Below the pieces are notes generated by a model. It did not search any database and had not been told where the DNA came from. It was given only the letters and a program-made list of their open reading frames with translations. 64,000 bases of DNA from Amycolatopsis taiwanensis DSM 45107 (lineage in GTDB: Bacteria > Actinomycetota > Actinomycetes > Mycobacteriales > Pseudonocardiaceae). Where the stretch lies: contig NZ_JAFB01000005.1 in assembly GCF_000519205.1 (NCBI RefSeq), positions 37,724 through 101,723 on the forward strand. The letters are read 5' to 3'. Position 1 is the stretch's first letter; each line of letters opens with the position of its first letter. The translations under genes and the position numbers were made by a program. Of this stretch, positions 1 to 64,000 are shown piece after piece.

Positions 1-12
1 GGCCGCCCCATC

Positions 13-321
13 ATGAGCACGGTGATCCGGCCGATGTTCGGCCGGGGCCAGGCGGCTCGCCTGGCGGTGTGGGATCGGCTGTCCGCGGACTCGGCGGACT
101 TCCGCCGTGCGGAGCGCACCTACTCGATCGTCTGGGGAAGCGTGCTGCTGGTCGAATGCGTGGCGCGGGTCGTCGGCGCCTACACCCTGCCCATCGACAC
201 CATGGTCTGGCTCGGCAACGTCATTCTGCTGGTGGCGCTCGTGCTCGCGTTCCGCCTCGGTCACCTCGTCGCGATGCGGCCCATGAAGACCCTGCTCATC
301 GCCGAGCTGGCCACCAACTGA
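13..321 (+). CDS. small hydrophobic membrane protein, possibly a 5'-partial gene running in from upstream
   Basis: The 102-aa ORF has hydrophobic segments (VWLGNVILLVALVLAF). There is no stop in frame between position 1 and the ATG at 13, so the true start may lie outside the window. Confidence 0.4.
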   Translation: MSTVIRPMFGRGQAARLAVWDRLSADSADFRRAERTYSIVWGSVLLVECVARVVGAYTLPIDTMVWLGNVILLVALVLAFRLGHLVAMRPMKTLLIAELATN

Positions 322-356
322 CCCCAGGATCGCCCCCCAGGCGAGTCGACGTCTTC

Positions 357-403
357 ATGAGTGACCCGTTACTGCCGAAAATCGGCACGCACGGGTCACT
401 CAT
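357..403. repeat. 47-bp hairpin repeat, copy 1 (13-bp perfect stem atgagtgacccgt/...gggtcactcat)
   Basis: An inverted repeat seen directly, between convergent gene ends at 321 and 421. Related copies lie at 59641-59687 and, inverted, at 62937-62983. Confidence 0.8.
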
Positions 404-420
404 CCACGAGGTCGGTGTAC

Positions 421-747
421 TCATTTTTCCGGCTGGCCGGATTCATCTTGCTGGTCAACGATTTCGCGCAGGGCCGCCACGTGTGCGCGGTAGGCGGCGC
501 GGCCGGCCTTGGTCAGGTGCAGCCAGACACGTTGCCGGGTGTTGCGAACCGCTTTGCTCTGTTCCACGTAGCCGGCGTCCATCAGCACGCTCACATGCTT
601 GCTGAGCACCGAAGCGCTCACCTTGAGCCGGTCCTGGACCAGGCCGAACTCGGCATACTCCACAACGTCGAGCAAGGCACAGATCCGGAGCCGGTTCGGG
701 GCGTGGATGATCGTGTCGAAACCATCGCCGTCGTCGTGCTCGGTCAT
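421..747 (-). CDS. winged-helix (ArsR/MarR-like) transcriptional regulator, 108 aa
   Basis: MTEHDDGDGFDTIIHAPNRLRICALLD...LKVSASVLSKHVSVLMDAGYVE is a typical wHTH recognition helix and wing. Its ATG at 747 overlaps (ATGA) the stop of the upstream membrane-protein gene. Confidence 0.7.
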   Translation of the reverse strand: MTEHDDGDGFDTIIHAPNRLRICALLDVVEYAEFGLVQDRLKVSASVLSKHVSVLMDAGYVEQSKAVRNTRQRVWLHLTKAGRAAYRAHVAALREIVDQQDESGQPEK

Positions 748-1214
748 GTCGTCTTCCGTGCGTGCTGCCGGATCACCGCACCGAAAATCAAGATCAGGAC
801 ACCGACCGCACCGGAACCCACGAAATAGACCCAATCCTGATGATAGCCGGCGACCAGGACGGCAGCGCCGATCATCACACCGAGAACACCGATGATCGGC
901 CACACCACCAGACGCTTCGGCACCGCACCCAGGCGCGGGATGACGCCGGCTTTCCGCACGAACGTCCCGACCGTGATCCCCAGCAGCGCGGCCCACACCA
1001 CGATCCCGACCAGGAGCAGCGTGATGCCCAGCGGGGTCGGCGGCGCGTAGTTGACCACCGGCGCGACGGCCACCATGACCGCCATCACGATGAAGTACCA
1101 CCACGGCGCCGTGATGCCGGCGAGTGCGGACTGGGTTTGTTCGGCCGCACGCAGAGCGGCCCTGGCTTCTTCCATCGTGGGCCGGCCGCTCGACCCCGGC
1201 TCGTGTGTTTCCAT
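744..1214 (-). CDS. integral membrane protein co-transcribed with the wHTH regulator
   Basis: 156 aa with four predicted TM helices. A 4-bp overlap with the downstream regulator suggests an operon. The exact start (1214 or about 1175) is uncertain. Confidence 0.6.
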   Translation of the reverse strand: METHEPGSSGRPTMEEARAALRAAEQTQSALAGITAPWWYFIVMAVMVAVAPVVNYAPPTPLGITLLLVGIVVWAALLGITVGTFVRKAGVIPRLGAVPKRLVVWPIIGVLGVMIGAAVLVAGYHQDWVYFVGSGAVGVLILIFGAVIRQHARKTT

Positions 1215-1355
1215 GTTGGAAACACTAGCGCCAGACTTTCCATGTCGTCAACACAAGAGTTTCCATGCTGGAAAGTACTCGGTCGGGGCTGGTCGTGGCG
1301 GGCAGGCCGGGTACCGCCCGCCACGTCCCACCTTCGACCCGGGGAAACTTGCGCC

Positions 1356-1970
1356 ATGCCTTCCTCCGGCCAGGCCACGCTTGTCATTCGGCTTCCAGAC
1401 CGGGTCAAGCGGCGTGCGAAACTACTCGCGCTGCCGGTCGCGGCGGCCATCGTCGTCCCGGCGACGATCGCGCGGCAGCTTTCCGGCTTCTGTACGGGCG
1501 CGGTGATCGCAACGATTGTCCTGGTGCCCGTGTTCTTCTACGTTTACCGGGCGCGAATCATCGTCACCCCTACCGAAATCGGCAAAGCGGGCCTGCTGGG
1601 CCGAGTCCGGACGCGGTCTCGCGCCGAGCTGGACTCCGTCGTCCGGGCAACGCTTCCGCCACCACCCCGTGGTGATGGGCGGCCGGTCCACAATGTTTTT
1701 CTCCTCGACCGCTCCGGCCAGCGCGTCATGCGATTCACCAGCTCGCCCTACGCGCCAGGTGATCTGGACCGCGTCGTCGACGAACTAGGGTTGCCCGTCA
1801 GCACGTTGCCGGGCATCGTGACCGCCAAGCAGCTGCGCGAGCGCTATCCGAAAATCCTGCCGTGGGCCGAACGAAGACCCTTCGTCGCCGGTTTGACCTT
1901 GATCGCCGCCACGTTCGTCATCATCGCTGTCGTCGTCACGGCGGCCGGCGGTGGTCACCATGGTCCATAA
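1356..1970 (+). CDS. hypothetical membrane protein with two N-terminal TM helices (bacterial PH-domain-like)
   Basis: A clean ORF with start ATG at 1356 (MPSSGQATLVIRLPD...), TM segments, and a C-terminal hydrophobic tail. The ORF-track N-terminal extension (762-1355) is Arg/His-rich junk. Confidence 0.55.
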   Translation: MPSSGQATLVIRLPDRVKRRAKLLALPVAAAIVVPATIARQLSGFCTGAVIATIVLVPVFFYVYRARIIVTPTEIGKAGLLGRVRTRSRAELDSVVRATLPPPPRGDGRPVHNVFLLDRSGQRVMRFTSSPYAPGDLDRVVDELGLPVSTLPGIVTAKQLRERYPKILPWAERRPFVAGLTLIAATFVIIAVVVTAAGGGHHGP

Positions 1971-1988
1971 CGGACACTCTGGATCCGG

Positions 1989-2591
1989 TCAGGACGGGTA
2001 CGGGGCCGCGTTGCGCGCCGCATGCAGGGCTGCGGCCCACCAGGCGAGCTGGTCCAGCAGCGCCTTGGCGTAGCCGGGTGTCTCGGGGTCCAGCGGCTGA
2101 CCGTTTTCCCAGGCGGTGAAGTAGTTCGGGAACACGAGACCATCGCGGATGGTCACCGCGTGCAGTTCGGTGAAAACATTCTCCAGGTGCAAAACGGCAT
2201 GGCGGCCACCGGCTGCGCCGCCGTAACTGACGAAGGCGACCGGCTTGGCCGTCCACTGGGTGAAATGCCAGTCGACGGCGGCCTTCAGGGATGCAGGATA
2301 GCTGTGGTTGTACTCCGGCGTGACCAGGATGAAAGCGTCCGCATCCGCCAGACGGGAAGTCAGGGACGCCATGCCCTCCGGGCGCGGGTAGGAGTCGCCG
2401 GCGAAACGCGGTGATTCCACCGGGAGCGACAACGGGATCTCGACGTCGGCGAGGTCGACGACATCGATGTCGAATGCGCCGTGTTCACGCGCTTGCTCGG
2501 CGACCCATGAAGCGATGACGGGTCCGAACCGGCCTTCTCGGACGCTCCCGATGACGATGACCAACTTGTGCTTCTCACTCATGCGCTCCAC
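1989..2591 (-). CDS. NAD(P)H-dependent FMN reductase family oxidoreductase
   Basis: KLVIVIGSVREGRFG...FILVTPEYNHSYPASLKAAVDW is the flavodoxin-like NADPH-dependent FMN reductase signature. Confidence 0.85.
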   Translation of the reverse strand: MERMSEKHKLVIVIGSVREGRFGPVIASWVAEQAREHGAFDIDVVDLADVEIPLSLPVESPRFAGDSYPRPEGMASLTSRLADADAFILVTPEYNHSYPASLKAAVDWHFTQWTAKPVAFVSYGGAAGGRHAVLHLENVFTELHAVTIRDGLVFPNYFTAWENGQPLDPETPGYAKALLDQLAWWAAALHAARNAAPYPS

Positions 2592-2694
2592 GGTCCATCA
2601 CCGGTGGTGCTCACAACCAGGCCGAGCGCAGGCTGGCCCCCTTGGGGCCACCTTGCGGCGTTCACGGGTGCCGTCATCGCCCTAGACTTTCGGC

Positions 2695-3534
2695 ATGGGC
2701 ACGCCGTTGGGCGATTTCATCCGTGCGAAGCGCGACAGCATTCAGCCAGAGTCGTTCGGGCTGCCCGATCGCCGCCGCCGCCGGTCCCCCGGGCTCCGGC
2801 GATCCGACCTGGCGCAACGTGCTGGGGTCAGCGTCGAATACCTCACCCGCATCGAGCAAGGACGAGACCGCAACCCGTCGTTGGCCGTGGTGAATGCGCT
2901 TGCGGACGCGTTGAGCCTCGATGCGGCCGAGCGCGCTCACCTGCGCCTCCTCGCCAAGATCACCAGCGGAGCCTGCGTCATCGAGCGGCCGCCATCGCCA
3001 CCCAACCGCCAGGTCCGGCCGACCGTGCATGACACCCTCCAACTTCTCGAGCCCGGGGTCGCGTTCCTCACCAACCGTCTCGGAGACCTGCTCGCGTACA
3101 CGAGTGGGTTCGAGTTGGTGATGCGAGGGATCGGCCTGCTCGAGACCGAGCGGCCGAACCTGACGCGCTACGTGTTCACCGAGCCATACGCAAAGACGTT
3201 CTTCGCCGACTGGGACCAGGTGGCCGACGAACAGGCCTTCGACCTGTGGCGCGGGCCGTCCGTGGCGCAATTCCAGCAGCTCGTGGCCGAACTCGCCCAC
3301 GTCGCCGGAACGGAGCTCACCCGGAGACTCGACCACCACCTACCGCCACCTCAGGTCCCGCTTCGGCTCAACCACCCCATCGCGCACGAGCTTCGGTGGC
3401 AACGAGAACGGCTGGAGCTGCCGGTAACCGACGCGCAGGAACTGGTCGTTCTCCTACCCGCCGACGAGGCGACGGCGCTGGCCATGGATCGGCTGCGGCG
3501 CCAACCCCACCACACCCTGCGCGCGGTCCCTTGA
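2695..3534 (+). CDS. XRE-family HTH regulator with MmyB-like C-terminal domain
   Basis: The N-terminal HTH is LRRSDLAQRAGVSVEYLTRIEQGRDRNPS. The long C-terminal domain is typical of MmyB-like regulators. It is divergent from the FMN reductase. Confidence 0.8.
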   Translation: MGTPLGDFIRAKRDSIQPESFGLPDRRRRRSPGLRRSDLAQRAGVSVEYLTRIEQGRDRNPSLAVVNALADALSLDAAERAHLRLLAKITSGACVIERPPSPPNRQVRPTVHDTLQLLEPGVAFLTNRLGDLLAYTSGFELVMRGIGLLETERPNLTRYVFTEPYAKTFFADWDQVADEQAFDLWRGPSVAQFQQLVAELAHVAGTELTRRLDHHLPPPQVPLRLNHPIAHELRWQRERLELPVTDAQELVVLLPADEATALAMDRLRRQPHHTLRAVP

Positions 3535-3607
3535 CACGGAAACCGTCCGGTCCACGTTCGTGGCGGATGATCACGACGCAAGCTCCGGAAGGTCCAAACC
3601 GGACACT

Positions 3608-4048
3608 CTAGGCCGCGCCGCCTGGGAGGAGTGTTCGCAGCAGGTCACGTAGGTTTTCTTGCTGGGCCGGGGTGAGCGGGGTCAGCGGGGATCGCGTGCC
3701 GAGGTGGTGCAGTGCTTCGCCGCGGCGGCGTTGGCCGGCCGGGGTGAGCACGATCTGTTTGGCGCGGCGGTCGGTGGGGTGTGGTCGGCGTTGGATCAGG
3801 CCTTGTTCTTCGAGCCGGTCCAGGATGAACGTGGCGTTGGAGGCTTCGCAGGACATCCGGGTGGCGAGCTCCCGTGCGGTGATCGGTTCGGACAGTTCGC
3901 GCAGCGCGATGACCTGACTGGGGGTCAGGCCCAGCTGCTCGGCCACTCGGCGCACCTGCACGTCGAGCGTGTGTGCGAGGTGGTGGACCAGCTTGCACAC
4001 GTCTCGGTCGATCTCGCTGCCCGTTGGTATCGCTGAGTCCTGCGCCAT
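3608..4048 (-). CDS. MarR-family transcriptional regulator
   Basis: LTPSQVIALRELSE..PITARELATRM....ATFILDRLEEQGLIQRRPHPTDRRAKQIVLTPAG is a canonical MarR wHTH. Confidence 0.85.
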   Translation of the reverse strand: MAQDSAIPTGSEIDRDVCKLVHHLAHTLDVQVRRVAEQLGLTPSQVIALRELSEPITARELATRMSCEASNATFILDRLEEQGLIQRRPHPTDRRAKQIVLTPAGQRRRGEALHHLGTRSPLTPLTPAQQENLRDLLRTLLPGGAA

Positions 4049-4059
4049 ATGCCGAGTCT

Positions 4060-4128
4060 AGCGAACATACTTCGAACTGTGATAGTTCTAGTTCACATCA
4101 TCCGAGTTCGAACTATCACGGAGGAGTC
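4060..4128. promoter_or_regulatory. MarR/MFS divergent intergenic region with palindromic operator-like repeats (GTGATAGTTC ... GAACTATCAC, TTCGAA cores)
   Basis: An inverted repeat seen directly between the marR start (4048) and the MFS GTG (4129, preceded by GGAGGAG). Confidence 0.4.
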
Positions 4129-5289
4129 GTGCCGCTTCCCCTTTTCTCCCTGATGCTGGTCGTCTTCAGCCTCACCACCGGCGAGTTCGTGATCGCGGGC
4201 ATCCTGCCCGATACCGCCACCGGCCTGTCGGTATCGGTGCCGGCAGCCGGTCTACTGGTCACCGCCTACGCGATCGGCATGATCATCGGCGGCCCCCTGG
4301 TCACCCTCGCCACCGCACGGGTGGCCCGCAAGCCGCTCATCGCGGGCCTGATCGGCGTGTCCGTGCTCGGCAACCTGGGGTCAGCCCTCGCCCCCAGCTA
4401 CCCCCTCGCCCTGGTCGCGCGGTTCGTCGCCGGCCTGGTCGTGGCCACGTTCTTCGCCGTGGCACTCGCCGCCGCCATTGCGATGGCGCCGGCCGGCCGG
4501 CACGCCTCCACCGTGGCAAAGGTGACTATGGGCCTGAACCTGGGCATCGTCCTGGGCACCCCGATCGGCACCCTGATCGGTCACCACCTCGGCTGGCGAG
4601 CCACCTTCGGCGCGGTCGCCGCCCTCAGCATCATCGCCCTGCTGCTGGTGCTGCGGTTCGTCCCCGCCCAACCCACACCGGCGGCCGCATCGATACGCGG
4701 CGAACTGCGCGCACTCGCCGACCGCGACGTCTGGTTGGCGATCACCCTCACCGCGCTCGGGAACCTGGGCATCGTAACGGTCTTCACCTACATCACCCCG
4801 CTGCTCACCCAAGTCAGCGGATTCAGCAGCGAAACGATCCCGGCCCTGCTGCTCTTCTACGGTGCCGGCGCCATCGCGGGCAACCTCCTCGGCGGGCGGC
4901 TGGCCGACAAGGCCCTGCTGCCTTCACTGGTCGGCCTGCTCATCACACTCGCCGCGGCTCTCGGCCTGGCCTGGCTGGCCAGCCCGGTCAAACCCCTGAT
5001 GGCCGCACTGACCCTGGTCCTCGGCGTCCTCGCCTTCGCGATCATCCCGGGCATGCAAACCCGCGTCATCACCGCCGCGAGCGCGGCGCCCACCCTGGCC
5101 GTCGCCGTCAACGCCGCCGGCTTCCAACTCGCCGCCGCGGTCGCCGGCTGGCTCGGCGGCCAGGTCATCACCAGCGGACTGGGACCACGCTGGATCTACC
5201 CCCTCGCCGCACTCCTCACCATCGCCGGCCTCGGCATCGCCCTGCACACGCTGCGGGGTGACCGCCGAACAGCCGAGACGCGCTCTTGA
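4129..5289 (+). CDS. MFS transporter (DHA1-type sugar/drug efflux)
   Basis: A 12-TM profile. The GTG start sits after a GGAGGAG RBS. The ORF-track extension back to 3973 overlaps marR and is rejected. Confidence 0.85.
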   Translation: MPLPLFSLMLVVFSLTTGEFVIAGILPDTATGLSVSVPAAGLLVTAYAIGMIIGGPLVTLATARVARKPLIAGLIGVSVLGNLGSALAPSYPLALVARFVAGLVVATFFAVALAAAIAMAPAGRHASTVAKVTMGLNLGIVLGTPIGTLIGHHLGWRATFGAVAALSIIALLLVLRFVPAQPTPAAASIRGELRALADRDVWLAITLTALGNLGIVTVFTYITPLLTQVSGFSSETIPALLLFYGAGAIAGNLLGGRLADKALLPSLVGLLITLAAALGLAWLASPVKPLMAALTLVLGVLAFAIIPGMQTRVITAASAAPTLAVAVNAAGFQLAAAVAGWLGGQVITSGLGPRWIYPLAALLTIAGLGIALHTLRGDRRTAETRS

Positions 5290-5295
5290 GGAACC

Positions 5296-5790
5296 TCAGT
5301 CCAGGGTGGGGGTATCGCGGACCGCGACGGTGGCGTGGCTTTCCTGGAAGCTCTGCTCGGAAACGAGTACCAGGCGTGCGGTGGACTGGAATTCGGGTAG
5401 CGTCGTCGCGCCGCAGGAGACCATCGTGGCCTTGATCTTGGCGATGGTCACCGCGAGGCCTTCGTGGAGGTCTCCGGCGTAGGGGACGTAGCCGTCGACA
5501 CCCTCCTCGAAGATCAGCTGGCTGCCGCCCTGGCCATAGCGTTGCCAGTTCCGGGCGCGGTTGGAGCCTTCACCCCAGTATTCCTTGACGAAACCGTCCC
5601 GGGTCGGGAGTTTCGCGCCGGGCGCCTGGTCGAATCGAGCGAAATAGCGGCCCATCATGACGAAGTCGGCGCCCATGGCAAGCGCCAGTGCCATGTGGTA
5701 GTCGTGCACCAGCCGGTGCACAGTCCCTGCGTGTCCGGTTGGGAAGCAACAGAAACTCGTTGAATGTCCGGGACACGCCTTCGACTATTT
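5296..5790 (-). pseudogene. IMP dehydrogenase/GMP reductase family gene with large internal deletion
   Basis: The C-terminal 140 aa (GADFVMMGRYFA...KIKATMVSCGATTL) lie in one frame. An IMPDH-like N-terminus (RTFNEFLLLPNRT) lies immediately upstream in another frame (5570..5797 ORF). The roughly 330-aa catalytic core is missing. Confidence 0.6.
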
Positions 5791-6013
5791 GCACCATCGA
5801 TCCACCCTAGCCGACCACGTCTTGCGGGCCATGACGTTGCCGAGAGGGCGACCGTCAGGCAGAGCACTGCGATCCGATATCGAGATATCGTGGTGTATGG
5901 GGAGTGTCTGGCGAGATAGGTGGCGCATGGCCGCGACGGCGGGCGATCCAGCCTCCTCAGATATCAGACCGATAGCGGTTTCTGTGTTGCCCCAGTGGCC
6001 GGAGTCACCATGC

Positions 6014-6730
6014 TCATCCATTGTGGACTGTTCCGACCGGGGTGATGGGCGGTTTGGTCGCGACATAGCGGATTCCGGTGGCCTGGATCTGGCCGGAGTC
6101 GACTGCCACGTGTTCGTCGGTTTCGCCGGCGGGGTGCAGGTCGGGGAAGAAGTACGGCGCACGGGTGAGCAGCCACGGGTGGAACCGGGCCTGGAGCGCT
6201 TGGATGATGGTGCGACCCTTGTGCAGACGCTCTCCTCGAGCCCAGGCATCGAGGTAGGTGTGCCAGGGCAGGCCCGAGGCAAGCCACCGCTCCCGGTGGG
6301 TGTGCAACCAGCCGGGCTGGCCGGTGTCGGGCAGCCGGTCGAAGCACCATCGGGCCGTTGCCTCGTCAAAGTCCTCGTGCGCCCACTCGACAACGATCAG
6401 CACGCCGCCCGGAGCCAGGGCCGCCGCACAACGGTCGAGGATGTGGTCGAGGTCGCCGACGTGGTGCAGTGAGGCGCAGGCGACGATCGCGTCGACCGGG
6501 CCCGTGGGTTCGTGGTGTTCGAACTCCGTTTGGTGGTAGCCGGGCCCGGCCGGCGCAGCCGGGTCGACGCCGATGGCGTGGTAGCCACGCTCGCGCATGG
6601 CCGGGACGAAGCCGCCTGTCGGGCCGCAGCCGATCTCCAGCACGCGGGATGGCTCCGGCGGCAGGTTGGCGCGGACGAAGGGCCAGATGGCATTGAGCCA
6701 TCGCTGTTTCGCGGTTGTTGGGTCTGCCAT
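6014..6730 (-). CDS. class I SAM-dependent methyltransferase
   Basis: VLEIGCGPTGGF...IGVDPAAP...IVACASLHHV are motifs I, II and post-I. An alternative GTG start at 6790 is possible. Confidence 0.8.
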   Translation of the reverse strand: MADPTTAKQRWLNAIWPFVRANLPPEPSRVLEIGCGPTGGFVPAMRERGYHAIGVDPAAPAGPGYHQTEFEHHEPTGPVDAIVACASLHHVGDLDHILDRCAAALAPGGVLIVVEWAHEDFDEATARWCFDRLPDTGQPGWLHTHRERWLASGLPWHTYLDAWARGERLHKGRTIIQALQARFHPWLLTRAPYFFPDLHPAGETDEHVAVDSGQIQATGIRYVATKPPITPVGTVHNG

Positions 6731-7117
6731 TAGGTCATCTCGATCCAGGGGGTCATCGGTCGCACAGAGCAGGCGCGCCGAAAGCGGCACGAAGACCGCC
6801 GCCAGGACGGCGCAGGCGGCGGTCGCCAGGTGGGTGACCGACCGTGTCGGCCGTGAACCGCGTCGTCTGGATGAGGGTCATCTCCATACCCCGTCTCTAG
6901 AGTTAACTTTTAGAGTACAACTCTAGTGTTACGGTACGGGCATGCGACTGGTCAAGAGGCACCGGCAAAAAAGGCGCACAGCTCTGCGACCAGCCCGTGC
7001 CGCGACGCGGCCACCAGGTATGACAAGCTCGCCGTTCGCTACCTGTCGCAGCGACCATGGAATGGCTACGACCTTGAGATATGGACTAGACCAGTTCCGG
7101 TCGGGAGAAGCCGACGA

Positions 7118-7303
7118 TCAGCCGGTTGCCGGCCAGAGCAGGGCTTGGGCCACGATGACCTGCGCACCGTTGAAGATCAGGGCTGGACTTCCATGTGGAC
7201 GGTAGCCCAACTCGATCGCTTCGCTGACACGTCGGCAAAACGTTTCGTCGTCTGGTCCGGTCAGTACGCGGTAGATCGGGAGGCCATCCGGCGGTGTGCT
7301 CAC
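7118..7303 (-). CDS. DUF1737-like small protein
   Basis: The 61-aa sequence IYRVLTGPDDETFCRRVSEAIELGYRPHGSPA matches the DUF1737 pattern recalled from memory. Confidence 0.5.
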   Translation of the reverse strand: MSTPPDGLPIYRVLTGPDDETFCRRVSEAIELGYRPHGSPALIFNGAQVIVAQALLWPATG

Positions 7304-7421
7304 CCCAAAACTCTACTCGAGTCTGCTTGTTCGCCGGCCGGTGTCGCTCGCCTTCGGATCACAATTCGTTCGCTCGACCGCCACCCGCGCTGCGAGACTG
7401 TGGTTCATGTCCTCAAGCCAC

Positions 7422-7967
7422 ATGGCTGACCTGATCGAAGAGATGCGTCAAGGCCGTCGAGTGAAGTTTCTCTACTTCTGGGGACATCAGCCAGAACGCG
7501 ACGGCAGTATCGGGCGTGGATGCCTTAGTCAGTGGTGGCCTGCCCCGTTCACCGTCGACGGCCGGACCTTCACGACAGCGGAGCATTACATGATGTGGCG
7601 CAAGGCGATGCTGTTCGATGATCCAGGCAGCGCCGAGCAGATCTTGCGGGCCCCTCATCCTCACCGAGCCAAGCAATTGGGGCGAGGCGTGCAAGGCTTC
7701 GACCAGGATCGGTGGGAAGCCCGCCGGTACGAAATCGTGGTGACGGGCTCGGTCGCCAAGTTCGGTCAGCACCCCGAACTGCGCCGTTTCCTCCTCGGAA
7801 CCGGCGAACGGGTGCTGGTGGAGGCCAGTCCGCGCGATTCCGTCTGGGGCATCGGACTGACCCAGGACGACTCACGCGCCAACGACCCCGAGCAGTGGCC
7901 GGGCCTGAACTTGCTGGGCTTCGCTTTGGCTGAAGCCCGAAAAGTCCTGTCCAGCTCAGGCAACTGA
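7422..7967 (+). CDS. NADAR-family protein (YbiA-like, DUF1768)
   Basis: RVKFLYFWGHQPERDGSIGRGCLSQWWPAPFTVDGRTFTTAEHYMMWRKAMLFDD is the conserved NADAR core. The ATG is at 7422. Confidence 0.75.
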   Translation: MADLIEEMRQGRRVKFLYFWGHQPERDGSIGRGCLSQWWPAPFTVDGRTFTTAEHYMMWRKAMLFDDPGSAEQILRAPHPHRAKQLGRGVQGFDQDRWEARRYEIVVTGSVAKFGQHPELRRFLLGTGERVLVEASPRDSVWGIGLTQDDSRANDPEQWPGLNLLGFALAEARKVLSSSGN

Positions 7968-8089
7968 CGAACGTTACCGGCCTGGGCCGTGACGCCGGGA
8001 CACGTCGATGCAGTGTCGACGTGTCCCGGCACCAGGTCTGGTTGGCTGCGTCGAGGCTGCCGTTCGATCCGTCCGTGTGGTGCACGCGA

Positions 8090-9319
8090 TTACGAACGGA
8101 ATTCCTGGCTCGCTGCGTCGAGGAGCAGTTTCGCGGCCACGGTCGCCCCATCGGCTCGGATCGTGCCGGCCACGGCCCTGGCTCGAGCTTGGGTCTCGGG
8201 GGTCAGGGCCGTGGTGAGCGCGGCGGACAGGGACTCGACGGTCGGCGCCGAGCCCTCGTGTGCCACGCCGATGCCCAGTTCGGCCACTCGGGCGGCCCAG
8301 TACGGCTGGTCCGCGATCTGGGGTACCACCACCTGGGGCGCGCCGGCCCGGGCTGCCGTCGTGGTGGTGCCCGCGCCGCCGTGGTGCACGACGGCGGCCA
8401 CCCTGCGGAACAGGGCCTGCTGGTTGACCTCGCCGACCACGAAACAGTCGTCGGCGTCGTCGATCGGGGCCAGGCCGGCCCAACCGCGGGCGAGGAGCAC
8501 GCGGCGGCCCTGCGCGCGGCTCGCCTCGATGGCCACCCGGGCGATGTCCTTCGGGGCGTACGCGGCCATGCTGCCGAAGCCCACGTACACCGGTGGCGTG
8601 CCGGTGTCCAGGAACGCCTCCAGTTCGTCCGGGAGCGGGCGGTCGTCGGGCAGGATCCACGCTCCGGTCTGCACGACGTCGAGGTCCGTCCTGCCTTGCG
8701 ACGGACACAGCGTCGGATCCGCGGCCAGCCACGGCTGGCCGGTGAGGACATGGTCGCGGACGTTGTCCACCGGGGGCAGGCCGATCGCGGCCCGATGGCT
8801 GTTGAGCGCTTCGCCGTACAAGGCGTTGACCCGCTGGGCGTCCTGCTCCCACAGCACCCGGTTGTCGGTCTCCTCCTGCGGGGACGGTGTGCCCGGCCGT
8901 CTTCCCGGAGGGAAGTGCCGCGACGGCAGCCCGAGGAGGTGGAAGCACGCGAGCACGTAACGGATGCGCAGTTTCTCCGCCACGTCCCGCGCGCCGGCCG
9001 GCATCAGGCCGGTTGCCAGCAGCGCGTGACATCCCTCGGCCGCCGCGGTGAGCGTGTCGAACCGCGCGGCGACCAGCGCGGGAGCGAGTTGGAACGCGTC
9101 TTGTGCCGTCGGTGGCTTCGGGTTGGCGACGACCGAGTGCACCGTCGGGCCGAGCGGCACCAGCGGCACGCCGACACGCTCCAGCAGCGTCGCGAACTCC
9201 TTGTCCGGAGGCGCGCACACCCGCGCCTCGGCGCCGAGTTCCCGCAATGCCACCGCCAGGGCCGCCAGCGGTTCGACGTCCCCGCGCGATCCCCACGTCG
9301 TCAACAACACACGCACTTC
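8090..9319 (-). CDS. family-1 glycosyltransferase (MGT/UDP-glucosyltransferase type)
   Basis: It has the N-terminal MRVLLTTWGSRGDVEP and the C-terminal HHGGAGTTTTAARAGAPQVVVPQIADQPYWA donor-binding motif. Confidence 0.85.
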   Translation of the reverse strand, partial: EVRVLLTTWGSRGDVEPLAALAVALRELGAEARVCAPPDKEFATLLERVGVPLVPLGPTVHSVVANPKPPTAQDAFQLAPALVAARFDTLTAAAEGCHALLATGLMPAGARDVAEKLRIRYVLACFHLLGLPSRHFPPGRRPGTPSPQEETDNRVLWEQDAQRVNALYGEALNSHRAAIGLPPVDNVRDHVLTGQPWLAADPTLCPSQGRTDLDVVQTGAWILPDDRPLPDELEAFLDTGTPPVYVGFGSMAAYAPKDIARVAIEASRAQGRRVLLARGWAGLAPIDDADDCFVVGEVNQQALFRRVAAVVHHGGAGTTTTAARAGAPQVVVPQIADQPYWAARVAELGIGVAHEGSAPTVESLSAALTTALTPETQARARAVAGTIRADGATVAAKLLLDAASQEFRS

Positions 9320-9519
9320 GCAACTCCCCATTTCCACCGATTCTGGCTTTCGGCCGGCAATTCTGGGGTACGACCCGGGCCTTGCCGCAAGCCCCCCAGT
9401 GCGCTATATATTGAAAGTGGAGGGAGTAGTTCTTCTCGCCGCCTTCGCGTCGCCAGGCCACTGCTCGTGGTCTTCGGCAAGCTCTTCCCATTCAAGGCTG
9501 CTTACCGCGGCGCCCCACG

Positions 9520-9705
9520 AAATCGGCCACCGGCCTTTCCGAATCGTCCTGGAACCACATCTTGCGTCAATACTTCCCCAAGGGGGCGGACCTGTCCGGC
9601 TACACTCAACAAGAACTCGACAGGGTCGCTGACAAGTTGAACAATCGTCCACGGCAGACACTTGACTGGCTCAAACCGACCGAGGTCTTCAACAACCTCT
9701 TGCCA
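9520..9705 (+). mobile_element. IS30-family transposase 3'-terminal remnant
   Basis: LRQYFPKGADLSGYTQQELDRVADKLNNRPRQTLDWLKPTEVF is the conserved C-terminus of IS30 transposases. The catalytic region upstream is absent or diverged. Confidence 0.6.
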
Positions 9706-9803
9706 GACTTGCCAACCCAACCTGGTGCACTCACCACTTCAACCTGCCCTCGATCACTCGAACGTGTATCGAACGTATGGCTGAAAATTGATAGTATGGT
9801 GGC

Positions 9804-11075
9804 ATGCCCGAGCAGACTCCCGCTTCCCGGTTGTGGCAGGTTCCCGATGGGGACCTGACCGCGATCGGGGTGGCACGTGAGGAAAGGCTGCGGATCGCCT
9901 ATGCGGAGATGCTCGAGTTCGTGGGCGAGAGCGAGCAGCGTGGGCTGGGGAAGTCCTTGGGATTCAAGGACACCTCCGCGTTCCTGACCGATACCTTGCG
10001 GATTTCTGCGCGGGAAGCCAAACAACGCATCGACCATGCCAGGGCAACCATGCCCTCCTCATCGCTGACCGGCGTGCCGCAACCCCCACCACAGGCCGCC
10101 ACCGGCAAAGCACTCACCGCCGGGGACATCAACGCAGAACACGTCCACGCGATCACCACGACCTTTCAGGCGTGCCCAGCGGAGATCCCCGTCGAGCAGC
10201 GCGAAGCAGACGAGCGCATCCTGGTGGAGCTGGCTCGACAGGCCGGACCGGAGGCGGTGCGCAAAGCCGGTCGTCGCCTGCGCGCGATCTGGGAGCAGGA
10301 GACCGCGCCACCGGAAGACAAGGACCGCGGGCAAGCCCACCCACTGCGGCGGTTGGACATCACGCGCCGCAAAGACGGTAGCATCCGCTTCAGCGGTGAA
10401 CTGGACGCCGAAACCGCCGAGGAACTCGACGGGCTACTCGGGCCACTGGCGAAACCACACAGGAACCCTGAGACCGGCGAACACGATACCCGCAGCCCAG
10501 CCGAACGCGCCGGAGACGCACTCGCCGAGATCATCGCCCTGGCCGCCCGCTGCGACGAACTCGGTACCCAGGGCGGTGAGCGCGCGGTGATGATCGTGTC
10601 GGTCACTCTCGCGGAGCTGGAGAACCGTGCCCGGCACGCCTTCCTCGACATCCCCGGGATATCGAGCGTCGACGGCCTTCGCCGCCTGGCGTGTGAGTCC
10701 AAGGTGGTGCCCGCGATCTTCGGCAACAACGCCGCACCCCTGTATGTGGGCGATGCTTCCCGGTTCGCCACCCCGGCCCAACGCCGCTATCTGGCCGCCC
10801 GAGACGGCGGATGCGCGTTTCCCGGCTGCACTCGCGGTCCTAAATGGACGACGCCGCACCATGTCGTGCCCTGGTCTGTGGACAAGCGCACCGACGCCGA
10901 TAATCTCGTGCTCCTGTGCGGCCGGCATCACCGGGTGATCCACCACACGCAGTGGGAGGTAAGGATGAACGGGCATCTGCCCGAGTTCATCCCCCCACCC
11001 TGGACTGACCACGAGCGAAAACCCATGCGCAACCTCGCGCACACCACCCCGCCCAGATACCAACAAGCCGCATAA
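9804..11075 (+). CDS. DUF222/HNH endonuclease (REP13E12-like)
   Basis: A long N-terminal DUF222-like region is followed by a C-terminal HNH with CAFPGC...HHVVPW...DNLVLLCGRHHRVIH. Confidence 0.85.
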   Translation: MPEQTPASRLWQVPDGDLTAIGVAREERLRIAYAEMLEFVGESEQRGLGKSLGFKDTSAFLTDTLRISAREAKQRIDHARATMPSSSLTGVPQPPPQAATGKALTAGDINAEHVHAITTTFQACPAEIPVEQREADERILVELARQAGPEAVRKAGRRLRAIWEQETAPPEDKDRGQAHPLRRLDITRRKDGSIRFSGELDAETAEELDGLLGPLAKPHRNPETGEHDTRSPAERAGDALAEIIALAARCDELGTQGGERAVMIVSVTLAELENRARHAFLDIPGISSVDGLRRLACESKVVPAIFGNNAAPLYVGDASRFATPAQRRYLAARDGGCAFPGCTRGPKWTTPHHVVPWSVDKRTDADNLVLLCGRHHRVIHHTQWEVRMNGHLPEFIPPPWTDHERKPMRNLAHTTPPRYQQAA

Positions 11076-11204
11076 CCACACAGGAACTCAGCACCCGAGA
11101 GGCAACACCGCCGCCCGGGCGCTGACCCGGCCATGCACCCGCCTCGCACCGGGCAGGATCACGCCGACTTCGAGTACTTCCGTCAACTTCTTCTGCCGCG
11201 AGGG

Positions 11205-12119
11205 TCAGCCGATGGTGAGGACGACTTTGCCACGACCGTGTCCGGTCTCCACCTCACGGTGCGCATCGGACGCGCGCTCCAGCGGCAATGTGCGACGAAC
11301 GTGGAAGCGAAGTTTCCCTTGTGCGTAAAGGTCGGCGAGTTCAGCGAGCCGAGTTGCCGAGCGCAGGTTGGGCGCGACGCGGCGGATACCGAGTTCCTGC
11401 GCCCTGCCGTGCTCGACCAGCGTGAGAATTCGATCCCGGTCGGCAACCAGAGCCAGCGACACGGCGAGCGCGTCAGCACCGGCTCCATCCAGGGCGGCGT
11501 CCACGCCGTCCGGCGCGACCGCTCGCACACGGTCCAGCAGGCCATCACCGTAGGCGACGGGTACCGTGCCGAGCGAGCGGAGGTAGTCGTGGTTCACCTC
11601 GCGGGCCGTGCCGATAACGGTCGCGCCCCACTCCACCGCCAGCTGAACCGCGACCGTACCGACCGCACCGGCCGCCCCGTGGACGACCACGGTGTCGTCC
11701 TTACCGACGCGCAACTCCTGTAGCGCGATGTGCGCGGTCTGGGCCCCGGCACTGAACCCGCCGGCGACCTCCCACGGCATGTCGGCCGGTTTGGCGGTCA
11801 CGTGCTCGGCAGGTGCCACCACGTATTCGGCGTAACCGCCCAGCAACCCGAACCCAAGTACCTCCGCACCGACCGCGACGCCGGTAACACCCTCGCCGAC
11901 CTGGTCGACCACGCCGGCGAACTCGTTGCCGGGGATCTTGGGCGACCCGGCCGGGGCCCCTGGGGGCGTCCAGCCCGCTCGCACCGCACAGTCGAAGGGC
12001 TGTACTCCCGCGGCCTTGACCCGGACCCGGATCTGCCCGGCGCCGACCCGTGGTCGGTCGACTTCCATCAGACGCAACACTTCTGGACCGCCAGGCTCCG
12101 CGAAGGCGGCTGCTCTCAT
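11205..12119 (-). CDS. zinc-binding alcohol dehydrogenase / NADPH:quinone reductase family
   Basis: MRAAAF..GGPEVL...VKAAGVQPFD, then the Rossmann motif VVVHGAAGAVG. The ATG at 12119 was confirmed in sequence. Confidence 0.85.
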   Translation of the reverse strand: MRAAAFAEPGGPEVLRLMEVDRPRVGAGQIRVRVKAAGVQPFDCAVRAGWTPPGAPAGSPKIPGNEFAGVVDQVGEGVTGVAVGAEVLGFGLLGGYAEYVVAPAEHVTAKPADMPWEVAGGFSAGAQTAHIALQELRVGKDDTVVVHGAAGAVGTVAVQLAVEWGATVIGTAREVNHDYLRSLGTVPVAYGDGLLDRVRAVAPDGVDAALDGAGADALAVSLALVADRDRILTLVEHGRAQELGIRRVAPNLRSATRLAELADLYAQGKLRFHVRRTLPLERASDAHREVETGHGRGKVVLTIG

Positions 12120-12635
12120 CTCGTCAACCCTTTCGTCTTCGACCTCAACGAGGATCGAGTCTTCAACCTCAACTTTGGTTGAGATCAAGCGAAGAACAGT
12201 GAGACGCCGGCAACCCTCGCTCATGCGATGGATGCGGGTAGCCTCCTCACGTGTGGGACGACATTTTCGGCAACCTGCTGGGTTGGCTGATCGACTCCCC
12301 TGCTGCCGATCGCGATTCCAACTTCCGGCGCGAGCGTGTTTCGCGCAAACGTCGCGCGGCTTTCAAATCAGGCGGTGAGATAACGCTTCGATGCGCGCTG
12401 CGGTGGCCGAGTGGCGGATTCCAGCGATGGCACACGGGCAAGCTGCGGCGGAGCTGCTGGGAGCGGTTCAGACTGTCTCGTATGGACGTTGTGCTGGTCT
12501 ACACGCTACGAGGTAGCCGGCTTGAGCTCGCCATCCGGCATCGGGACCTGGCCGACCTCGCCCGGCTGTTCGAGATACCCCCGAACCACCCGTGATCGAA
12601 GACGACGAGGCCGACCGCGTGCCCGGACCGGGTAC

Positions 12636-13280
12636 CTACCGCCGCCAGAAGAAGTGGTGCACGACACCGCTCGGGCTTGGTACGCGTTCCAGGTGGTAGC
12701 GGTCGGTCAGCTCGTCCGGGCTCTCCCAGAGCCGGAGACCGTCGCCGAGTTCAACCGGGGCGACGGCGACGTGCATCTCGTCGATCAGGTCCGCGTCGAG
12801 GAACTCGCGAATGGTCGTTACGCCGCCGCCGATGCGCACGTCCCGGCCGTCCGCGGCGGCCTTCGCCTGCTTCAGCGCTTCGTGCGGCGTTGTGTCGAGG
12901 AAGTGGAACGTCGTGTCACTCAGCGTGAGTGACGGTCGAACGTGGTGCGTGAGCACGAAGACCGGTGTGTGGAACGGGGGTTCGCCGCCCCACCAGCCCT
13001 GCCACTCGTAGTTCGGCCAGGGGCCACGGAACGGACCGAACTTGTTGCGCCCCATGATCTCGGCACCGATTTTTCGCGTCATATCGCGTGTGATGTAGTC
13101 GTCGAGCCCCCGCGTCCCGCCAGGTTCCGTGCGGTTGACCCAGCTGGCCGTGGCACCTGCCCAGGCCCACAGCTCGCGAGGGTCCGCAAGGCCGAATGGG
13201 TGCTCGAGGCTCTGCTCCTCGCCTGCTCCGATCCCGTCCTGGGAGACGTTGAAGCAGTGGACCCGGACCCGCTGTGTCAT
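12636..13280 (-). CDS. dihydrofolate reductase family protein (RibD C-terminal domain)
   Basis: The 214-aa protein carries MGRNKFGP...VFVLTHHVR...GGGVTTIREFLDADLIDEMHVAVAPVELGDG, typical of the YwjB/RibD_C family. Confidence 0.8.
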   Translation of the reverse strand: MTQRVRVHCFNVSQDGIGAGEEQSLEHPFGLADPRELWAWAGATASWVNRTEPGGTRGLDDYITRDMTRKIGAEIMGRNKFGPFRGPWPNYEWQGWWGGEPPFHTPVFVLTHHVRPSLTLSDTTFHFLDTTPHEALKQAKAAADGRDVRIGGGVTTIREFLDADLIDEMHVAVAPVELGDGLRLWESPDELTDRYHLERVPSPSGVVHHFFWRR

Positions 13281-13586
13281 TGGCTTCCTCCTCGACCGTT
13301 GGAACTCGCCGATCGCGACCGCGGCGATCGCATCACGAGGTAGTCGTCACCGATGAGTCCCGCACGACAACCTCGGCGAAAATTCTTGGTCGCAGACTCA
13401 GGCCCTCGCCGGCCCCAGCCGATCGAAGGTCATTCGCAGCTCCGGCGGCAAGCCCGAGGTGACCGACGGCCCGTTCGTCGAGAGCAAGGCGTTCATGGGC
13501 GGCTTTTTGTGCGACCGATTTGGCGACGTGGGCAACCGTATTCGTGTCCGGCCTCGTTTTGTCCGGCGAGGGCAAAGGAGCAGAGG

Positions 13587-14092
13587 GTGGGAGTTCGCGA
13601 CGACGAGTTCGTCGAGTTCGTGCAGCGGTGTTCGATGCCGCTGCGCCGGACGGCGTTCCTGGTGTGCGGGGACTGGCATCGCGCCGAGGATCTGGTGCAA
13701 ACCACGCTCGCGAAGGTCTTCCGGGCGTGGTCGAGGGTGCGCGGGATGGACCGGCGGGAGGCCTATGCCCGGCAGGTCCTGATGCGCACGGTCATCGACG
13801 AGTCGCGCCGGTTCTGGCACCGGGAACGACCGTCCGACGCCTTGCCGGACCGGGCCGGGCCGGGCCGGACGTGAACAGCGACCTGTCCATGGACCTGCGG
13901 CGCGCGCTGGCCGCGTTACCCGTACGGCAACGGGCCACGTTGGTGCTGCGTCACTGGGAGGATCTCCCGGTCCACGAGGTCGCCCGATTGCTGCGGTGTA
14001 CCGAGGGAACGGTCAAAAGCCAGTCTGCCAAGGCCCTCACCGCGTTGCGAACCATGATCGGCACTGATCAACTGCTGGAGGGCTACCAGTGA
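13587..14092 (+). pseudogene. ECF (sigma-70 family) sigma factor, frameshifted in a (CGGGC)3 repeat
   Basis: Region 2 (VGVRDDEFVEFVQRCSMPLRRTAFLVCGDWHRAEDLVQTTLAKVFRAW) is in frame 0 and ends at 13874. Region 4 (DLRRALAALPVRQRATLVLRHWEDLPVHEVARLL..GTVKSQ) continues in frame 2 to 14092. The junction lies in ccgggccgggccgggccgg (13851-13868). Removing one 5-nt unit fuses the two frames. Confidence 0.7.
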
Positions 14093-14919
14093 ACATCGAT
14101 GACAATGCGGACCACCGCTGGGCCAACGCACTGTTGGACCGAGCTGTTGGCACCGAACCGGAACTGGGCTTCCGGGCCGAGGACGTGCTGGCCAGAGCTC
14201 GTCGCCAGGTCGCCAGGCGGCGTGCCGCGCTGACCGGCGCCCTCACCGCAACGGCGGTGCTGGGAACCGGCCTGCTGGTCGGCCACGGCGGCTCGCCGCC
14301 ATCGGGGGTGGAGGCCGGCAACGGTGGTTCGACAGTCCCGAGTCCAGTCGCCCCCAGTTCTGCGGCCCCTACCACCGTCTACGGAGTGGAGGGCCCGCTC
14401 GTCCTCGATGCGCACGGCAGGGCGTTGACCGCGAAACTCGCCGACGCGCACCTCATCCCGCCCGGTGTGCAGGAAAGCACGGACAAGTACTACGGCGGCG
14501 AACCACTCGTCTTCTACAAGCTGATCAACGGCCAGAACGTGGACAGCTACGTCGCCCAGGCGACGCTCACCGACTCCCACGGGGCGGGTCACCTGGTTGT
14601 GCAATTGCTCAAATATCAGCGGGGAATCAACTGCGTCGCAGTAGAGAATCCACAGGCGTGCCGCGTGCAGACCCTGCCCGACGGCAGCCGAATCACCGTC
14701 CTCCGATACACCCCCGAGCCTTCGCCGGGTGAGCCGACCATCCAGTGGATTGTGGAGCTGGTGCGCCCGGACGGCACCGCGGTGGACGCCATGAGCGGCA
14801 ACTGGAGCATGGACGGCGACAAGAACACGGGCGGCATCGACCATGCGACCGGGGCCGAACCACCCCTGAACGACGACGCGCTCGTTCGGCTGGTCCAGCT
14901 GCCCGGCCTGACCCTCTGA
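14089..14919 (+). CDS. putative anti-sigma factor (single-pass membrane protein)
   Basis: Its GTG start overlaps the sigma stop (GTGA). It has an N-terminal cytoplasmic segment, a TM helix (ALTGALTATAVLGTGLLVG) and an extracytoplasmic domain. Confidence 0.6.
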   Translation: MNIDDNADHRWANALLDRAVGTEPELGFRAEDVLARARRQVARRRAALTGALTATAVLGTGLLVGHGGSPPSGVEAGNGGSTVPSPVAPSSAAPTTVYGVEGPLVLDAHGRALTAKLADAHLIPPGVQESTDKYYGGEPLVFYKLINGQNVDSYVAQATLTDSHGAGHLVVQLLKYQRGINCVAVENPQACRVQTLPDGSRITVLRYTPEPSPGEPTIQWIVELVRPDGTAVDAMSGNWSMDGDKNTGGIDHATGAEPPLNDDALVRLVQLPGLTL

Positions 14920-15012
14920 TACCGGTCAAGCGAGCACAGCCGTGCCGGGGTGCCACCCCGGCACGGCTTCAGGACCGAATTCCCGTTGACAGGCCGGGAA
15001 TAGTGGGTCTTC

Positions 15013-16020
15013 GTGGGCAACGACGAAAACCGGAACTCGATCCGTCGCATGGCCGGGCTGGCCACGCCGATGGCGCTGCGGGTCGCGGTGACCCTGGGCC
15101 TGCCGGATCGGCTACTCGACAACGGCGCTTCCGTCGACGAACTCGCGGTCGAGCTCAACGTAGCCGCGGTCGCGCTCGAACTTCTACTCGACCACCTCGC
15201 GACCCTTGGCATCGTCGAACGTACCTCCACCGATTACCGGACTACCGAATACGGTGCGAATCTCTGCGTCGATTCCGGCGATGACCTGACCAACGTCCTC
15301 CTGCGCCTCGACACGGCCGGCGGCCGCGCCGAATTGGCGTTCGTCGACCTCGCCCACAGCATCGCCACCGGCCAAGCCGCCTATCCACGCCGCTACGGGC
15401 GGGACTTCTGGGCCGACCTGGCGGAAAACCCGCACCTGCGGAAAACGTTCGACCAGCAGATGACGTACCGGATCCGCGCACAGATTCCACAGATCGTCGA
15501 CGGCTTCGACTGGTCCCGGTTTTCCCGCATCGTCGACGTCGGTGGCGGCCGAGGCGACGTGCTCGCGGCGATCTTGGCAGCCCACCCCCGGACACACGGT
15601 CACCTGGTCGATCTCGACCCGACCGCCACCGAGGCCCGCCGCACCTTCAGCGCTCACGATGTCGATGAGCGGACGCAGGTCACACCGGGCAGCTTCTTCG
15701 ATCCGCTCCCGGCAGGGGCGGACGCCTACTTGTTGGTCGACATCCTCCACGACTGGGATGACGACCACGCCCATCGCATCCTGAGCCGGTGCGTCGAAGC
15801 CGCCCACCCGGCCGGGCGCGTGCTGGTCGTCGAGCCGGTCGGGGGCCGGCGGGCCCAGAGCGAAATCAACCTGGCCATGCTCGTGATGTTCGGCGGCCGC
15901 GAGCGCCGAATCGACGAGTTCCGCGCGCTCGGCTCGCCGCACGGCATGGTTCTGGACACGGTGACCGACCTGACCGATGAACGCTGCCTTCTCGAATTCC
16001 GGCTCGCTGCCGGCCGATGA
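15013..16020 (+). CDS. class I SAM-dependent O-methyltransferase (COMT/DnrK-like family 2)
   Basis: An N-terminal dimerisation/wHTH region is followed by VDVGGGRGDVLAAILAAHP and LVDILHDWDD motifs. Confidence 0.85.
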   Translation: MGNDENRNSIRRMAGLATPMALRVAVTLGLPDRLLDNGASVDELAVELNVAAVALELLLDHLATLGIVERTSTDYRTTEYGANLCVDSGDDLTNVLLRLDTAGGRAELAFVDLAHSIATGQAAYPRRYGRDFWADLAENPHLRKTFDQQMTYRIRAQIPQIVDGFDWSRFSRIVDVGGGRGDVLAAILAAHPRTHGHLVDLDPTATEARRTFSAHDVDERTQVTPGSFFDPLPAGADAYLLVDILHDWDDDHAHRILSRCVEAAHPAGRVLVVEPVGGRRAQSEINLAMLVMFGGRERRIDEFRALGSPHGMVLDTVTDLTDERCLLEFRLAAGR

Positions 16021-16071
16021 GACAACGCTCGTGGCCGGCCGGTGCCACGCCCCAGCCGGCCACCGGCGTGC

Positions 16072-17091
16072 TCAGCCGAGGTACTTCTGCAGGTCGTCGA
16101 GCACCTTCATGGCACCGATCGGGCCGAGGCCGAGGAACCACACCTCGTCGTCGACCCGGATGGCGTGGTTCGTTTTCACCGCGTTCAGCCCGGACCACAG
16201 CCCGCTGCTGGTCACGGCCTGCTCGTCTGGGCTCGGGCCCGCGCCGTAGTTGGAGTAGAAGACCCAGTCGGCGTCGGCTTCGTCGATGCGTTCCTTGGAG
16301 ATCTGCGCGGCGAGCTCGTTGATGTCCTGGTTGGCCGGCCGCTGCAGTCCGACGTCGGAGAGGATCACGCCGATGAAGGAAAGCTTGCCGTACAGCCGAA
16401 TGTTGCCGTTCAGGAAGCGCAGCAGCGAGATCTTCGGCGTGCCCTGGACTCCCGCCTTCACCCCGTCGGCCTTGCGCTGGTAGTCGTTCAGGATCCCGAC
16501 CGCCTCGTTCTCCGCGCCGAGCGCCGCGGCCACGAGCCGGAAGTTCTCCTTCCACGGGAAGCCGGGCCGGATGCTGAACACCGTCGGCCCGATCTTCGAC
16601 AGCTGCGGATACAGGTCGTTGGCGCGCAGTTTGCTGCCCAGGATGAGGTCCGGGTTCAGCGAGGCGATCTTCTCGAGGTTCAGGTTGTTGAGATCGCCGA
16701 CCGTGGTGATCCCCTGGACGCGGTCGGCGAGATAGGACGGCACGCCGGTCTGGCCGGCGGTGGTGGCCATGCCGACGGGGACGACGCCGAGTGCGAGCAC
16801 ATCGTCGAGTTCACCGCTGTCGAGCACGACGACCCGGGTGGGCTTCTTCTCGATCCTGGTCTTGTCGACCGCGTGCGTGACCGTGCGCGGGAAGACGCCG
16901 GGGCCGACGTCTGCCTTCAGCTTCGCGGTCTCCTCGTCCGCGGTCGAGAAGAGCGGGCCACCGGTCGCCACGGCCTGGTCGCCGACGCCGGAGGTCGTCG
17001 TGTTCGCGGGCTCGCGGCCGCAGGCGGTGAACAGGGTCGCGGCGGTGAGGATGGTCGCCGCGGTCGCGACTAATCTGGTCCATTTGGCCAT
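16072..17091 (-). CDS. iron-siderophore ABC transporter substrate-binding lipoprotein (FecB/FhuD-like)
   Basis: It has a lipobox (LFTACG) and a periplasmic binding fold. It is the last gene of a four-gene operon. Confidence 0.85.
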   Translation of the reverse strand: MAKWTRLVATAATILTAATLFTACGREPANTTTSGVGDQAVATGGPLFSTADEETAKLKADVGPGVFPRTVTHAVDKTRIEKKPTRVVVLDSGELDDVLALGVVPVGMATTAGQTGVPSYLADRVQGITTVGDLNNLNLEKIASLNPDLILGSKLRANDLYPQLSKIGPTVFSIRPGFPWKENFRLVAAALGAENEAVGILNDYQRKADGVKAGVQGTPKISLLRFLNGNIRLYGKLSFIGVILSDVGLQRPANQDINELAAQISKERIDEADADWVFYSNYGAGPSPDEQAVTSSGLWSGLNAVKTNHAIRVDDEVWFLGLGPIGAMKVLDDLQKYLG

Positions 17092-17122
17092 CTGGAGACC
17101 TTTCGTTGGGACGGGCGAACGC

Positions 17123-17935
17123 TCACGTGGTGGGAGTGGTGCGGTGGCGGCCGACCGGGACGACCATCGGGGTGCCGGACACCGGGTCGGTGATGATCCG
17201 GCAGGGCAGGCCGAACACGTCCTCGACGAGTTCGGCGGTGAGCACGCCGGCCGGCTCGCCCTCCGCGGCGATCCGGCCGTCCTTCATCGCGATCAGGTGG
17301 TCGCCATAGCGCGCGGCGAGGTTCAGGTCGTGCAGCACGATCACCACCGTTGTGCCGTCGCCTCGGTTGAGGTCGGCCAGCAGGTCCAGGACCTCCACCT
17401 GGTGGCAGATGTCGAGGAACGTGGTGGGCTCGTCGAGTAGCAGGAGCCGGGTCCGCTGAGCGAGCGCCATGGCGATCCACACCCGCTGGCGCTGCCCTCC
17501 GGACAGCTCGTCGACCGGGCGGCTCGCGAGCCCGGCGGTGTCGGTCGCGGCCATGGCCCGGGCGACGGCGTCGTCGTCCTGGCTGGTCCAGCGGCGGAAC
17601 ATGCCCTGATGCGGGTAGCGGCCCCGGCCGACGAGGTCGGCCACCGTGATGCCCTCCGGTGCGGTCGGCGACTGCGGCAGCAGACCGAGCATCGTGGCAA
17701 CATCCTTGCTGCGCAAGGAGGAGATGCTCTTGCCGTCCAGGTACACCCCGCCGGCCGCCGGCGCGAGCAGGCGGGCCAGGCCGCGCAGGAGTGTCGACTT
17801 TCCACACGCGTTGGTACCGACGATCATCGTGACCTTGCCCTCGGGGATGCGTACCGACAGCCCTTTCACGACCGTCAACGGGCCGTAGGCGAGGTCGAGG
17901 TCCTCGGTGTGCAGCCTGGAAGTCGTTGTCACCAT
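17123..17935 (-). CDS. iron-siderophore ABC transporter ATP-binding protein (FecE/FepC-like)
   Basis: Walker A is GTNACGKSTLL, the signature is LSGGQRQRV and Walker B is LLLDEPT. Confidence 0.85.
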   Translation of the reverse strand: MVTTTSRLHTEDLDLAYGPLTVVKGLSVRIPEGKVTMIVGTNACGKSTLLRGLARLLAPAAGGVYLDGKSISSLRSKDVATMLGLLPQSPTAPEGITVADLVGRGRYPHQGMFRRWTSQDDDAVARAMAATDTAGLASRPVDELSGGQRQRVWIAMALAQRTRLLLLDEPTTFLDICHQVEVLDLLADLNRGDGTTVVIVLHDLNLAARYGDHLIAMKDGRIAAEGEPAGVLTAELVEDVFGLPCRIITDPVSGTPMVVPVGRHRTTPTT

Positions 17936-17999
17936 GGCGTTCCTTCGCGAGTGGTGGTCACCGTGGGCGCCGCGAGTTGGCACATGTCGTGGTCTCCCT

Positions 18000-19040
18000 T
18001 CAGATCCGGCCGGCCCGGTTGGCGGTCGCGAGCAGCAGGAGCAGGTACGGCGCGCCGACCGCGCCGGTCACGACGCCGACGGGCAGCTGAGGGCCGAGCA
18101 GGTGCTGCGCGACGAAGTCGCCGAGCAGCATCACGAGTGCCCCGACCAACGCGGGCGGGACCAGACCGGTCCGCGCGCCGCCGACCAGGCGCGTCGCGAT
18201 CGGATTGGCGACGAACGCGACGAACGCGACCGGCCCCGCGGCGGCGGTGGCGAAGGCGGCGAATCCGGTGGCGATCACCAGCAGCAGGAGCCGGGTGCGC
18301 TCGACCCGCAGCCCGAGCCCGGTCGCGGTGTCGTCGCCGAGCTGCAACCCCGTCAGCGCGCGGGTGAGCAGAAGCGCGGCCGGGACCAGCACCCCCAGCG
18401 CGATCGCGAGCGGGAGGACGTGGTCCCAACCGCGGCCGTTGAGGTTCCCGGTGATCCACACCAGGGCCTGCTGCGCCAGCGTCACGTCGGACCAGGTCAT
18501 CAGGTACGACACGATGCTGGTAAGGACCGCGCCGACGCCGATTCCGACCAGCACCAGCCGGTACCCGGTCACGCCGCCACGCCGAGCGAGCTGGTAGATG
18601 ACGGCACCCGTGACGACCGCGCCGGCGAGCGCGGCGCCCGACACGGCCGGGCCGGACACGCCGAACAACACGATGCACAGCACGGCGGCGGCACTGGCTC
18701 CCTGTGTTACGCCCACGACGTCCGGGCTCGCGAGCGGGTTGCGCAGCAGCCGCTGGAACAGCGCACCCGAAATGCCGAACGCGATACCGACGAGCAAACC
18801 TGTCACGGCGCGCGGGAGACGCAACTCGGTCACGACGTACGCGCCGCCACCGGCACCGTGGCCGAAAAGGATGCCGGGCAGGTCGCCCAGCGGGACGGCG
18901 AAGTCGCCGACGGCCAGCGACAATGCGAAAACCACGAGCAGGACGGCGAACAACGTCAGCGAAACCAGCCGGGAACGCATCGCCCCCCGCCGGCGGGCGG
19001 TACGGAGGGCACGGCGGGCCTCGGCGAGGTCGACGTTCAT
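18000..19040 (-). CDS. FecCD-family iron-siderophore ABC permease
   Basis: A 346-aa polytopic membrane protein. Its start overlaps the upstream permease stop (ATGA). Confidence 0.85.
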   Translation of the reverse strand: MNVDLAEARRALRTARRRGAMRSRLVSLTLFAVLLVVFALSLAVGDFAVPLGDLPGILFGHGAGGGAYVVTELRLPRAVTGLLVGIAFGISGALFQRLLRNPLASPDVVGVTQGASAAAVLCIVLFGVSGPAVSGAALAGAVVTGAVIYQLARRGGVTGYRLVLVGIGVGAVLTSIVSYLMTWSDVTLAQQALVWITGNLNGRGWDHVLPLAIALGVLVPAALLLTRALTGLQLGDDTATGLGLRVERTRLLLLVIATGFAAFATAAAGPVAFVAFVANPIATRLVGGARTGLVPPALVGALVMLLGDFVAQHLLGPQLPVGVVTGAVGAPYLLLLLATANRAGRI

Positions 19041-20056
19041 ACCGTCACCAGCTTCCGGCGGCGCACCAGCACGATGAACAGTGGTGCGCCGACCACCGCG
19101 GTGATGATCCCGGCCTGCACCTCCGCCGGGCGCGCGATCACCCGTCCGACCACGTCGGAGGCCAACAGCAGCAATGGGGCGAGCAAGGCCGAGTACGGCA
19201 GTAGCCAGCGATGGTCCGGACCGGTGATCAACCGCGCCACGTGGGGCACGGCGAGACCGACGAACGCGATCGGCCCGGCGATCGCCGTCGCGGATCCACA
19301 AAGGACCACCACGGCGAGGGCGCAGACCAGCCGGGCGAGGGGGACGTTCTGGCCCAGCGCGCGGGCGACGTCCTCGCCCAGCGCCAGCGCGTTCAGCATC
19401 CGGCTCGACACCAGCGCGAGGAGAACCCCGGCCGCGATGAAGGGGATCGCCTGCAGGATCGCGTCCAGGTTCCGGCCGGTCAGCGACCCGACCTGCCAGA
19501 ACCGGTACTGGTCGAAGGTCGTCGAGTCGGTGAGCAGCAGTGCGCTCGTAACAGAGGAGACGGCGGCGGACACGGCGGTACCGGCGAGCGCGAGCTTCAC
19601 GGGGGTCGCACCCACGCGGCCGAGCGAGCTGATGCCGTACACCACGGCGCCGGCCGCGGCGGCACCCGCGAACCCGAACCAGACGTAGCCGTTGACACTG
19701 GTGATCCCCAGGGTGCTGATGCTCAGCACCACGAAGAGAGCCGCGCCGGAGTTGACGCCAAGGAGGCCCGGGTCGGCAAGCGGGTTGCGGGTCGCGCCCT
19801 GGATGATGGCGCCGGACAGGCCCAGCGCCACACCCGCGAGGATGCCGGCGAGGGTGCGCGGCAGCCGCTGCTCGTGGACGACGAGGTGGTCGTAGTTGCC
19901 GCTGTCGAAGTGGAACAGCGAGTCGAGCACCGTGCCCAGGGAAAGACCCCGCGAGCCAACAGCAATGCTCAACAGGACCGCTGCCACCAGCGCGGCGAAC
20001 ACGAGGAAAAGTCCGGCCGTCCGCGAGAGAACTTTCGGCCGCGCACGCTCGGACAC
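19037..20056 (-). CDS. FecCD-family iron-siderophore ABC permease
   Basis: A 339-aa polytopic protein with GTG start. It is the first gene of the operon. Confidence 0.85.
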   Translation of the reverse strand: MSERARPKVLSRTAGLFLVFAALVAAVLLSIAVGSRGLSLGTVLDSLFHFDSGNYDHLVVHEQRLPRTLAGILAGVALGLSGAIIQGATRNPLADPGLLGVNSGAALFVVLSISTLGITSVNGYVWFGFAGAAAAGAVVYGISSLGRVGATPVKLALAGTAVSAAVSSVTSALLLTDSTTFDQYRFWQVGSLTGRNLDAILQAIPFIAAGVLLALVSSRMLNALALGEDVARALGQNVPLARLVCALAVVVLCGSATAIAGPIAFVGLAVPHVARLITGPDHRWLLPYSALLAPLLLLASDVVGRVIARPAEVQAGIITAVVGAPLFIVLVRRRKLVTV

Positions 20057-20083
20057 AGATCGCCTACCCTTGCCTCCAGTTAC

Positions 20084-20102
20084 TTAGGCTTGCCTAGCCT
20101 AT
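20084..20102. promoter_or_regulatory. candidate IdeR/DtxR iron box (TTAGGCTTGCCTAGCCTAT)
   Basis: 14 of 19 positions match the actinobacterial iron-box consensus TTAGGTTAGGCTAACCTAA. It lies 28 bp upstream of the siderophore-uptake operon start. Confidence 0.4.
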
Positions 20103-20611
20103 CTAACAGGAGTGAGGATGTCGTTGTCGAACAGATCACTTCGATCGCGGGCAACTGGATCACTCGTCGATGCCGGCCGGCCCAGGTCCTGACCATGCCA
20201 CTTGCGGGCGGCGATCAGCCGGCCGTCGCCGCAGTGGTGTTGGTGAGGGCAAATCGGCTTCTGGCGCGGGTTCGTCCACGAGATCACCGGACGATGGACG
20301 CCCGGCTGATCTCCGAAGCAGCGGCGGACCTGTGGAGAGAGTGGGCGGCCTGGGGCGGCACCTGGACGACGCCGACCCTGCCTTACGTCCGGACATGATC
20401 AAGAAGGCCGCTGCCTGCCGATCAGGAACCTGAACAAGCGGCTGATGGTTCTGCTTGTTCACATGAGCTGCTTCAGCGTTGGAGCGAGCGACCACGCGCT
20501 TTCACGGCGCCTTGTTCAATTGGAGCCAGATGTCCGAAACAGTGTCGTGGCTTGTGAGTTACTCGCGAAAACGCCTGCGGCGGAGGGATTCCAGATGGTT
20601 TCATTCCTGCC

Positions 20612-21247
20612 GTGCACCCCCAACAGGACCCGAAAGCCCAGCCGCCGCAACCGGCTCAGTTCCCGGCCGCGCCGGGATATCAGCAGAACCAGTTCTACGG
20701 CATGCCCCAGATTCAGCAGCAGTATCCTCAGCAGGCGTTTCCCGCCGCACCCCCGGTCGCGTTGCCGCCCGAGCCCGGCGCGCAGCCGGTCGACTCGGCA
20801 TTGCGCCTGGTCATCATTCTCATGTTCGTCAACCTCGGGCTGTCCGTGTTGACCACGGTCATCACGCTGCTCCTGCAGGAAAGCGTGATCGACTACCAGT
20901 TGGCCCACTCGCACCTGTCGCCCGACGCCAGCCCGGCGGAACTCGACCTGGTCCGGCATGCCCTGCAAGTCGGGCTGTGGACCAAGCTCGGCGCGACCGT
21001 GCTGGTCGCCGGCCTCTACATCTGGCGGGCCTATGCGCTGCGCCGGGGCTCGCGGGGCGCCTACATACGGCTGTACTACATCTGCATCGCGGGTGTTCTC
21101 GGTATCGCTTACTTGATCTTCGCGGCCCAGGCCCCGGTGTGGATGCGCGTCGAACAGGGCTTGCAGGCGGCGGTGCTGGTGGTCTTGCTGTTCGCGGTCA
21201 GTCGCAAGGAGGTGCGCTACCGCTTCGCCAAGCGGCGGTATTCCTGA
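20612..21247 (+). CDS. membrane protein with Gln/Pro-rich low-complexity N-terminus
   Basis: The N-terminal 70 aa are PQ-rich (QQNQFYGMPQIQQQYPQQ), followed by four TM helices. Confidence 0.55.
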   Translation: MHPQQDPKAQPPQPAQFPAAPGYQQNQFYGMPQIQQQYPQQAFPAAPPVALPPEPGAQPVDSALRLVIILMFVNLGLSVLTTVITLLLQESVIDYQLAHSHLSPDASPAELDLVRHALQVGLWTKLGATVLVAGLYIWRAYALRRGSRGAYIRLYYICIAGVLGIAYLIFAAQAPVWMRVEQGLQAAVLVVLLFAVSRKEVRYRFAKRRYS

Positions 21248-21334
21248 TACCGCAAGTCGAGGACCTGCGCGACGGCCGCCATCACCGCGGCGACTCACCG
21301 CCATCGTCGCTGCGGAATTGTGTCCTTTTGCATG

Positions 21335-21808
21335 TCACCGAACCACTACTGTGCCGTTGCTGAGGTAGTTCACCGCATTTCGGATCTCCTCATGCGCGAC
21401 GCCGATGTCCTTGAGGGGCAGCACAAGCTCGCCGAACATGCCGAACGCGCCGATTGGGCCACTCCAGTACGGCACGCGAACGCTGAGGTAGTGCCGGCCG
21501 GCCCAACTGTTGATCCGCATCCGCCTGACCGCGGACCATGGCGCATGGAACGCGCCTACGTCCGATTCGTAGCCGACGCCTTGCGGACTGAAGATGAGCC
21601 GCAGGTTCCGCATTGCTTTGTGGACGCTGTAGACGCGGAGTTGCTGCACTGCTAGACCCAGGGCGGGCACCGCGGCGGCACTGAGGATCCATCCGCTTGC
21701 GCCACTGCCGAGCACCGCGAGGGTGATCGAGCCGGCCAGTGGCCACGCGACGTTGCAGCACTGCGTCGCGATGAAGATCCGGAGACGCCGAAGCTGACGG
21801 CGGTGGAC
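21335..21808 (-). CDS. hypothetical membrane protein (bacterial PH-like C-terminal domain)
   Basis: Two TM helices are followed by a soluble domain. The start is uncertain (GTG near 21808). Confidence 0.45.
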   Translation of the reverse strand, partial: VHRRQLRRLRIFIATQCCNVAWPLAGSITLAVLGSGASGWILSAAAVPALGLAVQQLRVYSVHKAMRNLRLIFSPQGVGYESDVGAFHAPWSAVRRMRINSWAGRHYLSVRVPYWSGPIGAFGMFGELVLPLKDIGVAHEEIRNAVNYLSNGTVVVR

Positions 21809-21997
21809 GCGCGAACTGCGTTCCAGGAAGAAGGTCGTTGGAGGAGCGGGCTGCACGCGCCGAAGTGTGCCAGAGATCCCCGGCCGGAACGGCGCCGGAC
21901 GGCCCGGTACCCGCGCCAGGCCGGTCCGGCCAATGCCGCCTTTTCCGGCCCTGGACCTCATTACGTCGACTGCCGGCCGCGCTATCGTGTCGGGCCC

Positions 21998-22612
21998 ATG
22001 GATACGAATTCAGCCGGCTCGCTGCCGGGGTTTCGCCGCAGATGGCTGCTGCCGCTGATCGTGGCGGTCGCGGTGATCGTCGCCGTGGGGACGCTGCTAA
22101 CCATACGTCTGCAGTTCACATCCGGCGAAGACGCCGCAGCAACGATGCCCACGACCGCCGGCCGGGCGGTGGCCCGCGGATATGCCTGCGGCGGAGACAG
22201 ATCAGACCCGGACCTGGGCAACATGTGCGAACGGCAGGTCAGGGACTATGCCCGCAGAAGTGAACTCACCACGCAGCAGCAGGCCGAAATCACAGGCGCC
22301 ACCGCGCGGCTTCAAAGCTGGTTTCCCCAACTGCCCCAACAGCTGAAATGCGATGTCGGCACCGGGCGGTGCCAGGTCCAATTCGACCCCATCGACGAGA
22401 CCTACGTTGCCGCCGCGCGCTCCGCAGTTGCCCGGGCCGGCTACCCGAACGCGGTCATGCGGCTCGCCCGCCCCGATGACCCAGCCCCGACCGGCAGCCT
22501 GGTGTACGGAATCCCAGTCGGCTCAGGCTGCACTGTCGGCTATCTGAACTCTGGCGGCGCAACCTACCACGTGGTCGGACCATTACCAGAAGGAACCTGC
22601 CTGACGCCGTAG
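21998..22612 (+). CDS. hypothetical secreted/membrane-anchored Cys-containing protein
   Basis: An N-terminal TM/signal segment (WLLPLIVAVAVIVAVGTLL) is followed by about 8 Cys in the mature region. Confidence 0.5.
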   Translation: MDTNSAGSLPGFRRRWLLPLIVAVAVIVAVGTLLTIRLQFTSGEDAAATMPTTAGRAVARGYACGGDRSDPDLGNMCERQVRDYARRSELTTQQQAEITGATARLQSWFPQLPQQLKCDVGTGRCQVQFDPIDETYVAAARSAVARAGYPNAVMRLARPDDPAPTGSLVYGIPVGSGCTVGYLNSGGATYHVVGPLPEGTCLTP

Positions 22613-22686
22613 TCGCCGGCCGCCGTCCGATCTCGGTGGCGGCCCGGTGGCCCGGTTTTGTCGGTGCTTGTCGGGAGACTGCGTCC

Positions 22687-22821
22687 ATGGCTAGCTGGGC
22701 ACAGTTCGAGAAGGAGGCGGCCGACCTCGCGGCCTTGATGATCACGTCGGTCGAAGGCGACGAACTTGTCGCCCGCCTCTGGCATCCTGGGCATCCGGTG
22801 AAAACCTTCCGCCGTAAGTAA
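22687..22821 (+). pseudogene. remnant of PPOX-class (pyridoxamine 5'-phosphate oxidase-like) gene
   Basis: MASWAQFEKEAADLAA resembles the characteristic N-terminus of this family. The rest is collapsed to 44 aa. Confidence 0.4.
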
Positions 22822-22838
22822 CCCGGCTCATCTGGCCA

Positions 22839-23534
22839 CTACCGGGAGTCATCGGCTTTTGGTGTGGCTGTCGAGGGTTCGGCGGTGGGGCGAAGGGCGG
22901 CGAGAGCGCCGGCGAACATGGTGGACTTGATGGCGCCAAGGGTGCCGGGGTCCTTTCCGGCCAGCGGGCTCACCAGGCCGCAGGCGACGGTGACGAGTTC
23001 GGATTCGGACGCGATGTCGTCGACGAGGCCGAGATCGCGTGCCGAAGGGCCGCCAAAGCGGCGGCCCGTGGTCATCGAGGCGATGGCGGCGGACGGGGTC
23101 AGCTTGCTTTGGATCAGGGCGGCCATTCCGGGCGTGAACGGGATGTTGATTTCCGCTTCGGGAAAACAGAAATAGCCGCGGTCGGAGCGCATCACGCGGA
23201 AATCGTGTGCCATGGCGAGCATGGCGCCGGCGCCGAAGGCATGGCCGTTGACCGCCGCCACGGACGGAACCGGAAAGGCGAGTATCCGGGCGAGGAGGTC
23301 CTGAACATCGGCGACATAGCCTTGCGCCTGGTCGGAGTGCGTGGTCAGCCACTCCAGGTCCAGGCCGTTCGAGAAGAACTTTCCGGTCGCCGTGGTGACC
23401 AGGGCCGTCGCGCCCGTGATCGAGTCCAACTGGGTGTGCACCGACTTCAGCCAGTCGGGAGTGAAGCGATTCTCGGTGTCGCCCAGATCAAGGATGTGGA
23501 CGCAATCCTGGGAACGCAGGGTGGGCACGGTCAT
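22839..23534 (-). CDS. enoyl-CoA hydratase/isomerase (crotonase) family protein
   Basis: A crotonase fold with VAAVNGHAFGAGAMLAMAHDFRVM. Its stop overlaps the tetR start. Confidence 0.85.
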   Translation of the reverse strand: MTVPTLRSQDCVHILDLGDTENRFTPDWLKSVHTQLDSITGATALVTTATGKFFSNGLDLEWLTTHSDQAQGYVADVQDLLARILAFPVPSVAAVNGHAFGAGAMLAMAHDFRVMRSDRGYFCFPEAEINIPFTPGMAALIQSKLTPSAAIASMTTGRRFGGPSARDLGLVDDIASESELVTVACGLVSPLAGKDPGTLGAIKSTMFAGALAALRPTAEPSTATPKADDSR

Positions 23535-24136
23535 TCCTTTCTCGGGGGAACGTCGAGAACCGCACGGACGGCGGCGGCAAGGCGGTCGCGAGTCGGCTGG
23601 TCGATCGGTTCGGCGGCCGTCAGGGGGCGGCGAAACAGCGCTGTCGGGAGGTCGACCACGCAGGTCGTGACCACCGCCACGGCCGCGGCGTCGCGGCGGT
23701 TCCAGACCAGGTGAGCGAGCCGGACCAACAGCGAAACCAGGCGTTTGTCCAGCGCCAGCAGAGCATCGGCAAGCTCGGTCGGTAGCTCGGGGCCGAGCAG
23801 GTGCTCCCGCTTCACGGTCAACAGCATCCTGGCCGCGGCCGGGCGTTGCCCGGCGAACACGGCTGGGGCGTCCGCCGCGGCCACCACCGCCGACACGGGG
23901 TTCGTGGCCTGATCGACCAGCCTCGACTGGAGGTCCAGAAAGCTGGTGGCGGCACGCAGCCACACCTGGCCGAGCAGCGTGGCAAGCGAACCGAAGGCAT
24001 GGTAGATCGAGCCGTTCGACACCCCCGCCGCCGCGGCCACGGCGCGAACGGTCAGCCCCCGCGCGCCCACGTCAGCCGCCAGCCGCTCCGCGGCGTCGAG
24101 CAGCTCTTGCAGGTCGTGCACGCGGGGCCGGGGCAT
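23531..24136 (-). CDS. TetR-family transcriptional regulator
   Basis: The N-terminal HTH is LTVRAVAAAAGVSNGSIYHAF. Confidence 0.85.
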   Translation of the reverse strand: MPRPRVHDLQELLDAAERLAADVGARGLTVRAVAAAAGVSNGSIYHAFGSLATLLGQVWLRAATSFLDLQSRLVDQATNPVSAVVAAADAPAVFAGQRPAAARMLLTVKREHLLGPELPTELADALLALDKRLVSLLVRLAHLVWNRRDAAAVAVVTTCVVDLPTALFRRPLTAAEPIDQPTRDRLAAAVRAVLDVPPRKE

Positions 24137-24262
24137 GCCCCACCATAACAGAGCACATGCTCCAAAACGACGGCAGCTAGTCTGGATCGTCGTCTGAAGC
24201 CAGCTGCGAAGAAGGAAGCTGCCTAACGCCGTAGTCGCTGCCCTTTATGTGTCCGAGCTGAA

Positions 24263-25156
24263 GTGATCTCCAGGCGGGATACTGGGTTGATGTTCGAGGG
24301 CTTCAGTACGGAGATGGTGCCCGGGGATGGTGTGGAGTTGTTCGTGCGCCACGGGGGTTCGGGGCCCGCGGTGTTGCTGTTGCACGGGCATCCGCGTACC
24401 TCGTCGACTTGGCATCGCGTCGCGCCGCGTTTGGTCGACTCGGGCTTGAGCGTTGTGTGTGCGGATTTGCCGGGGTATGGGCGTTCGGGGAAGCCGACTC
24501 CGGCCACGGACCATCGGCCGCACTCGAAGCGCGCGGGCGCCCGGCACCTTGTTGCGGTGATGCGCGCGTTGGGGCACGAAAGTTTCGCCGTGGTTGGGCA
24601 TGATCGCGGCAGTTACTACGGGATGCGGATGGTGCTGGACTATCCGGATCAGGTGTCGCGCGCGGCATTGTTGGACTGTGTGCCAATCAGCGAGCACCTC
24701 GACCGGGCCGATGCGCGGTTCGCCACGGCCTGGTGGCACTGGTTTTTCTTCGCCCAGCCCGACCTGCCCGAACGTGCCATTACCGCGGACCCGACAGCGT
24801 GGTATCGAGCAGATCGACCAGCGATGGGGCCGGAAAACTACGACGAGTGGTATGCCGCCGTTCACGACCCCGATGTCATCCGCGGGATGCTCGAAGATTA
24901 CCGGGCAGGGCTCACGGTCGACTATCGCGACGAGCAGGCCGATCGTGCCGAGGGGCGACACATCAGGCAGCCCGTCCTGGTGCTGTGGTCGTTGCGGGAC
25001 GACTTGGCGGAGTTGTACGGCGATCCATTGGTCATCTGGCGGGACTGGGCCGACGACGTGACCGGTTTCGGCATCGACTCAGGTCATCACATGGCGGAAG
25101 AAGCTCCCGAGGCCCTCGCAGCCGCGTTGCGCGACTTCCTGGCGAACTCGTTGTGA
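24263..25156 (+). CDS. alpha/beta hydrolase (haloacetate dehalogenase/epoxide hydrolase-like)
   Basis: LLLHGHP...TW...VVGHDRGS contains the nucleophile elbow. Confidence 0.85.
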   Translation: MISRRDTGLMFEGFSTEMVPGDGVELFVRHGGSGPAVLLLHGHPRTSSTWHRVAPRLVDSGLSVVCADLPGYGRSGKPTPATDHRPHSKRAGARHLVAVMRALGHESFAVVGHDRGSYYGMRMVLDYPDQVSRAALLDCVPISEHLDRADARFATAWWHWFFFAQPDLPERAITADPTAWYRADRPAMGPENYDEWYAAVHDPDVIRGMLEDYRAGLTVDYRDEQADRAEGRHIRQPVLVLWSLRDDLAELYGDPLVIWRDWADDVTGFGIDSGHHMAEEAPEALAAALRDFLANSL

Positions 25157-25188
25157 TCTCGGATGATTACGCGTGAACAGTCTCACGG

Positions 25189-25719
25189 TCACTCTTTCCC
25201 GGCGTTGTCCGGTGTCAGTCCGGCGACGAGGTTGAAGGCGCCGGTGAGGAGGTTGAGCGCGACGATGCCGACGACGTCGGCGATTTCTCGATCGCTGTAG
25301 CCGTGCTCGCGCAAGGCCGCGATCTGCTGGTCGGTGATGGAGGTCGGCTCGCGGTAGACCCGGAGTCCGAGATCGATGGCGGCCGCGATCGCCGGATCGG
25401 CCGAAGTGCCCTCGCGGGCGCGGGCGATCTCGTCGTCGTCCACCCCGAGGCCACGCGCCGCCGCGATGTGCGCTTCGAGGCACAAGCCGCATCCCTGCTG
25501 GACCTGGACCGCGATGGAGAGCCGTTCGCTGATCTTGCGGTTCAGCTTGGCTCGTTTCATTGCCCGGCTGAGCTGGAGATAGCCGCCGAGGACGGCCGGT
25601 GAATGGGCCATGGTGGCGACCATGTCGCCGACCTGGCCGTGCCGGGACACGAGTTCGCCCAAGAGGTCGCGCGACGCGCCGACCGCGGTGTCCGGAGTGA
25701 GTCGGGTGAGTCGGGGCAT
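25189..25719 (-). CDS. carboxymuconolactone decarboxylase (AhpD-like) family protein
   Basis: The 176-aa protein carries the CxxxH-like motif QQGCGLCLEAH. The ORF-track extension to 26253 is rejected. Confidence 0.8.
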   Translation of the reverse strand: MPRLTRLTPDTAVGASRDLLGELVSRHGQVGDMVATMAHSPAVLGGYLQLSRAMKRAKLNRKISERLSIAVQVQQGCGLCLEAHIAAARGLGVDDDEIARAREGTSADPAIAAAIDLGLRVYREPTSITDQQIAALREHGYSDREIADVVGIVALNLLTGAFNLVAGLTPDNAGKE

Positions 25720-26075
25720 GGGACTCCGCCTTTGCTGGTCGGGGGGCCTTCGTGCTGTTCGTGGCCGGCAACGGTGCTGAGGTCCGATACCCCCAGTCCG
25801 TCGGCGCACATTCGGTCGGGGGTCGGGGGCTCGACTGGGCGGCCGGGGGTATGTGTCCCCTCGTGTTGCGTCAGTGGGCTGCTGGTCAGGATCGGACCAG
25901 TCGGGCGATGGCGTTCGGATGGTTCCTCGAGCCACTCGTCGATGAGATACCTGCCAGGGGTATTCGTCCTTGCGCCCTAAACTATACCCCCCTAAGGTAA
26001 GTTGCAACCCCGGTTTCCCGACAGGGCCACGACAGGTCCGTTGACCAACAGTCGGGGCGGACAAAGGAGAACCCA

Positions 26076-26294
26076 ATGCGAGTGCAGGTCGATCTCGATC
26101 GATGCGAGGCCAACGGTCTGTGCGTCCTGGCGGCACCGGAGGTCTTCGACCTCGACGACAACGACCAACTCCAGTACGACCCCGAGCCCGGCGAGGAATT
26201 GATCCTCGACGTCGAGGACGCTGCTCGCAGTTGCCCCGTGCAGGCCATCGCACTCACCCGTACCGCGGCCGATGGCGGAGAGGTCCCGTCATGA
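26076..26294 (+). CDS. 3Fe-4S ferredoxin
   Basis: The 72-aa protein has CEANGLC...CP, the arrangement seen in P450-type ferredoxins. Confidence 0.8.
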   Translation: MRVQVDLDRCEANGLCVLAAPEVFDLDDNDQLQYDPEPGEELILDVEDAARSCPVQAIALTRTAADGGEVPS

Positions 26295-27646
26295 CGGCCA
26301 ACCGCGCGGGGTTGCACGTCGCGATCGTCGGCGCCTCGTTGGCGGGAGTCCGGGCGGCGGCATCCCTGCGTCAGCTCGGCTTCGAAGGGAGGCTGACACT
26401 CATAGACGCGGAACCAGGCGAGCCTTATGACCGTCCGCCGTTGTCGAAAGGGTTGCTCGCCCAGACACTCGACGACACCGCCGTACGGCTTCGCGACGCG
26501 TCGAAGATCGACGCAACCTGGATCCGAGGACGACGAGCGATCAATGCATCGACGGCCGAGCGGACGCTTGACCTCGACGACGACACGACCGTGGGCTTCG
26601 ACGGGCTGATCATCGCCACCGGGTCACGCCCACGATCCGACCTCCAAGCCTTGGTACCCGGAACTGACGGTCCACCGGCTGAAGTACACGTGTTGCGCAG
26701 CTTGAACGACGCCACCCGACTGCGACGGGCATTGTCGAGGCCTGGCATCCGAGTCGCCGTCATCGGAGCCGGATTCATCGGCACCGAGATCGCCGCCACG
26801 GCACGTCGACTCGGACATGCGGTCAGCCTGATCGACCAGTCCCCGGTTCCACTCCGGAAGGCGGTCGGCCCGACCGTGGGCGGATACGTGGCCGCCCTCC
26901 ACCGTGACCACGGCGTCGACCTGCACCTGGGCACTCAGGTCCGGGCGCTCGACGTGCGGCACAACGGGCGCATCTCCGGCGTCGTCCTCGACGACGACAC
27001 CGTCATCCCCGCCGACCTGGTGGTACTGGGGCTCGGCGCGATCCCGAACGTCGAATGGCTGCACCACAGTGGTGCTCTCCTGGACGACGGGGTACGCACC
27101 GACGCGCAACTCCGCGTTCGCGACATCTCGCACCAGTCGATCCCCGGAATCGTCGCTGCCGGAGACATCGCCCGCTGGCCGCACCCCCTCTTCGATGACG
27201 AACCCGTCCGGCTCGAACACTGGAGCAATGCCGCCGACCACGCGGCGATCGCAGCACGGACGGTGCTGGCGGACCTGGTGGGCGACCGCGCCCCCGAGGT
27301 GTGCGCGAGCGTGCCGTCGTTCTGGTCGGACCAATACGACCGCAAGGTGATGTCGGTCGGCCTCCCTCACCTGGGAGAGGACTCCGCCGTGCTCGACGGG
27401 CGGATCGCAGATGACCGCTTCGTCGTCGGCTTCGGCCGGCGCGGCCGCCTGGTCGGTGCGGTCGGCGTCGGCAGTCCCCGGACTCTCGCAAGGTACCGAC
27501 GACTCATCGCGCGCCAGAGCTCATGGCCGGTCGCTGCGGCGGATCCCGAAACAGGCCCTTCTGCGACGGGACCCATGCCAGGGCCGGCTTCGTCGCCTGC
27601 GAGCGCGTCTGTCGCATCTTGTCTCCCGTCAGGCCATGACCGATAA
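26291..27646 (+). CDS. FAD-dependent ferredoxin reductase (NAD(P)H:ferredoxin oxidoreductase)
   Basis: VAIVGASLAGVRAA is the FAD GxGxxG motif. VIGAGFIGTEIA is the NAD motif. Its ATG overlaps the ferredoxin stop. Confidence 0.85.
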   Translation: MTANRAGLHVAIVGASLAGVRAAASLRQLGFEGRLTLIDAEPGEPYDRPPLSKGLLAQTLDDTAVRLRDASKIDATWIRGRRAINASTAERTLDLDDDTTVGFDGLIIATGSRPRSDLQALVPGTDGPPAEVHVLRSLNDATRLRRALSRPGIRVAVIGAGFIGTEIAATARRLGHAVSLIDQSPVPLRKAVGPTVGGYVAALHRDHGVDLHLGTQVRALDVRHNGRISGVVLDDDTVIPADLVVLGLGAIPNVEWLHHSGALLDDGVRTDAQLRVRDISHQSIPGIVAAGDIARWPHPLFDDEPVRLEHWSNAADHAAIAARTVLADLVGDRAPEVCASVPSFWSDQYDRKVMSVGLPHLGEDSAVLDGRIADDRFVVGFGRRGRLVGAVGVGSPRTLARYRRLIARQSSWPVAAADPETGPSATGPMPGPASSPASASVASCLPSGHDR

Positions 27647-27964
27647 CGGAGGAGCAGAGTCATGAGTGTGCACAATTCGCGTATACGCGCCGGTATCGCC
27701 ACCGCTGCCGGTTCTCCTGTCACTCGCACCATCGTGCGGTGTCTCATCGGGTGTGCCATTACCGCACTCACGGGGCGGATCAGCGCAGCGGAGCGGCCCG
27801 CTTCGAATACCTGCGCTTCGGGGTCTCGCTAGCTTGATCCGGGGAACAGGCGGCCGACCCCGTCAACCCAGAGCCATACTTGTGCCCGTCGCGAGTATCG
27901 AAGTCGGTTGGGGCGGGTTGGGCCGATTTCGGCGTTCTTGCCGGAACCTCGGAACTCGTCACAA

Positions 27965-28270
27965 ACCCAGAACTCACCTCCTTCGCCCCAGAACTCAGCC
28001 ACCCGAACCCAGAACTCGCCCACCTGCACCCAGAATTCAGCCACCTGAACCCAGAACTCGCCCTCCCCAGCCGGGGACACGCCAGCACCTGGCGTGTCCC
28101 CGGTTCAGGCACCCGAGTTCCCGGTTCAGGTGCCTGAGTTCCCGGTTCAGGTGCCTGAGTTCCCGGTTCAGGTGCCTGAGTTCTCGGTTCAGGTGCCTGA
28201 GTTCCCGGTTCAGGTGCCTGAGTTCCCGGTTCGGTCGGGCGTGTCCCCGGTCCAGGCACTTGAGTTCCGG
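27965..28270. repeat. 306-bp imperfect palindrome of 21-bp tandem units: L1-L5 inverted and degenerate, R1-R8 direct, R2/R3/R5/R6 identical, around a perfect 14-bp inverted-repeat centre
   Basis: Seen directly. The unit is ttcaggtgcctgagttcccgg; each unit has an inner TCAGG-TG-CCTGA near-palindrome. The centre is ccggggacacgcca-gcacc-tggcgtgtccccgg (28070-28102). Confidence 0.9.
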
Positions 28271-28526
28271 GTTGGAAACAACAGATTTCGAAGGCGGGAT
28301 TGCCCCGGCAGGACGGCTGCTTCGAAGCGATGGTCGAACGTACGTGGTCGAGTTCGGGAAGAGTCCCGGCCAGCTGTCAAGGCGACGGGCGTTACGCGGT
28401 GTCCAGCGATGCTTGATGTTGGGCGTTATGGGCATTACCGATGTCCACCAACTCGACGGAGTCCCGCCGGCGTACGAGCGAACGCGAGCTCCGATGGCAT
28501 TGTCGCAGTTGGACTAGTCTGGCCTC

Positions 28527-29114
28527 GTGTTATTGGACGCGTTGAGCCCAGAGGCCTACCTTGCCGAGGATGCCGTCATCGACTTCGGTCGACCGGCGGT
28601 ACGACTACTGGCCCACGGGTTGCGCGCACAGCACGACGACGACGTGGAGTTCGCCAAGGCGGCGTTCGAACACGTTCGCGACAACGTTGCGCACTCGTGG
28701 GACGCACAAGATCCCACGGTGTCCATCACCGCGTCGGATACGGCCGTCAACGGTGTCGGCCTCTGCTTCGCCAAGGCACACCTGTTGGCCGCCATCCTCC
28801 GGTCCCAGGGCATCCCCACCGGATTCTGCTACCAGCGCCTGACCGACGATGACCAGTCCTACTTGCTCCACGGCCTCGTCGCCGTGTTCCTGAACGGCGA
28901 CTGGCATCGCCAGGATCCCCGTGGCAACAAGCCTGGCGTCGACGCCCAGTTCTCGATCAAGGAGGAAAGACTGGCCTGGCCGGTTCGCCCCGAACGGGGC
29001 GAGCACGACTACCCGCAGGTCTTCCCCGGCCCCCATCCGACAGTCATCGCCGCCCTGCAGGCGACGGACAACGTCCTCGACCTCTGTCGAGGAGGCCTCC
29101 CCAGCAGCCTCTGA
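28527..29114 (+). CDS. transglutaminase-like superfamily protein (putative cysteine protease)
   Basis: The 195-aa protein has Cys in VNGVGLCFAKAHLLAAILRSQGIP, plus downstream His/Asp, consistent with the TGase-like core. Confidence 0.7.
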   Translation: MLLDALSPEAYLAEDAVIDFGRPAVRLLAHGLRAQHDDDVEFAKAAFEHVRDNVAHSWDAQDPTVSITASDTAVNGVGLCFAKAHLLAAILRSQGIPTGFCYQRLTDDDQSYLLHGLVAVFLNGDWHRQDPRGNKPGVDAQFSIKEERLAWPVRPERGEHDYPQVFPGPHPTVIAALQATDNVLDLCRGGLPSSL

Positions 29115-29205
29115 TAGTCGATTCGAAACGTCTACTCACCCCCGGCCACGACGTGGTAGATCATCGCAACGACACCCCACCGAGCGAACGCGTAGGCTGA
29201 TAAGC

Positions 29206-29544
29206 GTGATTTGTCCCAAGTGCCAGAATGTCATGCGGACCGTGGACAAGAACGGTGTGCACATCGAGCAGTGTGACGGGTGCCGTGGCATCTTCCTGGA
29301 CCGCGGTGAGCTGGAGCAGATAGCGGGCGCCGAGCGTGCCTACTACGGGAGCCCACCGCCGTATCGCGGTGAAATGCCGCACTACGGCGACTCACCCCGG
29401 CCGTATCGTGGCGGTCACGGCGACTCCCCTCGGCCGTACCGCGGCGGCTACCGCGACTCGCCCCGCCCGTACTACGACGACTCACCACGTCCATACCAGC
29501 ACGGGCACCGGAAGCGCGGCTTCCTGGAGAACTTGTTCGACTAG
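29206..29544 (+). CDS. TFIIB-type zinc-ribbon protein with C-terminal (DSPRPYRGG)4 repeats
   Basis: CPKCQNVM...CDGCRGIFLDRGELE is a zinc ribbon. Four PRPY repeats are followed by the tail GFLENLFD. The GTG start is at 29206. Confidence 0.7.
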   Translation: MICPKCQNVMRTVDKNGVHIEQCDGCRGIFLDRGELEQIAGAERAYYGSPPPYRGEMPHYGDSPRPYRGGHGDSPRPYRGGYRDSPRPYYDDSPRPYQHGHRKRGFLENLFD

Positions 29545-29666
29545 TTCCGGGGAACCTCGGTTCGAGTAACTGTCGTCGTAGGGTGATGCCGGTGGGCTCC
29601 ACGCGGGAATCCGCCGCTCCGGGCGGACAAACTCGTGTGGGGCGCAGGCTTTGGCCGGGAGGGTAG

Positions 29667-30314
29667 ATGCTCGATCCGCGGATCTGTCCGGCGTGCAAGG
29701 AGCTTGAGCGGCGCCCGGTGGTCGAACACGGGAAGCGGGTGTGTGAGACCTGCGACCATCGGTGGTCGTTCCGGCACCTGCCGCTGTTCGCGTTGACCGG
29801 GCCGAGTGGTGCCGGCAAGTCCACGGTCGGCCCGGCGCTGGTCGAGCGGTTGGCCGGCCAGGTGATCGTGTTCGAACAGGACGTGTTGTGGGTCGCGGGG
29901 CTGCGCGATGACGTCGAGGGACACCCGCGGTTCCGTTCGGCGTGGCTGCGCATGGCCGCGATGACACACCAGAACGGGCGCCCGGTCGTGCTGTGCGGGA
30001 CGGTGGTGCCGCCGGAGTTCGAGCGGTTGCCGGAGCGGGCGCTGTTCTCGGACATCCATTACCTGGCGCTGGTGGCGGACCCGGACGTGCTGACCAACCG
30101 GCTGCGCGCGCGTCCGGCCTGGCGCGAGTGGGACGAGCCCCGGATCGCCGAGATGCTGGAGTTCAACGACTGGCTCCAGCGTAACGCCGCGTCCATGGGC
30201 GTCAGTCTTTTCGACACCACGAACGCCACTCTGGACGCAACCGTTGACCACGCCGCCGACTGGATCCGTGCTCGGTTGAGAAGCGACGAGGTGGCGTGGG
30301 ATGCGGTCACATAG
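29667..30314 (+). CDS. zinc-ribbon + P-loop NTPase (kinase-like AAA_33-type)
   Basis: The N-terminus is CPACKEL...CETCDH. The Walker A motif is GPSGAGKST. Confidence 0.7.
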   Translation: MLDPRICPACKELERRPVVEHGKRVCETCDHRWSFRHLPLFALTGPSGAGKSTVGPALVERLAGQVIVFEQDVLWVAGLRDDVEGHPRFRSAWLRMAAMTHQNGRPVVLCGTVVPPEFERLPERALFSDIHYLALVADPDVLTNRLRARPAWREWDEPRIAEMLEFNDWLQRNAASMGVSLFDTTNATLDATVDHAADWIRARLRSDEVAWDAVT

Positions 30315-30402
30315 AAACACAAAGTAGTCACGCAATTTAGGACGTTGCGCCCGTAAGCACCCCTTCCGCCTAGGTATAGTCCTGTCACCGCGATGTTCGG
30401 GT

Positions 30403-30987
30403 GTGGAGGCGCTTGTGGGCGAGTTCGTCGACGCCGCGTTGTCCTTTCCCGCGGCGATCTTCTCCGTTCTGCTCGCCGTCGTCGTGCTCTACTGGCTGCT
30501 CGTGCTCATCGGCACCCTGGACGTCGAGATCGGCGACCTCCACCTCGGCGACGGCATCGGGCTCGGCGGCGTCCCCATCACGGTCAGCGTGTCGGTGCTG
30601 GCCGCCGTCTCCTGGTTTCTCACCCTCGCGGGCACCGTGTCCATCGCCGGGCTCGCCACGACGCCGCGAACGCTCGTGGGCATCGTCGTGCTGGTCCTGG
30701 CGACCGTCATCGGTCTGCTCGTCGCGCGACTCGTCGCCGTACCGCTGCGCAGGCTCTATGTCACCGGCGGTCAGGCGTTCCGCAGCGACTTCCTCGGCCG
30801 CGAGTGCGTCATCCGCACCGGCACGGTCAGCGGGGACTTCGGCCAGGCCGAAGTCACGGCGGACGACGGGTCCTCCGCGATCATCCAGGTGCGTCAGACC
30901 GGCGAGCACGAGCTGGCCAACGGCCACCGCGCATTGATCTTCGACTACGACATCGACGGTGAGTTCTTCTGGGTCGTGCCTGCCTGA
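30403..30987 (+). CDS. NfeD-like membrane protein (flotillin partner, YqiJ-like)
   Basis: Three TM helices are followed by a C-terminal OB-fold-like soluble domain. The gene sits immediately upstream of flotillin. Confidence 0.65.
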   Translation: MEALVGEFVDAALSFPAAIFSVLLAVVVLYWLLVLIGTLDVEIGDLHLGDGIGLGGVPITVSVSVLAAVSWFLTLAGTVSIAGLATTPRTLVGIVVLVLATVIGLLVARLVAVPLRRLYVTGGQAFRSDFLGRECVIRTGTVSGDFGQAEVTADDGSSAIIQVRQTGEHELANGHRALIFDYDIDGEFFWVVPA

Positions 30988-30998
30988 AAGGTAGATAA

Positions 30999-33002
30999 AT
31001 GGAAGCAATCCTCATTGCCGGCGGCGTGGTGATCGTCGTGCTCCTGCTCATTCTCATCGCCATCAGCCGCCTGTACCGCAAGGTGGAACAGGGGCAGGCA
31101 CTGATCATCAACAAGGTCCGCAGCGCACACGTGACGTTCACCGGCGGGGTGGTACTTCCGGTGCTGCACAAGGCGGAGACCATGGACATCTCCGTCAAGA
31201 CCATCCACATCCAGCGCACCGGCCAGGACGGCCTGATCTGTCAGGACAACATCCGCGCCGACATCCGCATCACGTTCTTCGTGCGGGTCAACAAGACCAG
31301 CGAGGACGTCATCAAGGTCGCGCAGGCCATCGGTACCGAGCGCGCCAGCGACCAGGCCACGATGCAGGCATTGTTCGACGCGAAGTTCTCCGAGGCGCTC
31401 AAGACCGTCGGCAAGCACCTGGACTTCGTGGACCTCTACACCAAGCGCAACGAGTTCCGCGACCGGATTCTCCAGGTCATCGGCACCGACCTCAACGGCT
31501 ACAGCCTCGAAGACGCGGCCATCGACTACCTCGAGCAGACCCCGTTGAACCAGCTCGACGCCAGCAACATCCTTGACGCGCAGGGCATCCGCAAGATCAC
31601 CGAGCTGACGGCGATCGAGCACGTGCGCACCAACGAGTACCAGCGCAACGAGGAGAAGGAGATCACCAAGCAGAACGTGGACGCTCGCGAGGCGATCCTC
31701 GAACTGGAACGCCGCCAGGCCGACGCGGAGAACCGTCAGCGCCGCGAGATCGAGACTATGAAGGCCCGCGAGGAGGCCGAGACCGCGAAGGTGCAGGCCG
31801 AGGAACGGCTCAAGGCACAAGCCGCGCAGCTGCGTACCGACGAGCAGTTGGGCATCCAGGACCAGAACCGGGCCCGCGAGGTCGCCGTCGCCGAGAAGAA
31901 CCGCGAGCGCGTCATCGCCATCGAGACCGAGCGCATCGAGAAGGACCGGATGCTGGAGGTCGTGTCCCGCGAGCGGGAGATCGCCCTTGCCAGCGCGGCC
32001 AAGGACAAGGAGGTCGAGGTCGAGAAGCGCTCGGTCGCCGAGGTGGTCCGCGAGCGCGTCGCCGTCGACAAGACCGTGGCCGAGCAGGAGGAGAACATCA
32101 AGAACCTCCGCGCGGTGCAGGATGCCGAACGCACCCGGCAGGCGATCGTCATCCAGGCGGAGGCCGAGGCGCAGGAGAACCTGGTCAAGGGCATCAAGGC
32201 GGCCGAGGCCGCGGAGGCCGCCGCCAAGCACAAGGCCCGCGAGCAGCTCACGCTCGCCGAGGCCCGGCAGCAGACCGCGGACCTGGAGGCGCGCGCCAAG
32301 ATCCGCTTGGCGGAAGGTATCCAGGCCGAGGTGGCCGCGGCGGGTCTCGCCGAGGTGCAGGTCCGGGAACGCAACGCCGAGGTCCTGCAGAAGGAAGGCG
32401 TTGCCGAGGCGGTCGTCGAGCGGGAGAAGGGCCTGGCGAGGTCGGAGGCCGTGGAGAAGGTCGGCCGCGCGGAAGCCGTCGTGGATCGCGAGAAGGCGCT
32501 GGCCACCGCGGACGCGTTGCGCGAGAAGCTGAAGGGCGAGGCCGAGGGTCTCACCGAGAAGGCCGCCGCCATGGCGGCACTGGACGACGCGTCGCGCGGA
32601 CACGAGGAGTTCCGGCTGCGGCTGGAGCAGGAGAAGGAGGTGCGGCTCGCCGGCATCGCCGCGCAGCGCGAGGTCGCGGAGTCGCAAGCGATGGTCCTCG
32701 CGGCCGGGCTGGAGAAGGCCGACATCGACATCGTCGGCGGCGACAGCGTGTTCTTCGACAAGCTCATGGGCTCGATCTCGCTCGGCAAGAGCGTCGACGG
32801 GTTCGTCGGTAACTCGGAGGTGGCGCAGCGGCTGGGTGGTGCGTGGCTGAACGGCGACGCGAACTTCACCGAGGACCTCAAACAGATCCTCGGCTCGTTG
32901 AGCACCGAGGACCTCAAGAACGTCTCCGTGTCGGCGTTGTTGACCAAGATGATGAAGGACGGGGTGCCTGACTCGCCGGCCGTCATCACGCCGAAGCCGT
33001 GA
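30999..33002 (+). CDS. flotillin-family SPFH/band-7 protein (YqiK-like)
   Basis: An N-terminal TM is followed by an SPFH domain and a long Ala/Glu-rich coiled-coil region of EA repeats. Confidence 0.9.
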   Translation: MEAILIAGGVVIVVLLLILIAISRLYRKVEQGQALIINKVRSAHVTFTGGVVLPVLHKAETMDISVKTIHIQRTGQDGLICQDNIRADIRITFFVRVNKTSEDVIKVAQAIGTERASDQATMQALFDAKFSEALKTVGKHLDFVDLYTKRNEFRDRILQVIGTDLNGYSLEDAAIDYLEQTPLNQLDASNILDAQGIRKITELTAIEHVRTNEYQRNEEKEITKQNVDAREAILELERRQADAENRQRREIETMKAREEAETAKVQAEERLKAQAAQLRTDEQLGIQDQNRAREVAVAEKNRERVIAIETERIEKDRMLEVVSREREIALASAAKDKEVEVEKRSVAEVVRERVAVDKTVAEQEENIKNLRAVQDAERTRQAIVIQAEAEAQENLVKGIKAAEAAEAAAKHKAREQLTLAEARQQTADLEARAKIRLAEGIQAEVAAAGLAEVQVRERNAEVLQKEGVAEAVVEREKGLARSEAVEKVGRAEAVVDREKALATADALREKLKGEAEGLTEKAAAMAALDDASRGHEEFRLRLEQEKEVRLAGIAAQREVAESQAMVLAAGLEKADIDIVGGDSVFFDKLMGSISLGKSVDGFVGNSEVAQRLGGAWLNGDANFTEDLKQILGSLSTEDLKNVSVSALLTKMMKDGVPDSPAVITPKP

Positions 33003-36000
33003 CGTCGACCGTGTCCGCGCCGGCCGAGGAGGCGGCCGGCGCGATTCAGGACGGGCTCGACGCCCGCACGTACGAGGTGCTGCGGCAGCGGCTCGCCGGG
33101 GCGGCGAAGGAACTGGCGCGGCGGGCCGAGGCCCTCAACACCCGCCGCCTGGAGGTGTTCGGCGGCACCGATTTCCGGCTGCTCGGCGGCGAGCGGATCC
33201 GGACCGACAACAACTGCGTGCCGCGCGACATCGTGTCCATTCCGGACAGTGACGGCGGCGCGAGCGGGCTGATGCTGTTCGGCTACAACGTCTTCATCGG
33301 GCTGAAACCCGAGACGACGGTCGACGACGTGTTCTCGCTACACCGGTTCACCCGCGACGGCGAGGCGTTCCGGTTCGAGGACGCGTCGAACGAGCGGCCG
33401 GAGCTGTTGCGGGACGAGCGGTTCCGGCGTGAGTTCACCGAGCTGTACCGGTACTACCGGGAAACCCGGCTCATGCAGTTGCGGCCGGTCGAGGGCAAGC
33501 TGCTCGCGGTGTTCCAGACCGGCCCACGTACCGAGGACATCAAGGTGCTGCGGTGGGTGGCCGGCGCCCACGGCGAACTGTCCTACCTGGACAATGTGGG
33601 CGAGCGGGACCACGTGTTCCCACCCGCGTACGACTTCAGGTGGACCGAGACCACGCGGGACGATCACGTGCTCGGCCGCCACCCGCACATCTCCATCGAG
33701 AACGAGGTGTTCGTCGAGACGATCGGCGGCGACCTGACCGTCAAGATCGAGAACAACACCGAGATCGGCGAGGGCATCTACCGCGAGCCGGTCGACGAGC
33801 CGCTGCAAAGCCTCGCCGACGCGGACGTCCGGTACGCGCGCGTCGGCCCGCTGATTCTGCTGAAGATCCTGCCGTACAACGAAAAGACCCACCGATACCT
33901 GGTCTTCAACACCCGTACCAAGACGGTCGTGCGGCTCGACGGCATCGGCCAGGCCTGCCTGCGGCTGCCCGAGGACCAGGGCATCATCTTCCCCGGCGGC
34001 TACTACCTCGCCACCGGCGTGTCCCGCACGTTCGAGAACACCGATACCGACGACCTGGAGTTCGAGCGGGTCATCCGGTCTCCCAACGGCGAGGACGTGC
34101 TGTACGTCTTCCACGCCCGCCGCGAGGGACGCTCGCTTCTGTTGCCGTACAACGTGATCCGCAAGGAGGTCGCAAGCCCCCTGCCGTGTCACGGGTACTC
34201 GCTGTTCGAGGACGGCACGCTCGTCGCGTTCCGCGCCACGTCGGACGAGCCGACGCGAGTGCACCCGATGCAGGTGTGGCAGACACCGTTCGTGTCGGAC
34301 TCGTTCGCCGCCGCGCAACCCATCGGCACCGGGCCGCTCGAACGTGTCGGCAACGCGGACCTCGTGCGTGGCATCTCCGACTGTCTTTCCGTGACCCGGA
34401 TGGTCGACGAGATGACGCCGTCGACGGCCGTGTTCGAGGGCCTGATCGCCGCGTGTGCCAGGGCGTTCGACAGCTACCACTGGCTGGGTGAGCCGGACCT
34501 CGGCGACCTGCGGGGTGCGCTCACCGACGTCCGCGCGACGGCCGAGCAGGTGCTGGCCGAGTTCGAGAACGTCAAGGCACTCACCGACTCCGCGGCCGCC
34601 GAGCTGACCAGGACCGGTGAGGACATCGCGTCCCTGGTGCGGCGGGTGCGGGGCGAGGTGCCGGGTTCCGCGGACGAGTGGGTCGAGCAGCTCACGTCGC
34701 TGCGGAAGGCACAGGGCCGCCTCGAAACGCTGCGCGAACTGCGGTACGTGGACACGGCACGGATCGACGAGCTGGCCGCCACCCTACAGTCCGAACTGGA
34801 CAGTGCTGCCCAGCGAGCGGTCGAGTTCCTCCAGGGCGAGGACGCGTTCACCGGCTACCACGAGAAGGTCGAGGCGCTCGCCACGGCGGCAGCCGCCATC
34901 AAGACCGTGGCCGAGGCCGCGCCGGTCGTCGAGCGGCTGGCCGAGCAGGCCGGCGGACTGGAGATCATCACCGAGATCGTCGGCTCGCTGGACATCGGCG
35001 ACGCGACCGTACGCACGAAGATCCTCGAACGGGTCGGCGAGGTGCTGGCCCGCGTCAACCGTGCACGGGCCACTGCGGACGCCCGGCGGCGCGACCTCCT
35101 TGCCACGGAAGGCCGTGCGGCGTTCGCGGCCGAGTTCGCCCTGCTGGGCCAGTCGATCACGGGTGCGCTCGCGGTCGCCGAAACGCCGCGCAAGTGCGAC
35201 GAGCAACTGGGCCGGCTGCTGCTGCAGCTGGAGAATCTGGAGTCCCGGTTCGGCGAGTTCGACGACTTCCTCGCCGAACTGACGGCCAAGCGCACCGACG
35301 TCTACGAGGCGTTCTCGTCCCGCAAGCAGGCGCTGGTCGATGAGCAGGCACGGCGTGCGGACCGGCTGTTCGAGTCCGCTGACCGGATTCTCACGAGCAT
35401 CAGCCGGCGCGCGGCGTCCTTGTCCACTATGGACGAGATCAACACGTACTTCGCGTCCGACCCGATGGTCGCGAAGGTTCGGTCGGTTGCGAACGACCTG
35501 CGTACCCTCGACGACGCGGTCCGCGCCGAGGAGTTGGACGGACGGCTGAAGACGGCCCGTCAGGAGGCCGGCCGCTCGCTGCGGGACCGCGTGGACCTCT
35601 TCGGTGACGGTGGCGAGACCGTTCGCCTCGGCCGGCACCGGTTCGCGGTCAACACGCAGGCCATCGACCTGACGCTGGTCCCGAAGGACGGCGAGATGGC
35701 GTTGGCCATCACCGGAACCGACTTCCGCACGCCCGTGCAGGATCCCGGGTTCCAGGGCACGAAGCCGTTCTGGGACCAGCTACTCGTGTCCGAGACCGCG
35801 GATGTCTACCGCGCCGAGTACCTGGCCACCTCCGTGCTCGCGGACGGTTCAGCCGACGGGGCTGGTGACGCCGCGGACATACTCGACATCGTGCGCCGCG
35901 CGGCCGAGTCCCGGTACGACGAGGGCTACGAGCGGGGTGTGCATGACCACGACGCGGCGGCCATCCTCGAGGCGCTGCTGCGGTTGCGGTCGAGCGCGGG

Positions 36001-37918
36001 CCTGCTGCGCTATCCGGCAGCGGCACGCGCATCGGCCCAGTTCTTCTGGGCGCACGGGACGACCGACGAGGCGCGCACGGTGTGGTCGACGCGTGCCGGT
36101 TCGCTGGCCAGGGCACGGGAAGCGTTCGGACCAGTACCGGCGATCAGCGAGCTGTGCGCGGAACTGGCCACGGCCATCGACGAGTTCGGCCTGGCCACCG
36201 GCGATTCGGCCCTGGCCGCGGAGTACCTGTTCGAGGAGTTGGGCTCGACCCCGCTCGGTTTCGTGACCAGTGCCGGCGCCCCCGCGCTCGTCGAGAGGTT
36301 CCGGCGTGCGCTGGACGGCCGTCGCGAGTTCGACGACGACCTCCGCGCACTCGAGGATCTGAACGCCAGGCACCAGCTCGCGACCGCGTGGCTGTCGGCG
36401 TTCGTGTCCACACAGGACGACCTGGTGGCCGACGAGCTACCCGAAGCGGTGGCGTTGCTGCTGTGCGAGCTGCCCAGGCACGACTCGTCGGCGGCCGTGT
36501 CGGCCACGGTCGAAGGTTTGCTGGGCGCCCACCCCCGCGTGGTGGAGGGCCGCATGACCGTCCGGCTGGACGAAGTCCTGACCAGGACCCGCAAGTTCCG
36601 GCTCGAGCGCGTGCCGGCGTTCCGCGCGTACCAGAAGCAACGCAACGAGTTGCTCACCCGCGAGCGTGCCCGGCTGCGGCTCGATGAGTTCACGCCGAAG
36701 GTCATGAGCACGTTCGTGCGCAACAAGCTGCTCGACGAGGTGTACCTGCCGCTGATCGGCGACAACCTGGCCAAGCAGCTCGGTGCGGCCGGCGACGCCA
36801 AGCGCACCGACCAGATGGGCCTGCTGCTGCTCATCTCCCCACCGGGCTACGGCAAGACGACGCTGATGGAATACGTCGCGAACCGGCTCGGCCTGGTGTT
36901 CGTCAAGGTCAACGGCCCGGCACTGGGCCACGACGTGACGTCGCTCGACCCGGCGGACGCGCCGACGGCGACCGCGCGCCAGGAGGTCGAGAAGATCTCC
37001 TTCGCGCTCGAACTGGGCAACAACGTGTTGCTCTACCTGGACGACATCCAGCACACGTCACCGGAACTGTTGCAGAAGTTCATCTCCCTCTGCGACGCCC
37101 AGCGGCGCATGGAAGGCGTGTGGGACGGCCGGACCAGGACCTACGACCTGCGTGGCAAGCGCTTCGCGGTGTGCATGGCCGGCAACCCCTACACCGAGGC
37201 CGGCAAGCGCTTCCGCATCCCGGACATGCTGGCCAACCGTGCCGACGTGTGGAACCTCGGCGACGTGCTCTCCGGCCGCGAGGACGAGTTCGCGTTGAGT
37301 TACCTGGAGAACGCGCTGACGTCCAACCCGGTCCTGGCTCCACTGTCCACAAGGGATCGTGCGGATCTCGAGCTGCTGATCCGGTTGGCCCGTGGCGAGG
37401 AGGTCCAGTCGGACCAGCTGTCGCACCCGTACTCCGCCGTCGAGTTGGACCAGCTCACGTCCGTGCTGCGCAAGCTGTTGCGGGTCCAGGAGGTCGTCCT
37501 CGCCAACAACCAGGCGTACATCGCATCGGCGGCGCAGGCGGACTCGTCGCGTACCGAGCCGCCGTTTTTGCTCCAGGGCTCGTACCGGAACATGAACAAG
37601 CTGGCAGAGCGCATTGTCCCGGCAATGAACGATCAGGAACTGGAAGCCACGATCGACGACCATTATCTTGGTGAGGCGCAGACGCTGACGTCCGGCGCGG
37701 AGGCGAACCTGCTGAAACTCGCTGAACTTCGTGGTCGGCTCACCAAGGGAAAGGCCGAACGCTGGGCGACGGTCAAGGCGGCGTATTTACGGGACAAGGC
37801 GTTGGGCGGCACGGAGGACGATCCGTTGAGCCGCGCGGTCGGCGCCGTCGGTCTGCTCGCGGACCGCGTCGCGGCCGTGGAAAAGGCCATCGTCCGAGCG
37901 AGCGAACGTCGCGGTTAG
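32999..37918 (+). CDS. 1639-aa flotillin-associated protein with C-terminal MoxR/AAA_5-type ATPase
   Basis: Walker A is LLLISPPGYGKTTL, Walker B is VLLYLDDIQH, and the sensor is AVCMAGNPYTE...RIPDMLANRADVW. The N-terminal about 1200 aa have no motif I can recognise. The start overlaps the flotillin stop. Confidence 0.85.
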   Translation: MTSTVSAPAEEAAGAIQDGLDARTYEVLRQRLAGAAKELARRAEALNTRRLEVFGGTDFRLLGGERIRTDNNCVPRDIVSIPDSDGGASGLMLFGYNVFIGLKPETTVDDVFSLHRFTRDGEAFRFEDASNERPELLRDERFRREFTELYRYYRETRLMQLRPVEGKLLAVFQTGPRTEDIKVLRWVAGAHGELSYLDNVGERDHVFPPAYDFRWTETTRDDHVLGRHPHISIENEVFVETIGGDLTVKIENNTEIGEGIYREPVDEPLQSLADADVRYARVGPLILLKILPYNEKTHRYLVFNTRTKTVVRLDGIGQACLRLPEDQGIIFPGGYYLATGVSRTFENTDTDDLEFERVIRSPNGEDVLYVFHARREGRSLLLPYNVIRKEVASPLPCHGYSLFEDGTLVAFRATSDEPTRVHPMQVWQTPFVSDSFAAAQPIGTGPLERVGNADLVRGISDCLSVTRMVDEMTPSTAVFEGLIAACARAFDSYHWLGEPDLGDLRGALTDVRATAEQVLAEFENVKALTDSAAAELTRTGEDIASLVRRVRGEVPGSADEWVEQLTSLRKAQGRLETLRELRYVDTARIDELAATLQSELDSAAQRAVEFLQGEDAFTGYHEKVEALATAAAAIKTVAEAAPVVERLAEQAGGLEIITEIVGSLDIGDATVRTKILERVGEVLARVNRARATADARRRDLLATEGRAAFAAEFALLGQSITGALAVAETPRKCDEQLGRLLLQLENLESRFGEFDDFLAELTAKRTDVYEAFSSRKQALVDEQARRADRLFESADRILTSISRRAASLSTMDEINTYFASDPMVAKVRSVANDLRTLDDAVRAEELDGRLKTARQEAGRSLRDRVDLFGDGGETVRLGRHRFAVNTQAIDLTLVPKDGEMALAITGTDFRTPVQDPGFQGTKPFWDQLLVSETADVYRAEYLATSVLADGSADGAGDAADILDIVRRAAESRYDEGYERGVHDHDAAAILEALLRLRSSAGLLRYPAAARASAQFFWAHGTTDEARTVWSTRAGSLARAREAFGPVPAISELCAELATAIDEFGLATGDSALAAEYLFEELGSTPLGFVTSAGAPALVERFRRALDGRREFDDDLRALEDLNARHQLATAWLSAFVSTQDDLVADELPEAVALLLCELPRHDSSAAVSATVEGLLGAHPRVVEGRMTVRLDEVLTRTRKFRLERVPAFRAYQKQRNELLTRERARLRLDEFTPKVMSTFVRNKLLDEVYLPLIGDNLAKQLGAAGDAKRTDQMGLLLLISPPGYGKTTLMEYVANRLGLVFVKVNGPALGHDVTSLDPADAPTATARQEVEKISFALELGNNVLLYLDDIQHTSPELLQKFISLCDAQRRMEGVWDGRTRTYDLRGKRFAVCMAGNPYTEAGKRFRIPDMLANRADVWNLGDVLSGREDEFALSYLENALTSNPVLAPLSTRDRADLELLIRLARGEEVQSDQLSHPYSAVELDQLTSVLRKLLRVQEVVLANNQAYIASAAQADSSRTEPPFLLQGSYRNMNKLAERIVPAMNDQELEATIDDHYLGEAQTLTSGAEANLLKLAELRGRLTKGKAERWATVKAAYLRDKALGGTEDDPLSRAVGAVGLLADRVAAVEKAIVRASERRG

Positions 37919-37935
37919 GCCATTCGGTAACCGCG

Positions 37936-39720
37936 TCAGCTTCGCTTTACGCCGGCGCGAGACGTTGTCTTTTTCTGCGGTCCTTGTTGTGACCTTCGAC
38001 GAGGTTTCGGCTTTGGCGGTTGCGCGGCCGGCGGCGTTGGCTCCTTTCTGGTGACGGTTAATCGGACGGTGCCGTTGTTGTTGCCATAGAACCCCCAAGC
38101 GTCGTTGGCGAAGGCATAGAGGTAACCGCCGTGGCGCACTTGGTGGACGCTTGTGCCCCCGGTGCCGATGTTGATGCGTTGGTGGCCGGTGTTGGGCTTG
38201 CCGTTGACAGTGACCGCGTTGTTCGCGACGTAGCCGACCAGCGACATCCACGGCAGGTCTGGTTCGCGTGGGGCCCCGAGGAAAGACGCTTGTTCGTCCC
38301 CGGATAGGCGGCGGTACAGCATCTCACACCTACCGATCAGGCTTCCCCAGCTGCGCCACGCTCTCTCCACCGCTACCACGGGCTCTCGCCAGTCAAACAA
38401 CCCTGTGCTGCCGTTCGGGCCCGAGGGGATGTCCATATCCAGCCACTCGCCCTCGGCTTCGAAGGTGTAGTCGCCCGGTTCGAGATAGATGCCCGTGTCG
38501 TTCCATGGCTCTCGCGCGAACACCTCGGCTTGCTGGGGGTGCCCCACGGTGGCGGTGCGCGTAGGTCGGTACGGCCCGCTGGTGATGGGTGGGTCGTTCG
38601 GGTTTTGACGTTCGTACGCAGACTCGTGCACGTAGATGGAGTCATGCACGTGATGCAGATTCGCCGGCGGGGTGGGGGCATCCCGGTGGTCGAGCAGAGG
38701 GATCGCCCGCGGCCGTAAGGAAAGGAAGGGCTCCATCGCCGGCTCGAGCACCGGGTTGAGCCAGCCGAGTGCGCTGCGGTCGTCGTCGTGGAGGAGATCG
38801 TGGGGATCCGGGTGGATCTGCCGCGTGGTGCTCGGGTGGAAGGCGAGCTTGATGTCATGTTCTGCCTGTTCGATCATCCACTGCAGGGCGCCGTCGCTGA
38901 GCCCGATTTCGCGATGGCCGCCGCCGACGTCCAGGTGACTGCCGGGAAACCACACCTGTTTGACCTTCTGCGGTTGGAGAATATCGGGCGGTGACGACAT
39001 CTCCTCCCACAGCGTGGGCGAGAAGGTGCCACGGGATTCATCCACGGCCAGCGCCTGATAGGCGAACGAGACGTAGGGGTTGAGCCGGACGTCGTTGAAC
39101 TCATAGCGGCGAGAGGAGAAGCCCGGGGCAACCCAGCGCCAGGGATCCGGGATGCCCAGCGAGCCGACGGTGTCCCACACCCCGATGAACTTCACCGGGA
39201 GGTCCTTGGCGTTGCGCGGGTCGAACCAGAAGTCCAGACCGTCACGCCAGTGTTGATCGCCATCCTGGCCATCGCGGCCCCGCTGATCCTGGTAGCCCAA
39301 CTGGTAGCGGTGGTATATGCGTTTGATCCGGCACCAGGTGTCCTGTTCGTCTGGACCGCGGCGGATCAGGCCACACATCGCGATCAACCCGGCGAGGCTA
39401 CGCGCGGTGTAGGCGCCACGGCTGAAACCGAACAGCGCGATGTAATCGTCAGGCTGATAGTTCGTGATGAGCCAGTGGTAGCCTTCGAGCACATTGGCTG
39501 CCAAGCTTCGCCCTGGGCCGCGGCCGAGGCCCACACCAAAGCCACCGGCCATCAGCCTTGACACCACACCGCCGCGGGTGCCCACGCCCGTTATGTAGTA
39601 GCTCAGTTGCTTGCTGGGATCAGTCTTGTCGAGAGCGTTGAACAGTCGACGGACGTTCGTCACTGAATCTTGTTCAGGCGAGTTCCACGTGCCATCACAA
39701 CACACGATGAGATAGCGCAT
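37936..39720 (-). CDS. DUF2235 (Tle1-like alpha/beta hydrolase) protein with unknown beta-rich C-terminal domain
   Basis: The N-terminal MRYLIVCCDGTWNSP...GFSRGAYTARSLAG is the DUF2235 hallmark with a GxSxG-like motif. It is convergent with the giant ATPase. Confidence 0.8.
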   Translation of the reverse strand: MRYLIVCCDGTWNSPEQDSVTNVRRLFNALDKTDPSKQLSYYITGVGTRGGVVSRLMAGGFGVGLGRGPGRSLAANVLEGYHWLITNYQPDDYIALFGFSRGAYTARSLAGLIAMCGLIRRGPDEQDTWCRIKRIYHRYQLGYQDQRGRDGQDGDQHWRDGLDFWFDPRNAKDLPVKFIGVWDTVGSLGIPDPWRWVAPGFSSRRYEFNDVRLNPYVSFAYQALAVDESRGTFSPTLWEEMSSPPDILQPQKVKQVWFPGSHLDVGGGHREIGLSDGALQWMIEQAEHDIKLAFHPSTTRQIHPDPHDLLHDDDRSALGWLNPVLEPAMEPFLSLRPRAIPLLDHRDAPTPPANLHHVHDSIYVHESAYERQNPNDPPITSGPYRPTRTATVGHPQQAEVFAREPWNDTGIYLEPGDYTFEAEGEWLDMDIPSGPNGSTGLFDWREPVVAVERAWRSWGSLIGRCEMLYRRLSGDEQASFLGAPREPDLPWMSLVGYVANNAVTVNGKPNTGHQRINIGTGGTSVHQVRHGGYLYAFANDAWGFYGNNNGTVRLTVTRKEPTPPAAQPPKPKPRRRSQQGPQKKTTSRAGVKRS

Positions 39721-39968
39721 GATGACTTCCTCTCAGCGATCGAGACCACCTCCCGCAACACACCGCAAAGTCGGCAAAGCCCGGAAACAAGAACAACAGA
39801 ACATGAAGGCCCAGGCTGGGCATATCACCCGAGGCCGCCTCGCGTCTTCGTGCGCGGATTGTAGTCCGGCATCGTCACCGCTTACCTGTGAACCAGCCTG
39901 CGCACCCGCAATGATCGCCCTGGCCCGTCGAGTAGTTCGCGGCGCTCGCCGCCCACCGGCCGTCGAGG

Positions 39969-40523
39969 TCAGGAGCGGACTGCCCAGGGGTTGACGGCCA
40001 GCCGGCTGGTGTTGCCGAGGTCGATCCCGCCGTGCGGTTCGACGAGCTGGGCCGGTTCCCCTGCCGCTGGGGCAATCTCCAGATACCGGCCCTCCATCGC
40101 CGGCGCCGTCGAGTCCGTCATGGTGTTACGCCACAGCACCCGCGCCATCACCTGGTCGCCGGGCCGCAGCGTCACCGGCACGGGTTGGACGTCAAAGCTG
40201 TCCGGCGCGCTGATCGGCGTCGAACCATTGCCGACCGTGACTTCCAGGGGCTTTCGATCCGCGTCCAGCACCCGAACCGCCGGATAGCCGTTGGCGGTGT
40301 AGTCGCGGGTGCCGCAGTTGGTCAGCAGGATCCCGAGCGCTCGCAGGCCCATGGCGGCGTCCACCGCACCCGCGGTGATCCTGATGCCGGACTCCGGACA
40401 GGCCGCGGCAGCGCTCGCCGGCGACCCGGACGGCGTGGCCGGGAGTGGAGCCGGGGCGGGGCCGGAACAAGCGGCGATCAAGGCGGTTCCCACGAACACC
40501 AGGCCAAGGCGGCGGATCATCAC
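39969..40523 (-). CDS. DUF4232-like lipoprotein
   Basis: It has a signal peptide plus lipobox (LIAACSG), and Cys pairs within a beta-rich domain. Confidence 0.65.
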   Translation of the reverse strand: MMIRRLGLVFVGTALIAACSGPAPAPLPATPSGSPASAAAACPESGIRITAGAVDAAMGLRALGILLTNCGTRDYTANGYPAVRVLDADRKPLEVTVGNGSTPISAPDSFDVQPVPVTLRPGDQVMARVLWRNTMTDSTAPAMEGRYLEIAPAAGEPAQLVEPHGGIDLGNTSRLAVNPWAVRS

Positions 40524-40678
40524 GCGCCCACGCTACCTGGCGACTCATGGCAGGAGTTCGTACCGGACACCCTGTGGGCCGCCGGGCTCGAACCCGGAAC
40601 TCGTTCACCGCTCGGCTGGCGCCGCGGGTGGCCGTGTCGTGCGCCGACCCGCTCAATCCAACCGGCGGCGCGCGGATC

Positions 40679-41710
40679 TTAGGGGACTACGGCGACGCGC
40701 GGCGTGGGCGAGGTCGTGGTAAGCAGGTGGGTGAGGTCGGCGAGGGGAGCCGCGGGAGCGGTGAGGGTGGTCCAGGGGGCGTCGGTGTGCGCGAGGAAGT
40801 CGATGGCGTGGCCGAGGTGGCGAGGTTCGTAGTTGTGCACGCCGGTGATGGTGAGATGGCGGCGGACCACTTGTTCCGGGTCGACGGCAAGTGGCGTGCT
40901 CGGGGTGACCGAGCCGGCGAGGACGGCGGTGCCACCGATGTCGAGCAACGGAAGTGCCTGGTCGATCGCCGCCGAGGAGCCGGAGAAGTCGAGCACAACG
41001 TCCACTTCGGACGCTTCAGCCACAGTGGCCAGGACGCGGTTCGCGCCGAAGCGGGTCGCGTGGCCGCGGCGGTCGGAGTCGGGGTCCGCTGCGATGATCT
41101 CGGCCGCGTCGGAGCAGGCCGCGATGGCGGTCAGACCGAGCATGCCCGCGCCGATGACCAGGACCCGGCGGCCGTCCACCGCGCCGGCTCGGTCGAGCGC
41201 GGCCATGACGGTGGCCGTGGCGCACGCCGCCGGAGCGGCCACGGCGTCGGGTAGCGACCGCGGGACGCGCACGATCGTGCTCCCGCGGGGCAGCACCACA
41301 TGCTTGGCGTAGCCGCCGGACAACGGCCAAGGGCCGTCGAGGGGTTCGTGTCCGGTCTTGCGGACCGTGCGGCACTTGGCGGTCACCCCGCCGGCACAGC
41401 GATCACACTGTCCACACGGGACGGTGACGCTCCAGGTGACGCGGTCGCCGACCGCGACCGGTGAACCGTCGAGGCAGCTCGCGCCCGCCGGCCCCACCGC
41501 CTCGACGACGCCGGTCGCTTCGTGTCCCAGGATGCTCGGGCAGGGGGCGGGTCGCCGGCCGGAGACCGTGTGCCGGTCGCTGCCGCACACGGTGGCCAGC
41601 CGGACGCGCACCAGCACTTCGCGTGGACCGAGCGGCGGGATCGGGATGTCCTCGATCCTCACCCGGCCGCCGCCGCGCCAGACGGCCGCGGTGGTGGTCG
41701 CGGGGATCAC
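40679..41710 (-). CDS. phosphonate-catabolism-associated zinc alcohol dehydrogenase (HpnZ-like, MDR family)
   Basis: It has GHE, catalytic-Zn and structural-Zn Cys motifs (CGQCDRC). It lies in a cluster with PhnX-like and TIGR03364-like genes. Confidence 0.8.
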   Translation of the reverse strand: MIPATTTAAVWRGGGRVRIEDIPIPPLGPREVLVRVRLATVCGSDRHTVSGRRPAPCPSILGHEATGVVEAVGPAGASCLDGSPVAVGDRVTWSVTVPCGQCDRCAGGVTAKCRTVRKTGHEPLDGPWPLSGGYAKHVVLPRGSTIVRVPRSLPDAVAAPAACATATVMAALDRAGAVDGRRVLVIGAGMLGLTAIAACSDAAEIIAADPDSDRRGHATRFGANRVLATVAEASEVDVVLDFSGSSAAIDQALPLLDIGGTAVLAGSVTPSTPLAVDPEQVVRRHLTITGVHNYEPRHLGHAIDFLAHTDAPWTTLTAPAAPLADLTHLLTTTSPTPRVAVVP

Positions 41711-42385
41711 GCGGGCAGGCCGAGCAGATCGGGCAGGTCGGCCACCGATCCGACCAGGTGGGTGTGCCGGGCCCGGCCGAGTTCGTCGGGTGTGCCGGCG
41801 CCGCTGAGCACTCCGACCACCATCGCGGCACCGGAGTTGGTTCCGGCTTGGAGGTCACGTGGGGTGTCGCCGGCGACCAGGGTGGCCGCGACGTCGTGGA
41901 CGCCGGTGAGCTCCATCGCGTGGTGGATCATGTGCGGTGCCGGCCGTCCCCGTGGCACGTCGTCCCCGCACACGACGGCGTCGACGACCCCGGATTCCCA
42001 GCCGAGGGTGGCCAGCAGCTTGTCGACCACCTCGCGGTCGAAGCCGGTGGTCAACACCACCCGAACGCCGTTGCGGCGTAGCCGGGCGAGCGCGGGCACC
42101 ACGCCGGGAATCGGCTCCGGCGGGGTCCGCTCGTACGCGGCGCTCAACCTGGCGCGGAAGTCGTCGAGGGCGGCGTCCACCACGTGCTCGGCAGGCGGGG
42201 TGCCGTCGGGCGCTGCCAGCAGGTTCCGCAGCGCTTCCCGCTTCATCGCGCCGTGCCAGCGGTGGAACTCCTCCGGGCCCGCGTCCGACCCGGCCGCGGT
42301 GGCGGCCTCGGCGAGCGCCCGGTAGACCAACTGGTGTTCCTCCACGGTGGTTCCGGCCATGTCCAGCACTGCAAGTTCGATCACG
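41707..42385 (-). CDS. HAD-family phosphonoacetaldehyde hydrolase-like (PhnX-like)
   Basis: LAVLDMAGTTV is the HAD motif I with nucleophile Asp. The GTG start is at 42385. The ORF-track N-terminal extension to 43041 is rejected. Confidence 0.8.
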
Positions 42386-43142
42386 ATGTCTCCGCGGTCG
42401 TAGAGTTCACGTTGCGCACCAAGGAAGTGCGCGCGTCCAGGGTGTTGTTGAGGGTGAAGCTGACCAGGTCGGGTCGGTAGCGGTCGTCGGAGAACTCGAC
42501 GGCGGCGCCGGCCGAGTTCCTGGCCAGCCGGCGTTGCCGCAGCAGCGGCGCACCGACGGTGACGTCCAAAGTGTCCGCGTCGGTCTCGTCGGCGGGCACG
42601 GCGTCGATGACGTGCGACGCGGAGGCGAAGTCGATGCCGCGCGACTGCAGGTAGGCCCAGAGTGAGCCCGAATCGCAGTCGAAGTCGAACAGCAGGCGGC
42701 CGACCGGCTCGATGAACGAGCCACGCTCCAACAGCGTCGGCTGCCCGTCGAGCAGGCGTTGCCGCAACACGCTGACCACCCGCTGCCCCGGCTCGATGCC
42801 CAGTTGTGCGGCGATCTCGGGCGTCGCCGGCCGCAGCGCGAGTTCGAGCGTGCGCTGCCCGGGCGTGCGGCCGAGGTCGTGCGCCCACGCCGAGAACGAG
42901 AGCAGCGTGTCGAACGGCTGACCGAGCGCGTCGTGCCGGACCGTCGGCGGCTTGCCCCGCCCGCCCGCGATCAGCCCTTCGGAGCGCAGCGCCGCGAGCG
43001 CCTGGCGGACCGGTCCGCGCGAGGTCGACCACTCCGAGCACAGCTGCGACTCCGACGGGACCGGCTGCCCGATGGCGAGGTCGCCGCGCCGGATCCGCTG
43101 GCGCAGGTCGTCCGCGATCTGTTCGTGAAGGGGCGTGGACAC
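42381..43142 (-). CDS. GntR-family (HutC/PhnF-like, UTRA domain) regulator
   Basis: A wHTH N-terminus is followed by a UTRA effector domain. Confidence 0.85.
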   Translation of the reverse strand: MSTPLHEQIADDLRQRIRRGDLAIGQPVPSESQLCSEWSTSRGPVRQALAALRSEGLIAGGRGKPPTVRHDALGQPFDTLLSFSAWAHDLGRTPGQRTLELALRPATPEIAAQLGIEPGQRVVSVLRQRLLDGQPTLLERGSFIEPVGRLLFDFDCDSGSLWAYLQSRGIDFASASHVIDAVPADETDADTLDVTVGAPLLRQRRLARNSAGAAVEFSDDRYRPDLVSFTLNNTLDARTSLVRNVNSTTAETS

Positions 43143-43274
43143 AAGTTGACTATATAGGTCGCCGCAACCGCTCGGTCAAGAGAAAGTGTTGATGGTGAAC
43201 GGAATCTGAACAGGTCAAGGCATGTCGTTGGCGATCCTTGACGGCACTTACGGGGATGGTCGACCGTTCTTGTC

Positions 43275-44396
43275 ATGACAAGCTTGCGGTGGGCTGCCGA
43301 GACCGATCTGGTCGTGGTCGGGGCCGGGATCGTCGGGCTCTCGCACGCGGTCGAGGCGGTTGCCCGGGGGTTGTCCGTAACCGTCGTCGAGCGCGATGAG
43401 CGCGCGGTCGGCGCCTCGGTGCGCAACTTCGGCCACGGCTGCGTGACGGCCCAGTCCGGCGTCGCGCTCGAGTACGCGATGGCCGCCCGCCCCCGCTGGC
43501 TGCGGCTCGGCAAGGACGCCGGTTTCCTGGTGCAGGACGCCGGGACCCTGGTCGCGGCCCGCGCGGACGACGAACTGGCGGTGCTGGCCGAACTGCGCGA
43601 CCTCCGCGGCGACGACGTCGTGCTGCTGGATCGCGCCGCGGTCCTGGAGCGGGTGACGCTGGGCGAAGAGGTGATCGGCGGCGCCTGGCTGCCGCTGGAC
43701 CTCCGCGTCGACGCGCGGTCGGCCCCGGCCGCGATCGCGGCCTGGCTGGCGAGCCAAGGCGTGGTGTTCCACTGGGGCACCGCGGTGACCTCGACCGAAC
43801 CGGGCATCGTGCACACCGCACATGGTGACCTGTGTGCAAAGTGGACGGTCGTCGCGGTCGGCCACGACGTGGACCGCCTGCACCCGGAGATCGCCGCGAC
43901 GCACGGCGTTCGCCGGTGTGGCTTGCACATGCTGCGGGTGCGCGACCCGCATGCGCGACCGGTCGAGGAGGCCGTGCTGACCGGCCACGCGATGCTGCGC
44001 TACAGCGCGTTCGACGCCTGCCCCAGCCGGTCGGCCGTCCGCGACCGGCTCGCCGCTGTTGCACCGGAGACGCTCGACGCGCAGCTCAACCTGATGTTCA
44101 CCCAGCGTCCCGACGGAACGCTCACCATCGGCGACACCCATGACTACGCGACCACGTTGCCCCCCTTTCGCGACGAGGCCCGCGACGAGCTGATCCGGGC
44201 CGAGACCGCGCGCCTGCTCGGGGTGTCCACAGTGGACGTCCTGGAGCGGTGGCCCGGCGTGTACGCCTCGGCCCCCGAACCGTTCCTCATCGACACCCCA
44301 CACTCCGGCGCCCGCGTCGTGTCGGTCACGTCGGGCATCGGCATGACGACCGCCTTCGGCCTCGCCCCGGCCGTTCTCGACTCCCTCCTCACCTGA
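43275..44396 (+). CDS. FAD-dependent oxidoreductase, phosphonate-associated (TIGR03364/HpnW-like)
   Basis: VVVGAGIVGLSHA is the FAD-binding motif. It is divergent from phnF and upstream of phnDCE. Confidence 0.85.
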   Translation: MTSLRWAAETDLVVVGAGIVGLSHAVEAVARGLSVTVVERDERAVGASVRNFGHGCVTAQSGVALEYAMAARPRWLRLGKDAGFLVQDAGTLVAARADDELAVLAELRDLRGDDVVLLDRAAVLERVTLGEEVIGGAWLPLDLRVDARSAPAAIAAWLASQGVVFHWGTAVTSTEPGIVHTAHGDLCAKWTVVAVGHDVDRLHPEIAATHGVRRCGLHMLRVRDPHARPVEEAVLTGHAMLRYSAFDACPSRSAVRDRLAAVAPETLDAQLNLMFTQRPDGTLTIGDTHDYATTLPPFRDEARDELIRAETARLLGVSTVDVLERWPGVYASAPEPFLIDTPHSGARVVSVTSGIGMTTAFGLAPAVLDSLLT

Positions 44397-44425
44397 TCAC
44401 CCACGTCCTGTCCAAGGAGCACCCC

Positions 44426-45349
44426 ATGCGCATCCGTCGCCCCCTGACGCTCGCCTGCAGCGCGGCCCTCCTCGCCGTCCTCACCGCGTGCGGCGCCGAC
44501 TCGTCCGGCACCACCCAGGGCGCCAACGGGATCGAGTGCCCGAACGGCGGCACGGTCCGCTTCGGCGTCGAACCGTTCGAGGACCCGGCCAAGCTCACCC
44601 CCGCGTTCACGGTGCTGGCCCAGGCACTCGAGAAGCAACTGGGTTGCAAGGTCGAGTTGAGCGTCGTCTCCGGCTACTCGGCTGAAGTGCTGGCGATGCG
44701 CAACGGCAAACTGGAGATCGGGCAGTTCGGGCCGCTGGGCTACGTGTTCGCCAGCAGCCAGGCCGACGCGCAGCCCGTCGCTTCGTTCGGTGACGCGTCC
44801 GGCAAGCTGAGCACGTACACGGCCGGAATCTGGGTCCCGAAGGACTCGCCGATCACGACCGTCGAGCAGTTGCGCGGCAAGTCGCTCGCGTTGGGCGACG
44901 TCGGCTCCACCTCCGGCGACGCGTTCCCGCGGCTCGCGCTGCGCAAGGCGGGCCTTCAGGACAGCGACGTGCGCATCGACTACGCGGGCGGGCACCCGCA
45001 GGCGCTGCTGGCACTGACCAACGGCAAGGTGGACGCCGCCGAGATCAACACCCAGCAACTGGCCACCTCGACCCAGGCGGGCCAGTTCGACCCGGCACAG
45101 TACCGGCGGATCTGGGAGTCCGAGCCCATCCCCAACGACCCGATCACCGTGGCCGGCTCCCTGGACCCGAAGTTCCGCGACGCCGTGGCCAAGGCGCTGC
45201 TCAACCTCTCCCCGGGCGACGTGGCGAAGGTGGCCGAGTTCCTCGACGTGACGCCGCCCGGGCCGCTGGTACCGGTGACCAAGGAGACCTACGGCCCGCT
45301 GTTCGACCTGGCCAACACGCTCGGGCTGACCGAAAAGGACGCGGGATGA
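44426..45349 (+). CDS. phnD: phosphonate ABC transporter substrate-binding protein
   Basis: It has a lipoprotein signal (LTACG) and a PhnD-type binding fold. Confidence 0.9.
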   Translation: MRIRRPLTLACSAALLAVLTACGADSSGTTQGANGIECPNGGTVRFGVEPFEDPAKLTPAFTVLAQALEKQLGCKVELSVVSGYSAEVLAMRNGKLEIGQFGPLGYVFASSQADAQPVASFGDASGKLSTYTAGIWVPKDSPITTVEQLRGKSLALGDVGSTSGDAFPRLALRKAGLQDSDVRIDYAGGHPQALLALTNGKVDAAEINTQQLATSTQAGQFDPAQYRRIWESEPIPNDPITVAGSLDPKFRDAVAKALLNLSPGDVAKVAEFLDVTPPGPLVPVTKETYGPLFDLANTLGLTEKDAG

Positions 45350-45389
45350 GTAACCCTGTGCTCGCGCGCAAACTCGCGGAGAAACAAGC

Positions 45390-46124
45390 ATGAGCACGCT
45401 GCGGCTGACCGGCCTGCGCAAGTCCTTCGCCGGCCGGACCGTGCTGGCCGGGGTCGACCTGGACGTGCCCGCGGGCGAACTCGTCGCGGTGCTCGGCGCC
45501 AACGGTTCGGGCAAGTCGACCCTGCTGCGGTGCGCCGCCGGGCTGCTCGAACCGGACGAGGGCCGGGTCACGATCGACGGCGCTCCGGCGGGGCCCTGCG
45601 ACATCGCCATGGTGTTCCAGCAGATCCACCTGGTGGCCCGGCGAAGCGTGCTGGACAACGTGTGCGCCGGAGCGCTCGGCCGGTTGTCCCTGCACCGGTC
45701 ACTGCTGCCCGCGCTCTACCCGAGCGAGCTGCGCGTCGAGGCCATGGGGTGTCTGGACCGGGTCGGCCTCGCCGACCGCGCTGCCGACCGCGCCGGGCAG
45801 CTCTCCGGTGGCCAGCAGCAACGCGTCGCGATCGCCCGTGCGCTGTGCCAGCGGGCTTCGGTCGTGCTGGCCGACGAACCGGTGTCGGCGCTGGACCCGG
45901 CGGCCGCGGAGAAGGTGATCACCTTGCTGCGTGACGTGGCCCGTGCGGGCTACGCGGTCGCGGTCGTGCTGCACCAACCCGAACTCGCCCTGCGGTTCGC
46001 CGACCGCGTGGTCGGCATGCTCGACGGCCGCGTCGTCGTGGACCGCGCAGTGAGCGACCTCGACTGGTCCACTGTGGACCAGCTGTACGCCCCGGACCAC
46101 GTGACCGAAGGAGCGCTGCGATGA
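45390..46124 (+). CDS. phnC: phosphonate ABC transporter ATP-binding protein
   Basis: Walker A is GANGSGKST and the signature is LSGGQQQRV. Confidence 0.9.
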   Translation: MSTLRLTGLRKSFAGRTVLAGVDLDVPAGELVAVLGANGSGKSTLLRCAAGLLEPDEGRVTIDGAPAGPCDIAMVFQQIHLVARRSVLDNVCAGALGRLSLHRSLLPALYPSELRVEAMGCLDRVGLADRAADRAGQLSGGQQQRVAIARALCQRASVVLADEPVSALDPAAAEKVITLLRDVARAGYAVAVVLHQPELALRFADRVVGMLDGRVVVDRAVSDLDWSTVDQLYAPDHVTEGALR

Positions 46125-46975
46125 CCGCGACCGAGGACGTCGAGCGAAACCGGTTGAGCCCGCCGCGCAGACGGGTGCTGGGCTCGGCCGGATTGGTCAT
46201 CACGGTCGTGCTGGTCGCCGTGCACGTGCTCGCCTGGCGGGAAACGGACTTTTCACCGGCCGCGCTCGTCAAGGGCTGGCACGGCATGGTCGACTTCCTC
46301 GACGACGCCGTCCCGCCCGACTTCGACTGGAACCGTGTCGTCGCACCGGGTCTCTCCGCCGCCTTGGTGACGTTCTACATCGGACTGCTCGGCACCACGT
46401 TCTCCATCCCGTTCGCATTCCTGCTGGCGTTGGCCGCGGCGCGGGCGACCACCCGCAACACCTGGGTCTACCAGGCGGCCCGCGCGCTCCTGTCGGCCCT
46501 GCGGGCCATCCCGGACGTCGTGTTCGCGTTGATCTTCGTGACCGCCGTCGGGCTCGGGCCGTTCGCCGGCGTGCTGGCACTGGTCTGCCACAACACCGGC
46601 GTGATGGGCAAACTCTGGGCCGAGGCCATGGAGGAGGCCGACCTCGGGCCCCGGGACGCGTTGCGCGTCACCGGCGCGTCGAGCGTGCAGATCGCGGCGA
46701 ACGCCGTGCTGCCCACCGCGCTGCCGCAGATGACCGGCCTGCTCCTGTACCGCCTCGACGTCAACGTGCGTTCGTCGTTGGTGCTCGGCCTGGTCGGTGC
46801 CGGCGGCATCGGGTTCCTGATCAACCAGTCCATCCAGTTGTTCCGCTTCGACCAGATGGTGACCCACATCCTCATCGTGCTGGTGCTGGTCATCGTCGTG
46901 GACCAAACGTCCGCGCTGATCCGCCGCCGCATCGCCGGCCGGACAGCCAATCCCGGCCGGCCGACCCGTGGCTGA
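46121..46975 (+). CDS. phnE: phosphonate ABC transporter permease
   Basis: A polytopic permease whose start overlaps the phnC stop. Confidence 0.9.
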   Translation: MTATEDVERNRLSPPRRRVLGSAGLVITVVLVAVHVLAWRETDFSPAALVKGWHGMVDFLDDAVPPDFDWNRVVAPGLSAALVTFYIGLLGTTFSIPFAFLLALAAARATTRNTWVYQAARALLSALRAIPDVVFALIFVTAVGLGPFAGVLALVCHNTGVMGKLWAEAMEEADLGPRDALRVTGASSVQIAANAVLPTALPQMTGLLLYRLDVNVRSSLVLGLVGAGGIGFLINQSIQLFRFDQMVTHILIVLVLVIVVDQTSALIRRRIAGRTANPGRPTRG

Positions 46976-47159
46976 TGACACTCGGACTACCGCGGCACGA
47001 GCGCTCAGCGTCCGGGTTTGGCTGCACGGGGTTTCAACTTTCTTCAGAATTGCGTCGTTTTCCAGCAGCACTTATGCGTCTGGTTTCGCAAAAAGCAGTG
47101 CAACCTCATGACACACGCATCTGCATTGACTTCACTCGAACACTGGATCGAGCCTCACA

Positions 47160-47513
47160 TCAATGCGTTCTGAGTGACCCCGTCTGCGGGTCGAAGCAAA
47201 TCAGTCCACGAGCGTTCGCAGTCTCTGCCACAAAGACGGAGGCGCCATCTGCACTACGCCATGCGAGCGCAATATGGATATACGGCCCACTTGCGCCTCT
47301 GATCAGCGGAGTAGCAGCCCAAGGCGTATCATCACCAGTTTCCCTATCGGGCCACCGATCGGTGAGGGCGGCCACAAAATCTGCGATAGAACTCGCTGCC
47401 GGTACTAGCTCATCAGCTTCGAGGTATTGCTCATACAGACGCTCGTGCGCCCTAGCCGCCTCACGATCGTTCGGCGGCACGTCCCCTTGCCAAACGGCCA
47501 GGTCGTAGCTCAT
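47160..47513 (-). CDS. hypothetical protein in a local low-GC patch
   Basis: A 117-aa clean ORF (MSYDLAVWQGDVPPNDREAARAHERLYEQY...). The surrounding 46990-47560 is visibly lower in GC than its flanks. Confidence 0.5.
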   Translation of the reverse strand: MSYDLAVWQGDVPPNDREAARAHERLYEQYLEADELVPAASSIADFVAALTDRWPDRETGDDTPWAATPLIRGASGPYIHIALAWRSADGASVFVAETANARGLICFDPQTGSLRTH

Positions 47514-47687
47514 ATCTCACGTACCTCGTCTCGGAAGGTCTTGGAATATGCCACACCGCCGCTGGAAACCAGCCACCCTCTACCCAACTCCACGCAGCCG
47601 TCACCAACATCACGACCTCATACAGCTAGCTCGTTCGGCGGCGGGAAGGAAGCCGCCGCTATCCTGACGTCGGACTTGCCGGAGCCG

Positions 47688-49265
47688 ATGGGGGTGCAGG
47701 TGGAGCGCGGGCAGCTGATCTCCGGCCGGTACGAGCTGCTCAAGCGGCTGGGCCGGGGCGGGATGGGCGAGGTGTGGGCCGCGCGGGACCGATCCCTTCA
47801 CCGAGAGGTCGCGCTGAAGGTGCTCGACCTGGACGGCGCCGATCACCCGGACCTGGCGAAGCGCTTCGAACGCGAGGCGGTCGCGGCTGCGCAGATCAAC
47901 CACCCGAACGTGGTCGCCCTGTACGACCGGGGGATCCACGAGGACGTCATGTTCCTCGTCATGGAGAAAGTCGAGGGCGGCACCCTCACCGAGCACATCC
48001 GCGCGGAGAATGCGCTCACGCTGTCGCGTGCCGTAGGGATTGCGAGCGGAATCTGCGCCGCGCTGACGGCCGCACACCAAGCCGGCGTCATCCACTACGA
48101 CATCAAGCCGCACAACGTGATGCTCACCCCGGACGGCCGGGTGAAGGTCCTGGACTTCGGCATCGCGGGGTTCATCCAAGCCACCTTCTCGGTGCCGCAT
48201 TCCTCGCAGCTGGCGCCGGCGTTCACCATCGAATACGCCGCCCCCGAACAGTTCCTCTCCGAACGCGGGGACGAACGCTCGGACCTCTACTCCCTCGGGT
48301 CCGTGCTCTTCGCGCTGCTTGCCCAGCGGCCGCCGTTCACCGGGCACAACGGCGTCGCGGTCATGCGCGCGAAGCTGGACGAGGAGGCGCCCCGCCTCGA
48401 TTCGTTCCGCGACGATCTCCCACCGGCGGTGACGGAACTGGTTGCGGAACTCCTGCAACGCGATCCGGGCCGGCGCCCGCCGTCGGCCCGGCTGGTCGGG
48501 AACCGCCTCGCGCGGCTGCAAACAGCTTCTGCCCAGGCGAAGGTGGACGCGACGAAGGTTTTGCCTGCCACGGACACCGCGACGGCGCGGCCACCGCGGA
48601 CCCGGCGCATGGAAACGACGCCGTCTTCGGAGACGGACGAAGGGTTCGCCATCGGGTGGACGGGAAACGATCCGCTCGACGCCTACGCCGATGCCCACGG
48701 GCTGGGTCGCGTCTACATCCGCCTGAGGGTGGGCGCGATCCTGGGTTTGCTGGGTGTCCTGGTCGCGCTGATCGTGGCACAAGTAGACGGCTTTCCGCCT
48801 GAAATTTGGCTGCCCGTGCTGGTGGTATCGGGTACTGTCGGCGGACAGTCCCTCATCTTCCGTCGCCGGGTCACCCGTGTGTGGCGGCGGGACACGTCCT
48901 CGTGGTCGTTGCGAATCGGGCCGCGGGGCATCCGAACCACCAAGGGGTCGGAGAGCCACGACTACCGTTGGAGCGAGATCCGGAGATTCGGCGTCGAAGA
49001 GGTCTACGCCCCCAAGGGCACAGGTCGAGAACCCCCCGCATCATGCAACGCCGGGCTCTACCTCGAACTCACGGACACCCGGCAGCCGGCTGGGCCCCAG
49101 CCGGTCCACCGTCCGGCAGGGTGGCCGTGGCGACTGGCTCGTGCGGTTGACCGCGACGGGATGATCCCGGTGTGCGTGCTCGGACCGATGACGGATCGGC
49201 AGGAAACCGCACTGTGGGACGCCCTCGCCCAGTACGGTGCGCGGGCGAATACCCAGGGCGAATGA
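47688..49265 (+). CDS. Ser/Thr protein kinase with TM helix and C-terminal PH-like domain
   Basis: Kinase subdomains are GRGGMGEVW, VALKVL, HYDIKPHNVML, DFGIA and APE. A TM helix and a roughly 170-aa C-terminal domain follow. Confidence 0.85.
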   Translation: MGVQVERGQLISGRYELLKRLGRGGMGEVWAARDRSLHREVALKVLDLDGADHPDLAKRFEREAVAAAQINHPNVVALYDRGIHEDVMFLVMEKVEGGTLTEHIRAENALTLSRAVGIASGICAALTAAHQAGVIHYDIKPHNVMLTPDGRVKVLDFGIAGFIQATFSVPHSSQLAPAFTIEYAAPEQFLSERGDERSDLYSLGSVLFALLAQRPPFTGHNGVAVMRAKLDEEAPRLDSFRDDLPPAVTELVAELLQRDPGRRPPSARLVGNRLARLQTASAQAKVDATKVLPATDTATARPPRTRRMETTPSSETDEGFAIGWTGNDPLDAYADAHGLGRVYIRLRVGAILGLLGVLVALIVAQVDGFPPEIWLPVLVVSGTVGGQSLIFRRRVTRVWRRDTSSWSLRIGPRGIRTTKGSESHDYRWSEIRRFGVEEVYAPKGTGREPPASCNAGLYLELTDTRQPAGPQPVHRPAGWPWRLARAVDRDGMIPVCVLGPMTDRQETALWDALAQYGARANTQGE

Positions 49266-49798
49266 TCACTCCGCTTTCGCGGTGGTGAAACTAAAGACCT
49301 CGCGGGCATGCCCGTTCTCGGCGCGGTAGCCGTTATGGTCGATCCACCGGGCCAGCGCCTGATAGGACTCGGCGAGGCTGTCCATGGTGCCGTGGTAGAC
49401 CAGGGTGGCCACCTGGTCCAGTCCCGGTAGCTGGAGTTATCCGATCCCTCCGGTGAGCAGAGATACGGCGCACCGGCCCGTACTTGGACTCGATCGTCGC
49501 CGGTCGGCTCGTACCAGGCCGCTGCGGGCCCGGCGAATGGGAGACCCGCGCGCTGCATATGCTCGGCAAGGCTCCCGCACAACCCACCGACAACCGGGCC
49601 CATGTGTTCATACTCGTAAGACTCGGCAATACCGCTGACCGCGACGACCCGCGCCGGCGCGATAGGTTTGACCACGACATCCACTGTGGACATTGTGTGC
49701 TCCGATTCGATCAATCGAAGTCGCGCCTCGACTCGTGCCAACCGGTCGGTTTGCGTCGCGACCTGATCAGCCAGCTCACTCCGGCGCAGCCGGAGCAT
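49266..49798 (-). pseudogene. MerR-family regulator remnant (coiled-coil + GyrI-like domain), HTH missing and frameshifted
   Basis: GyrI-like sequence is split between two frames around an odd low-GC patch (49431-49480). There is no N-terminal HTH. Confidence 0.55.
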
Positions 49799-49920
49799 GC
49801 CGCGCAGCTGTTGCGGACTCGGCTAGTGGTCAAGCAGGTCGGCAACCTGCCTGAAAGTACCGCGGCAGATTGCAAACCCGATCACGAGGGAGCGATCAGG
49901 AGACGCCAGCGACTCGGTGA

Positions 49921-49942
49921 ACGAACCTGGAACCTATGGATA
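49921..49942. repeat. third, minimal copy of tRNA-Lys 3' att core (19 of 21 identical)
   Basis: acgaacctggaacctatggat compared with tcgaacccggaacctatggat of the tRNA T-arm/anticodon stem. Confidence 0.5.
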
Positions 49943-50163
49943 TGGATCAACTCAGCTCGACGGGTCCGGCTAGTTCCGGTTGTTGCCGGTTAGCGGAGTA
50001 AAACGGCACCCTGGCCACGGCCTTCGTCTAGCGGTATTCGCCGACGCCCACGTTTGAAGGCCCAGTGATCCAGCGGCTTCAGCGTGCCTGAGCGGTCCGG
50101 TGCCAGATCACGGGCCCGCTTAGTGACATCGGGCGCAGCTTCCGCCCGGCTATTCTCATCCCC

Positions 50164-50490
50164 ATGGCGCAGCACTACCCCTTCGTGCGCGATGTCTTCC
50201 CAGACCTCGTCTCCGAGCTGACTACCCTCTTGAAGGAAGAAGGAGAACACGACCTAGCCGTCAGCGCGAGGGATCTGCGCCTTGTAGGCGAGTGTGGCTG
50301 CGGCGATGACTTTTGCCAGAGCATCCGGACGGCAGATCATCCGCGGGGGCAGCCTTATGGCGTTGGCCATCGATGTGTGCCGCTCATGCCCTCGAAAGGC
50401 ATGCTGGTCCTCGACGTCGTGGACGGCCGGATCATGTTCATCGAAGTACTCGATCGACCGCGTATGCGCCGCCAGGATGAGCAGCGGTGA
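50164..50490 (+). CDS. hypothetical protein within decayed islet
   Basis: A 108-aa ORF with no recognisable motifs. Confidence 0.3.
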   Translation: MAQHYPFVRDVFPDLVSELTTLLKEEGEHDLAVSARDLRLVGECGCGDDFCQSIRTADHPRGQPYGVGHRCVPLMPSKGMLVLDVVDGRIMFIEVLDRPRMRRQDEQR

Positions 50491-50727
50491 CTCGCAGGAG
50501 TGGAACAACCTAACCTGCGTTGAGGCCAAGCGGGGCACGGCCGCGACGGCCCAGGGAGGGGTTCCGCTCTTCGCCCTCCCTCTTCGTCCCTGCCGCGAAG
50601 CTCATCGCGAAGCGACGCCGCAGGCGCCCTTGATGCGGCCAGCCTGGCGTAAGACGATCGAGCAGGAAGGGGACTCCTCGTAACTGGTGGCTGCCCAGTC
50701 AGGGAAGCTGATGGCCGCGTGCGGCCG

Positions 50728-51246
50728 TTACGTCACTCGTGAACGTTTGATGGCCCTAAAGTTCAGGCCCAGACCGCGTAACCGGGTGCCTCTGCTCGCC
50801 AGGCAGTTCAGCATCCATGCGCGTTGCTGATCGCTACGACTGCCCCAGGTGTAGCGGAGCGCGCTCACGGAGGTGCGGTGGCCGTTGGGCCGGAGGCCGG
50901 GTATGAGGTTGTCGCACACGTCGGCAAGTTCGCAGATTTGCTCGGAGTAGTCGAGTCCTGGGAAGAACTCGTCGCACATGCTCTCGCGGGTGTGTCCCAT
51001 CGCCCGTATGTAGAGGATCGAGTTATGGACGACGGTGACGACCGCTTGTGCTGCGGCGTCTTGGCGCCGCCTTCGCCACATGCGACACAGTTTTGCAGCA
51101 TCCGACGCCCGATCAATCAAGCTGGCCGTGGCATCGCTTCGCCGGGCCGCCGGCCGGAGCGGAGCGCAGGCCCAGCGGCCACTGGCGGCGGCGCGCTTGC
51201 GCGCCGCTCTTGGCGAAAAACGGCAGTAAAACGGCAGCAAGATCAA
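50728..51246 (-). CDS. hypothetical protein (possible gene fragment) within decayed islet
   Basis: A 172-aa ORF. Only the C-terminal half looks protein-like. Confidence 0.3.
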   Translation of the reverse strand: MILLPFYCRFSPRAARKRAAASGRWACAPLRPAARRSDATASLIDRASDAAKLCRMWRRRRQDAAAQAVVTVVHNSILYIRAMGHTRESMCDEFFPGLDYSEQICELADVCDNLIPGLRPNGHRTSVSALRYTWGSRSDQQRAWMLNCLASRGTRLRGLGLNFRAIKRSRVT

Positions 51247-51267
51247 CAGGGGAAGGGCTCCGGGCCG

Positions 51268-51320
51268 GTGACCTGGGGAGAGAGTGGTCCGCCCGGGGCT
51301 CGAACCCGGAACCTATGGAG
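51268..51320. repeat. duplicate of tRNA-Lys 3' end plus 16 bp of its downstream flank (attR-like, 50 of 53 identical to 52226-52278)
   Basis: ggtgacctggggagagagtggtccgcccggggctcgaacccggaacctatgga compared with the tRNA copy gatgacctgggaagagagtgggccgcccggggctcgaacccggaacctatgga. Confidence 0.8.
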
Positions 51321-51562
51321 TAGTTGGCTACCGGGCCGGTTATTTGCCGTTGCCTGCTGACACCAGTTGTGAGCTGGACTGGATCGCCACACAAACGATC
51401 ACCGGTGCTGGTCGTCTTCGCGCATCTGTCGCCGTTTCATGGGGGTAAAGCGGGGAGATGATCTTGCTGCGGCCAACGGCCCATGCGGCTCAGCGCGATG
51501 ACCTGGCCGTGCGGTCGTCGAAATGCGGCACCGGTACCGGGGCTCATCGTAGACTTGGGGCC

Positions 51563-51772
51563 ATGAGTAGCCCAGAGCGTGACGAGCTGATGCGTCTGGT
51601 CCAGGAGATCCCGGAAGACCAGGTGCCAGACGCGCTACGCGAGCTACGGCGTCACCTCCAGCCCGTCCGCGAGCGGCCATGGCCTCCGGCCTTCTTCGCT
51701 AGCGCCCCCGGCGACGGCGTGAGCATCGCCGAGCAGGCCGACGAACTACTGCGCGAGGGCTTCGGCCGGTAG
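51563..51772 (+). CDS. putative antitoxin (VapB-like) of a degraded TA pair
   Basis: A 69-aa ORF ending with the VapC GTG overlapping its stop (TAGTG). Confidence 0.45.
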   Translation: MSSPERDELMRLVQEIPEDQVPDALRELRRHLQPVRERPWPPAFFASAPGDGVSIAEQADELLREGFGR

Positions 51773-52189
51773 TGATCATCTGCGACACGGCCCCGATCGT
51801 CGCGGCCGCGCTCTACAAGGACCCGGATCACCACCGGTGCGTCGAACTGTTCACCGGCCTACGCCTGGCGAACCGTGAGCTCGTGCTTCCTTCTCCCATC
51901 GTGGCCGAGGTCGGTTATCTGCTCGGCGCCAAGGCTGGTACCCACACCGAGGCCTTCTTCCTCCGCGCCCTGGCCGACCGCGACTTCATCCCCGGCGAAC
52001 TGACTACCGCCGACTACCCCGCATGGCTGAACTAGTCGAGCAGTACCACGACCTACCCCTGGGCACGAGTGACGCATCCGTGATCGCCTGGCCGAACGGC
52101 TGGACGTGGAAGAGGTCGCAACGCTGGACTTGCGGCACTTCACGGTGGTCCGCCCCCGGCACGTCAAGGCGTTCACGTTACTGCCCTGA
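51772..52189 (+). pseudogene. PIN-domain (VapC-like) toxin gene with two frameshifts
   Basis: MIICDTAPIVAAA is in frame 1, ELVEQYHDLPLGTSDASVIA in frame 0, and LAERLDVEEVATLDLRHFTVVRPRHV in frame 2. Confidence 0.6.
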
Positions 52190-52243
52190 TCACTTCCCGC
52201 GGAAGCGGATTGATGTTGTCGCAGCGATGACCTGGGAAGAGAG

Positions 52244-52316
52244 TGGGCCGCCCGGGGCTCGAACCCGGAACCTATGGATTAAAAGTCCACAGCTCTACCA
52301 ATTGAGCTAACGGCCC
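52244..52316 (-). tRNA. tRNA-Lys (anticodon UUU), CCA not encoded
   Basis: The cloverleaf was folded manually. The acceptor is GGGCCGT/GCGGCCC, the D-arm GCTC-AATTGGTA-GAGC, the anticodon arm GTGGA-CTTTTAA-TCCAT, and the T-arm CCGGG-TTCGAGC-CCCGG, with discriminator A. Confidence 0.9.
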
Positions 52317-52368
52317 GCGCCCGTAGTCTAGCGGGAGGCCCGGTGCGGCCGGCCGTGGGTCATGAGGG

Positions 52369-52884
52369 TCACCACTTGCCCCAGTGCACGACCGCGTCGA
52401 AGTCGCGACGGTTCGGGTGGCGCAGGGGGGTGAGGGGGCGGTCGGCGGGGTAGCCGAGCGCGATCATGTAGGCGCAGAGCTTGTCGTCGGGTAGGCCGAG
52501 GATCCGCCGGGCGAGCTTCTGGTCGGCGACGGCGGAGTGGCCGCTGCCGATGCCCAGGTCCGTGGCGGCGAGCATCATGTTCATGGTCGCCTGGCCGAGG
52601 TCGTACTGGGCGGTCGCGCGGGTGTCCTCGTCCGGTGGAACCGAGGTCACGAGCACGATCGTGGCCGCGGATCGGGCGATGTGGCCGGCGCCTTGCCAGA
52701 CCTTGGCCAGCTCGCGCAGCTCGTCCCGGTCGGTGACGATGACGAAGTCCCAGGGCTGCCAGTTCCTCGACGACGGCGAGCGCCGGCCGGCCTCCAGGAT
52801 CTGTTCGAGCCGCTCCCGGGCGATGGGCTCGGCCGTGTAGGTGCGCACGTCCCGCCGTGATCGGATCGCGTCCAAGGTCTCCAT
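52369..52884 (-). CDS. nitroreductase family protein
   Basis: A 171-aa protein with the conserved RRSVRTY-like motif (RRDVRTY) and SxxNxQPW (SSRNWQPW). Confidence 0.85.
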   Translation of the reverse strand: METLDAIRSRRDVRTYTAEPIARERLEQILEAGRRSPSSRNWQPWDFVIVTDRDELRELAKVWQGAGHIARSAATIVLVTSVPPDEDTRATAQYDLGQATMNMMLAATDLGIGSGHSAVADQKLARRILGLPDDKLCAYMIALGYPADRPLTPLRHPNRRDFDAVVHWGKW

Positions 52885-52960
52885 CGATTCAAGGTACTCA
52901 GCCAGCGGGTTTCCCGCTCGGCGAGCAGCGGGCACCCAGTCGTTGGAGGTGAGAAACGAG

Positions 52961-53389
52961 ATGACGACACAATCAGGCGAACGAATCACCGGCGCGCAGC
53001 CGCCCACCCGATCGGCCGGGACCGCCTTCTTCATCGGTGTGCTGCTCCTGGCGGGCCTCTACCTGGTCTTGTCCCCGTGGGTGATCGTTTCCGCGGGGCA
53101 GGTGCGCGTCGGGGTCGCCAACGTCGTCACCGGCGTGGCTCTTGCGCTGCTCGCGGCAGGGTTCGCGCGTTCGGCCGAGCGGCTTCGTTCCTTGGCGTGG
53201 GTGACACCGGTGCTCGGTGCCTGGGTGATCGCCGCACCCTGGGCGGTGTACCGCGGCAGCGGGGTAGCGCCGGTGGACATCGATCCGTCGTTGAGCACCG
53301 CGACCTGGGTGGACAACGTCGTGGTCGGCGCCATCGTGCTGCTGGCGGGCGCCGGGCTGGCCTGGCGCAGCAGCAGGGCCGACCAGTAA
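52961..53389 (+). CDS. SPW-repeat membrane protein
   Basis: It has paired SPW/APW motifs in TM helices (LSPWVIV, AAPWAVY). The ATG is at 52961. Confidence 0.7.
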   Translation: MTTQSGERITGAQPPTRSAGTAFFIGVLLLAGLYLVLSPWVIVSAGQVRVGVANVVTGVALALLAAGFARSAERLRSLAWVTPVLGAWVIAAPWAVYRGSGVAPVDIDPSLSTATWVDNVVVGAIVLLAGAGLAWRSSRADQ

Positions 53390-53504
53390 CTCCTCTAGTA
53401 CATTCGGTTCAACTGAACATGAAAGACTTTCGCGATTGCCAGCTCCGGGATTAGCGTGACCTACCGCACAGTGCCGTGCACGGTCGGACAGAGGAGAGCG
53501 CGCT

Positions 53505-56273
53505 ATGCCCGGAGCAGCACGTCGCGTAGCCGTAGTCCTGGTCGCGGCGATCACGGGGTTCGCCCTCGGCGCACCCGTTCCGCTCGCCCAGGCCGCACAG
53601 GCGAACGACTACTGCCTCGGCCAATGCAGCGACATCCTCCCGCCCGGCGAGAACGGCAATGCGACGCTGGCCGACATTTTGGCCAACCAGCTTCTGGGTA
53701 CCAGGCCCGCGCACACCGCCGACCAGCTGACCGCCTACGGCACGCTCGCGAACAACTACCAGTCGATCACCAACGCCACCATCGACCAGTTCTTCGACAA
53801 CGCGTCCTTCGGTGTCCCCGCCGATCAGGTCGAACGCACCACCAAGCCGCGTTCCGACGTCACCATCGTGCGGGACAAGTCGTTCGGCATCCCGCACATC
53901 TACGGCACGACCCGCGCCGGCACGGAGTTCGGCGCCGGGTACGCGGCCGCGCAGGACCGGCTGTGGCTCATGGACGTCTTCCGGCACGTCGGCCGCGGGC
54001 AGCTGAGCAGCTTCGCCGGTGGCGCCGCGGCCAACCGGCAGCTCGAGCAGACGTTCTGGGCCGCCGCGCCGTACACCGAGCAGGACCTGCGGAACCAGGT
54101 CGCGGCCATCGCCAGCAGCGGTCCGGCCGGGGCACAGGCGCTCGCGGACATCAACGCCTACCTCGACGGGATCAACACCTACATCAACCAGTCGCACCAG
54201 GGCCGGTACTTCCCCGGCGAGTACGTGCTCACCGGCCATGTCGACGCGATCACCAACGTGGGCACCATCGCGCCGTTCACCGCCACCGACCTGATCGCCA
54301 TCGCCGGGGTGGTCGGCGCGCTGTTCGGCAGCGGCGGTGGCGGCGAGGTGCAGTCCGCGCTGGTCAAGCAGGCCGCGGACGCGCGGTACGGGACGGCGAT
54401 CGGGGACGAGGTGTGGCGCTACTTCCGCGCGGAGAACGACCCCGAGGCCGTGCTGACGATCCATAATGGACAGAGCTTCCCGTATTCGGCCAGTCCGTCC
54501 GACCCGGTGGGGGTGGCCATGCCCGACGCCGGATCGGTCACCCCCGCGCAGGAGGTCTTCGAGCCCACCGGCTCGGCGACCAGCGCGACCACGGCGGCGG
54601 CCGGCGTGCTGCCCGCAGACCTGTTGTCCGCCAAGCACGGCATGTCCAACGCGCTCGTGGTCTCCGGGAAGTACACCGACGACGGCCATCCGATCGCCGT
54701 GTTCGGCCCGCAGACCGGATACTTCGCGCCGCAGTTGCTGATGCTGGAGGAGTTGCAGGGCCCCGGGATCAGCGCCCGCGGCGTCTCCTTCGCCGGCACG
54801 AACTTCTACGTCCAACTCGGCCGCGGCCAGGATTACTCGTGGAGCGCGACTTCGGCCGGGCAGGACGTGACCGACACCTTCGCCGTGCCGCTGTGCCGGC
54901 CGGACGGCTCGACGCCGACCAAGGACGCCGACCACTACCTCTACCAGGGCCAGTGCATCGCGATGGAGCCGCTGGAGGTGGACAACTCGTGGCACCCGAC
55001 GGTCGCCGACAGCACCCCGGCCGGCTCGTACAAGCTGATCGTCTACCGGACGAAGTTCGGGCTCGTGCAGTTCCGCGCGACCGTGGGCGGGAAACCCGTG
55101 GCCTACACCAGCCAGCGGTCCAGCTACCAGCACGAGGCCGCGTCGATCATCGGCTTCCAGATGTTCAACAACCCCGAGGACATGGCCACCGCCCAACAGT
55201 TCCAACGGGCCGCGTCGAACATCAACTACACGTTCAATTGGTTCTACGTGAACTCCACCGACATCGCCTACTTCAACTCCGGCGCCAACCCGATTCGACC
55301 CTCCGATGTGGACCCAAACCTGCCCATCGACAGCTCCCACGAATGGCAGAACTGGAACCCCGACACGTTCACCGCCGACTACACGCCTGCGGCCGAGCAT
55401 CCGAACTCGATCAACCAGGACTACTACATCTCCTGGAACAACAAGCAGGCCCTGGACTACACCGCGGCGGGCTTCGGCGAGGGCAGCGTGCACCGCGCCG
55501 ACCTGCTCGACTCCCGGGTGGGAGCCCTGGTGACCAGCGGAACGAAGATCAGCCGGGCGGACCTGGTGAAGGCCATGGAGGACGCCGCCGTGACCGACCT
55601 GCGCGGCGAGGACGTGCTGCGCACGCTGCTGCAGGTGATCAACAGCGAGCCGGTGACCGACCCGGCTCAGGCCGCGCTGGTGAACGAACTCCAGACCTGG
55701 CTGGCGCACGGGGCGAAACGGGTGGAGACCAGGCAAGGCAGCAAGACCTACGCGGACGCGGACGCGATCCGGGTGATGGACGCGTGGTGGCCGCTGCTGG
55801 CGCAGGCGGAGTTCCAGCCGGATCTCGGCGACGACCTGTTCACCGCACTGGTCGGCGCCATCCAGCTCAACGAGTCCCCCTCGGGCGGGCAGACCGGCCC
55901 GAGCGCCGGGCCGGCGGACGCCAACCAGTCCGTCGCGCACAAGGGATCCTCGTTCCAGTACGGGTGGTGGTCCTATGTGGACAAGGATCTCCGCGCGGTG
56001 CTCGGGCAGGACGTGCCCGGCGGGCCGGCACGGAAATACTGCGGTGGGGGCAGTGTTTCCGGCTGCCGGGCGGCGTTGCTCGCCAGCCTCGCCCAGGCCG
56101 GCGCGCAACCGGCCACGACGGTCTACCCGGCCGACTCGTCGTGCGCCGCGGGTGACCAGTGGTGCGCGGACTCGATCATCCAGCGACCGATGGGCGGGAT
56201 CACCGACCCGTCGATCACCTGGCAGAACCGCCCGACCTACCAGCAGGTCGTGCAGTTCCCCGCGCACCGCTGA
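53505..56273 (+). CDS. penicillin acylase (Ntn-hydrolase) family protein, secreted
   Basis: A 922-aa protein with a signal peptide. Its length and architecture fit PF01804-type acylases. Confidence 0.85.
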   Translation: MPGAARRVAVVLVAAITGFALGAPVPLAQAAQANDYCLGQCSDILPPGENGNATLADILANQLLGTRPAHTADQLTAYGTLANNYQSITNATIDQFFDNASFGVPADQVERTTKPRSDVTIVRDKSFGIPHIYGTTRAGTEFGAGYAAAQDRLWLMDVFRHVGRGQLSSFAGGAAANRQLEQTFWAAAPYTEQDLRNQVAAIASSGPAGAQALADINAYLDGINTYINQSHQGRYFPGEYVLTGHVDAITNVGTIAPFTATDLIAIAGVVGALFGSGGGGEVQSALVKQAADARYGTAIGDEVWRYFRAENDPEAVLTIHNGQSFPYSASPSDPVGVAMPDAGSVTPAQEVFEPTGSATSATTAAAGVLPADLLSAKHGMSNALVVSGKYTDDGHPIAVFGPQTGYFAPQLLMLEELQGPGISARGVSFAGTNFYVQLGRGQDYSWSATSAGQDVTDTFAVPLCRPDGSTPTKDADHYLYQGQCIAMEPLEVDNSWHPTVADSTPAGSYKLIVYRTKFGLVQFRATVGGKPVAYTSQRSSYQHEAASIIGFQMFNNPEDMATAQQFQRAASNINYTFNWFYVNSTDIAYFNSGANPIRPSDVDPNLPIDSSHEWQNWNPDTFTADYTPAAEHPNSINQDYYISWNNKQALDYTAAGFGEGSVHRADLLDSRVGALVTSGTKISRADLVKAMEDAAVTDLRGEDVLRTLLQVINSEPVTDPAQAALVNELQTWLAHGAKRVETRQGSKTYADADAIRVMDAWWPLLAQAEFQPDLGDDLFTALVGAIQLNESPSGGQTGPSAGPADANQSVAHKGSSFQYGWWSYVDKDLRAVLGQDVPGGPARKYCGGGSVSGCRAALLASLAQAGAQPATTVYPADSSCAAGDQWCADSIIQRPMGGITDPSITWQNRPTYQQVVQFPAHR

Positions 56274-56295
56274 GCCGCCGCCCCGGGTGGAGGGC

Positions 56296-56874
56296 TCAAT
56301 CGCGGCCGGCGACCTGGGACCGGTGCGACTTGCCGAGTCGCGCCGTCATGCCCTGGGAGGAGGCGCGCAGCATGTCCGCCAGGGTGTCCGGTGGGACCGG
56401 CTGGCCGTGGTCGAGCCAGGTGAGGATCGCCTCGAACATCAGTCGCGGGATGAGGCGTGAAAACCATTCCGTAGCCTCACCGGTCGCGAATCCCTCGGGG
56501 AGGGCGTCGCGGACGAACTGTGCGCTGCGGTCGTCGAACTCCTCGTAGTAGGCCACGAACTCCGGTTCGTGGCGGGCATTGGCGAACAGCATCCGGAACC
56601 GGTCGGGGTCGCGCTGGGCGGCGCGAACCAAGCCCTCCACGGAGCCCGGCCCGACCCCCACGTCGGCGCCTATCTCGGCACGGACGGCGGTACGCGCGTC
56701 GTCCAGGGCGGCGCGGTAGAGGTCCTCTTTGGAATCGAAATGGCGATAGACCACGGCGCGGGTGATGCCCGCTTCCGCGGCGATGTCGTCCAGGGACGAC
56801 TCGCGAAAGCCGCGCCGGGCGAAGAGGGTGATCGCGCAGCCGAGGATCTGCGCGCGACGGTCGTCACGACGCAT
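56296..56874 (-). CDS. TetR-family transcriptional regulator
   Basis: The HTH is LDDIAAEAGITRAVVYRHF. The ATG is at 56874. Confidence 0.85.
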   Translation of the reverse strand: MRRDDRRAQILGCAITLFARRGFRESSLDDIAAEAGITRAVVYRHFDSKEDLYRAALDDARTAVRAEIGADVGVGPGSVEGLVRAAQRDPDRFRMLFANARHEPEFVAYYEEFDDRSAQFVRDALPEGFATGEATEWFSRLIPRLMFEAILTWLDHGQPVPPDTLADMLRASSQGMTARLGKSHRSQVAGRD

Positions 56875-56973
56875 CAGCTTCCGGCCGGCCTGACCTGTCT
56901 TTTGCCGCACGCCCTCATTCTGTAAACTCCACTTGTATACTTTCAAGTCTATACTTGTGAGTAGGGAGTTGTC

Positions 56974-57534
56974 GTGGATGTCGCGTTCCTGGTCCTGAAC
57001 CTGCTCGTCCTCGCGGTCACGCTCGAAAGCGACGTGGGCACCCGCAAGGTGCGGTGGTTCCGGGTGCTCCGCCCGGCGGTCACCGCCCTGATCGCCATCC
57101 CGTTCTTCTTGACCGGGATCGACCTGTCCGGCATCGGCCTGCTCCTCGAGGTCGGCGCCCTCTTCCTTGGCGTGGCAATGGGATACGCCGCCTGCCGGCT
57201 CATGCGTTTCCTCATCGATCCCGGCGACGCCCAGCCACGCACCCGCGCCGGCTGGGCCTACGTCCTCGCCTGGACCGGAGTGATCGCCGTCAAGACGCTC
57301 ATGACCTACGCGGCCACCACGTGGTTTCCCGCGGAACTCGGCCGGTTCATGCTGGACCACCACCTCGGACCCGACTCGATCCGGGCGGCCTTCATCTTCC
57401 TCGCGCTGGGCTCACCGCTGGTGCGGCCGGCCTATCTGTGGATCGGCGGTCAGCGGTTCGCACGGCGACACGGCACCCGGCTCCGCCTGTTCACTCGCCC
57501 CCAGCAGGTCGTGCGGTTCCCCGCGCATCGCTGA
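56974..57534 (+). CDS. hypothetical 5-TM membrane protein divergent from tetR
   Basis: A 186-aa protein. The last 9 codons plus the stop are a copy of the acylase gene tail. Confidence 0.6.
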   Translation: MDVAFLVLNLLVLAVTLESDVGTRKVRWFRVLRPAVTALIAIPFFLTGIDLSGIGLLLEVGALFLGVAMGYAACRLMRFLIDPGDAQPRTRAGWAYVLAWTGVIAVKTLMTYAATTWFPAELGRFMLDHHLGPDSIRAAFIFLALGSPLVRPAYLWIGGQRFARRHGTRLRLFTRPQQVVRFPAHR

Positions 57535-57814
57535 GCCGACGCCCGCGCGCCAGCAGCAGGAGGGCGGCCGGCAGGAGTACGCCGAGCGCAAGAGACACGG
57601 TCTGGGAAATGGCGGCGGACAAGGAAAAGCCGTCCAGGTGCGTGAGGTGGAAGAAGAAGTGCGGAACCGCGAAGACCAGACTCGCGGCCAGGGCGGTGCG
57701 GATCATCAGGCGGTCCATGGTCACCGCCGCGACGGCGAGCATCAGCACGTACGCCAGGGTGAGCGCTCCAACGTCGCGCATCAGGTGCTCGCTGTACGGC
57801 GGCTCCAGCGACAC
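57491..57814 (-). CDS. hypothetical small membrane protein
   Basis: A 107-aa protein with three TM helices. Its 3' end overlaps the 56974..57534 ORF by 44 bp. Confidence 0.4.
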   Translation of the reverse strand: MSLEPPYSEHLMRDVGALTLAYVLMLAVAAVTMDRLMIRTALAASLVFAVPHFFFHLTHLDGFSLSAAISQTVSLALGVLLPAALLLLARGRRLSDARGTARPAGGE

Positions 57815-57845
57815 CCACGGGAAGTCGTTGACAGTCGCTGCACGG

Positions 57846-58949
57846 TCAGGTGAGCCGGACCGGGTTCACCAGGTCCGCCGCGATCGTCAACAGCATCACG
57901 GCACCACCGACGAGGACGACGACCATGGTCGCGCCGAGGAGCTTCGTATAGTCCACCGGGCCGGCCGCCGCCTTGCCGAACAGGCGGCGAACACCGTTGC
58001 GCACCCGCTCGTACCAGATCACCGCGACATGCCCGCCGTCCAGCGGCAGCAACGGCAGCAGGTTGAGCACACCCATGAAGAAGTTGAAGCTGGCCAGCAG
58101 CAGGAAGAACAACGGCCACAACCCCTGCTGCACCGCCTCACCACCGATCCGGCTCATCCCGACCACACTCACCGGGGTGTTCGGATCGCGCTCGCCGCCG
58201 AAGATCGAATGGGCCACGGCGGGGATGCGCTGGGGGAGTTCGATCAGCCGCTGCCAGGTCTGGCCGAACATCTGGCCGGTGAAGCCCGCCACGCCACCGA
58301 CCGCCGTGACAGCGTTGTATTCGTAGACGCCCGGGAACGTGACGCCGATTGCGCCGTCCCGCACGTCCACGTTCAGCGGGACCGGCTCCCCCTGCCGGAG
58401 CACCTCGACCGGGGTCGGCCCGTTCGACTGCCGCAGCGCGGCGATGACCTCGGGGTAGGTCGGGGTGTCCCGCCTGGCCACCGCGACGATCCGGTCCCCG
58501 GGCTGAACGCCCGCCGCCTGCGCGGGTGCGCCGCTGGTCACCGTCGCCACGTCCGGGGTCCCGGCGAGGTTCGGCAGGCCCATGGTGGTGGCCATCGCGT
58601 ACAGCACGACCAACCCGAGGAGGAAGTGGGACACCGGCCCCGCCGCCATCACCACGGTGCGCTGCCACGCCTTGAACCGCCACATCGCGCGGGGCACCTC
58701 GTCGGGCTTGACCTCGTCCAGGGTGGTCATTCCGGCGATGTCGCAGAACCCGCCGAGCGGGAGCCATTTCAGCCCGTATTCGGTGCCGCCGCGGCGGAAC
58801 GAGAACAATGTGGGCCCATATCCGATGAAATAGCGGCGAACCTTCATGCCGAAGGACTTCGCGGCCAGCAGATGCCCTGCCTCGTGGAGCGCCACGGACA
58901 GGCAGATGCACAGCACGAACAGCACGACCCCGAATGCGTAGGCGAGCAT
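57846..58949 (-). CDS. site-2 protease, M50 family (RseP/Rip1-like) with PDZ domain
   Basis: HEAGH is the zinc motif, and the LDGG motif lies near the C-terminus. Confidence 0.85.
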   Translation of the reverse strand: MLAYAFGVVLFVLCICLSVALHEAGHLLAAKSFGMKVRRYFIGYGPTLFSFRRGGTEYGLKWLPLGGFCDIAGMTTLDEVKPDEVPRAMWRFKAWQRTVVMAAGPVSHFLLGLVVLYAMATTMGLPNLAGTPDVATVTSGAPAQAAGVQPGDRIVAVARRDTPTYPEVIAALRQSNGPTPVEVLRQGEPVPLNVDVRDGAIGVTFPGVYEYNAVTAVGGVAGFTGQMFGQTWQRLIELPQRIPAVAHSIFGGERDPNTPVSVVGMSRIGGEAVQQGLWPLFFLLLASFNFFMGVLNLLPLLPLDGGHVAVIWYERVRNGVRRLFGKAAAGPVDYTKLLGATMVVVLVGGAVMLLTIAADLVNPVRLT

Positions 58950-59325
58950 CGGCCAACTTTGTCATCCGTCGTGTACAGCGCGCGTTGTGCCGGCGGGCGT
59001 GCCGGAAACAATGCCTACTTTCGGAGTAACCCGCTCGGCGGGAAATGGAATTCGCCGTGCCGGAAACTACCGCGGCGGGTCCGGCTGCGGCGGGATCGGC
59101 GGCTCGGGCTCCGGCGGCGTAGGCGGCTGGGGCGGCGTCGGGGGCCGGGGTGGCTCCGGTGGCGACGGCTCGGGTCCGGGCCCGGGCAGGGGTGGTTCCC
59201 GATCGGGGCCGGGAAGCGGGGGTTCGGGGCCAGGTGGAACCGGGTGAACCATGGCGTACTCCCTTTCGTGCTTCGATCGGGACTTACCACCCGGCCAAGC
59301 AGGCCAAACCGCCTAAGCTTGACCT

Positions 59326-59598
59326 ATGCGCCGACGCCGTCCGGTGACCGAGGTGCCCGATGTGGTGGGGCTGGGCTCCCAGGACGCATGCGAGATCCTC
59401 CGCGGAGCACGGCTGGTCCCGCGGGGCCCCGAGGGCGAGGACGAACCGGGGCCGGGTGTGGTCGTGGCCCAGGCCCCGGTCGCTTCGGCGGGCGCGGAAG
59501 AGGGCAGCGAGGTGGTCCTGTGGACCCAACTCGGCCCCGAAACGGCGGCGGATCTCCTGCCGCCGACGCCGGCCGAATCGGCGCTGGCCCCGGTCTGA
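59326..59598 (+). CDS. small PASTA-domain protein
   Basis: VPDVVGLGSQDACEILRGARL...VVAQAPVASAGAEEGSEVVLW matches the PASTA fold pattern. Confidence 0.6.
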   Translation: MRRRRPVTEVPDVVGLGSQDACEILRGARLVPRGPEGEDEPGPGVVVAQAPVASAGAEEGSEVVLWTQLGPETAADLLPPTPAESALAPV

Positions 59599-59640
59599 GG
59601 GGCAGCGGCACGCGGCCCGCTTTGTCAAGCCCTCGGCGTC

Positions 59641-59687
59641 ATGAGTGACCCGTTACCGTCGAAAAACGGGAGCAACTGGTCACTCGT
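59641..59687. repeat. 47-bp hairpin repeat, copy 2
   Basis: atgagtgacccgttaccgtcgaaaaacgggagcaactggtcactcgt, between convergent gene ends. Confidence 0.75.
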
Positions 59688-59761
59688 GCAGGTCCAGACC
59701 GTTCACTTCAGTACCTACACCAACGCACGTTCAACTCTTCGACGGGCGCGAGTCGCGATGG

Positions 59762-60043
59762 TTACTTGCCCGCGTTGGCGGACGCCAGGCCCGGCGGCGC
59801 GGCCGCGAGGGCGCGATGGATGGCGTCCGCGAGCGCCAGCGCGGCCTCCTCGGTGAGCTCCACCGGGACCCGGGCCGACGGCCCCTCCTCGGGGTTCAGG
59901 AAGTCGATGTTGACCGTGTGCGCGTAGGGCGCGTGAACCGGGTGGTCGACATAGACCGTGGCGTGGGACAGCGAGAACCAGCCCTTCGACGCGGACTTCC
60001 CGCTGCCCTCGATCTCGATCTTCTCGGTCTGATAGGTGCACAT
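59762..60043 (-). CDS. hypothetical protein
   Basis: A 93-aa ORF (MCTYQTEKIEIEGSGKS...) with plausible composition. Confidence 0.45.
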   Translation of the reverse strand: MCTYQTEKIEIEGSGKSASKGWFSLSHATVYVDHPVHAPYAHTVNIDFLNPEEGPSARVPVELTEEAALALADAIHRALAAAPPGLASANAGK

Positions 60044-60072
60044 GGGCTTTCCCCTCAGGAGGTACTGGACTC

Positions 60073-60810
60073 TTACAGATGCTGGCCGAAGAACTCGAAG
60101 ATGCGCTGCCAGCCATCGACCGCCGCCGCCTGCCGGTAGGAAGGCCGGTCGACCGAGAAGAAGGCGTGCCCCGCGCCGTCGTAGGTGTGGAACTCGTGCT
60201 GCTTGCCGAGGCGGTCCAACTCGGCGGAGAGCTTGGCGGTCTCCTCCGGCGCGGGGTACTGGTCGTCCGCGCCGAACAGGCCCAGCAGCGGGCAGGAAAG
60301 TTGCGGCGCCAGGCCGAGCAGCGGTTTCATCGTCGTCGGCATTCCGGCGGGCGGATCGTTGACGACAAAGGCGCCGTAGCAGTCGACCGCCGCGTCGATC
60401 TTCAAGCTGCAGGCGGCGAGGAACGTCTGCCGGCCACCGGAGCAGTGCCCGATGACGCCGATCTTGCCGTTGGAGTTCTCCAGCGACTTCAGGTATCGCG
60501 CCGCGCCGTCCACGTCGCCGACGAGCCGCTCGTCCGGCACGCCCCCGGCCGCGCGCACGGTGGCCGCGGCGTCGTCGGGATCCGCGCCGGGCGCCTCACG
60601 TGAATACAGGTTGGGGCACAAGGCGTTGTACCCGTGCACCGCGAACCTGCGGACCATCTCCTTCGTGGCCGCGTCGTACCCCGGCATGTGGTGGATGACG
60701 ACCACGCCACCCCGAGCCGCGGAGTCCAGCGGCCTGGCCAGGTATGCCTCGATCTGGTCCCCGTCGTGGCCGGCGATCGTGATCGTCTCGGCCTGCATCG
60801 CATCGCTCAT
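60073..60810 (-). CDS. dienelactone hydrolase family protein
   Basis: IGVIGHCSGG is the nucleophile elbow, with downstream Asp/His. Confidence 0.85.
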   Translation of the reverse strand: MSDAMQAETITIAGHDGDQIEAYLARPLDSAARGGVVVIHHMPGYDAATKEMVRRFAVHGYNALCPNLYSREAPGADPDDAAATVRAAGGVPDERLVGDVDGAARYLKSLENSNGKIGVIGHCSGGRQTFLAACSLKIDAAVDCYGAFVVNDPPAGMPTTMKPLLGLAPQLSCPLLGLFGADDQYPAPEETAKLSAELDRLGKQHEFHTYDGAGHAFFSVDRPSYRQAAAVDGWQRIFEFFGQHL

Positions 60811-60884
60811 GGGGCCAGCGTGCCACTAAGCGACGCGCTGATCACGGTCCGAGACAAGAGTGAATCCGGCTATGCGCCGAGCGG

Positions 60885-61004
60885 TCACTCCGCGTCGGGG
60901 GGCTCCTCGTCCGGACTCTCCTCGAGAAGCCGTTCGAGACCGAACTCCTCGGTCAGCGCGGCGAAGATCGGGGTGGTCTCCAAATCCTGCTGGGTCACGC
61001 TCAT
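60885..61004 (-). CDS. candidate 39-aa acidic small protein upstream of the dienelactone hydrolase
   Basis: MSVTQQDLETTPIFAALTEEFGLERLLEESPDEEPPDAE. A GGGGG RBS sits 8 nt upstream of the ATG. The ORF is below the ORF-track length cutoff. Confidence 0.35.
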   Translation of the reverse strand: MSVTQQDLETTPIFAALTEEFGLERLLEESPDEEPPDAE

Positions 61005-61166
61005 GTCGGTTCTGCCCCCTGAATAGTTCTCCGGCATGTTAACTCGCGGTAAGCATACCTACTCACGGTGAGCAATCGGGCGGCGGCGGAGAAACTTCAC
61101 ACAGATCGCGGCCATGACAAGCGGGCGCGTCCGGGACCATAATGAAGCGGTAGAGGCGGTGCGACG

Positions 61167-61451
61167 ATGGCACTTCATGGCGAAGAGCAGCGGCGACTGT
61201 CCGAAATCGAACGGCAGCTCGCCGAGGAGAATCCGCGACTGGCCCAGCGGCTTGCCGAACTGCGGCCGATGCGGATTTCTGGCGTGGTCCTGGCCGTTCT
61301 CGGCGTGCTGTGCGCACCGCCGATCGGCTTGCTGGTGCTGACCGCGGCCGCCCAGACACACTCGCCGTTCCTCATGGTCCTCGGCACCGTACTGGCCGCA
61401 GTGGTGCCCACGGCGATCATCTGGCGCACCTGGCTACACCGGCTGCGTTAG
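61167..61451 (+). CDS. DUF3040-family membrane protein
   Basis: LHGEEQRRLSEIERQLAEENPRLAQRL, followed by two TM helices. Confidence 0.75.
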   Translation: MALHGEEQRRLSEIERQLAEENPRLAQRLAELRPMRISGVVLAVLGVLCAPPIGLLVLTAAAQTHSPFLMVLGTVLAAVVPTAIIWRTWLHRLR

Positions 61452-61951
61452 CCCCGCTGTCGGCCACCACCCTGAACGGTCGCGTGGTGGCGCGAGATGC
61501 GCCGCGGGACGAGAAACCACAGGATGGCGAACATCACGCCGATCAGGCCGCCCACGACGCCCATCACCACCGTCCCGTAAACCACGTTCACGATCAGTGC
61601 CACGGTCACCGTGACCGCGGCGGCCAGGCAGGCCAGCCCGGCCAGCACGGCGCGGTTCGCGGACGCCACGATCTCCCAGCGGTGGCCGGTGCGGAACAGG
61701 ATGCGGTGCCAGGCCGCGGGGGCCGTCAGCAGCACGGTCGACGACGCGGTCAGCACCACCGCGACCAGGTGGAGCGCCTTCTCGAGGCCACTGGCCTGAC
61801 GAAACGGGACCGTGAAGACCACCGCCAGCAGGAACCCGAACAGGATCTGCACCCCGGCCTGCGCCACCCGGAGTTCGCTGAGCAACTCGCTGACGTTGCG
61901 TGCAAGCCGCTGTTTCGGCGTCTCCTCGTCCTCGGCCGGCATGACAACCAC
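61448..61951 (-). CDS. DUF6328-family membrane protein
   Basis: ELLSELRVAQAGVQILFGFLLAVVFT, plus two further TM helices. Confidence 0.65.
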   Translation of the reverse strand: MVVMPAEDEETPKQRLARNVSELLSELRVAQAGVQILFGFLLAVVFTVPFRQASGLEKALHLVAVVLTASSTVLLTAPAAWHRILFRTGHRWEIVASANRAVLAGLACLAAAVTVTVALIVNVVYGTVVMGVVGGLIGVMFAILWFLVPRRISRHHATVQGGGRQRG

Positions 61952-62016
61952 ACTAGGCGCGGTTGAACCGGCCTACGCACGTCGATTCACGCATTTGAAC
62001 ATCTAGGGTACTGGCC

Positions 62017-62865
62017 ATGGAACTGATTCGACTTGGTGAGCCGGGCCGGGAACGTCCCGCGGTGCGCCACGACGGCGCGACCTTCGACCTCGGCACGCTG
62101 ACCGCCGACCTGACCGGCGACTTCCTCGCCGAGGGCGGCCTCGACCGGGTCTCCTCGGCGCTGGCCGCGGGCACCTTGTCCACAGTGGACGAGTCGGGGC
62201 AGCGGCTCGGGGCGCCGGTGGCGAAACCGAGCGCGGTGGTCTGCATCGGGCAGAACTATGCGGCACACGCGGCCGAGTCGGGTTCTCCGCCGCCCGAACG
62301 CCCGATCATCTTCTTCAAGCACCCCAACACCGTCGTGGGACCCAACGACGACGTGCTGATCCCGCCCGGTGCGACCAAGGTCGACTGGGAGGTCGAACTC
62401 GCCGTCGTAATCGGCCGGCCCGCGCGCTACCTCGAATCCCACGACCAGGCCTTGGCATGCGTCGCCGGGTACACCGTCAGCAACGACGTGTCGGAGCGGT
62501 CGCTGCAGCTGGAGCAGTCCGGCGGGCAGTGGTCGAAGGGCAAGTGCGCGGAGACGTTCAACCCGCTCGGGCCGGTGCTCGTGCCGGCCGCCGACGTCGA
62601 CGACCCCCAGCGGCTCGGCCTGCGCTCGTGGGTCAACGGCGAGCCGCGCCAGAACTCCTCGACCGCGGACATGATCTTCTCGGTGGCCAAGCTGATCCAC
62701 GACCTGTCCCAGTACATGGTGCTCGAACCCGGTGACGTGGTGAACACCGGCACCCCGGAGGGGGTCGCGCTCTCCGGCCGCTTCCCCTACCTCGAGCCGG
62801 GTGACGTGATGGAGCTCGAGATCGACGGGCTGGGACGCCAGCGTTCGGTGCTCAAGAGCGCCTGA
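62017..62865 (+). CDS. fumarylacetoacetate hydrolase (FAH) family protein
   Basis: The conserved core is KVDWEVELAVVIGR and GTPEGV. Confidence 0.85.
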   Translation: MELIRLGEPGRERPAVRHDGATFDLGTLTADLTGDFLAEGGLDRVSSALAAGTLSTVDESGQRLGAPVAKPSAVVCIGQNYAAHAAESGSPPPERPIIFFKHPNTVVGPNDDVLIPPGATKVDWEVELAVVIGRPARYLESHDQALACVAGYTVSNDVSERSLQLEQSGGQWSKGKCAETFNPLGPVLVPAADVDDPQRLGLRSWVNGEPRQNSSTADMIFSVAKLIHDLSQYMVLEPGDVVNTGTPEGVALSGRFPYLEPGDVMELEIDGLGRQRSVLKSA

Positions 62866-62936
62866 CCTTTCCCCGACCAGGCCACCTCCGCCGGCTCCCG
62901 GCGTGGGTGGCCTTTTCGTTCCCGGCATGAGTGAGG

Positions 62937-62983
62937 AGTTCGTACCGCTTTTCGACAGTAACGAGTCACTCATAACAGCTTGG
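62937..62983. repeat. 47-bp hairpin repeat, copy 3 (inverted orientation)
   Basis: Its reverse complement, atgagtgactcgttactgtcgaaaagcggtacgaactcctcactcat, aligns at about 39 of 47 positions to copy 1. Confidence 0.75.
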
Positions 62984-63052
62984 GCTTGGCAGGCCGAGCT
63001 TGCCCTCTGGCTCTCTGTTCTATAAGTTGTAGAGCAGATGACTGGAGGGATC

Positions 63053-64000
63053 ATGAAAGTACTGCTCGCGGCCTGCACCGCGGCGTGGATCGCCACGAGC
63101 GGCACCGCCACCGCCACGGCGCAGCCGCTCGTGCCGGCCGCCGACCGGGACGTGCGGTTCGTCGCCGACGGCACGATCACCTACGGCACCGTGCACGTGC
63201 CCGCCCACCGACCGGGCGCCCGGCTGCCCGCGGCCCTGCTGATCCCGGGCAGCGGGCCCACCGACCGGGACGGGAACGAGCCGGGCCTCGCCCCGGCCAC
63301 GCTCCGGCTCATCGCGGAAACCCTCGGCGACGACGGCGTGATGACGCTGCGTTTCGACAAGTACGGCACCGGAAAGACCGGGCTCGGCCGCTACCAGGAC
63401 GACCCGTCACGGCTCGACATGGAGTCCTTCACCCGCCAGGCCGGCGTCGCGTACGCCACGCTGCGCGCCCAGCCGGAAGCCGATTCGCGGGCGATGCTCA
63501 TCGTCGGTCACAGCGAAGGCGGGTTGCAGGCATTACTCGTCGCGCGGCAGGGACACCCCGCCGCGATCGCGCTCCTCGCGCCCCAAGACCTGCGCCTGCT
63601 CGACCTGCTGAAACTGCAGATCTCCGAACAGATCGACGCCGCGTTGGCCGCGGGCGCGCTTACCGCCGCGGAGGCGGAAGCGAACAAGTCGGGCCTGACC
63701 CGGGTGATCGCGCAGTTCCGCGACGGGGCGCAGCCGGACTACACCGGCATGACGGCCGACCTCGTCACCTTCCTGCAGCAAGCCATCTTCAGCTCGGTCA
63801 ACGCACGGTTCGTCCGCAGCGACGACGCGATCTATCCGCCGGACGTCGCCCGCACCGTCCATACCCGCGCGATGGTCACCTGCGGCACCGCGGACACGCA
63901 GGTTCCTTGCTGGACGACGGCTCCGTTGCTGGCCGCGCTGCCCACGCCGGAACCGCGCGTCCTGCCCGGCATAGACCACTTCCTGCACACCGCGGGCACC
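63053..64000 (+). CDS. secreted alpha/beta hydrolase, 3'-partial (runs off window)
   Basis: It has a GGAGGG RBS, signal peptide MKVLLAACTAAWIATSGTATATA and nucleophile elbow GHSEGG. There is no stop before the window end. Confidence 0.75.
   Translation, partial: MKVLLAACTAAWIATSGTATATAQPLVPAADRDVRFVADGTITYGTVHVPAHRPGARLPAALLIPGSGPTDRDGNEPGLAPATLRLIAETLGDDGVMTLRFDKYGTGKTGLGRYQDDPSRLDMESFTRQAGVAYATLRAQPEADSRAMLIVGHSEGGLQALLVARQGHPAAIALLAPQDLRLLDLLKLQISEQIDAALAAGALTAAEAEANKSGLTRVIAQFRDGAQPDYTGMTADLVTFLQQAIFSSVNARFVRSDDAIYPPDVARTVHTRAMVTCGTADTQVPCWTTAPLLAALPTPEPRVLPGIDHFLHTAGT

Follow-up and report, generated by a model that had tools for sequence, protein, structure and literature searches.

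A single-unit repeat expansion has probably inactivated a SigE-family ECF sigma factor gene in one strain of Amycolatopsis taiwanensis

The ECF sigma factor gene described here carries one surplus CCGGG unit that shifts the reading frame between its two conserved domains. It is very likely a genuine, recent and strain-specific frameshift pseudogene of the SigE family that arose by slippage, and we regard the break as accidental, not programmed. The gene lies within a 64-kb stretch of DNA, referred to in full length as the window, and all positions given are those of the window.

The sigma gene is divided at a pentanucleotide tract

The locus comprises the following features, in order of position.

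13530-13560, + strand: ECF-type promoter-like motif GGGCAACC-N15-CTCGTTTT, a conserved block in 8 orthologous loci
13575-13580, + strand: Shine-Dalgarno sequence AAGGAG, 6 nt before the GTG start of the sigma gene; AAGGAGCAG is conserved in 8 of 8 loci
13587-13874, + strand: 5' fragment of the sigma gene, 95 codons, with the sigma-2 domain (Sigma70_r2, E 5.7e-10)
13844-13868, + strand: pentanucleotide tract, GCCGG x5, that is CCGGA-(CCGGG)3-CCGGA, called by Tandem Repeats Finder
13871-14092, + strand: 3' fragment of the sigma gene, in the -1 frame, with the sigma-4 domain (Sigma70_r4_2, E 3.1e-13)
14089-14919, + strand: intact partner gene, a putative anti-sigma factor of 276 aa, joined to the sigma stop by a GTGA overlap

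The 5' open reading frame runs from the GTG at 13587 to a TGA at 13872-13874 and encodes the Sigma70_r2 domain (PF04542; 39.3 bits, cut-off 24). The Sigma70_r4_2 domain (PF08281; 49.6 bits, cut-off 25.7) is encoded in the -1 frame, which ends at the TGA at 14090-14092. The first-pass annotation of this DNA had placed conserved regions 2 and 4 in different frames with the break at a triplicated CGGGC unit, and both statements are borne out: CGGGCCGGGCCGGGC, or (CGGGC)3, occupies exactly 13851-13865 and is nested in a (CCGGR)5 tract at 13844-13868, which is detected as a period-5 array of 5.0 copies. The sequence from 13844 to 13874 reads GCCGGA CCGGG CCGGG CCGGG CCGGA CGTGA. The frame breaks at 13850-13868, and the out-of-frame tail of the 5' product is the tripeptide GRT followed by the stop codon.

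In the window copy no single uninterrupted polypeptide contains both sigma domains. Because the reading frame is broken and an early stop follows, the copy is classed as a pseudogene of the SigE family (TIGR02983) and not as a functional member. The 5' fragment is identical to a 95-aa protein named 'sigma factor' (WP_342668893.1) on a 402-kb NCBI contig. The 3' fragment opens as a 73-codon reading frame whose GTG at 13871 overlaps the upstream TGA in the tetranucleotide GTGA (13871-13874), and no Shine-Dalgarno-like sequence was found upstream of this GTG.

Removal of one 5-nt unit yields a single open reading frame of 166 aa (501 nt including the stop). Only after this removal does the protein pass the threshold of the TIGR02983 model 'SigE family RNA polymerase sigma factor', with 158.1 bits where 141.55 are required. 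The earlier proposal that deletion of one unit restores an uninterrupted sigma factor is thus supported by the single frame, by the family model and by the intact two-unit allele of a conspecific strain described below, and needs correction only in length, which is 166 aa and not 167. A compensating second indel was also considered and rejected: the sigma-4 frame stays at -1 as far as its stop, and the alignment with the conspecific allele has only one gap in the gene.

A search for the tract pattern, exact or with one mismatch, found three matches, all at the sigma locus; a shuffled window is expected to give 0.17. Perfect repeats of at least three units whose length is not a multiple of three occur at two more sites in the same 64 kb. 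These are tetranucleotide repeats of three units, (GCCG)3 at 4488-4501 and (CCCG)3 at 42956-42968. Given these two sites, the tract at the sigma gene is in itself not exceptional, and short repeats of this kind are better seen as background in a genome of 68% GC.

A second strain and more distant orthologues carry the gene intact

The closest comparison is a conspecific locus (GCA_030269425.1, BSTI01000026.1; L001), which shares 98.6% identity with the window across 6.5 kb. Between 10586 and 17092, 67 substitutions and 5 indels separate the two, and on this level of divergence the two assemblies named Amycolatopsis taiwanensis represent different strains of one species. At the tract, the conspecific locus reads CCGGA CCGGG CCGGG CCGGA where the window reads CCGGA CCGGG CCGGG CCGGG CCGGA, and this is the only length difference within the sigma gene. 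A homologue search identified the sister product as an annotated, intact 166-aa SigE-family RNA polymerase sigma factor (GLY70770.1 / WP_285490051.1), 99% identical to the repaired window sequence.

Six further orthologues, with identities of 74-89%, were collected by exact-protein look-ups and genome scans: one JGI contig at 89%, one Logan contig at 88%, A. pigmentata, a second JGI contig at 85% and two MAGs. Among the matches listed by protein-guided scans of genome and metagenome contigs, A. taiwanensis and A. pigmentata did not appear, and the closest loci were reached through the exact-protein look-ups. All six are 501 nt long and uninterrupted, the 5-nt insertion of the window being the only length difference. 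In the alignments, one CCGGG unit (for instance 13850-13854) is surplus in the window against every orthologue, each of which shows a single 5-nt gap. The two-frame arrangement is therefore unique to the window among the seven orthologues compared, all of which have a single frame. The first-pass annotation had suggested comparison with orthologues as a check on the repeat count; with the sister strain and six others intact, the frameshift is common to none of them.

The tract itself is degenerate in all six orthologues from outside A. taiwanensis, as in the locus L083, which reads CCGGA GCGGG CAGGC CCGCA. From these alignments, the near-perfect repeat appears to have arisen in the A. taiwanensis lineage and to have expanded later in one strain. 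Two broader searches gave no further alleles: the frame break was absent among the best 80 metagenome matches listed as closest to the query, and a scan of JGI metagenome contigs with the flanks of the tract (CGTCCGACGCCYTGCCGGA-N5-30-CGTGAACAGCGACCTGTCC), which accepts any tract length, returned 0 matches.

The substitutions within the gene bear on the timing of the event. The window and the sister strain differ by seven substitutions in the sigma gene, six of them synonymous, and outgroup comparison polarises the sole replacement, V51A, to the sister branch. Two to four substitutions can be placed on the window branch, every one of them synonymous, which argues that purifying selection acted on the gene until recently. 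The four remaining indels that separate the two strains in the 6.5 kb (4, 6, 1 and 8 nt) fall outside called genes.

The promoter-like region and the upstream gene relic

The upstream regions of the eight orthologous loci are otherwise unalignable and have in common two blocks, the promoter-like motif and AAGGAGCAG just before the start codon. The motif at 13530-13560 resembles ECF promoters of the GGAAC...CGT class, and it presumably serves as the promoter of an autoregulated operon. The pattern GCAACC-N(14-20)-CTCGTT has a single match in the window (0.04 expected), and no further copies of the motif, which would have marked candidate regulon members, were found in the window. In the window, neither the promoter-like motif nor the Shine-Dalgarno site nor the partner gene shows any damage.

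Farther upstream, 13400-13530 holds the relic of a YCII/DGPF-family gene (…GGKPEVTDGPFVESKAFMGGF…). The relic matches residues 61-97 of PDB entry 1s7i (PA1349) with an E-value of 8e-4 and has no match in Pfam or NCBIfam. Both A. taiwanensis assemblies have it in degraded form, and an 8-nt indel at 13506 distinguishes them there.

The downstream partner gene

The stop codon of the sigma gene and the GTG of the partner gene overlap in GTGA at 14089-14092, and a GGAGG lies 7 nt upstream of the partner start. The first-pass annotation had described a sigma stop overlapping the GTG of a membrane-spanning, anti-sigma-like gene that is itself intact. The overlap is as described, and the protein has one hydrophobic segment, at residues 46-65. 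The gene is likewise intact, its 276-aa product being 99% identical and equal in length to the partner of the strain with the intact sigma gene. The anti-sigma label finds support in position and topology and none in a family or fold match. The sigma-partner pair with its 4-nt overlap is kept in five orthologous loci (L001, L083, L084, L085 and L086), and the flanking genes differ.

By hydropathy, the protein has an N-terminus of about 45 residues ending in RRQVARRR ahead of its single hydrophobic segment, a pattern that would fit a single-pass protein with a cytoplasmic N-terminus. An AF2 model places a helix at residues 30-57, with low confidence over the N-terminal 90 residues. The hydrophobic segment is followed by a low-complexity spacer and then by a beta-rich domain of about 180 aa (residues 95-276), modelled with a pLDDT of about 90. 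Two cysteines in this putatively extracytoplasmic domain are invariant among the homologues compared.

The partner had no family match in Pfam (E up to 10) or NCBIfam, and a Foldseek search of PDB folds with the AF2 model returned no match with an E-value below 0.009. An EagT6/PsbP-like fold came up in weak matches with E-values of 0.01 or above, which we did not trust. The protein showed no recognisable anti-sigma domain, whether zf-HC2/ZAS, RskA or one of any other described family or fold. Eighteen homologues were detected, all named 'hypothetical protein'; close homologues number about 17 (including P0122-P0137) and all come from genomes or metagenomes of Amycolatopsis/Pseudonocardiaceae. 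As judged from these homologues, the partner defines a small, unannotated protein family. Gene position and membrane topology make a putative anti-sigma factor a reasonable assignment.

Predicted consequences of the extra unit

The solved structures nearest to the sigma factor are M. tuberculosis SigE (9m9d_F, E 1e-8) and SigL (6dv9_F). In the two-unit allele, the tract encodes the residues PDRAGPD in the linker between sigma-2 and sigma-4. In RNA polymerase holoenzyme this linker runs through the active-centre cleft and the RNA exit channel, and both open-complex formation and promoter escape depend on it (PMC6648896). Three ECFs that were split at the linker lost their function, and non-covalent re-association of the halves did not rescue it (PMC7090010).

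The likely course of events begins with slipped-strand mispairing during replication of a CCGGA-CCGGG-CCGGG-CCGGA tract, which duplicated one CCGGG unit and added 5 nt. Translation from the GTG at 13587 now leaves the frame inside the linker and stops at the TGA at 13872-13874, giving a 95-aa sigma-2 fragment that lacks the -35-binding sigma-4 domain. The sigma-4 domain could at most arise as a separate product, if ribosomes reinitiate, inefficiently, at the overlapping GTG at 13871; such a fragment is possible and would probably be scarce, since no Shine-Dalgarno sequence precedes this codon. As ECFs cut in the linker are inactive, the window strain has most likely lost the activity of this sigma factor. 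With it, induction of the sigma gene's own promoter at 13530-13560 and of the co-transcribed partner gene would probably be lost as well.

Alternative readings of the broken gene

The first-pass annotation had left three readings open: a recent inactivating slippage, an on/off contingency switch, or a sequencing or assembly error. The first fits the data best, and the error reading has been weakened. If the strain truly had two CCGGG units and an intact gene, the third unit would be an artefact, and short GC-rich repeats are indeed difficult regions. The Logan assemblies of SRR3947916 (L002, 5.8 kb) and SRR29904086 (L003, 3.9 kb), however, are 100% identical to the window, all three units included, and the gene caller applied to the Logan contigs likewise divides the sigma gene, giving ORFs of 95 aa and 73 aa. 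That the allele turns up again in the assemblies of two SRA runs, which another assembler produced and which are identical over 3.9-5.8 kb, renders an assembly artefact unlikely, even though the NCBI assembly may share its reads with the Logan assembly of SRR3947916. Gain of a whole 5-nt unit is moreover not a typical short-read error, and the sigma gene contains no homopolymer of six or more. The remaining indels against the sister strain all avoid coding sequence, as expected of real divergence filtered by selection and not of error-prone assembly. We therefore consider an artefact quite improbable. In the case of a simple-sequence contingency locus, the tract would gain and lose units and so set the ECF regulon reversibly to OFF (three units) or ON (two units). 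Two strains of one species do differ by exactly one unit, two in GCA_030269425.1 and three in the window, which amounts to two genotypes, and nothing beyond this difference speaks for a switch. Low-copy tetranucleotide tracts can act as slow, reversible switches, as in icaC of S. aureus, where a TTTA tract has 4-6 units among isolates (PMC4117637). Reversible short-tract frameshifts are also documented in another actinobacterium, for M. tuberculosis glpK (bioRxiv 10.1101/717272; PMC10334774). Such slow switching of low-copy tracts and the existence of mycobacterial short-tract phase variation are the reasons why we keep the reading at all, as an unlikely one. Against it, the tract has three perfect units (two in the ON allele; the imperfect CCGGA flanks would have to be included to reach five) and falls short of the five-unit minimum applied to phase-variable tetra- and pentanucleotide tracts (PMC6321876), and both Logan assemblies of the window genotype have three units with no variant. 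Two further sites in these 64 kb carry comparable short repeats, and the degenerate tract of every orthologue from outside A. taiwanensis indicates that selection has not maintained a repeat here. A stronger form, in which a low-copy CCGGG switch governs a whole ECF regulon in a free-living, non-pathogenic actinomycete and the GTGA-coupled halves of the OFF state may keep residual or altered activity, is again quite unlikely.

Accepting the three-unit allele as real, one might still suppose that it yields a working protein. The 95-aa and 73-aa fragments could be produced by termination-reinitiation at the GTGA at 13871-13874 and assemble on RNA polymerase as a two-piece sigma factor. The new 4-nt stop/start overlap mirrors the native sigma/partner junction in form (GTGAAC), the 73-aa ORF is predicted by a gene caller, and both sigma domains are undamaged. 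The GTG at 13871, however, is without a Shine-Dalgarno sequence, and the arrangement occurs in no orthologue and nowhere among the best 80 metagenome matches listed. The published work on ECFs also weighs against such a protein, as linker-split factors lose function even with their halves non-covalently joined (PMC7090010) and the linker itself acts in initiation (PMC6648896). A functional two-piece sigma factor is accordingly very unlikely. Restoration of the full-length protein from the three-unit allele by programmed -1 ribosomal frameshifting or transcriptional slippage would draw on the facts that the two frames are related by -1 and that the -1 frame is open throughout. It was rejected, as having next to no probability, on finding that the zero frame from 13587 to 13874 has neither an X_XXY_YYZ slippery heptamer nor a homopolymer of six or more and that neither the conspecific strain nor any of the orthologues has the arrangement.

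Other features of the window

Two opposed arrays of 21-nt units lie at 27964-28273, one of about 5 copies of AACCCAGAACTCAGCCACCCG (27964-28068) and one of about 8 copies of CCCGGTTCAGGTGCCTGAGTT (28096-28273). Jointly the arrays make up an imperfect palindrome of 122 nt with 74% complementarity and a 3-nt centre near 28087, and they are covered only by overlapping, probably spurious ORFs. The sole Rfam/ARAGORN match in the window is a tRNA-Lys (anticodon TTT) at 52243-52316 on the - strand.

Significance

Taken as a slippage-derived pseudogene, the locus records an ordinary and recent gene-inactivating mutation. Its value is mainly one of annotation, in that two short ORFs, one of them deposited as WP_342668893.1, become a single frameshifted SigE-family ECF sigma pseudogene. 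The window strain is probably without this sigma response, which the strain of GCA_030269425.1 retains, and the two strains thus offer a natural knock-out/wild-type pair for an uncharacterised sigma/partner module. Were the tract to switch reversibly, it would be a rare case of a soil-actinomycete regulator subject to SSR-driven phase variation; nothing here points in that direction.

Comparison with known systems

Classical SSR contingency loci of Neisseria, Haemophilus and Campylobacter, and the homopolymer of M. tuberculosis glpK, resemble the present tract in that the number of units sets the frame and with it an ON or OFF state. The classical tracts are long (at least five units for tetra- and pentanucleotides, at least seven for G/C) and maintained across strains, whereas the tract described here has two or three perfect units and is unconserved. 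The icaC gene of S. aureus (PMC4117637) is alike in that one unit whose length is not a multiple of three is gained in a low-copy repeat, with frameshift and truncation as the result, and the alleles vary within a species. The icaC work demonstrated reversibility, RecA independence and a selective advantage by experiment and in about 9% of genomes, whereas the window allele is known from a comparison of two strains.

Separation of the two sigma domains also has precedents. SigO-RsoA of Bacillus subtilis is a natural two-subunit sigma factor and a conserved, co-evolved pair. It shares with the window locus the placement of sigma-2 and sigma-4 on separate polypeptides, but the split in the window is an accident of one strain. 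The engineered split ECFs (PMC7090010) are likewise divided at the linker into separate sigma-2 and sigma-4 polypeptides and were inactive unless religated by inteins; in the window the same division came about by accident in a single strain.

Among SigE-family ECFs of actinomycetes (TIGR02983), the window locus stands apart in two respects: its reading frame is broken in the linker by the additional 5 nt, and its partner belongs to no described anti-sigma family. In overall layout it follows the family, with a sigma2-linker-sigma4 architecture of about 166 aa, an upstream ECF-like promoter and an overlapping, co-oriented downstream gene for a membrane protein.

Follow-up and report, generated by a model that had tools for sequence, protein, structure and literature searches.

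The 64,000-nucleotide stretch of Amycolatopsis taiwanensis DNA analysed here (hereafter, the window) contains a palindromic array of 21-bp units. The array lies in an 880-bp gap (27647-28526) between a ferredoxin reductase gene, itself preceded by a ferredoxin gene, and a co-directional cluster that begins with a transglutaminase-like gene (Table 1); the gap and the orientation of the downstream genes are as the initial annotation of this DNA had them. The transglutaminase-like gene is followed by genes for a Zn-ribbon protein, a P-loop kinase, a membrane protein, a flotillin-like protein and a DUF3686 AAA ATPase of 1639 aa, and the cluster ends at position 37918. The only match of this cluster to defence-system models was a single weak one, to IetA. 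The transglutaminase-like protein shares 99% identity with one from A. taiwanensis. In other genera its gene was found in differing neighbourhoods, and its place in the flotillin cluster is therefore not fixed. The genes that flank the array include none for replication, partition or regulation, and no IS200/IS605-like gene was seen beside it.

In actinobacteria, a -10-like element that ends 6 nt before the start codon is the geometry of a leaderless promoter. The transglutaminase-like gene has a TAGTCT element at this position next to its GTG start, and we consider it a candidate leaderless promoter of this gene. The region was compared with the A. taiwanensis assembly GCA_030269425.1 (L001), which is collinear with the window at ~99% identity (MAFFT alignment), and with a relative (L118) that has an 87% identical transglutaminase-like protein and contributes only 107 bp of upstream sequence. 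The string GGACTAGTCT..CCTCGTG is unchanged in the window, L001 and L118, and the sequence just 5' of the motif diverges. The array had initially been placed where a promoter and operator of the cluster would be expected; the conserved promoter-like motif, which adjoins the first gene of the cluster and is 245 bp from the array, speaks against an operator role.

Table 1. Features of the array and its surroundings, with coordinates in the window
Feature	Coordinates	Strand	Basis
Ferredoxin reductase gene (Pyr_redox_2, Reductase_C), with a ferredoxin gene before it	26291..27646	+	Gene calls, Pfam
L0, outermost and most degenerate left unit, cctcggaactcgtcacaaa, 1-2 bases short	27947..27965	-	Phase-aligned display; R8 is its partner in the DNA fold
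Left arm, five degenerate 21-bp units, + strand CCCAGAACTCAGCCACCTGAA	27966..28070	-	TRF, repeat search, anchor pattern
Central perfect stem-loop, two 'type B' (GGGGACACGCC) half-units	28071..28103	.	Sequence; RNA fold; identical in L001
Right arm, R1-R6 (TTCAGGTGCCTGAGTTCCCGG)	28104..28229	+	TRF, repeat search, exact and near matches
R7, type B unit TTCGGTCGGGCGTGTCCCCGG, a duplicate of the central stem's right half	28230..28250	+	Phase-aligned display
R8, outermost right unit TCCAGGCACTTGAGTTCCGGG, R1-like	28251..28271	+	Repeat search, phase-aligned display
Segment absent from L001, 147 bp, exactly 7 units	28106..28252	.	MAFFT alignment
Candidate leaderless promoter: -10-like TAGTCT (28515-28520), 6 nt, GTG start (28527)	28515..28529	+	Conservation
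Transglutaminase-like gene, first of the downstream co-directional cluster	28527..29114	+	Gene calls, Pfam

Architecture and folding of the array

The array (27947-28271) consists of five to six degenerate units on the left, a hairpin, and eight units in the opposite orientation on the right. TRF identified the right arm at 28099-28232 (period 21 bp, 6.4 copies, 95% matches, score 240) and the left arm at 27964-28059 (period 21 bp, 4.6 copies, 77% matches). The two arms are inverted, with 74% complementarity over 122 nt and a separation of 3 nt, and an array of this kind was absent from shuffled sequence. The consensus 21-mer TTCAGGTGCCTGAGTTCCCGG occurs in four exact copies (28125, 28146, 28188 and 28209), which are the units R2, R3, R5 and R6 already described as identical, with near-copies at 28167 (R4, one mismatch) and 28104 (R1, three mismatches). 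Within the 64-kb window this 21-mer is confined to the array, and the number of matches expected from shuffles was 0. Each unit is made of three 7-bp blocks, two of them GAAC-containing heptamers, and the units point away from the stem-loop on both sides; the third heptamer has diverged, which makes 21 bp the true period. Two unit types are present in the window, A (..GAACC-NN-GAACTC..) and B (GGGGACAYGC). Of the known regulator boxes LexA (GAAC-N4-GTTC), DosR, HAIR, ECF (GGAAC..GTT), TraB TRS (GACCCGGA) and Noc, none fits the unit; a G-quadruplex fits the heptamer analogues (GGGTTCA)n, not the window unit.

The initial annotation had described a 306-bp imperfect palindrome of thirteen units. 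The 21-bp units were recovered as listed there, with a sixth degenerate left unit (L0) to be added, and the palindrome is indeed long and imperfect, but it extends from about 27944 to 28273. The units R1, R4, R7 and R8, which had been interpreted as older variants, all differ from the consensus, but R7 represents the second unit type and carries GGCGTGTCCCC.

At the centre of the array is the perfect 14-bp inverted repeat around gcacc that had been noted from the start, ccggggacacgcca / tggcgtgtccccgg, forming a stem with a 5-nt loop. The single-stranded DNA of 27940-28290 folded at -97.5 kcal/mol, compared with -55.0 +/- 3.6 kcal/mol for shuffles (z = -11.8), and the RNA of 28062-28112, which contains the central stem-loop, folded at -37.4 kcal/mol for the + strand (z = -7.0) and -38.6 kcal/mol for the - strand (z = -5.7). 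The near-palindrome TCAGG-TG-CCTGA to which attention had been drawn is present in the unit, but a single 21-bp unit folds like its shuffles (-3.2 kcal/mol, z = -0.1). An adjacent unit pair, by contrast with the single unit, reached -18.9 kcal/mol (z = -3.5). Folding of each unit by itself, a trait of REP/BIME elements, was therefore not found; only unit pairs or the two arms fold well. The central hairpin has the GC-rich stem-loop of an intrinsic terminator. No U-tract was found after the stem, where the sequence is UUCAGG (+ strand) or CUGGGG (- strand), and a terminator scan of 27400-28700 yielded no terminator-like site. The array lies 318 nt from the reductase stop codon, and the central hairpin 425 nt from it.

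The array had been thought to be non-coding, and our analysis agrees: 27560-28520 shows no GC3 periodicity besides the repeat's own composition, such periodicity being clear in the genes flanking the gap, and the array ORFs have no Pfam match. A non-coding location is also a trait of bacterial minisatellites. ORFs nevertheless cross the array in several frames and one hypothetical protein is annotated in each strain, as would be expected if one open frame (SRFRCLS, PEFPVQV or NRELRHL) were a real gene for a protein with heptad repeats. We find this hardly credible, since, beyond the lack of periodicity and of Pfam matches, the annotated frames and strands are not the same in the two strains, the two arms would need the same heptad on opposite strands, and the 289 'homologues' are translated unrelated 21-bp arrays. 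In the all-against-all protein search that returned these 289 heptad ORFs, the window's unit was found only in the window's own ORF; a profile search with the SRFR frame gave a single match, to an unrelated heptamer palindrome, and with the NREL frame only P0275, P0276 and P0278. The start-to-start spacing is 21, equal to the unit length, so there are no spacers and the array is not a CRISPR, as had been concluded initially. Rfam 15 contained no family matching at the gathering score, and two sub-threshold matches to miRNA models were due to the hairpin. BLAST searches of the window array against plasmid and phage collections found nothing relevant.

Differences between two strains

In L001 the left arm and the central stem-loop are both retained, as are one right unit and every flanking gene. 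Comparison of unit number between strains, as suggested in the initial annotation, gave a difference of seven right-arm units (eight in the window and one in L001) that rests on two assemblies, with repeat collapse in the short-read L001 assembly being possible. The same annotation had held that a hypervariable minisatellite would be the probable reading if the array were missing from close relatives that keep the downstream cluster; L001 has the same cluster, and seven of the eight right-arm units are gone, in agreement with that reading. The end-points of the deletion, in R0/R1 and R7/R8, are 42-bp direct repeats that are ~80% identical, and the 147-bp block was either lost in L001 by one recombination or slippage event or expanded in the window strain. 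The array thus combines two VNTR traits, head-to-tail units in the 10-100 bp range and a whole-unit copy-number difference (two assemblies); because strains differ by whole units, it is a possible VNTR typing locus for A. taiwanensis. The Logan short-read assemblies SRR3947916 and SRR29904086, from the same strain as the window, are 100% identical to it and both end at 28241, inside the array.

Between the window and L001, the left arm carries five or six differences. Through four of these, of which the last two are neighbours, L3 is identical to L4 in L001, and this identity indicates concerted evolution (conversion or turnover) rather than independent point mutations. Differences per site amounted to 3.5-4.2% in the left arm, 2.8% in the left gap and 3.3% in the right gap, with 0.7% in the reductase gene, 0.5% in the transglutaminase-like gene and none in the 33-nt central stem-loop. 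Since the divergence of the left arm matches that of the intergenic flanks, the units show no stronger constraint than the non-coding DNA around them. Furthermore, the complementarity of only 74%, together with homogenisation of the right arm without matching changes in the left arm, argues that arm pairing is not being maintained. The array is real, non-coding and palindromic, and it displays a whole-unit length difference and unit homogenisation between the two strains.

Related arrays in other Actinomycetota

A scan of the genome collection with a three-unit anchor (CCNNGAAYTC, 21-nt period) returned at least 93 loci, those listed all coming from records other than Amycolatopsis and nearly all being unrelated 7- or 21-bp repeats. 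The relatives described below were all found by patterns derived from the window array, and the positions that they share are therefore partly an ascertainment effect. The uncultured Actinomycetota MAG MFD04212.bin.1.66 (long-read, GC ~0.7) has 21-bp arrays at at least six loci on different contigs. When displayed in phase, its A unit reads GCGAACTCGGGTGCGGGAACC (window, GGGAACTCGGGTGCCTGAACC) and its B unit GGGGACATGCGGTCGGGAACC (window, GGGGACACGCCCGACCGAACC). The B units form array ends or punctuation, intermediate A/B forms are present in the MAG, and GGGGACAYGS was essentially limited to these arrays among all fetched loci. Three of the MAG loci (L010, L040 and L067) have two inverted arms with a centre of 50-240 nt, but the arm orientation is opposite, the units pointing outward from the centre in the window and inward in the MAG. 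Of the six MAG arrays, five fall between genes, at no more than ~250 nt from a stop codon; three of these five lie 17-40 nt from a stop codon and three lie between convergent genes. Their neighbours are unrelated (Lrp/AsnC, ParA-like, gamma-glutamyltranspeptidase, PNPOx, XdhC, AraC/DJ-1, IS630-type transposase and Hsp70-like).

Further relatives are L115/L116, L119 and P0276. L115/L116 is a soil-metagenome locus with three units that begin at a gene's TGA stop; the metagenome scan yielded two contigs only, from one locus. An ENA contig with six copies of TGAACCGCGAACTTCGCGACT adjoining a hairpin and a metaclust peptide that corresponds to translated A and B units are among these further members. 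BLAST of a MAG array against plasmids gave nothing relevant, and the viral-contig scan contained no member of the family, all 16 of 16 matches being chance matches to one phage coding sequence (..NRELQRQNRELQ..). With an nhmmer model built from the MAG arrays, the window ranked third among ~87 non-MAG pattern loci. The unit similarity is therefore modest evidence, and it is mainly the B unit and the architecture, both of them shared, that link the window with the MAG.

As judged from these sequence patterns, the window array probably belongs to a loose, sparse set of actinobacterial two-unit-type 21-bp arrays that tend to lie near 3'-end stem-loops. A limited full-text search of the literature found no description of such a 21-bp family. 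The related arrays L040, L067 and L119 adjoin strong GC-rich stem-loops, like the window array, and so does the heptamer array L114, which suggests that arrays nucleate and grow at terminator-like hairpins.

Pure-heptamer arrays that are inverted around a hairpin or spacer were seen at L034, L072 and L114, the last of which is analogous to the window array and adjoins a strong stem-loop. Among such arrays, an ENA contig carries (GGGAAGC)n, a hairpin and (GCTTCCC)n, immediately past a RecQ-like gene, an Acidobacteriota MAG has inverted (GTTCAGG)n ... (CCTGAAC)n heptamers, and a Planctomycetota MAG has inverted pure-heptamer arrays.

Interpretation and comparison with known repeats

We consider that the array is probably a non-coding, structurally unstable palindromic minisatellite around a strong hairpin in an intergenic region of A. 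taiwanensis. Its core would be the very stable GC-rich stem-loop at 28071-28103, flanked by outward-pointing 21-bp units placed head to tail. Slipped-strand mispairing, or else unequal recombination or conversion between units, would change their number and sequence, and growth at hairpins may proceed by slippage or template switching. Transcripts from the ferredoxin and ferredoxin reductase genes, or antisense transcripts, could fold into the hairpin and an arm-arm duplex; such folding would stop or stabilise the transcripts and would insulate the downstream cluster, which appears to be served by its own gene-proximal promoter. A terminator or insulator effect, as a by-product, would be the most probable physiological effect, although the hairpin has no U-tract and lies 425 nt past the annotated reductase stop codon. 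The minisatellite interpretation draws on two strains only, with a repeat collapse in L001 possible in principle, and the fact that the A/B unit grammar recurs in other Actinomycetota could point to a sequence-specific partner, either a protein or a mobilising enzyme, which would not be expected for a purely neutral minisatellite.

The initial annotation favoured an iteron, centromere or operator array for the downstream cluster. A unit of 21 bp corresponds to two helical turns, it contains TCAGG-TG-CCTGA, and the array lies 5' of a co-directional cluster; a protein could accordingly bind as one dimer per unit on one helix face, polymerise cooperatively, and control the cluster or the local organisation of the DNA. 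Paired repeats of Geobacter metallireducens offer a precedent for this reading, itself without experiment (PMC2700814). We regard it as distinctly unlikely. Seven of the eight right-arm units are dispensable in L001, which keeps the same cluster, the units of the left arm diverge at the neutral intergenic pace, and the proposed dimer-site geometry is not retained, the related arrays not preserving the phase of the internal near-palindrome. Moreover, the genes next to the array encode no ParA/ParB, Rep or other partition, replication or regulator protein, the promoter-like motif that is conserved lies away from the array, and related arrays are mostly at gene 3' ends, not at promoters. Traits of iteron or parC-type arrays were likewise not found: there is no cognate Rep, ParA/ParB or ParR gene, and unit number and sequence are not conserved. 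We infer that the array has no dedicated operator or iteron role for the flotillin/ATPase cluster. A selected element acting at the RNA level (a bidirectional factor-independent terminator, a 3'-UTR stabiliser or a structured ncRNA), with arms that extend the hairpin and unit pairs that form serial stem-loops, also seems decidedly doubtful to us. The central hairpin is very stable on both strands and invariant between the two strains, neighbouring units pair well as described above (-18.9 kcal/mol, z = -3.5), and related arrays begin 0-25 nt past stop codons and adjoin strong stem-loops; the window array, however, is 318 nt past the upstream stop codon, its arms are just 74% complementary, it has neither a U-tract nor a terminator detected by the scan, and it matches no Rfam family.

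The array could also be a non-autonomous mobile or interspersed element (MITE-, REP/BIME- or BOX-like) whose inverted arrays are ends recognised in trans by a transposase or recombinase, and whose family would spread into new intergenic sites. We judge this unlikely, although the arms are inverted, one MAG has the A/B unit grammar at six or more loci whose neighbouring genes are unrelated, an IS630-type transposase gene lies ~620 bp from one such locus, and most of these loci lie at gene 3' ends, which are sites tolerant of REP elements and MITEs. As candidate terminal inverted repeats of a MITE, the arms are inverted (74% complementarity over 122 nt), but they are tandem arrays of unequal length without definable termini. 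Target-site duplications, raised as a possible sign of a MITE, were not supported by comparison of the flanks with shuffles: 26% of shuffles contained a repeat at least as good as GATTTCG, the 7-bp direct repeat that flanks the palindrome, and 16% reached the score of a longer direct alignment between the flanks. Neither a conserved core nor an empty site was found. The array is present as a single copy in the 64-kb window, its arms are oriented opposite to those of the MAG, the inter-arm segments of the MAG loci (50-240 nt) have no obvious similarity by eye, and no plasmid or phage match and no member among viral contigs was found. In a different reading, which appears rather unlikely, the window, MAG, L115/L116, L119 and P0276 arrays would be an undescribed interspersed family of Actinomycetota kept by a sequence-specific partner. 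Candidates for this partner are a mobilising enzyme and a protein of chromosome organisation or transfer able to polymerise on the 21-bp units, and the arrays would be functional sites, not neutral slippage products. Should the A/B grammar indeed reflect a specific protein that binds or mobilises the units, a new interspersed family would be defined in a phylum poorly catalogued for such families; the same family would, if true, provide a handle on the nucleation of tandem arrays around terminator-like hairpins.

An unstable minisatellite, the interpretation that we prefer, has practical consequences for genome analysis: the array yields spurious 'hypothetical proteins' whose frames differ by strain, and it breaks short-read assemblies.

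Several known repeat systems can be compared with the window array. To our knowledge, plasmid iterons and parC centromeres always lie beside their own rep or par genes, and are conserved in number and sequence. The window array is similar to them in its head-to-tail repeats of about two helical turns, which in these systems are sometimes also placed in two opposed blocks, but it has neither an adjacent rep or par gene nor a conserved number and sequence of units. BOX elements of Streptococcus pneumoniae and enterobacterial REP/BIME elements number in the hundreds per genome, and RAYT is the known enzyme that mobilises REP elements. Shared features are the modular intergenic repeats, with variable internal tandem modules (boxB) between complementary end modules, the long hairpins, the location at gene 3' ends and the possible effect on neighbouring transcripts. 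In contrast to these elements, no comparable copy number or enzyme was shown for the window array, and there is no sequence similarity.

In Geobacter metallireducens, repeats of classes 1-3 consist of 3-5 tandem repeats of 7-9 nt, are paired on opposite strands at variable distance and are multi-copy (PMC2700814). They were interpreted, without experiment, as sites of global regulators (IHF/HU) and as IS targets (PMC2700814). These pairs resemble the arrays described here in having two inverted short tandem arrays with a variable spacer, in multiple copies and unrelated contexts (PMC2700814). Nevertheless, our units are 21 nt long and number up to 8-13, the phylum is different, and no sequence relation was shown. 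Cyanobacterial STRR are heptanucleotide tandem repeats. Intergenic TAACTGA heptamer repeats are found in Beggiatoaceae, Cyanobacteria and Bacteroidetes, those of Beggiatoaceae often just 5' of start codons (PMC4679880). Like both, the window array is intergenic and has a base period of 7 nt, each unit being three heptamers, but STRR and TAACTGA repeats are pure 7-mers, usually direct only, and the third heptamer of the window unit has diverged.

The MIRU-VNTR of Mycobacterium tuberculosis are intergenic units, 40-100 bp long, that follow the orientation of the operon genes beside them (Supply et al. 1997, 2000). As with MIRU-VNTR, the window array consists of intergenic tandem units in an actinobacterium, with strain-variable copy number and no demonstrated function; it departs from them in its 21-bp unit (3 x 7), its two unit types, and its inverted arms around a hairpin. 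The array is thus a bacterial intergenic minisatellite or interspersed repeat, a known class, and its unusual feature, as far as these sequence comparisons indicate, is the presence of inverted arrays of two unit types around a hairpin, which appear to recur in a few other Actinomycetota.

Length differences and an assembly break within the A. taiwanensis region

The window strain is represented by two independent short-read assemblies from Logan, and both stop exactly at window position 28241, inside R7, a right-arm unit of the palindromic 21-bp array. No repeated 31-mer within the window sequence accounts for this break. The palindrome may have been read through poorly, or the culture may have been heterogeneous in array length. 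The comparison of the window with the second A. taiwanensis strain (L001) also revealed two gains of sequence in L001: one additional copy of a 9-bp unit, at 25696, and a 20-bp insertion past window position 29596, in the interval that separates the Zn-ribbon gene from the kinase gene.

Candidate promoter and downstream gene cluster

The motif GGACTAGTCT-NN-CCTCGTG upstream of the transglutaminase-like gene was unchanged across three genomes, with protein identity down to 87%, and is a candidate leaderless promoter. The cluster contains a second repeat, of 33 bp, which is coding, unlike the 21-bp array, and is translated into repeats of the ..DSPRPYRGG.. type. Further downstream, neither the membrane protein nor the flotillin-like protein (667 aa, coiled-coil) had a Pfam match, and the ATPase (1639 aa) carries DUF3686, DUF7902 and AAA domains. 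The sole PADLOC match for this set of genes was a weak one, to IetA (E = 7e-4).

Repeat features in the window and in other genomes
Feature	Location	Copies	Context
GTGAGTCGG tandem, 9-bp unit	window 25696-25715	2.1, perfect	
GGACTAGTCT-NN-CCTCGTG	window 28510-28529; L118 90-110		
33-bp in-frame tandem repeat	window 29384-29472	2.7, 82% matches	inside Zn-ribbon (TFIIB-type) gene
Co-directional genes	window 30403-37918		membrane protein, flotillin-like protein, DUF3686 ATPase
A/B-unit arrays	L010, L038, L040, L055, L064, L067		MAG MFD04212.bin.1.66, contigs CAWGVZ0100000xx
(GGGAAGC)n/(GGGATGM)n inverted arrays	L114 2750-2960		
(GTTCAGG)n inverted arrays	L034 3235-3440		
(GTTCCGG)n inverted arrays	L072 3700-3870		
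GAGATTCCGGTGGCTCCGGGC, 21-bp intergenic array	L117 3300-3680	~16	GCA_021787845.1
AATCGGGAACTAGTGTGTCTC, 21-bp satellite	L120 1440-2640	~55	ENA contig, low GC (0.42)

Repeat arrays in other lineages

Arrays of the two 21-bp unit types, A and B, were found at at least six loci of the uncultured Actinomycetota MAG MFD04212.bin.1.66, in which they constitute a dispersed repeat family. The L040 array consists of 12 near-identical units with an inverted arm of four, and L010 contains a second array, made up of B units only, at 7140-7230, at a distance of about 4 kb from its other array.

Three unrelated lineages contained inverted arrays whose units are pure heptamers, flanking a hairpin or spacer (an ENA contig, L114; an Acidobacteriota MAG, L034; and a Planctomycetota MAG, L072). 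The heptamers of L114 (GGGAAGC and GGGATGM) and of L034 (GTTCAGG) are G3N4 repeats, and these arrays could form G-quadruplexes on one strand.

The array in L117, located 76 nt past the stop codon of a glycogen phosphorylase gene, is annotated as a 241-aa protein, which is another case of a spurious ORF arising from a minisatellite. The L120 satellite is split by gene callers into many small ORFs; its sole point in common with the actinobacterial arrays is the GGGAAC motif, and it is otherwise unrelated to them.

What the first reader, a model, noticed from the sequence alone, without database searches (positions are those of the whole stretch)
28527..37918. Co-directional six-gene cluster: TGase-like protease, two Zn-ribbon proteins, NfeD-like, flotillin and a giant AAA_5 ATPase
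Six genes lie on one strand with short gaps or overlaps (29114/29206, 29544/29667, 30314/30403, 30987/30999, and 33002/32999 overlapping). NfeD plus flotillin is a known pair. The tight coupling of a 1639-aa MoxR/AAA_5-type ATPase to the flotillin stop codon is, to my knowledge, functionally uncharacterised. Such proteins tend to carry an uninformative 'DNA repair ATPase' label in actinomycete annotations. The upstream trio may be an independent small module or part of the same unit: a papain-like TGase-fold cysteine protease, a zinc-ribbon protein with PRPY repeats, and a zinc-ribbon P-loop kinase. This is my best candidate in the window for an undescribed membrane-microdomain-associated NTPase system; the iteron-like array immediately upstream adds to the case. 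Its function is unknown to me. Possibilities include stress response, membrane remodelling or phage defence.
Basis: partly seen in the sequence, partly recalled or inferred. Interest (0 to 1): 0.7.

Follow-up and report, generated by a model that had tools for sequence, protein, structure and literature searches.

The report
Flotillin operon with giant AAA+ ATPase
Only the last three of the six genes form a real unit: a membrane-scaffold protein (flotillin), its small membrane partner and a 1639-residue ATP-driven motor that travel together across many bacterial phyla; the trio was noted once in a comparative-genomics paper and I found no experimental study of it, so it is a good but not new lead into what bacterial flotillins do.

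Summary
The six co-directional ORFs exist as described, in Amycolatopsis taiwanensis chromosomal DNA. They are not one system.

The conserved unit is three genes: a YqiJ/YuaF (NfeD-like) 3-TM protein, a YqiK-type flotillin, and a DUF3686 ATPase built from a β-propeller, a helical stalk and a MoxR-class AAA+ module.
- Flotillin lies directly upstream of the ATPase, on the same strand, in 76 of 76 genome loci that have enough upstream sequence.
- The same holds in 11 of 12 additional loci from other lineages: Bacteroidota, Planctomycetota, Verrucomicrobiota, Sumerlaeia, Deinococcota and Gammaproteobacteria.

The upstream genes do not belong to it.
- The transglutaminase-like gene, both Zn-ribbon genes, the 21-bp repeat array and the downstream lipase never accompany the triad (0 of 80 loci).
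- The two Zn-ribbon genes form a separate conserved pair.

The operon type was already described computationally by Ravi et al., mSystems 2024 (PMC11237479). My searches found no experimental work.

In some lineages the triad is fused to PspA/CesT operons or followed by a PLD-family hydrolase and TelA. My best explanation is an ATP-driven remodeller of flotillin scaffolds, or of their client proteins, acting in membrane maintenance or stress. This is inferred, not shown.

I found no support for anti-phage defence or for the "DNA repair" label.

Verdict: a new member of a known but uncharacterised kind, of moderate interest.

The parts
30315..30414 (+). Intergenic region upstream of the triad. 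Relatively AT-rich, with TATAGT at 30375-30380 (a possible -10 element) and GGAGG at 30405-30409, 6 nt before the GTG at 30415.
   Evidence: Read from the sequence. The consensus promoter scan found nothing, so the promoter is inference only.
30415..30987 (+). YqiJ/YuaF-type (truncated NfeD-like) membrane protein: three hydrophobic segments plus a C-terminal NfeD-like domain.
   Evidence: Hydrophobic segments at residues 18-36, about 55-75 and about 88-108. The family profile A4 hits YuaF (2k14) at E 0.0078 and E. coli YqiJ at hhalign 88.6%, E 2.7e-6. One homologue hits PF21001 YqiJ_N at 6e-6 and one hits PF01957 NfeD at 3e-3. Present upstream of flotillin in 63 of 76 loci. Logan gene call gives 190 aa.
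30999..33002 (+). YqiK-type flotillin, 667 aa: N-terminal TM (residues 4-22), SPFH/Band_7 domain (about 28-171), a long Ala/Glu/Arg-rich helical region (about 206-560), and a C-terminal region that is conserved only among ATPase-linked flotillins.
   Evidence: Band_7 E 4e-12 on residues 1-230. BLASTP to E. coli YqiK 1e-38. TM segment and composition. Homologues at 80-92% identity carry PF01145 and are named flotillin/YqiK. C-terminal conservation shown in alignment A8.
32999..37918 (+). DUF3686-family giant ATPase, 1639 aa, soluble. Its GTG start overlaps the flotillin stop codon by 4 nt.
   Evidence: Pfam domains. More than 6475 homologues. 1406 clusters at 50% identity. No TM segment.
33110..34480 (+). 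DUF3686 region (residues 38-494): an N-terminal long helix followed by a roughly seven-bladed β-propeller (β strands at residues 60-428).
   Evidence: AlphaFold2 model, pLDDT 83.8, pTM 0.82. Foldseek top hits are WD40/β-propellers: DCAF1 at 5e-7, Elp1, IFT-A, LRRK2 WD40 and PALB2. The blade count is inferred from about 27 strands.
34574..36550 (+). Helical middle region (residues 526-1184), including DUF7902 (residues 615-698, nt 34841-35092).
   Evidence: PF25472 E 5e-32 and nothing else significant. Not modelled. Ravi et al. call this region 'coiled-coil'.
36716..37918 (+). C-terminal MoxR-class AAA+ module with a helical lid/tail. Walker A GYGKT at residues 1283-1287 (nt 36845-36859). Walker B LYLDD at residues 1345-1349 (nt 37031-37045), with DD in place of DE. 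Invariant N1396, R1414 and R1530.

Best explanation
Nucleotides 30415-37918 are a self-contained three-gene operon. It encodes (1) a 3-TM YqiJ/YuaF-type NfeD-like protein, (2) a YqiK-type flotillin anchored by one N-terminal TM helix, with its SPFH domain and long helical region in the cytoplasm, and (3) a soluble 1639-residue protein made of a β-propeller, a helical stalk of about 660 residues and a MoxR-class AAA+ module.

Shown: the three genes are inherited together across at least eight phyla and are often translationally coupled. The ATPase keeps a complete set of nucleotide-binding and hydrolysis motifs.

Inferred: the ATPase oligomerises through its AAA+ ring, as MoxR proteins do. It uses its propeller and stalk to engage the family-specific C-terminal region of the flotillin oligomer. 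It spends ATP to assemble, disassemble or remodel the flotillin scaffold, or to extract or hold client membrane proteins within it. On this reading it is part of membrane maintenance and envelope-stress tolerance, in some lineages working with PspA. Functional analogies are HflK/C with FtsH, ESCRT-III/PspA with Vps4-like ATPases, and MoxR with its VWA partners.

The transglutaminase-like gene, the Zn-ribbon/kinase pair, the repeat array and the Tle1-like lipase are merely neighbours.
For: Conservation of the unit:
- Flotillin is directly upstream on the same strand in 76 of 76 loci with room. The YqiJ-like gene is present in 63 of 76. No other gene is conserved.
- The triad or the flotillin-ATPase pair is also present in Dysgonomonas, Novipirellula, Prosthecobacter, Aureispira, two Hymenobacter, Sumerlaeia, Deinococcus, Pseudomonas pQBR103, Vibrio and Proteus. 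Flotillin phmmer E-values there run from 1e-90 to 1e-178.
- The flotillin stop and a candidate ATPase start lie within ±20 nt in 27 of 66 loci, with a 4-nt overlap in 11.
- Flotillin and ATPase identities to the window proteins co-vary across loci (r = 0.72, n = 73).
- ATPase-linked flotillins share a C-terminal region that is poorly matched in E. coli YqiK, and E. coli yqiJK has no ATPase next to it.

The ATPase as a working motor:
- Walker A, sensor-1 Asn and Arg residues are invariant.
- The propeller fold is confidently modelled.
- The ATPase has no TM segment, while flotillin has one and the YqiJ-like protein has three.

Link to the membrane and envelope stress:
- CesT/Tir and PspA sit in the same gene string in two Hymenobacter loci.
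- pQBR103 has a co-directional gene string with PspA, rhomboid, DUF350 and a glutathionylspermidine-synthase-like gene.
- In Vibrio, PLDc_2 and TelA follow the ATPase after a 1-nt junction.
- Ravi et al. 2024 reached the same contextual reading.
Against: - No experiment of any kind was found, and physical interaction was not tested. The mechanism rests on gene context and analogy.
- Walker B is an invariant Asp-Asp rather than Asp-Glu. The protein might therefore be a slow, switch-like ATPase rather than a processive remodeller.
- No VWA partner, which is typical for MoxR proteins, is present.
- Aureibacter tunicatorum has the ATPase with no flotillin within 7 kb.
- Eleven Streptomyces loci lack the YqiJ-like gene, so that component is dispensable.
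- No PspA or CesT was detected in this window or in the 80 genome loci. The test was tblastn with a Bacteroidota query, which has limited sensitivity.
- The helical middle third of the ATPase was not modelled.
Confidence: 0.55

Rival explanations
1. The triad is an accessory arm of the PspA/IM30 membrane-repair system. [quoted passage not shown] This overlaps with the best explanation and differs only in the substrate.
For: CesT/Tir and PspA lie directly upstream in the same gene string in Hymenobacter psychrophilus and in the Hymenobacter sp. DG25B plasmid. PspA heads the co-directional gene string on pQBR103. Ravi et al. propose exactly this for the 'abbreviated' operons.
Against: Most loci have no PspA nearby: none was detected in the 80 genome loci or in this window. 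Neighbours in the non-actinobacterial loci are unrelated enzymes. The invariant partner is flotillin, not PspA.
Confidence: 0.2
2. All six genes plus the repeat array form one 'membrane-microdomain NTPase system'.
For: The genes are co-directional with gaps of 122 nt or less.
Against: The transglutaminase-like gene, the Zn-ribbon-PRPY gene and the Zn-ribbon kinase are found in 0 of 80 loci. They are absent from the called or annotated genes of the seven lineage loci looked up by protein identity and of three plasmid-collection loci, and no match to them was found in the five plasmid-collection loci. The Zn-ribbon/kinase pair recurs alone in 18 of 18 metagenome loci with room. The repeat unit occurs in 0 of 104 loci. 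An 88-100 nt AT-richer spacer with a possible -10 element and a Shine-Dalgarno sequence separates the kinase gene from the triad.
Confidence: 0.03
3. The triad is an anti-phage or other conflict system, for example membrane-based abortive infection driven by an NTPase.
For: Large NTPases next to membrane proteins are common in defence systems. There is a weak PADLOC IetA hit at the AAA region (E 7e-4). A paper reports a 'flotillin' as the most induced gene in a Mycobacterium chelonae double lysogen (PMC8191103), but its relation to this family is unverified. A few copies lie on megaplasmids.
Against: No significant PADLOC family. No phage record carries it. The family is present in only 13 of 72,556 plasmid records, mostly non-mobilizable megaplasmids or chromids. 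Identity falls roughly with taxonomic distance (88-90% in Actinophytocola, 70-75% across Pseudonocardiaceae, Micromonosporaceae and Streptosporangiales, 59-66% in Streptomyces, 50-56% outside Actinomycetota), which fits mainly vertical descent under strong constraint. Neighbours are housekeeping genes, not defence islands.
Confidence: 0.07
4. The giant protein is a DNA-repair ATPase, as database names say, and its position next to flotillin is incidental.
For: Source annotations and the Pfam description read 'DNA repair ATPase' or 'ATPase involved in DNA repair'. There are weak P-loop-level hits to RuvB.
Against: The RuvB hits cover only about 45 residues around Walker A, at 21-23 bits against cut-offs of 282-299. 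No DNA-binding or nuclease domain was detected. The best structural match is the MoxR class, not RuvB. The near-invariant flotillin linkage is not what incidental adjacency would produce. No paper supports the label.
Confidence: 0.03

Closest known systems
YqiJ/YuaF - Band-7/flotillin - 'β-propeller + coiled-coil + AAA+ ATPase' operon described by Ravi et al., mSystems 2024 (PMC11237479)
   Same: Same gene order and the same three architectures. A Hymenobacter DUF3686 locus reproduces the published Dokdonia context (cHTH-protease in the opposite direction, then CesT/Tir, PspA, YqiJ, flotillin and ATPase). A Vibrio locus carries the PLD (HKD) gene that the paper mentions for Proteobacteria. The window corresponds to their 'abbreviated operon' without PspA.
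   Different: The paper gives no Pfam name and no experiment. I matched the family by architecture and context, not by aligning the paper's own protein sequence. Here the AAA+ module is additionally assigned to the MoxR/midasin/dynein clade, the linkage is quantified, and a Streptomyces variant lacking YqiJ is noted.
E. coli yqiJK and B. subtilis yuaF-floT (NfeD-like protein plus flotillin pairs)
   Same: The flotillin is homologous to YqiK (1e-38, 27% identity over 435 residues). The upstream protein is homologous to YqiJ and YuaF at profile level. Gene order is the same.
   Different: E. coli has no ATPase downstream of yqiK. The window flotillin is 114 residues longer and has a C-terminal region conserved only among ATPase-linked members.
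MoxR-class AAA+ ATPases (CbbQ, NorQ, RavA)
   Different: MoxR proteins are about 250-500 residues long and work with a VWA-domain partner. This protein has 1639 residues, an N-terminal propeller and stalk, no VWA gene nearby, and a DD rather than DE Walker B.
HflK/C-FtsH (an SPFH cage enclosing an AAA+ protease)
   Same: An SPFH-family scaffold is genetically or physically paired with an AAA+ machine at the membrane. This is a useful mechanistic analogy, drawn from established knowledge.
   Different: The ATPase here has no protease domain and no TM segment. It belongs to a different AAA+ clade. The flotillin bulk is predicted to be cytoplasmic rather than periplasmic.

Membership tests
SPFH / flotillin (YqiK-FloT type) | SPFH (Band_7, PF01145) domain | tested here: met
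   Residues 1-230 score E 4.2e-12, 46.9 bits, against a cut-off of 23.6. The full-length protein is missed, probably because of HMMER's compositional filter on the Ala/Glu-rich region.
SPFH / flotillin (YqiK-FloT type) | N-terminal membrane anchor followed by a long coiled-coil-type helical region | tested here: met
   One hydrophobic segment at residues 4-22. Residues 206-560 are 19% Ala, 19% Glu and 12% Arg. The alignment with YqiK runs through this region.
SPFH / flotillin (YqiK-FloT type) | Sequence homology to a prototype flotillin | tested here: met
   BLASTP against E. coli YqiK: E 1e-38, 27% identity over 435 residues.
SPFH / flotillin (YqiK-FloT type) | Forms large membrane-associated oligomers or microdomains | not testable with these tools
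   Needs biochemistry or imaging.
NfeD-like YqiJ/YuaF family | Multi-pass TM N-terminal part and a C-terminal NfeD-type β domain | tested here: inconclusive
   Three hydrophobic segments. The profile hits the YuaF soluble domain (2k14) at E 0.0078 as top PDB hit and E. coli YqiJ at hhalign 88.6%, E 2.7e-6. The window protein itself has no Pfam hit.
NfeD-like YqiJ/YuaF family | Gene immediately upstream of, and co-directional with, an SPFH gene | tested here: met
   An 11-nt gap in the window. Present in 63 of 76 loci.
DUF3686 'β-propeller + coiled-coil + AAA+' ATPase (Ravi et al. 2024) | PF12458 N-terminal region that folds as a β-propeller | tested here: met
   PF12458 E 2e-217. AlphaFold2 pLDDT 83.8 with WD40-type top hits.
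DUF3686 'β-propeller + coiled-coil + AAA+' ATPase (Ravi et al. 2024) | Helical middle region and a C-terminal AAA+ domain | tested here: met
   PF25472 plus AAA/AAA_5 at residues 1276-1399. C-terminal model.
DUF3686 'β-propeller + coiled-coil + AAA+' ATPase (Ravi et al. 2024) | Encoded directly downstream of a flotillin gene | tested here: met
   4-nt overlap in the window. 76 of 76 genome loci with room and 11 of 12 additional loci.
MoxR-class AAA+ (clade with midasin and dynein) | Fold of the AAA+ module closest to MoxR proteins | tested here: met
MoxR-class AAA+ (clade with midasin and dynein) | Canonical Walker B hhhhDE | tested here: not met
   Invariant LDD (D1348, D1349) in 32 and in 13 diverse sequences.
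MoxR-class AAA+ (clade with midasin and dynein) | Partner protein with a VWA/MIDAS domain encoded nearby | tested here: not met
   No conserved neighbour other than flotillin and the YqiJ-like gene. No VWA domain in any neighbour scanned or in the called-gene Pfam tables.
Known anti-phage defence systems (PADLOC-DB 2.0) | Significant match of any component to a defence-system model | tested here: not met
   Only IetA at E 7e-4 and mad3 at E 1.7e-3, both confined to P-loop regions.
RuvB / DNA-repair ATPases | Score at or above the family cut-off, with DNA-binding domains | tested here: not met
   21-23 bits against cut-offs of 282-299, covering about 45 residues.

The most novel reading that the evidence does not exclude
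Flotillin plus this giant MoxR-like ATPase is an ATP-driven membrane-scaffold machine: a bacterial counterpart of SPFH-cage/AAA+ or ESCRT-III/Vps4 pairs. The motor would dock on the flotillin C-terminal region and actively build, dismantle or empty flotillin microdomains. That would give bacterial flotillins a first defined, energy-dependent biochemical cycle. The machine is present across at least eight phyla and, as far as my searches show, has never been studied experimentally.
Probability: 0.45. Interest if true: 0.7.

Novelty: new member of a known kind. Interest (0 to 1): 0.45.

Why it matters
What bacterial flotillins actually do is still debated. Proposals include scaffolding, membrane-fluidity control and chaperoning of unfolded membrane proteins. 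A subfamily of YqiK-type flotillins that is almost always encoded with, and often translationally coupled to, a 1600-1900-residue AAA+ motor offers a direct handle on that question. The handle comes in genetically tractable hosts: Streptomyces, Myxococcus, Proteus mirabilis, Vibrio and the Pseudomonas plasmid pQBR103.

The result also corrects a misleading "DNA repair ATPase" name that is propagated through thousands of annotations. For this window specifically, it shows that only three of the six flagged genes belong together.

Tried and rejected
- Full-length flotillin against Pfam (E up to 10), NCBIfam and PDB found nothing useful. The problem was solved by scanning the N-terminal 230 residues alone.
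- The ATPase sequence against PDB gave only P-loop matches.
- Literature searches for DUF3686, PF12458 and 'DNA repair ATPase' plus flotillin returned no papers. 'Flotillin' plus 'MoxR' returned two papers, neither about this family.
- The consensus promoter and terminator scan was uninformative for this high-GC actinomycete.
- PspA and CesT were searched in the window and in all loci by tblastn with Hymenobacter queries. There was no hit outside Hymenobacter, but sensitivity is limited.
- I considered the downstream Tle1-like lipase as a possible analogue of the PLD partner and rejected it. It is convergent and is absent from all 80 loci.
- I considered the repeat array as a regulatory element of the system and rejected it.


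Full report
**Observation**

The window is high-GC DNA (65-72% GC). It is essentially identical to Amycolatopsis taiwanensis: the flotillin is 100% and the ATPase 99% identical to proteins of that species.

All six + strand ORFs lie at the stated coordinates, with gaps of 91, 122, 88 and 11 nt and a 4-nt GTGA overlap between the last two genes. An independent assembly with its own gene calls (L084) shows the same six genes. It places the Zn-ribbon gene start at 29233 and the YqiJ-like gene start at 30415. The latter fits a GGAGG 6 nt upstream.

**What each gene is**

- Gene 1 is a transglutaminase-core protein (E 1.5e-11).
- Gene 2 is a TFIIB-type Zn-ribbon protein (E 6e-19) with a 33-nt tandem repeat that encodes the PRPY repeats.
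- Gene 3 is a Zn-ribbon protein fused to an AAA_33/AAA_18 kinase-like P-loop.
- Gene 4 has three hydrophobic segments and no Pfam hit of its own. A profile of its family finds the B. subtilis YuaF soluble domain as top PDB hit (E 0.0078). It matches E. coli YqiJ by hhalign (88.6%, E 2.7e-6).
- Gene 5 gave no Pfam hit as a whole protein, even at E 10. Its first 230 residues hit Band_7 at 4e-12, and it aligns to E. coli YqiK at 1e-38. It is a YqiK-type flotillin with one N-terminal TM helix.
- Gene 6 carries DUF3686 (E 2e-217), DUF7902 and a C-terminal AAA/AAA_5 domain. It has no TM segment.

**Which genes belong together**

A scan of one genome per species returned 590 confirmed relatives of the ATPase, and the best 80 loci were kept.

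- tblastn with all window proteins shows flotillin directly upstream on the same strand in 76 of 76 loci with enough upstream sequence.
- The YqiJ-like gene is present in 63 of 76 by profile search.
- The transglutaminase-like gene, both Zn-ribbon genes, the Tle1-like lipase and the repeat-bearing ORF are present in 0 of 80.
- All-against-all clustering of neighbouring ORFs found no fourth conserved gene. The only exception is a lineage-specific, divergently transcribed PucR-type regulator in 29 Streptomyces loci. In the 11 Streptomyces loci that lack the YqiJ-like gene, flotillin follows directly after such a regulator where I examined it.

More distant family members, about 30-45% identical, were sampled through a second homology search, look-ups of their contigs and the plasmid collection.

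- The YqiJ-like gene, flotillin and ATPase appear in that order in nine lineages: Dysgonomonas (with two extra small genes inserted), Novipirellula, Prosthecobacter, Aureispira, two Hymenobacter, Deinococcus, Pseudomonas fluorescens plasmid pQBR103 and Proteus mirabilis. In these the YqiJ-like match was found with the window protein itself. Flotillin E-values there run from 1e-140 to 1e-178.
- Vibrio campbellii has the same order. There the YqiJ-like gene is detected only by the family profile (E 1e-19), and the flotillin match is weaker (3e-90).
- A Sumerlaeia genome has the flotillin-ATPase pair only.
- Aureibacter tunicatorum is the single exception, with no flotillin within 7 kb.

Coupling is tight. 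In 27 of 66 measurable loci the flotillin stop codon and a candidate ATPase start lie within ±20 nt, and 11 have the 4-nt overlap seen here. The identities of the two proteins to the window copies co-vary across loci (r = 0.72).

In contrast, a metagenome scan with the Zn-ribbon kinase shows the Zn-ribbon-PRPY gene directly upstream in 18 of 18 loci with room. None of those loci has the transglutaminase-like gene or the triad. The six genes therefore resolve into a lone transglutaminase-like gene, a conserved two-gene Zn-ribbon/kinase module, and the conserved triad.

The 21-bp repeat array (27964-28273) is an imperfect palindrome of about 5 plus 8 units. It is unique in the window and absent from all 104 loci held at the time. 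It does not bear on the triad.

**Anatomy of the ATPase**

- An AlphaFold2 model of residues 1-525 (pLDDT 83.8, pTM 0.82) has a long N-terminal helix, an all-β region at residues 60-428 and a helical bundle. Foldseek returns WD40-type β-propellers as top hits.
- Residues 526-1184 contain only DUF7902 and look helical. They were not modelled.
- A model of residues 1185-1639 (pLDDT 80.7) is closest to the MoxR proteins NorQ and CbbQ by Foldseek.
- Walker A (GYGKT, 1283-1287), N1396, R1414 and R1530 are invariant in two independent diverse alignments. Walker B is invariably Asp-Asp rather than Asp-Glu.

The family is large: more than 6475 members in one search and 1406 clusters at 50% identity. 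It is strongly constrained, with 70-75% identity across actinomycete families for a protein of about 1600 residues.

**Prior knowledge**

No paper in the library mentions DUF3686 or PF12458. No structure of a relative exists beyond the P-loop.

Ravi et al. (mSystems 2024, PMC11237479) describe the operon in a survey of PspA contexts. [quoted passage not shown] These are sometimes joined to CesT/Tir-PspA and, in some Proteobacteria, to a PLD hydrolase. They also note "abbreviated" operons that are widely distributed.

I could not align their example protein directly. However, DUF3686 loci reproduce their contexts:
- Two Hymenobacter loci have a LexA-like regulator in the opposite direction, followed by CesT/Tir, PspA, YqiJ (annotated DUF1449), flotillin and the ATPase.
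- In Vibrio the ATPase is followed, 1 nt later, by a PLDc_2 gene and then TelA.
- pQBR103 places the triad at the end of a gene string containing PspA, rhomboid, DUF2491, DUF350, DUF1190 and a glutathionylspermidine-synthase-like gene.

The window is therefore a member of a kind that has been noted computationally. My searches found no experimental characterisation.

**Mechanism**

Shown:
- obligate-looking co-inheritance and frequent translational coupling of flotillin and the ATPase;
- a soluble ATPase with intact nucleotide motifs, next to two membrane proteins;
- a C-terminal flotillin region specific to ATPase-linked members;
- recurrent fusion to envelope-stress and lipid-related genes.

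Inferred:
- the ATPase forms a MoxR-like ring;
- it reaches the cytoplasmic flotillin assembly through its propeller and stalk;
- it uses ATP to assemble, disassemble or empty the scaffold as part of membrane maintenance.

I put this at about 0.55 overall. The "functional module" part is much more secure than the "remodeller" part. A PspA-centred variant of the same idea (0.2) cannot be separated from it with these data.

**Rivals**

- Defence (0.07). It lacks PADLOC support, phage carriage, a mobile or patchy distribution and defence-island neighbours.
- The "DNA repair" label (0.03). It rests on P-loop-level RuvB similarity far below the family cut-offs.
- The six-gene system (0.03). It is contradicted by the neighbourhood data.

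**Verdict**

The locus is a new member of a known, uncharacterised kind. Interest is moderate (0.45): the triad is a promising and testable entry point into flotillin biology, but neither this locus nor the association itself is new.

Noticed in passing
window 29206-29544 and 29667-30314: The TFIIB-type Zn-ribbon protein with PRPY repeats and the Zn-ribbon-fused P-loop kinase-like protein form a conserved gene pair of unknown function. The Zn-ribbon gene lies directly upstream of the kinase in 18 of 18 soil-metagenome loci with room, at 53-81% kinase identity, independent of the flotillin triad.
   Followed up: partly
window 27964-28273: An imperfect palindrome built from 21-bp units: about 5 copies of AACCCAGAACTCAGCCACCYG facing about 8 copies of its complement CCCGGTTCAGGTGCCTGAGTT, centred near 28087. 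It lies in the spacer between a pyridine-nucleotide-disulphide oxidoreductase gene and the transglutaminase-like gene. It is unique in the window and absent from 104 related loci. A Logan contig of the same species ends inside it.
   Followed up: partly
window 37936-39720 (- strand): A 594-aa protein with a T6SS Tle1-like / DUF2235 lipase catalytic domain (E 3e-78) lies convergent to the ATPase gene, 17 nt from its stop codon. It is not conserved next to the triad (0 of 80 loci).
   Followed up: partly
window 37031-37045 (ATPase residues 1345-1349): The Walker B motif of the whole DUF3686 family is an invariant Asp-Asp (LYLDDIQH) instead of the canonical Asp-Glu. This may mean slow or regulated ATP hydrolysis.
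   Followed up: no
window 30999-33002: Technical caution. The full-length flotillin gets no Pfam hit even at E 10, and many homologues at 80-90% identity also lack a precomputed PF01145 hit, yet the isolated N-terminal 230 residues score 46.9 bits. The Ala/Glu-rich helical region apparently triggers HMMER's bias filter, so SPFH proteins of this type are under-annotated.
   Followed up: yes
L033 5945-7240 (-), L050 6455-7561 (-) and 27 other Streptomyces loci: A PucR-type regulator (GGDEF_2 + HTH_30) is transcribed divergently from the operon in 29 Streptomyces loci. In the 11 loci that lack the YqiJ-like gene it appears to abut flotillin directly (checked in L050). It is a candidate lineage-specific regulator.
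   Followed up: partly
L113 12834-14612 (Vibrio campbellii); L110 1-6818 (pQBR103); L081 6673-7902 (Dysgonomonas); L106 3523-4197 (Aureispira): Lineage-specific additions to the triad: PLDc_2 plus TelA immediately downstream (Vibrio); a co-directional gene string with PspA, rhomboid, DUF2491, DUF350, DUF1190 and a glutathionylspermidine-synthase-like gene upstream (pQBR103); a Peptidase_M54 gene and a 184-aa gene inserted between flotillin and the ATPase (Dysgonomonas); and an extra short Band_7 protein (Aureispira).
   Followed up: partly
L109 (Aureibacter tunicatorum) 7001-11830: This is the most divergent family member sampled (about 28-32% identity to the window ATPase). It has no flotillin or YqiJ-like gene within 7 kb, and is the only such case among 12 additional loci.
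   Followed up: no
literature: PMC8191103: In Mycobacterium chelonae carrying two prophages, a gene annotated 'flotillin protein' is the most up-regulated gene (log2FC 6.6). I could not check whether it belongs to an ATPase-linked operon of this type.
   Followed up: no
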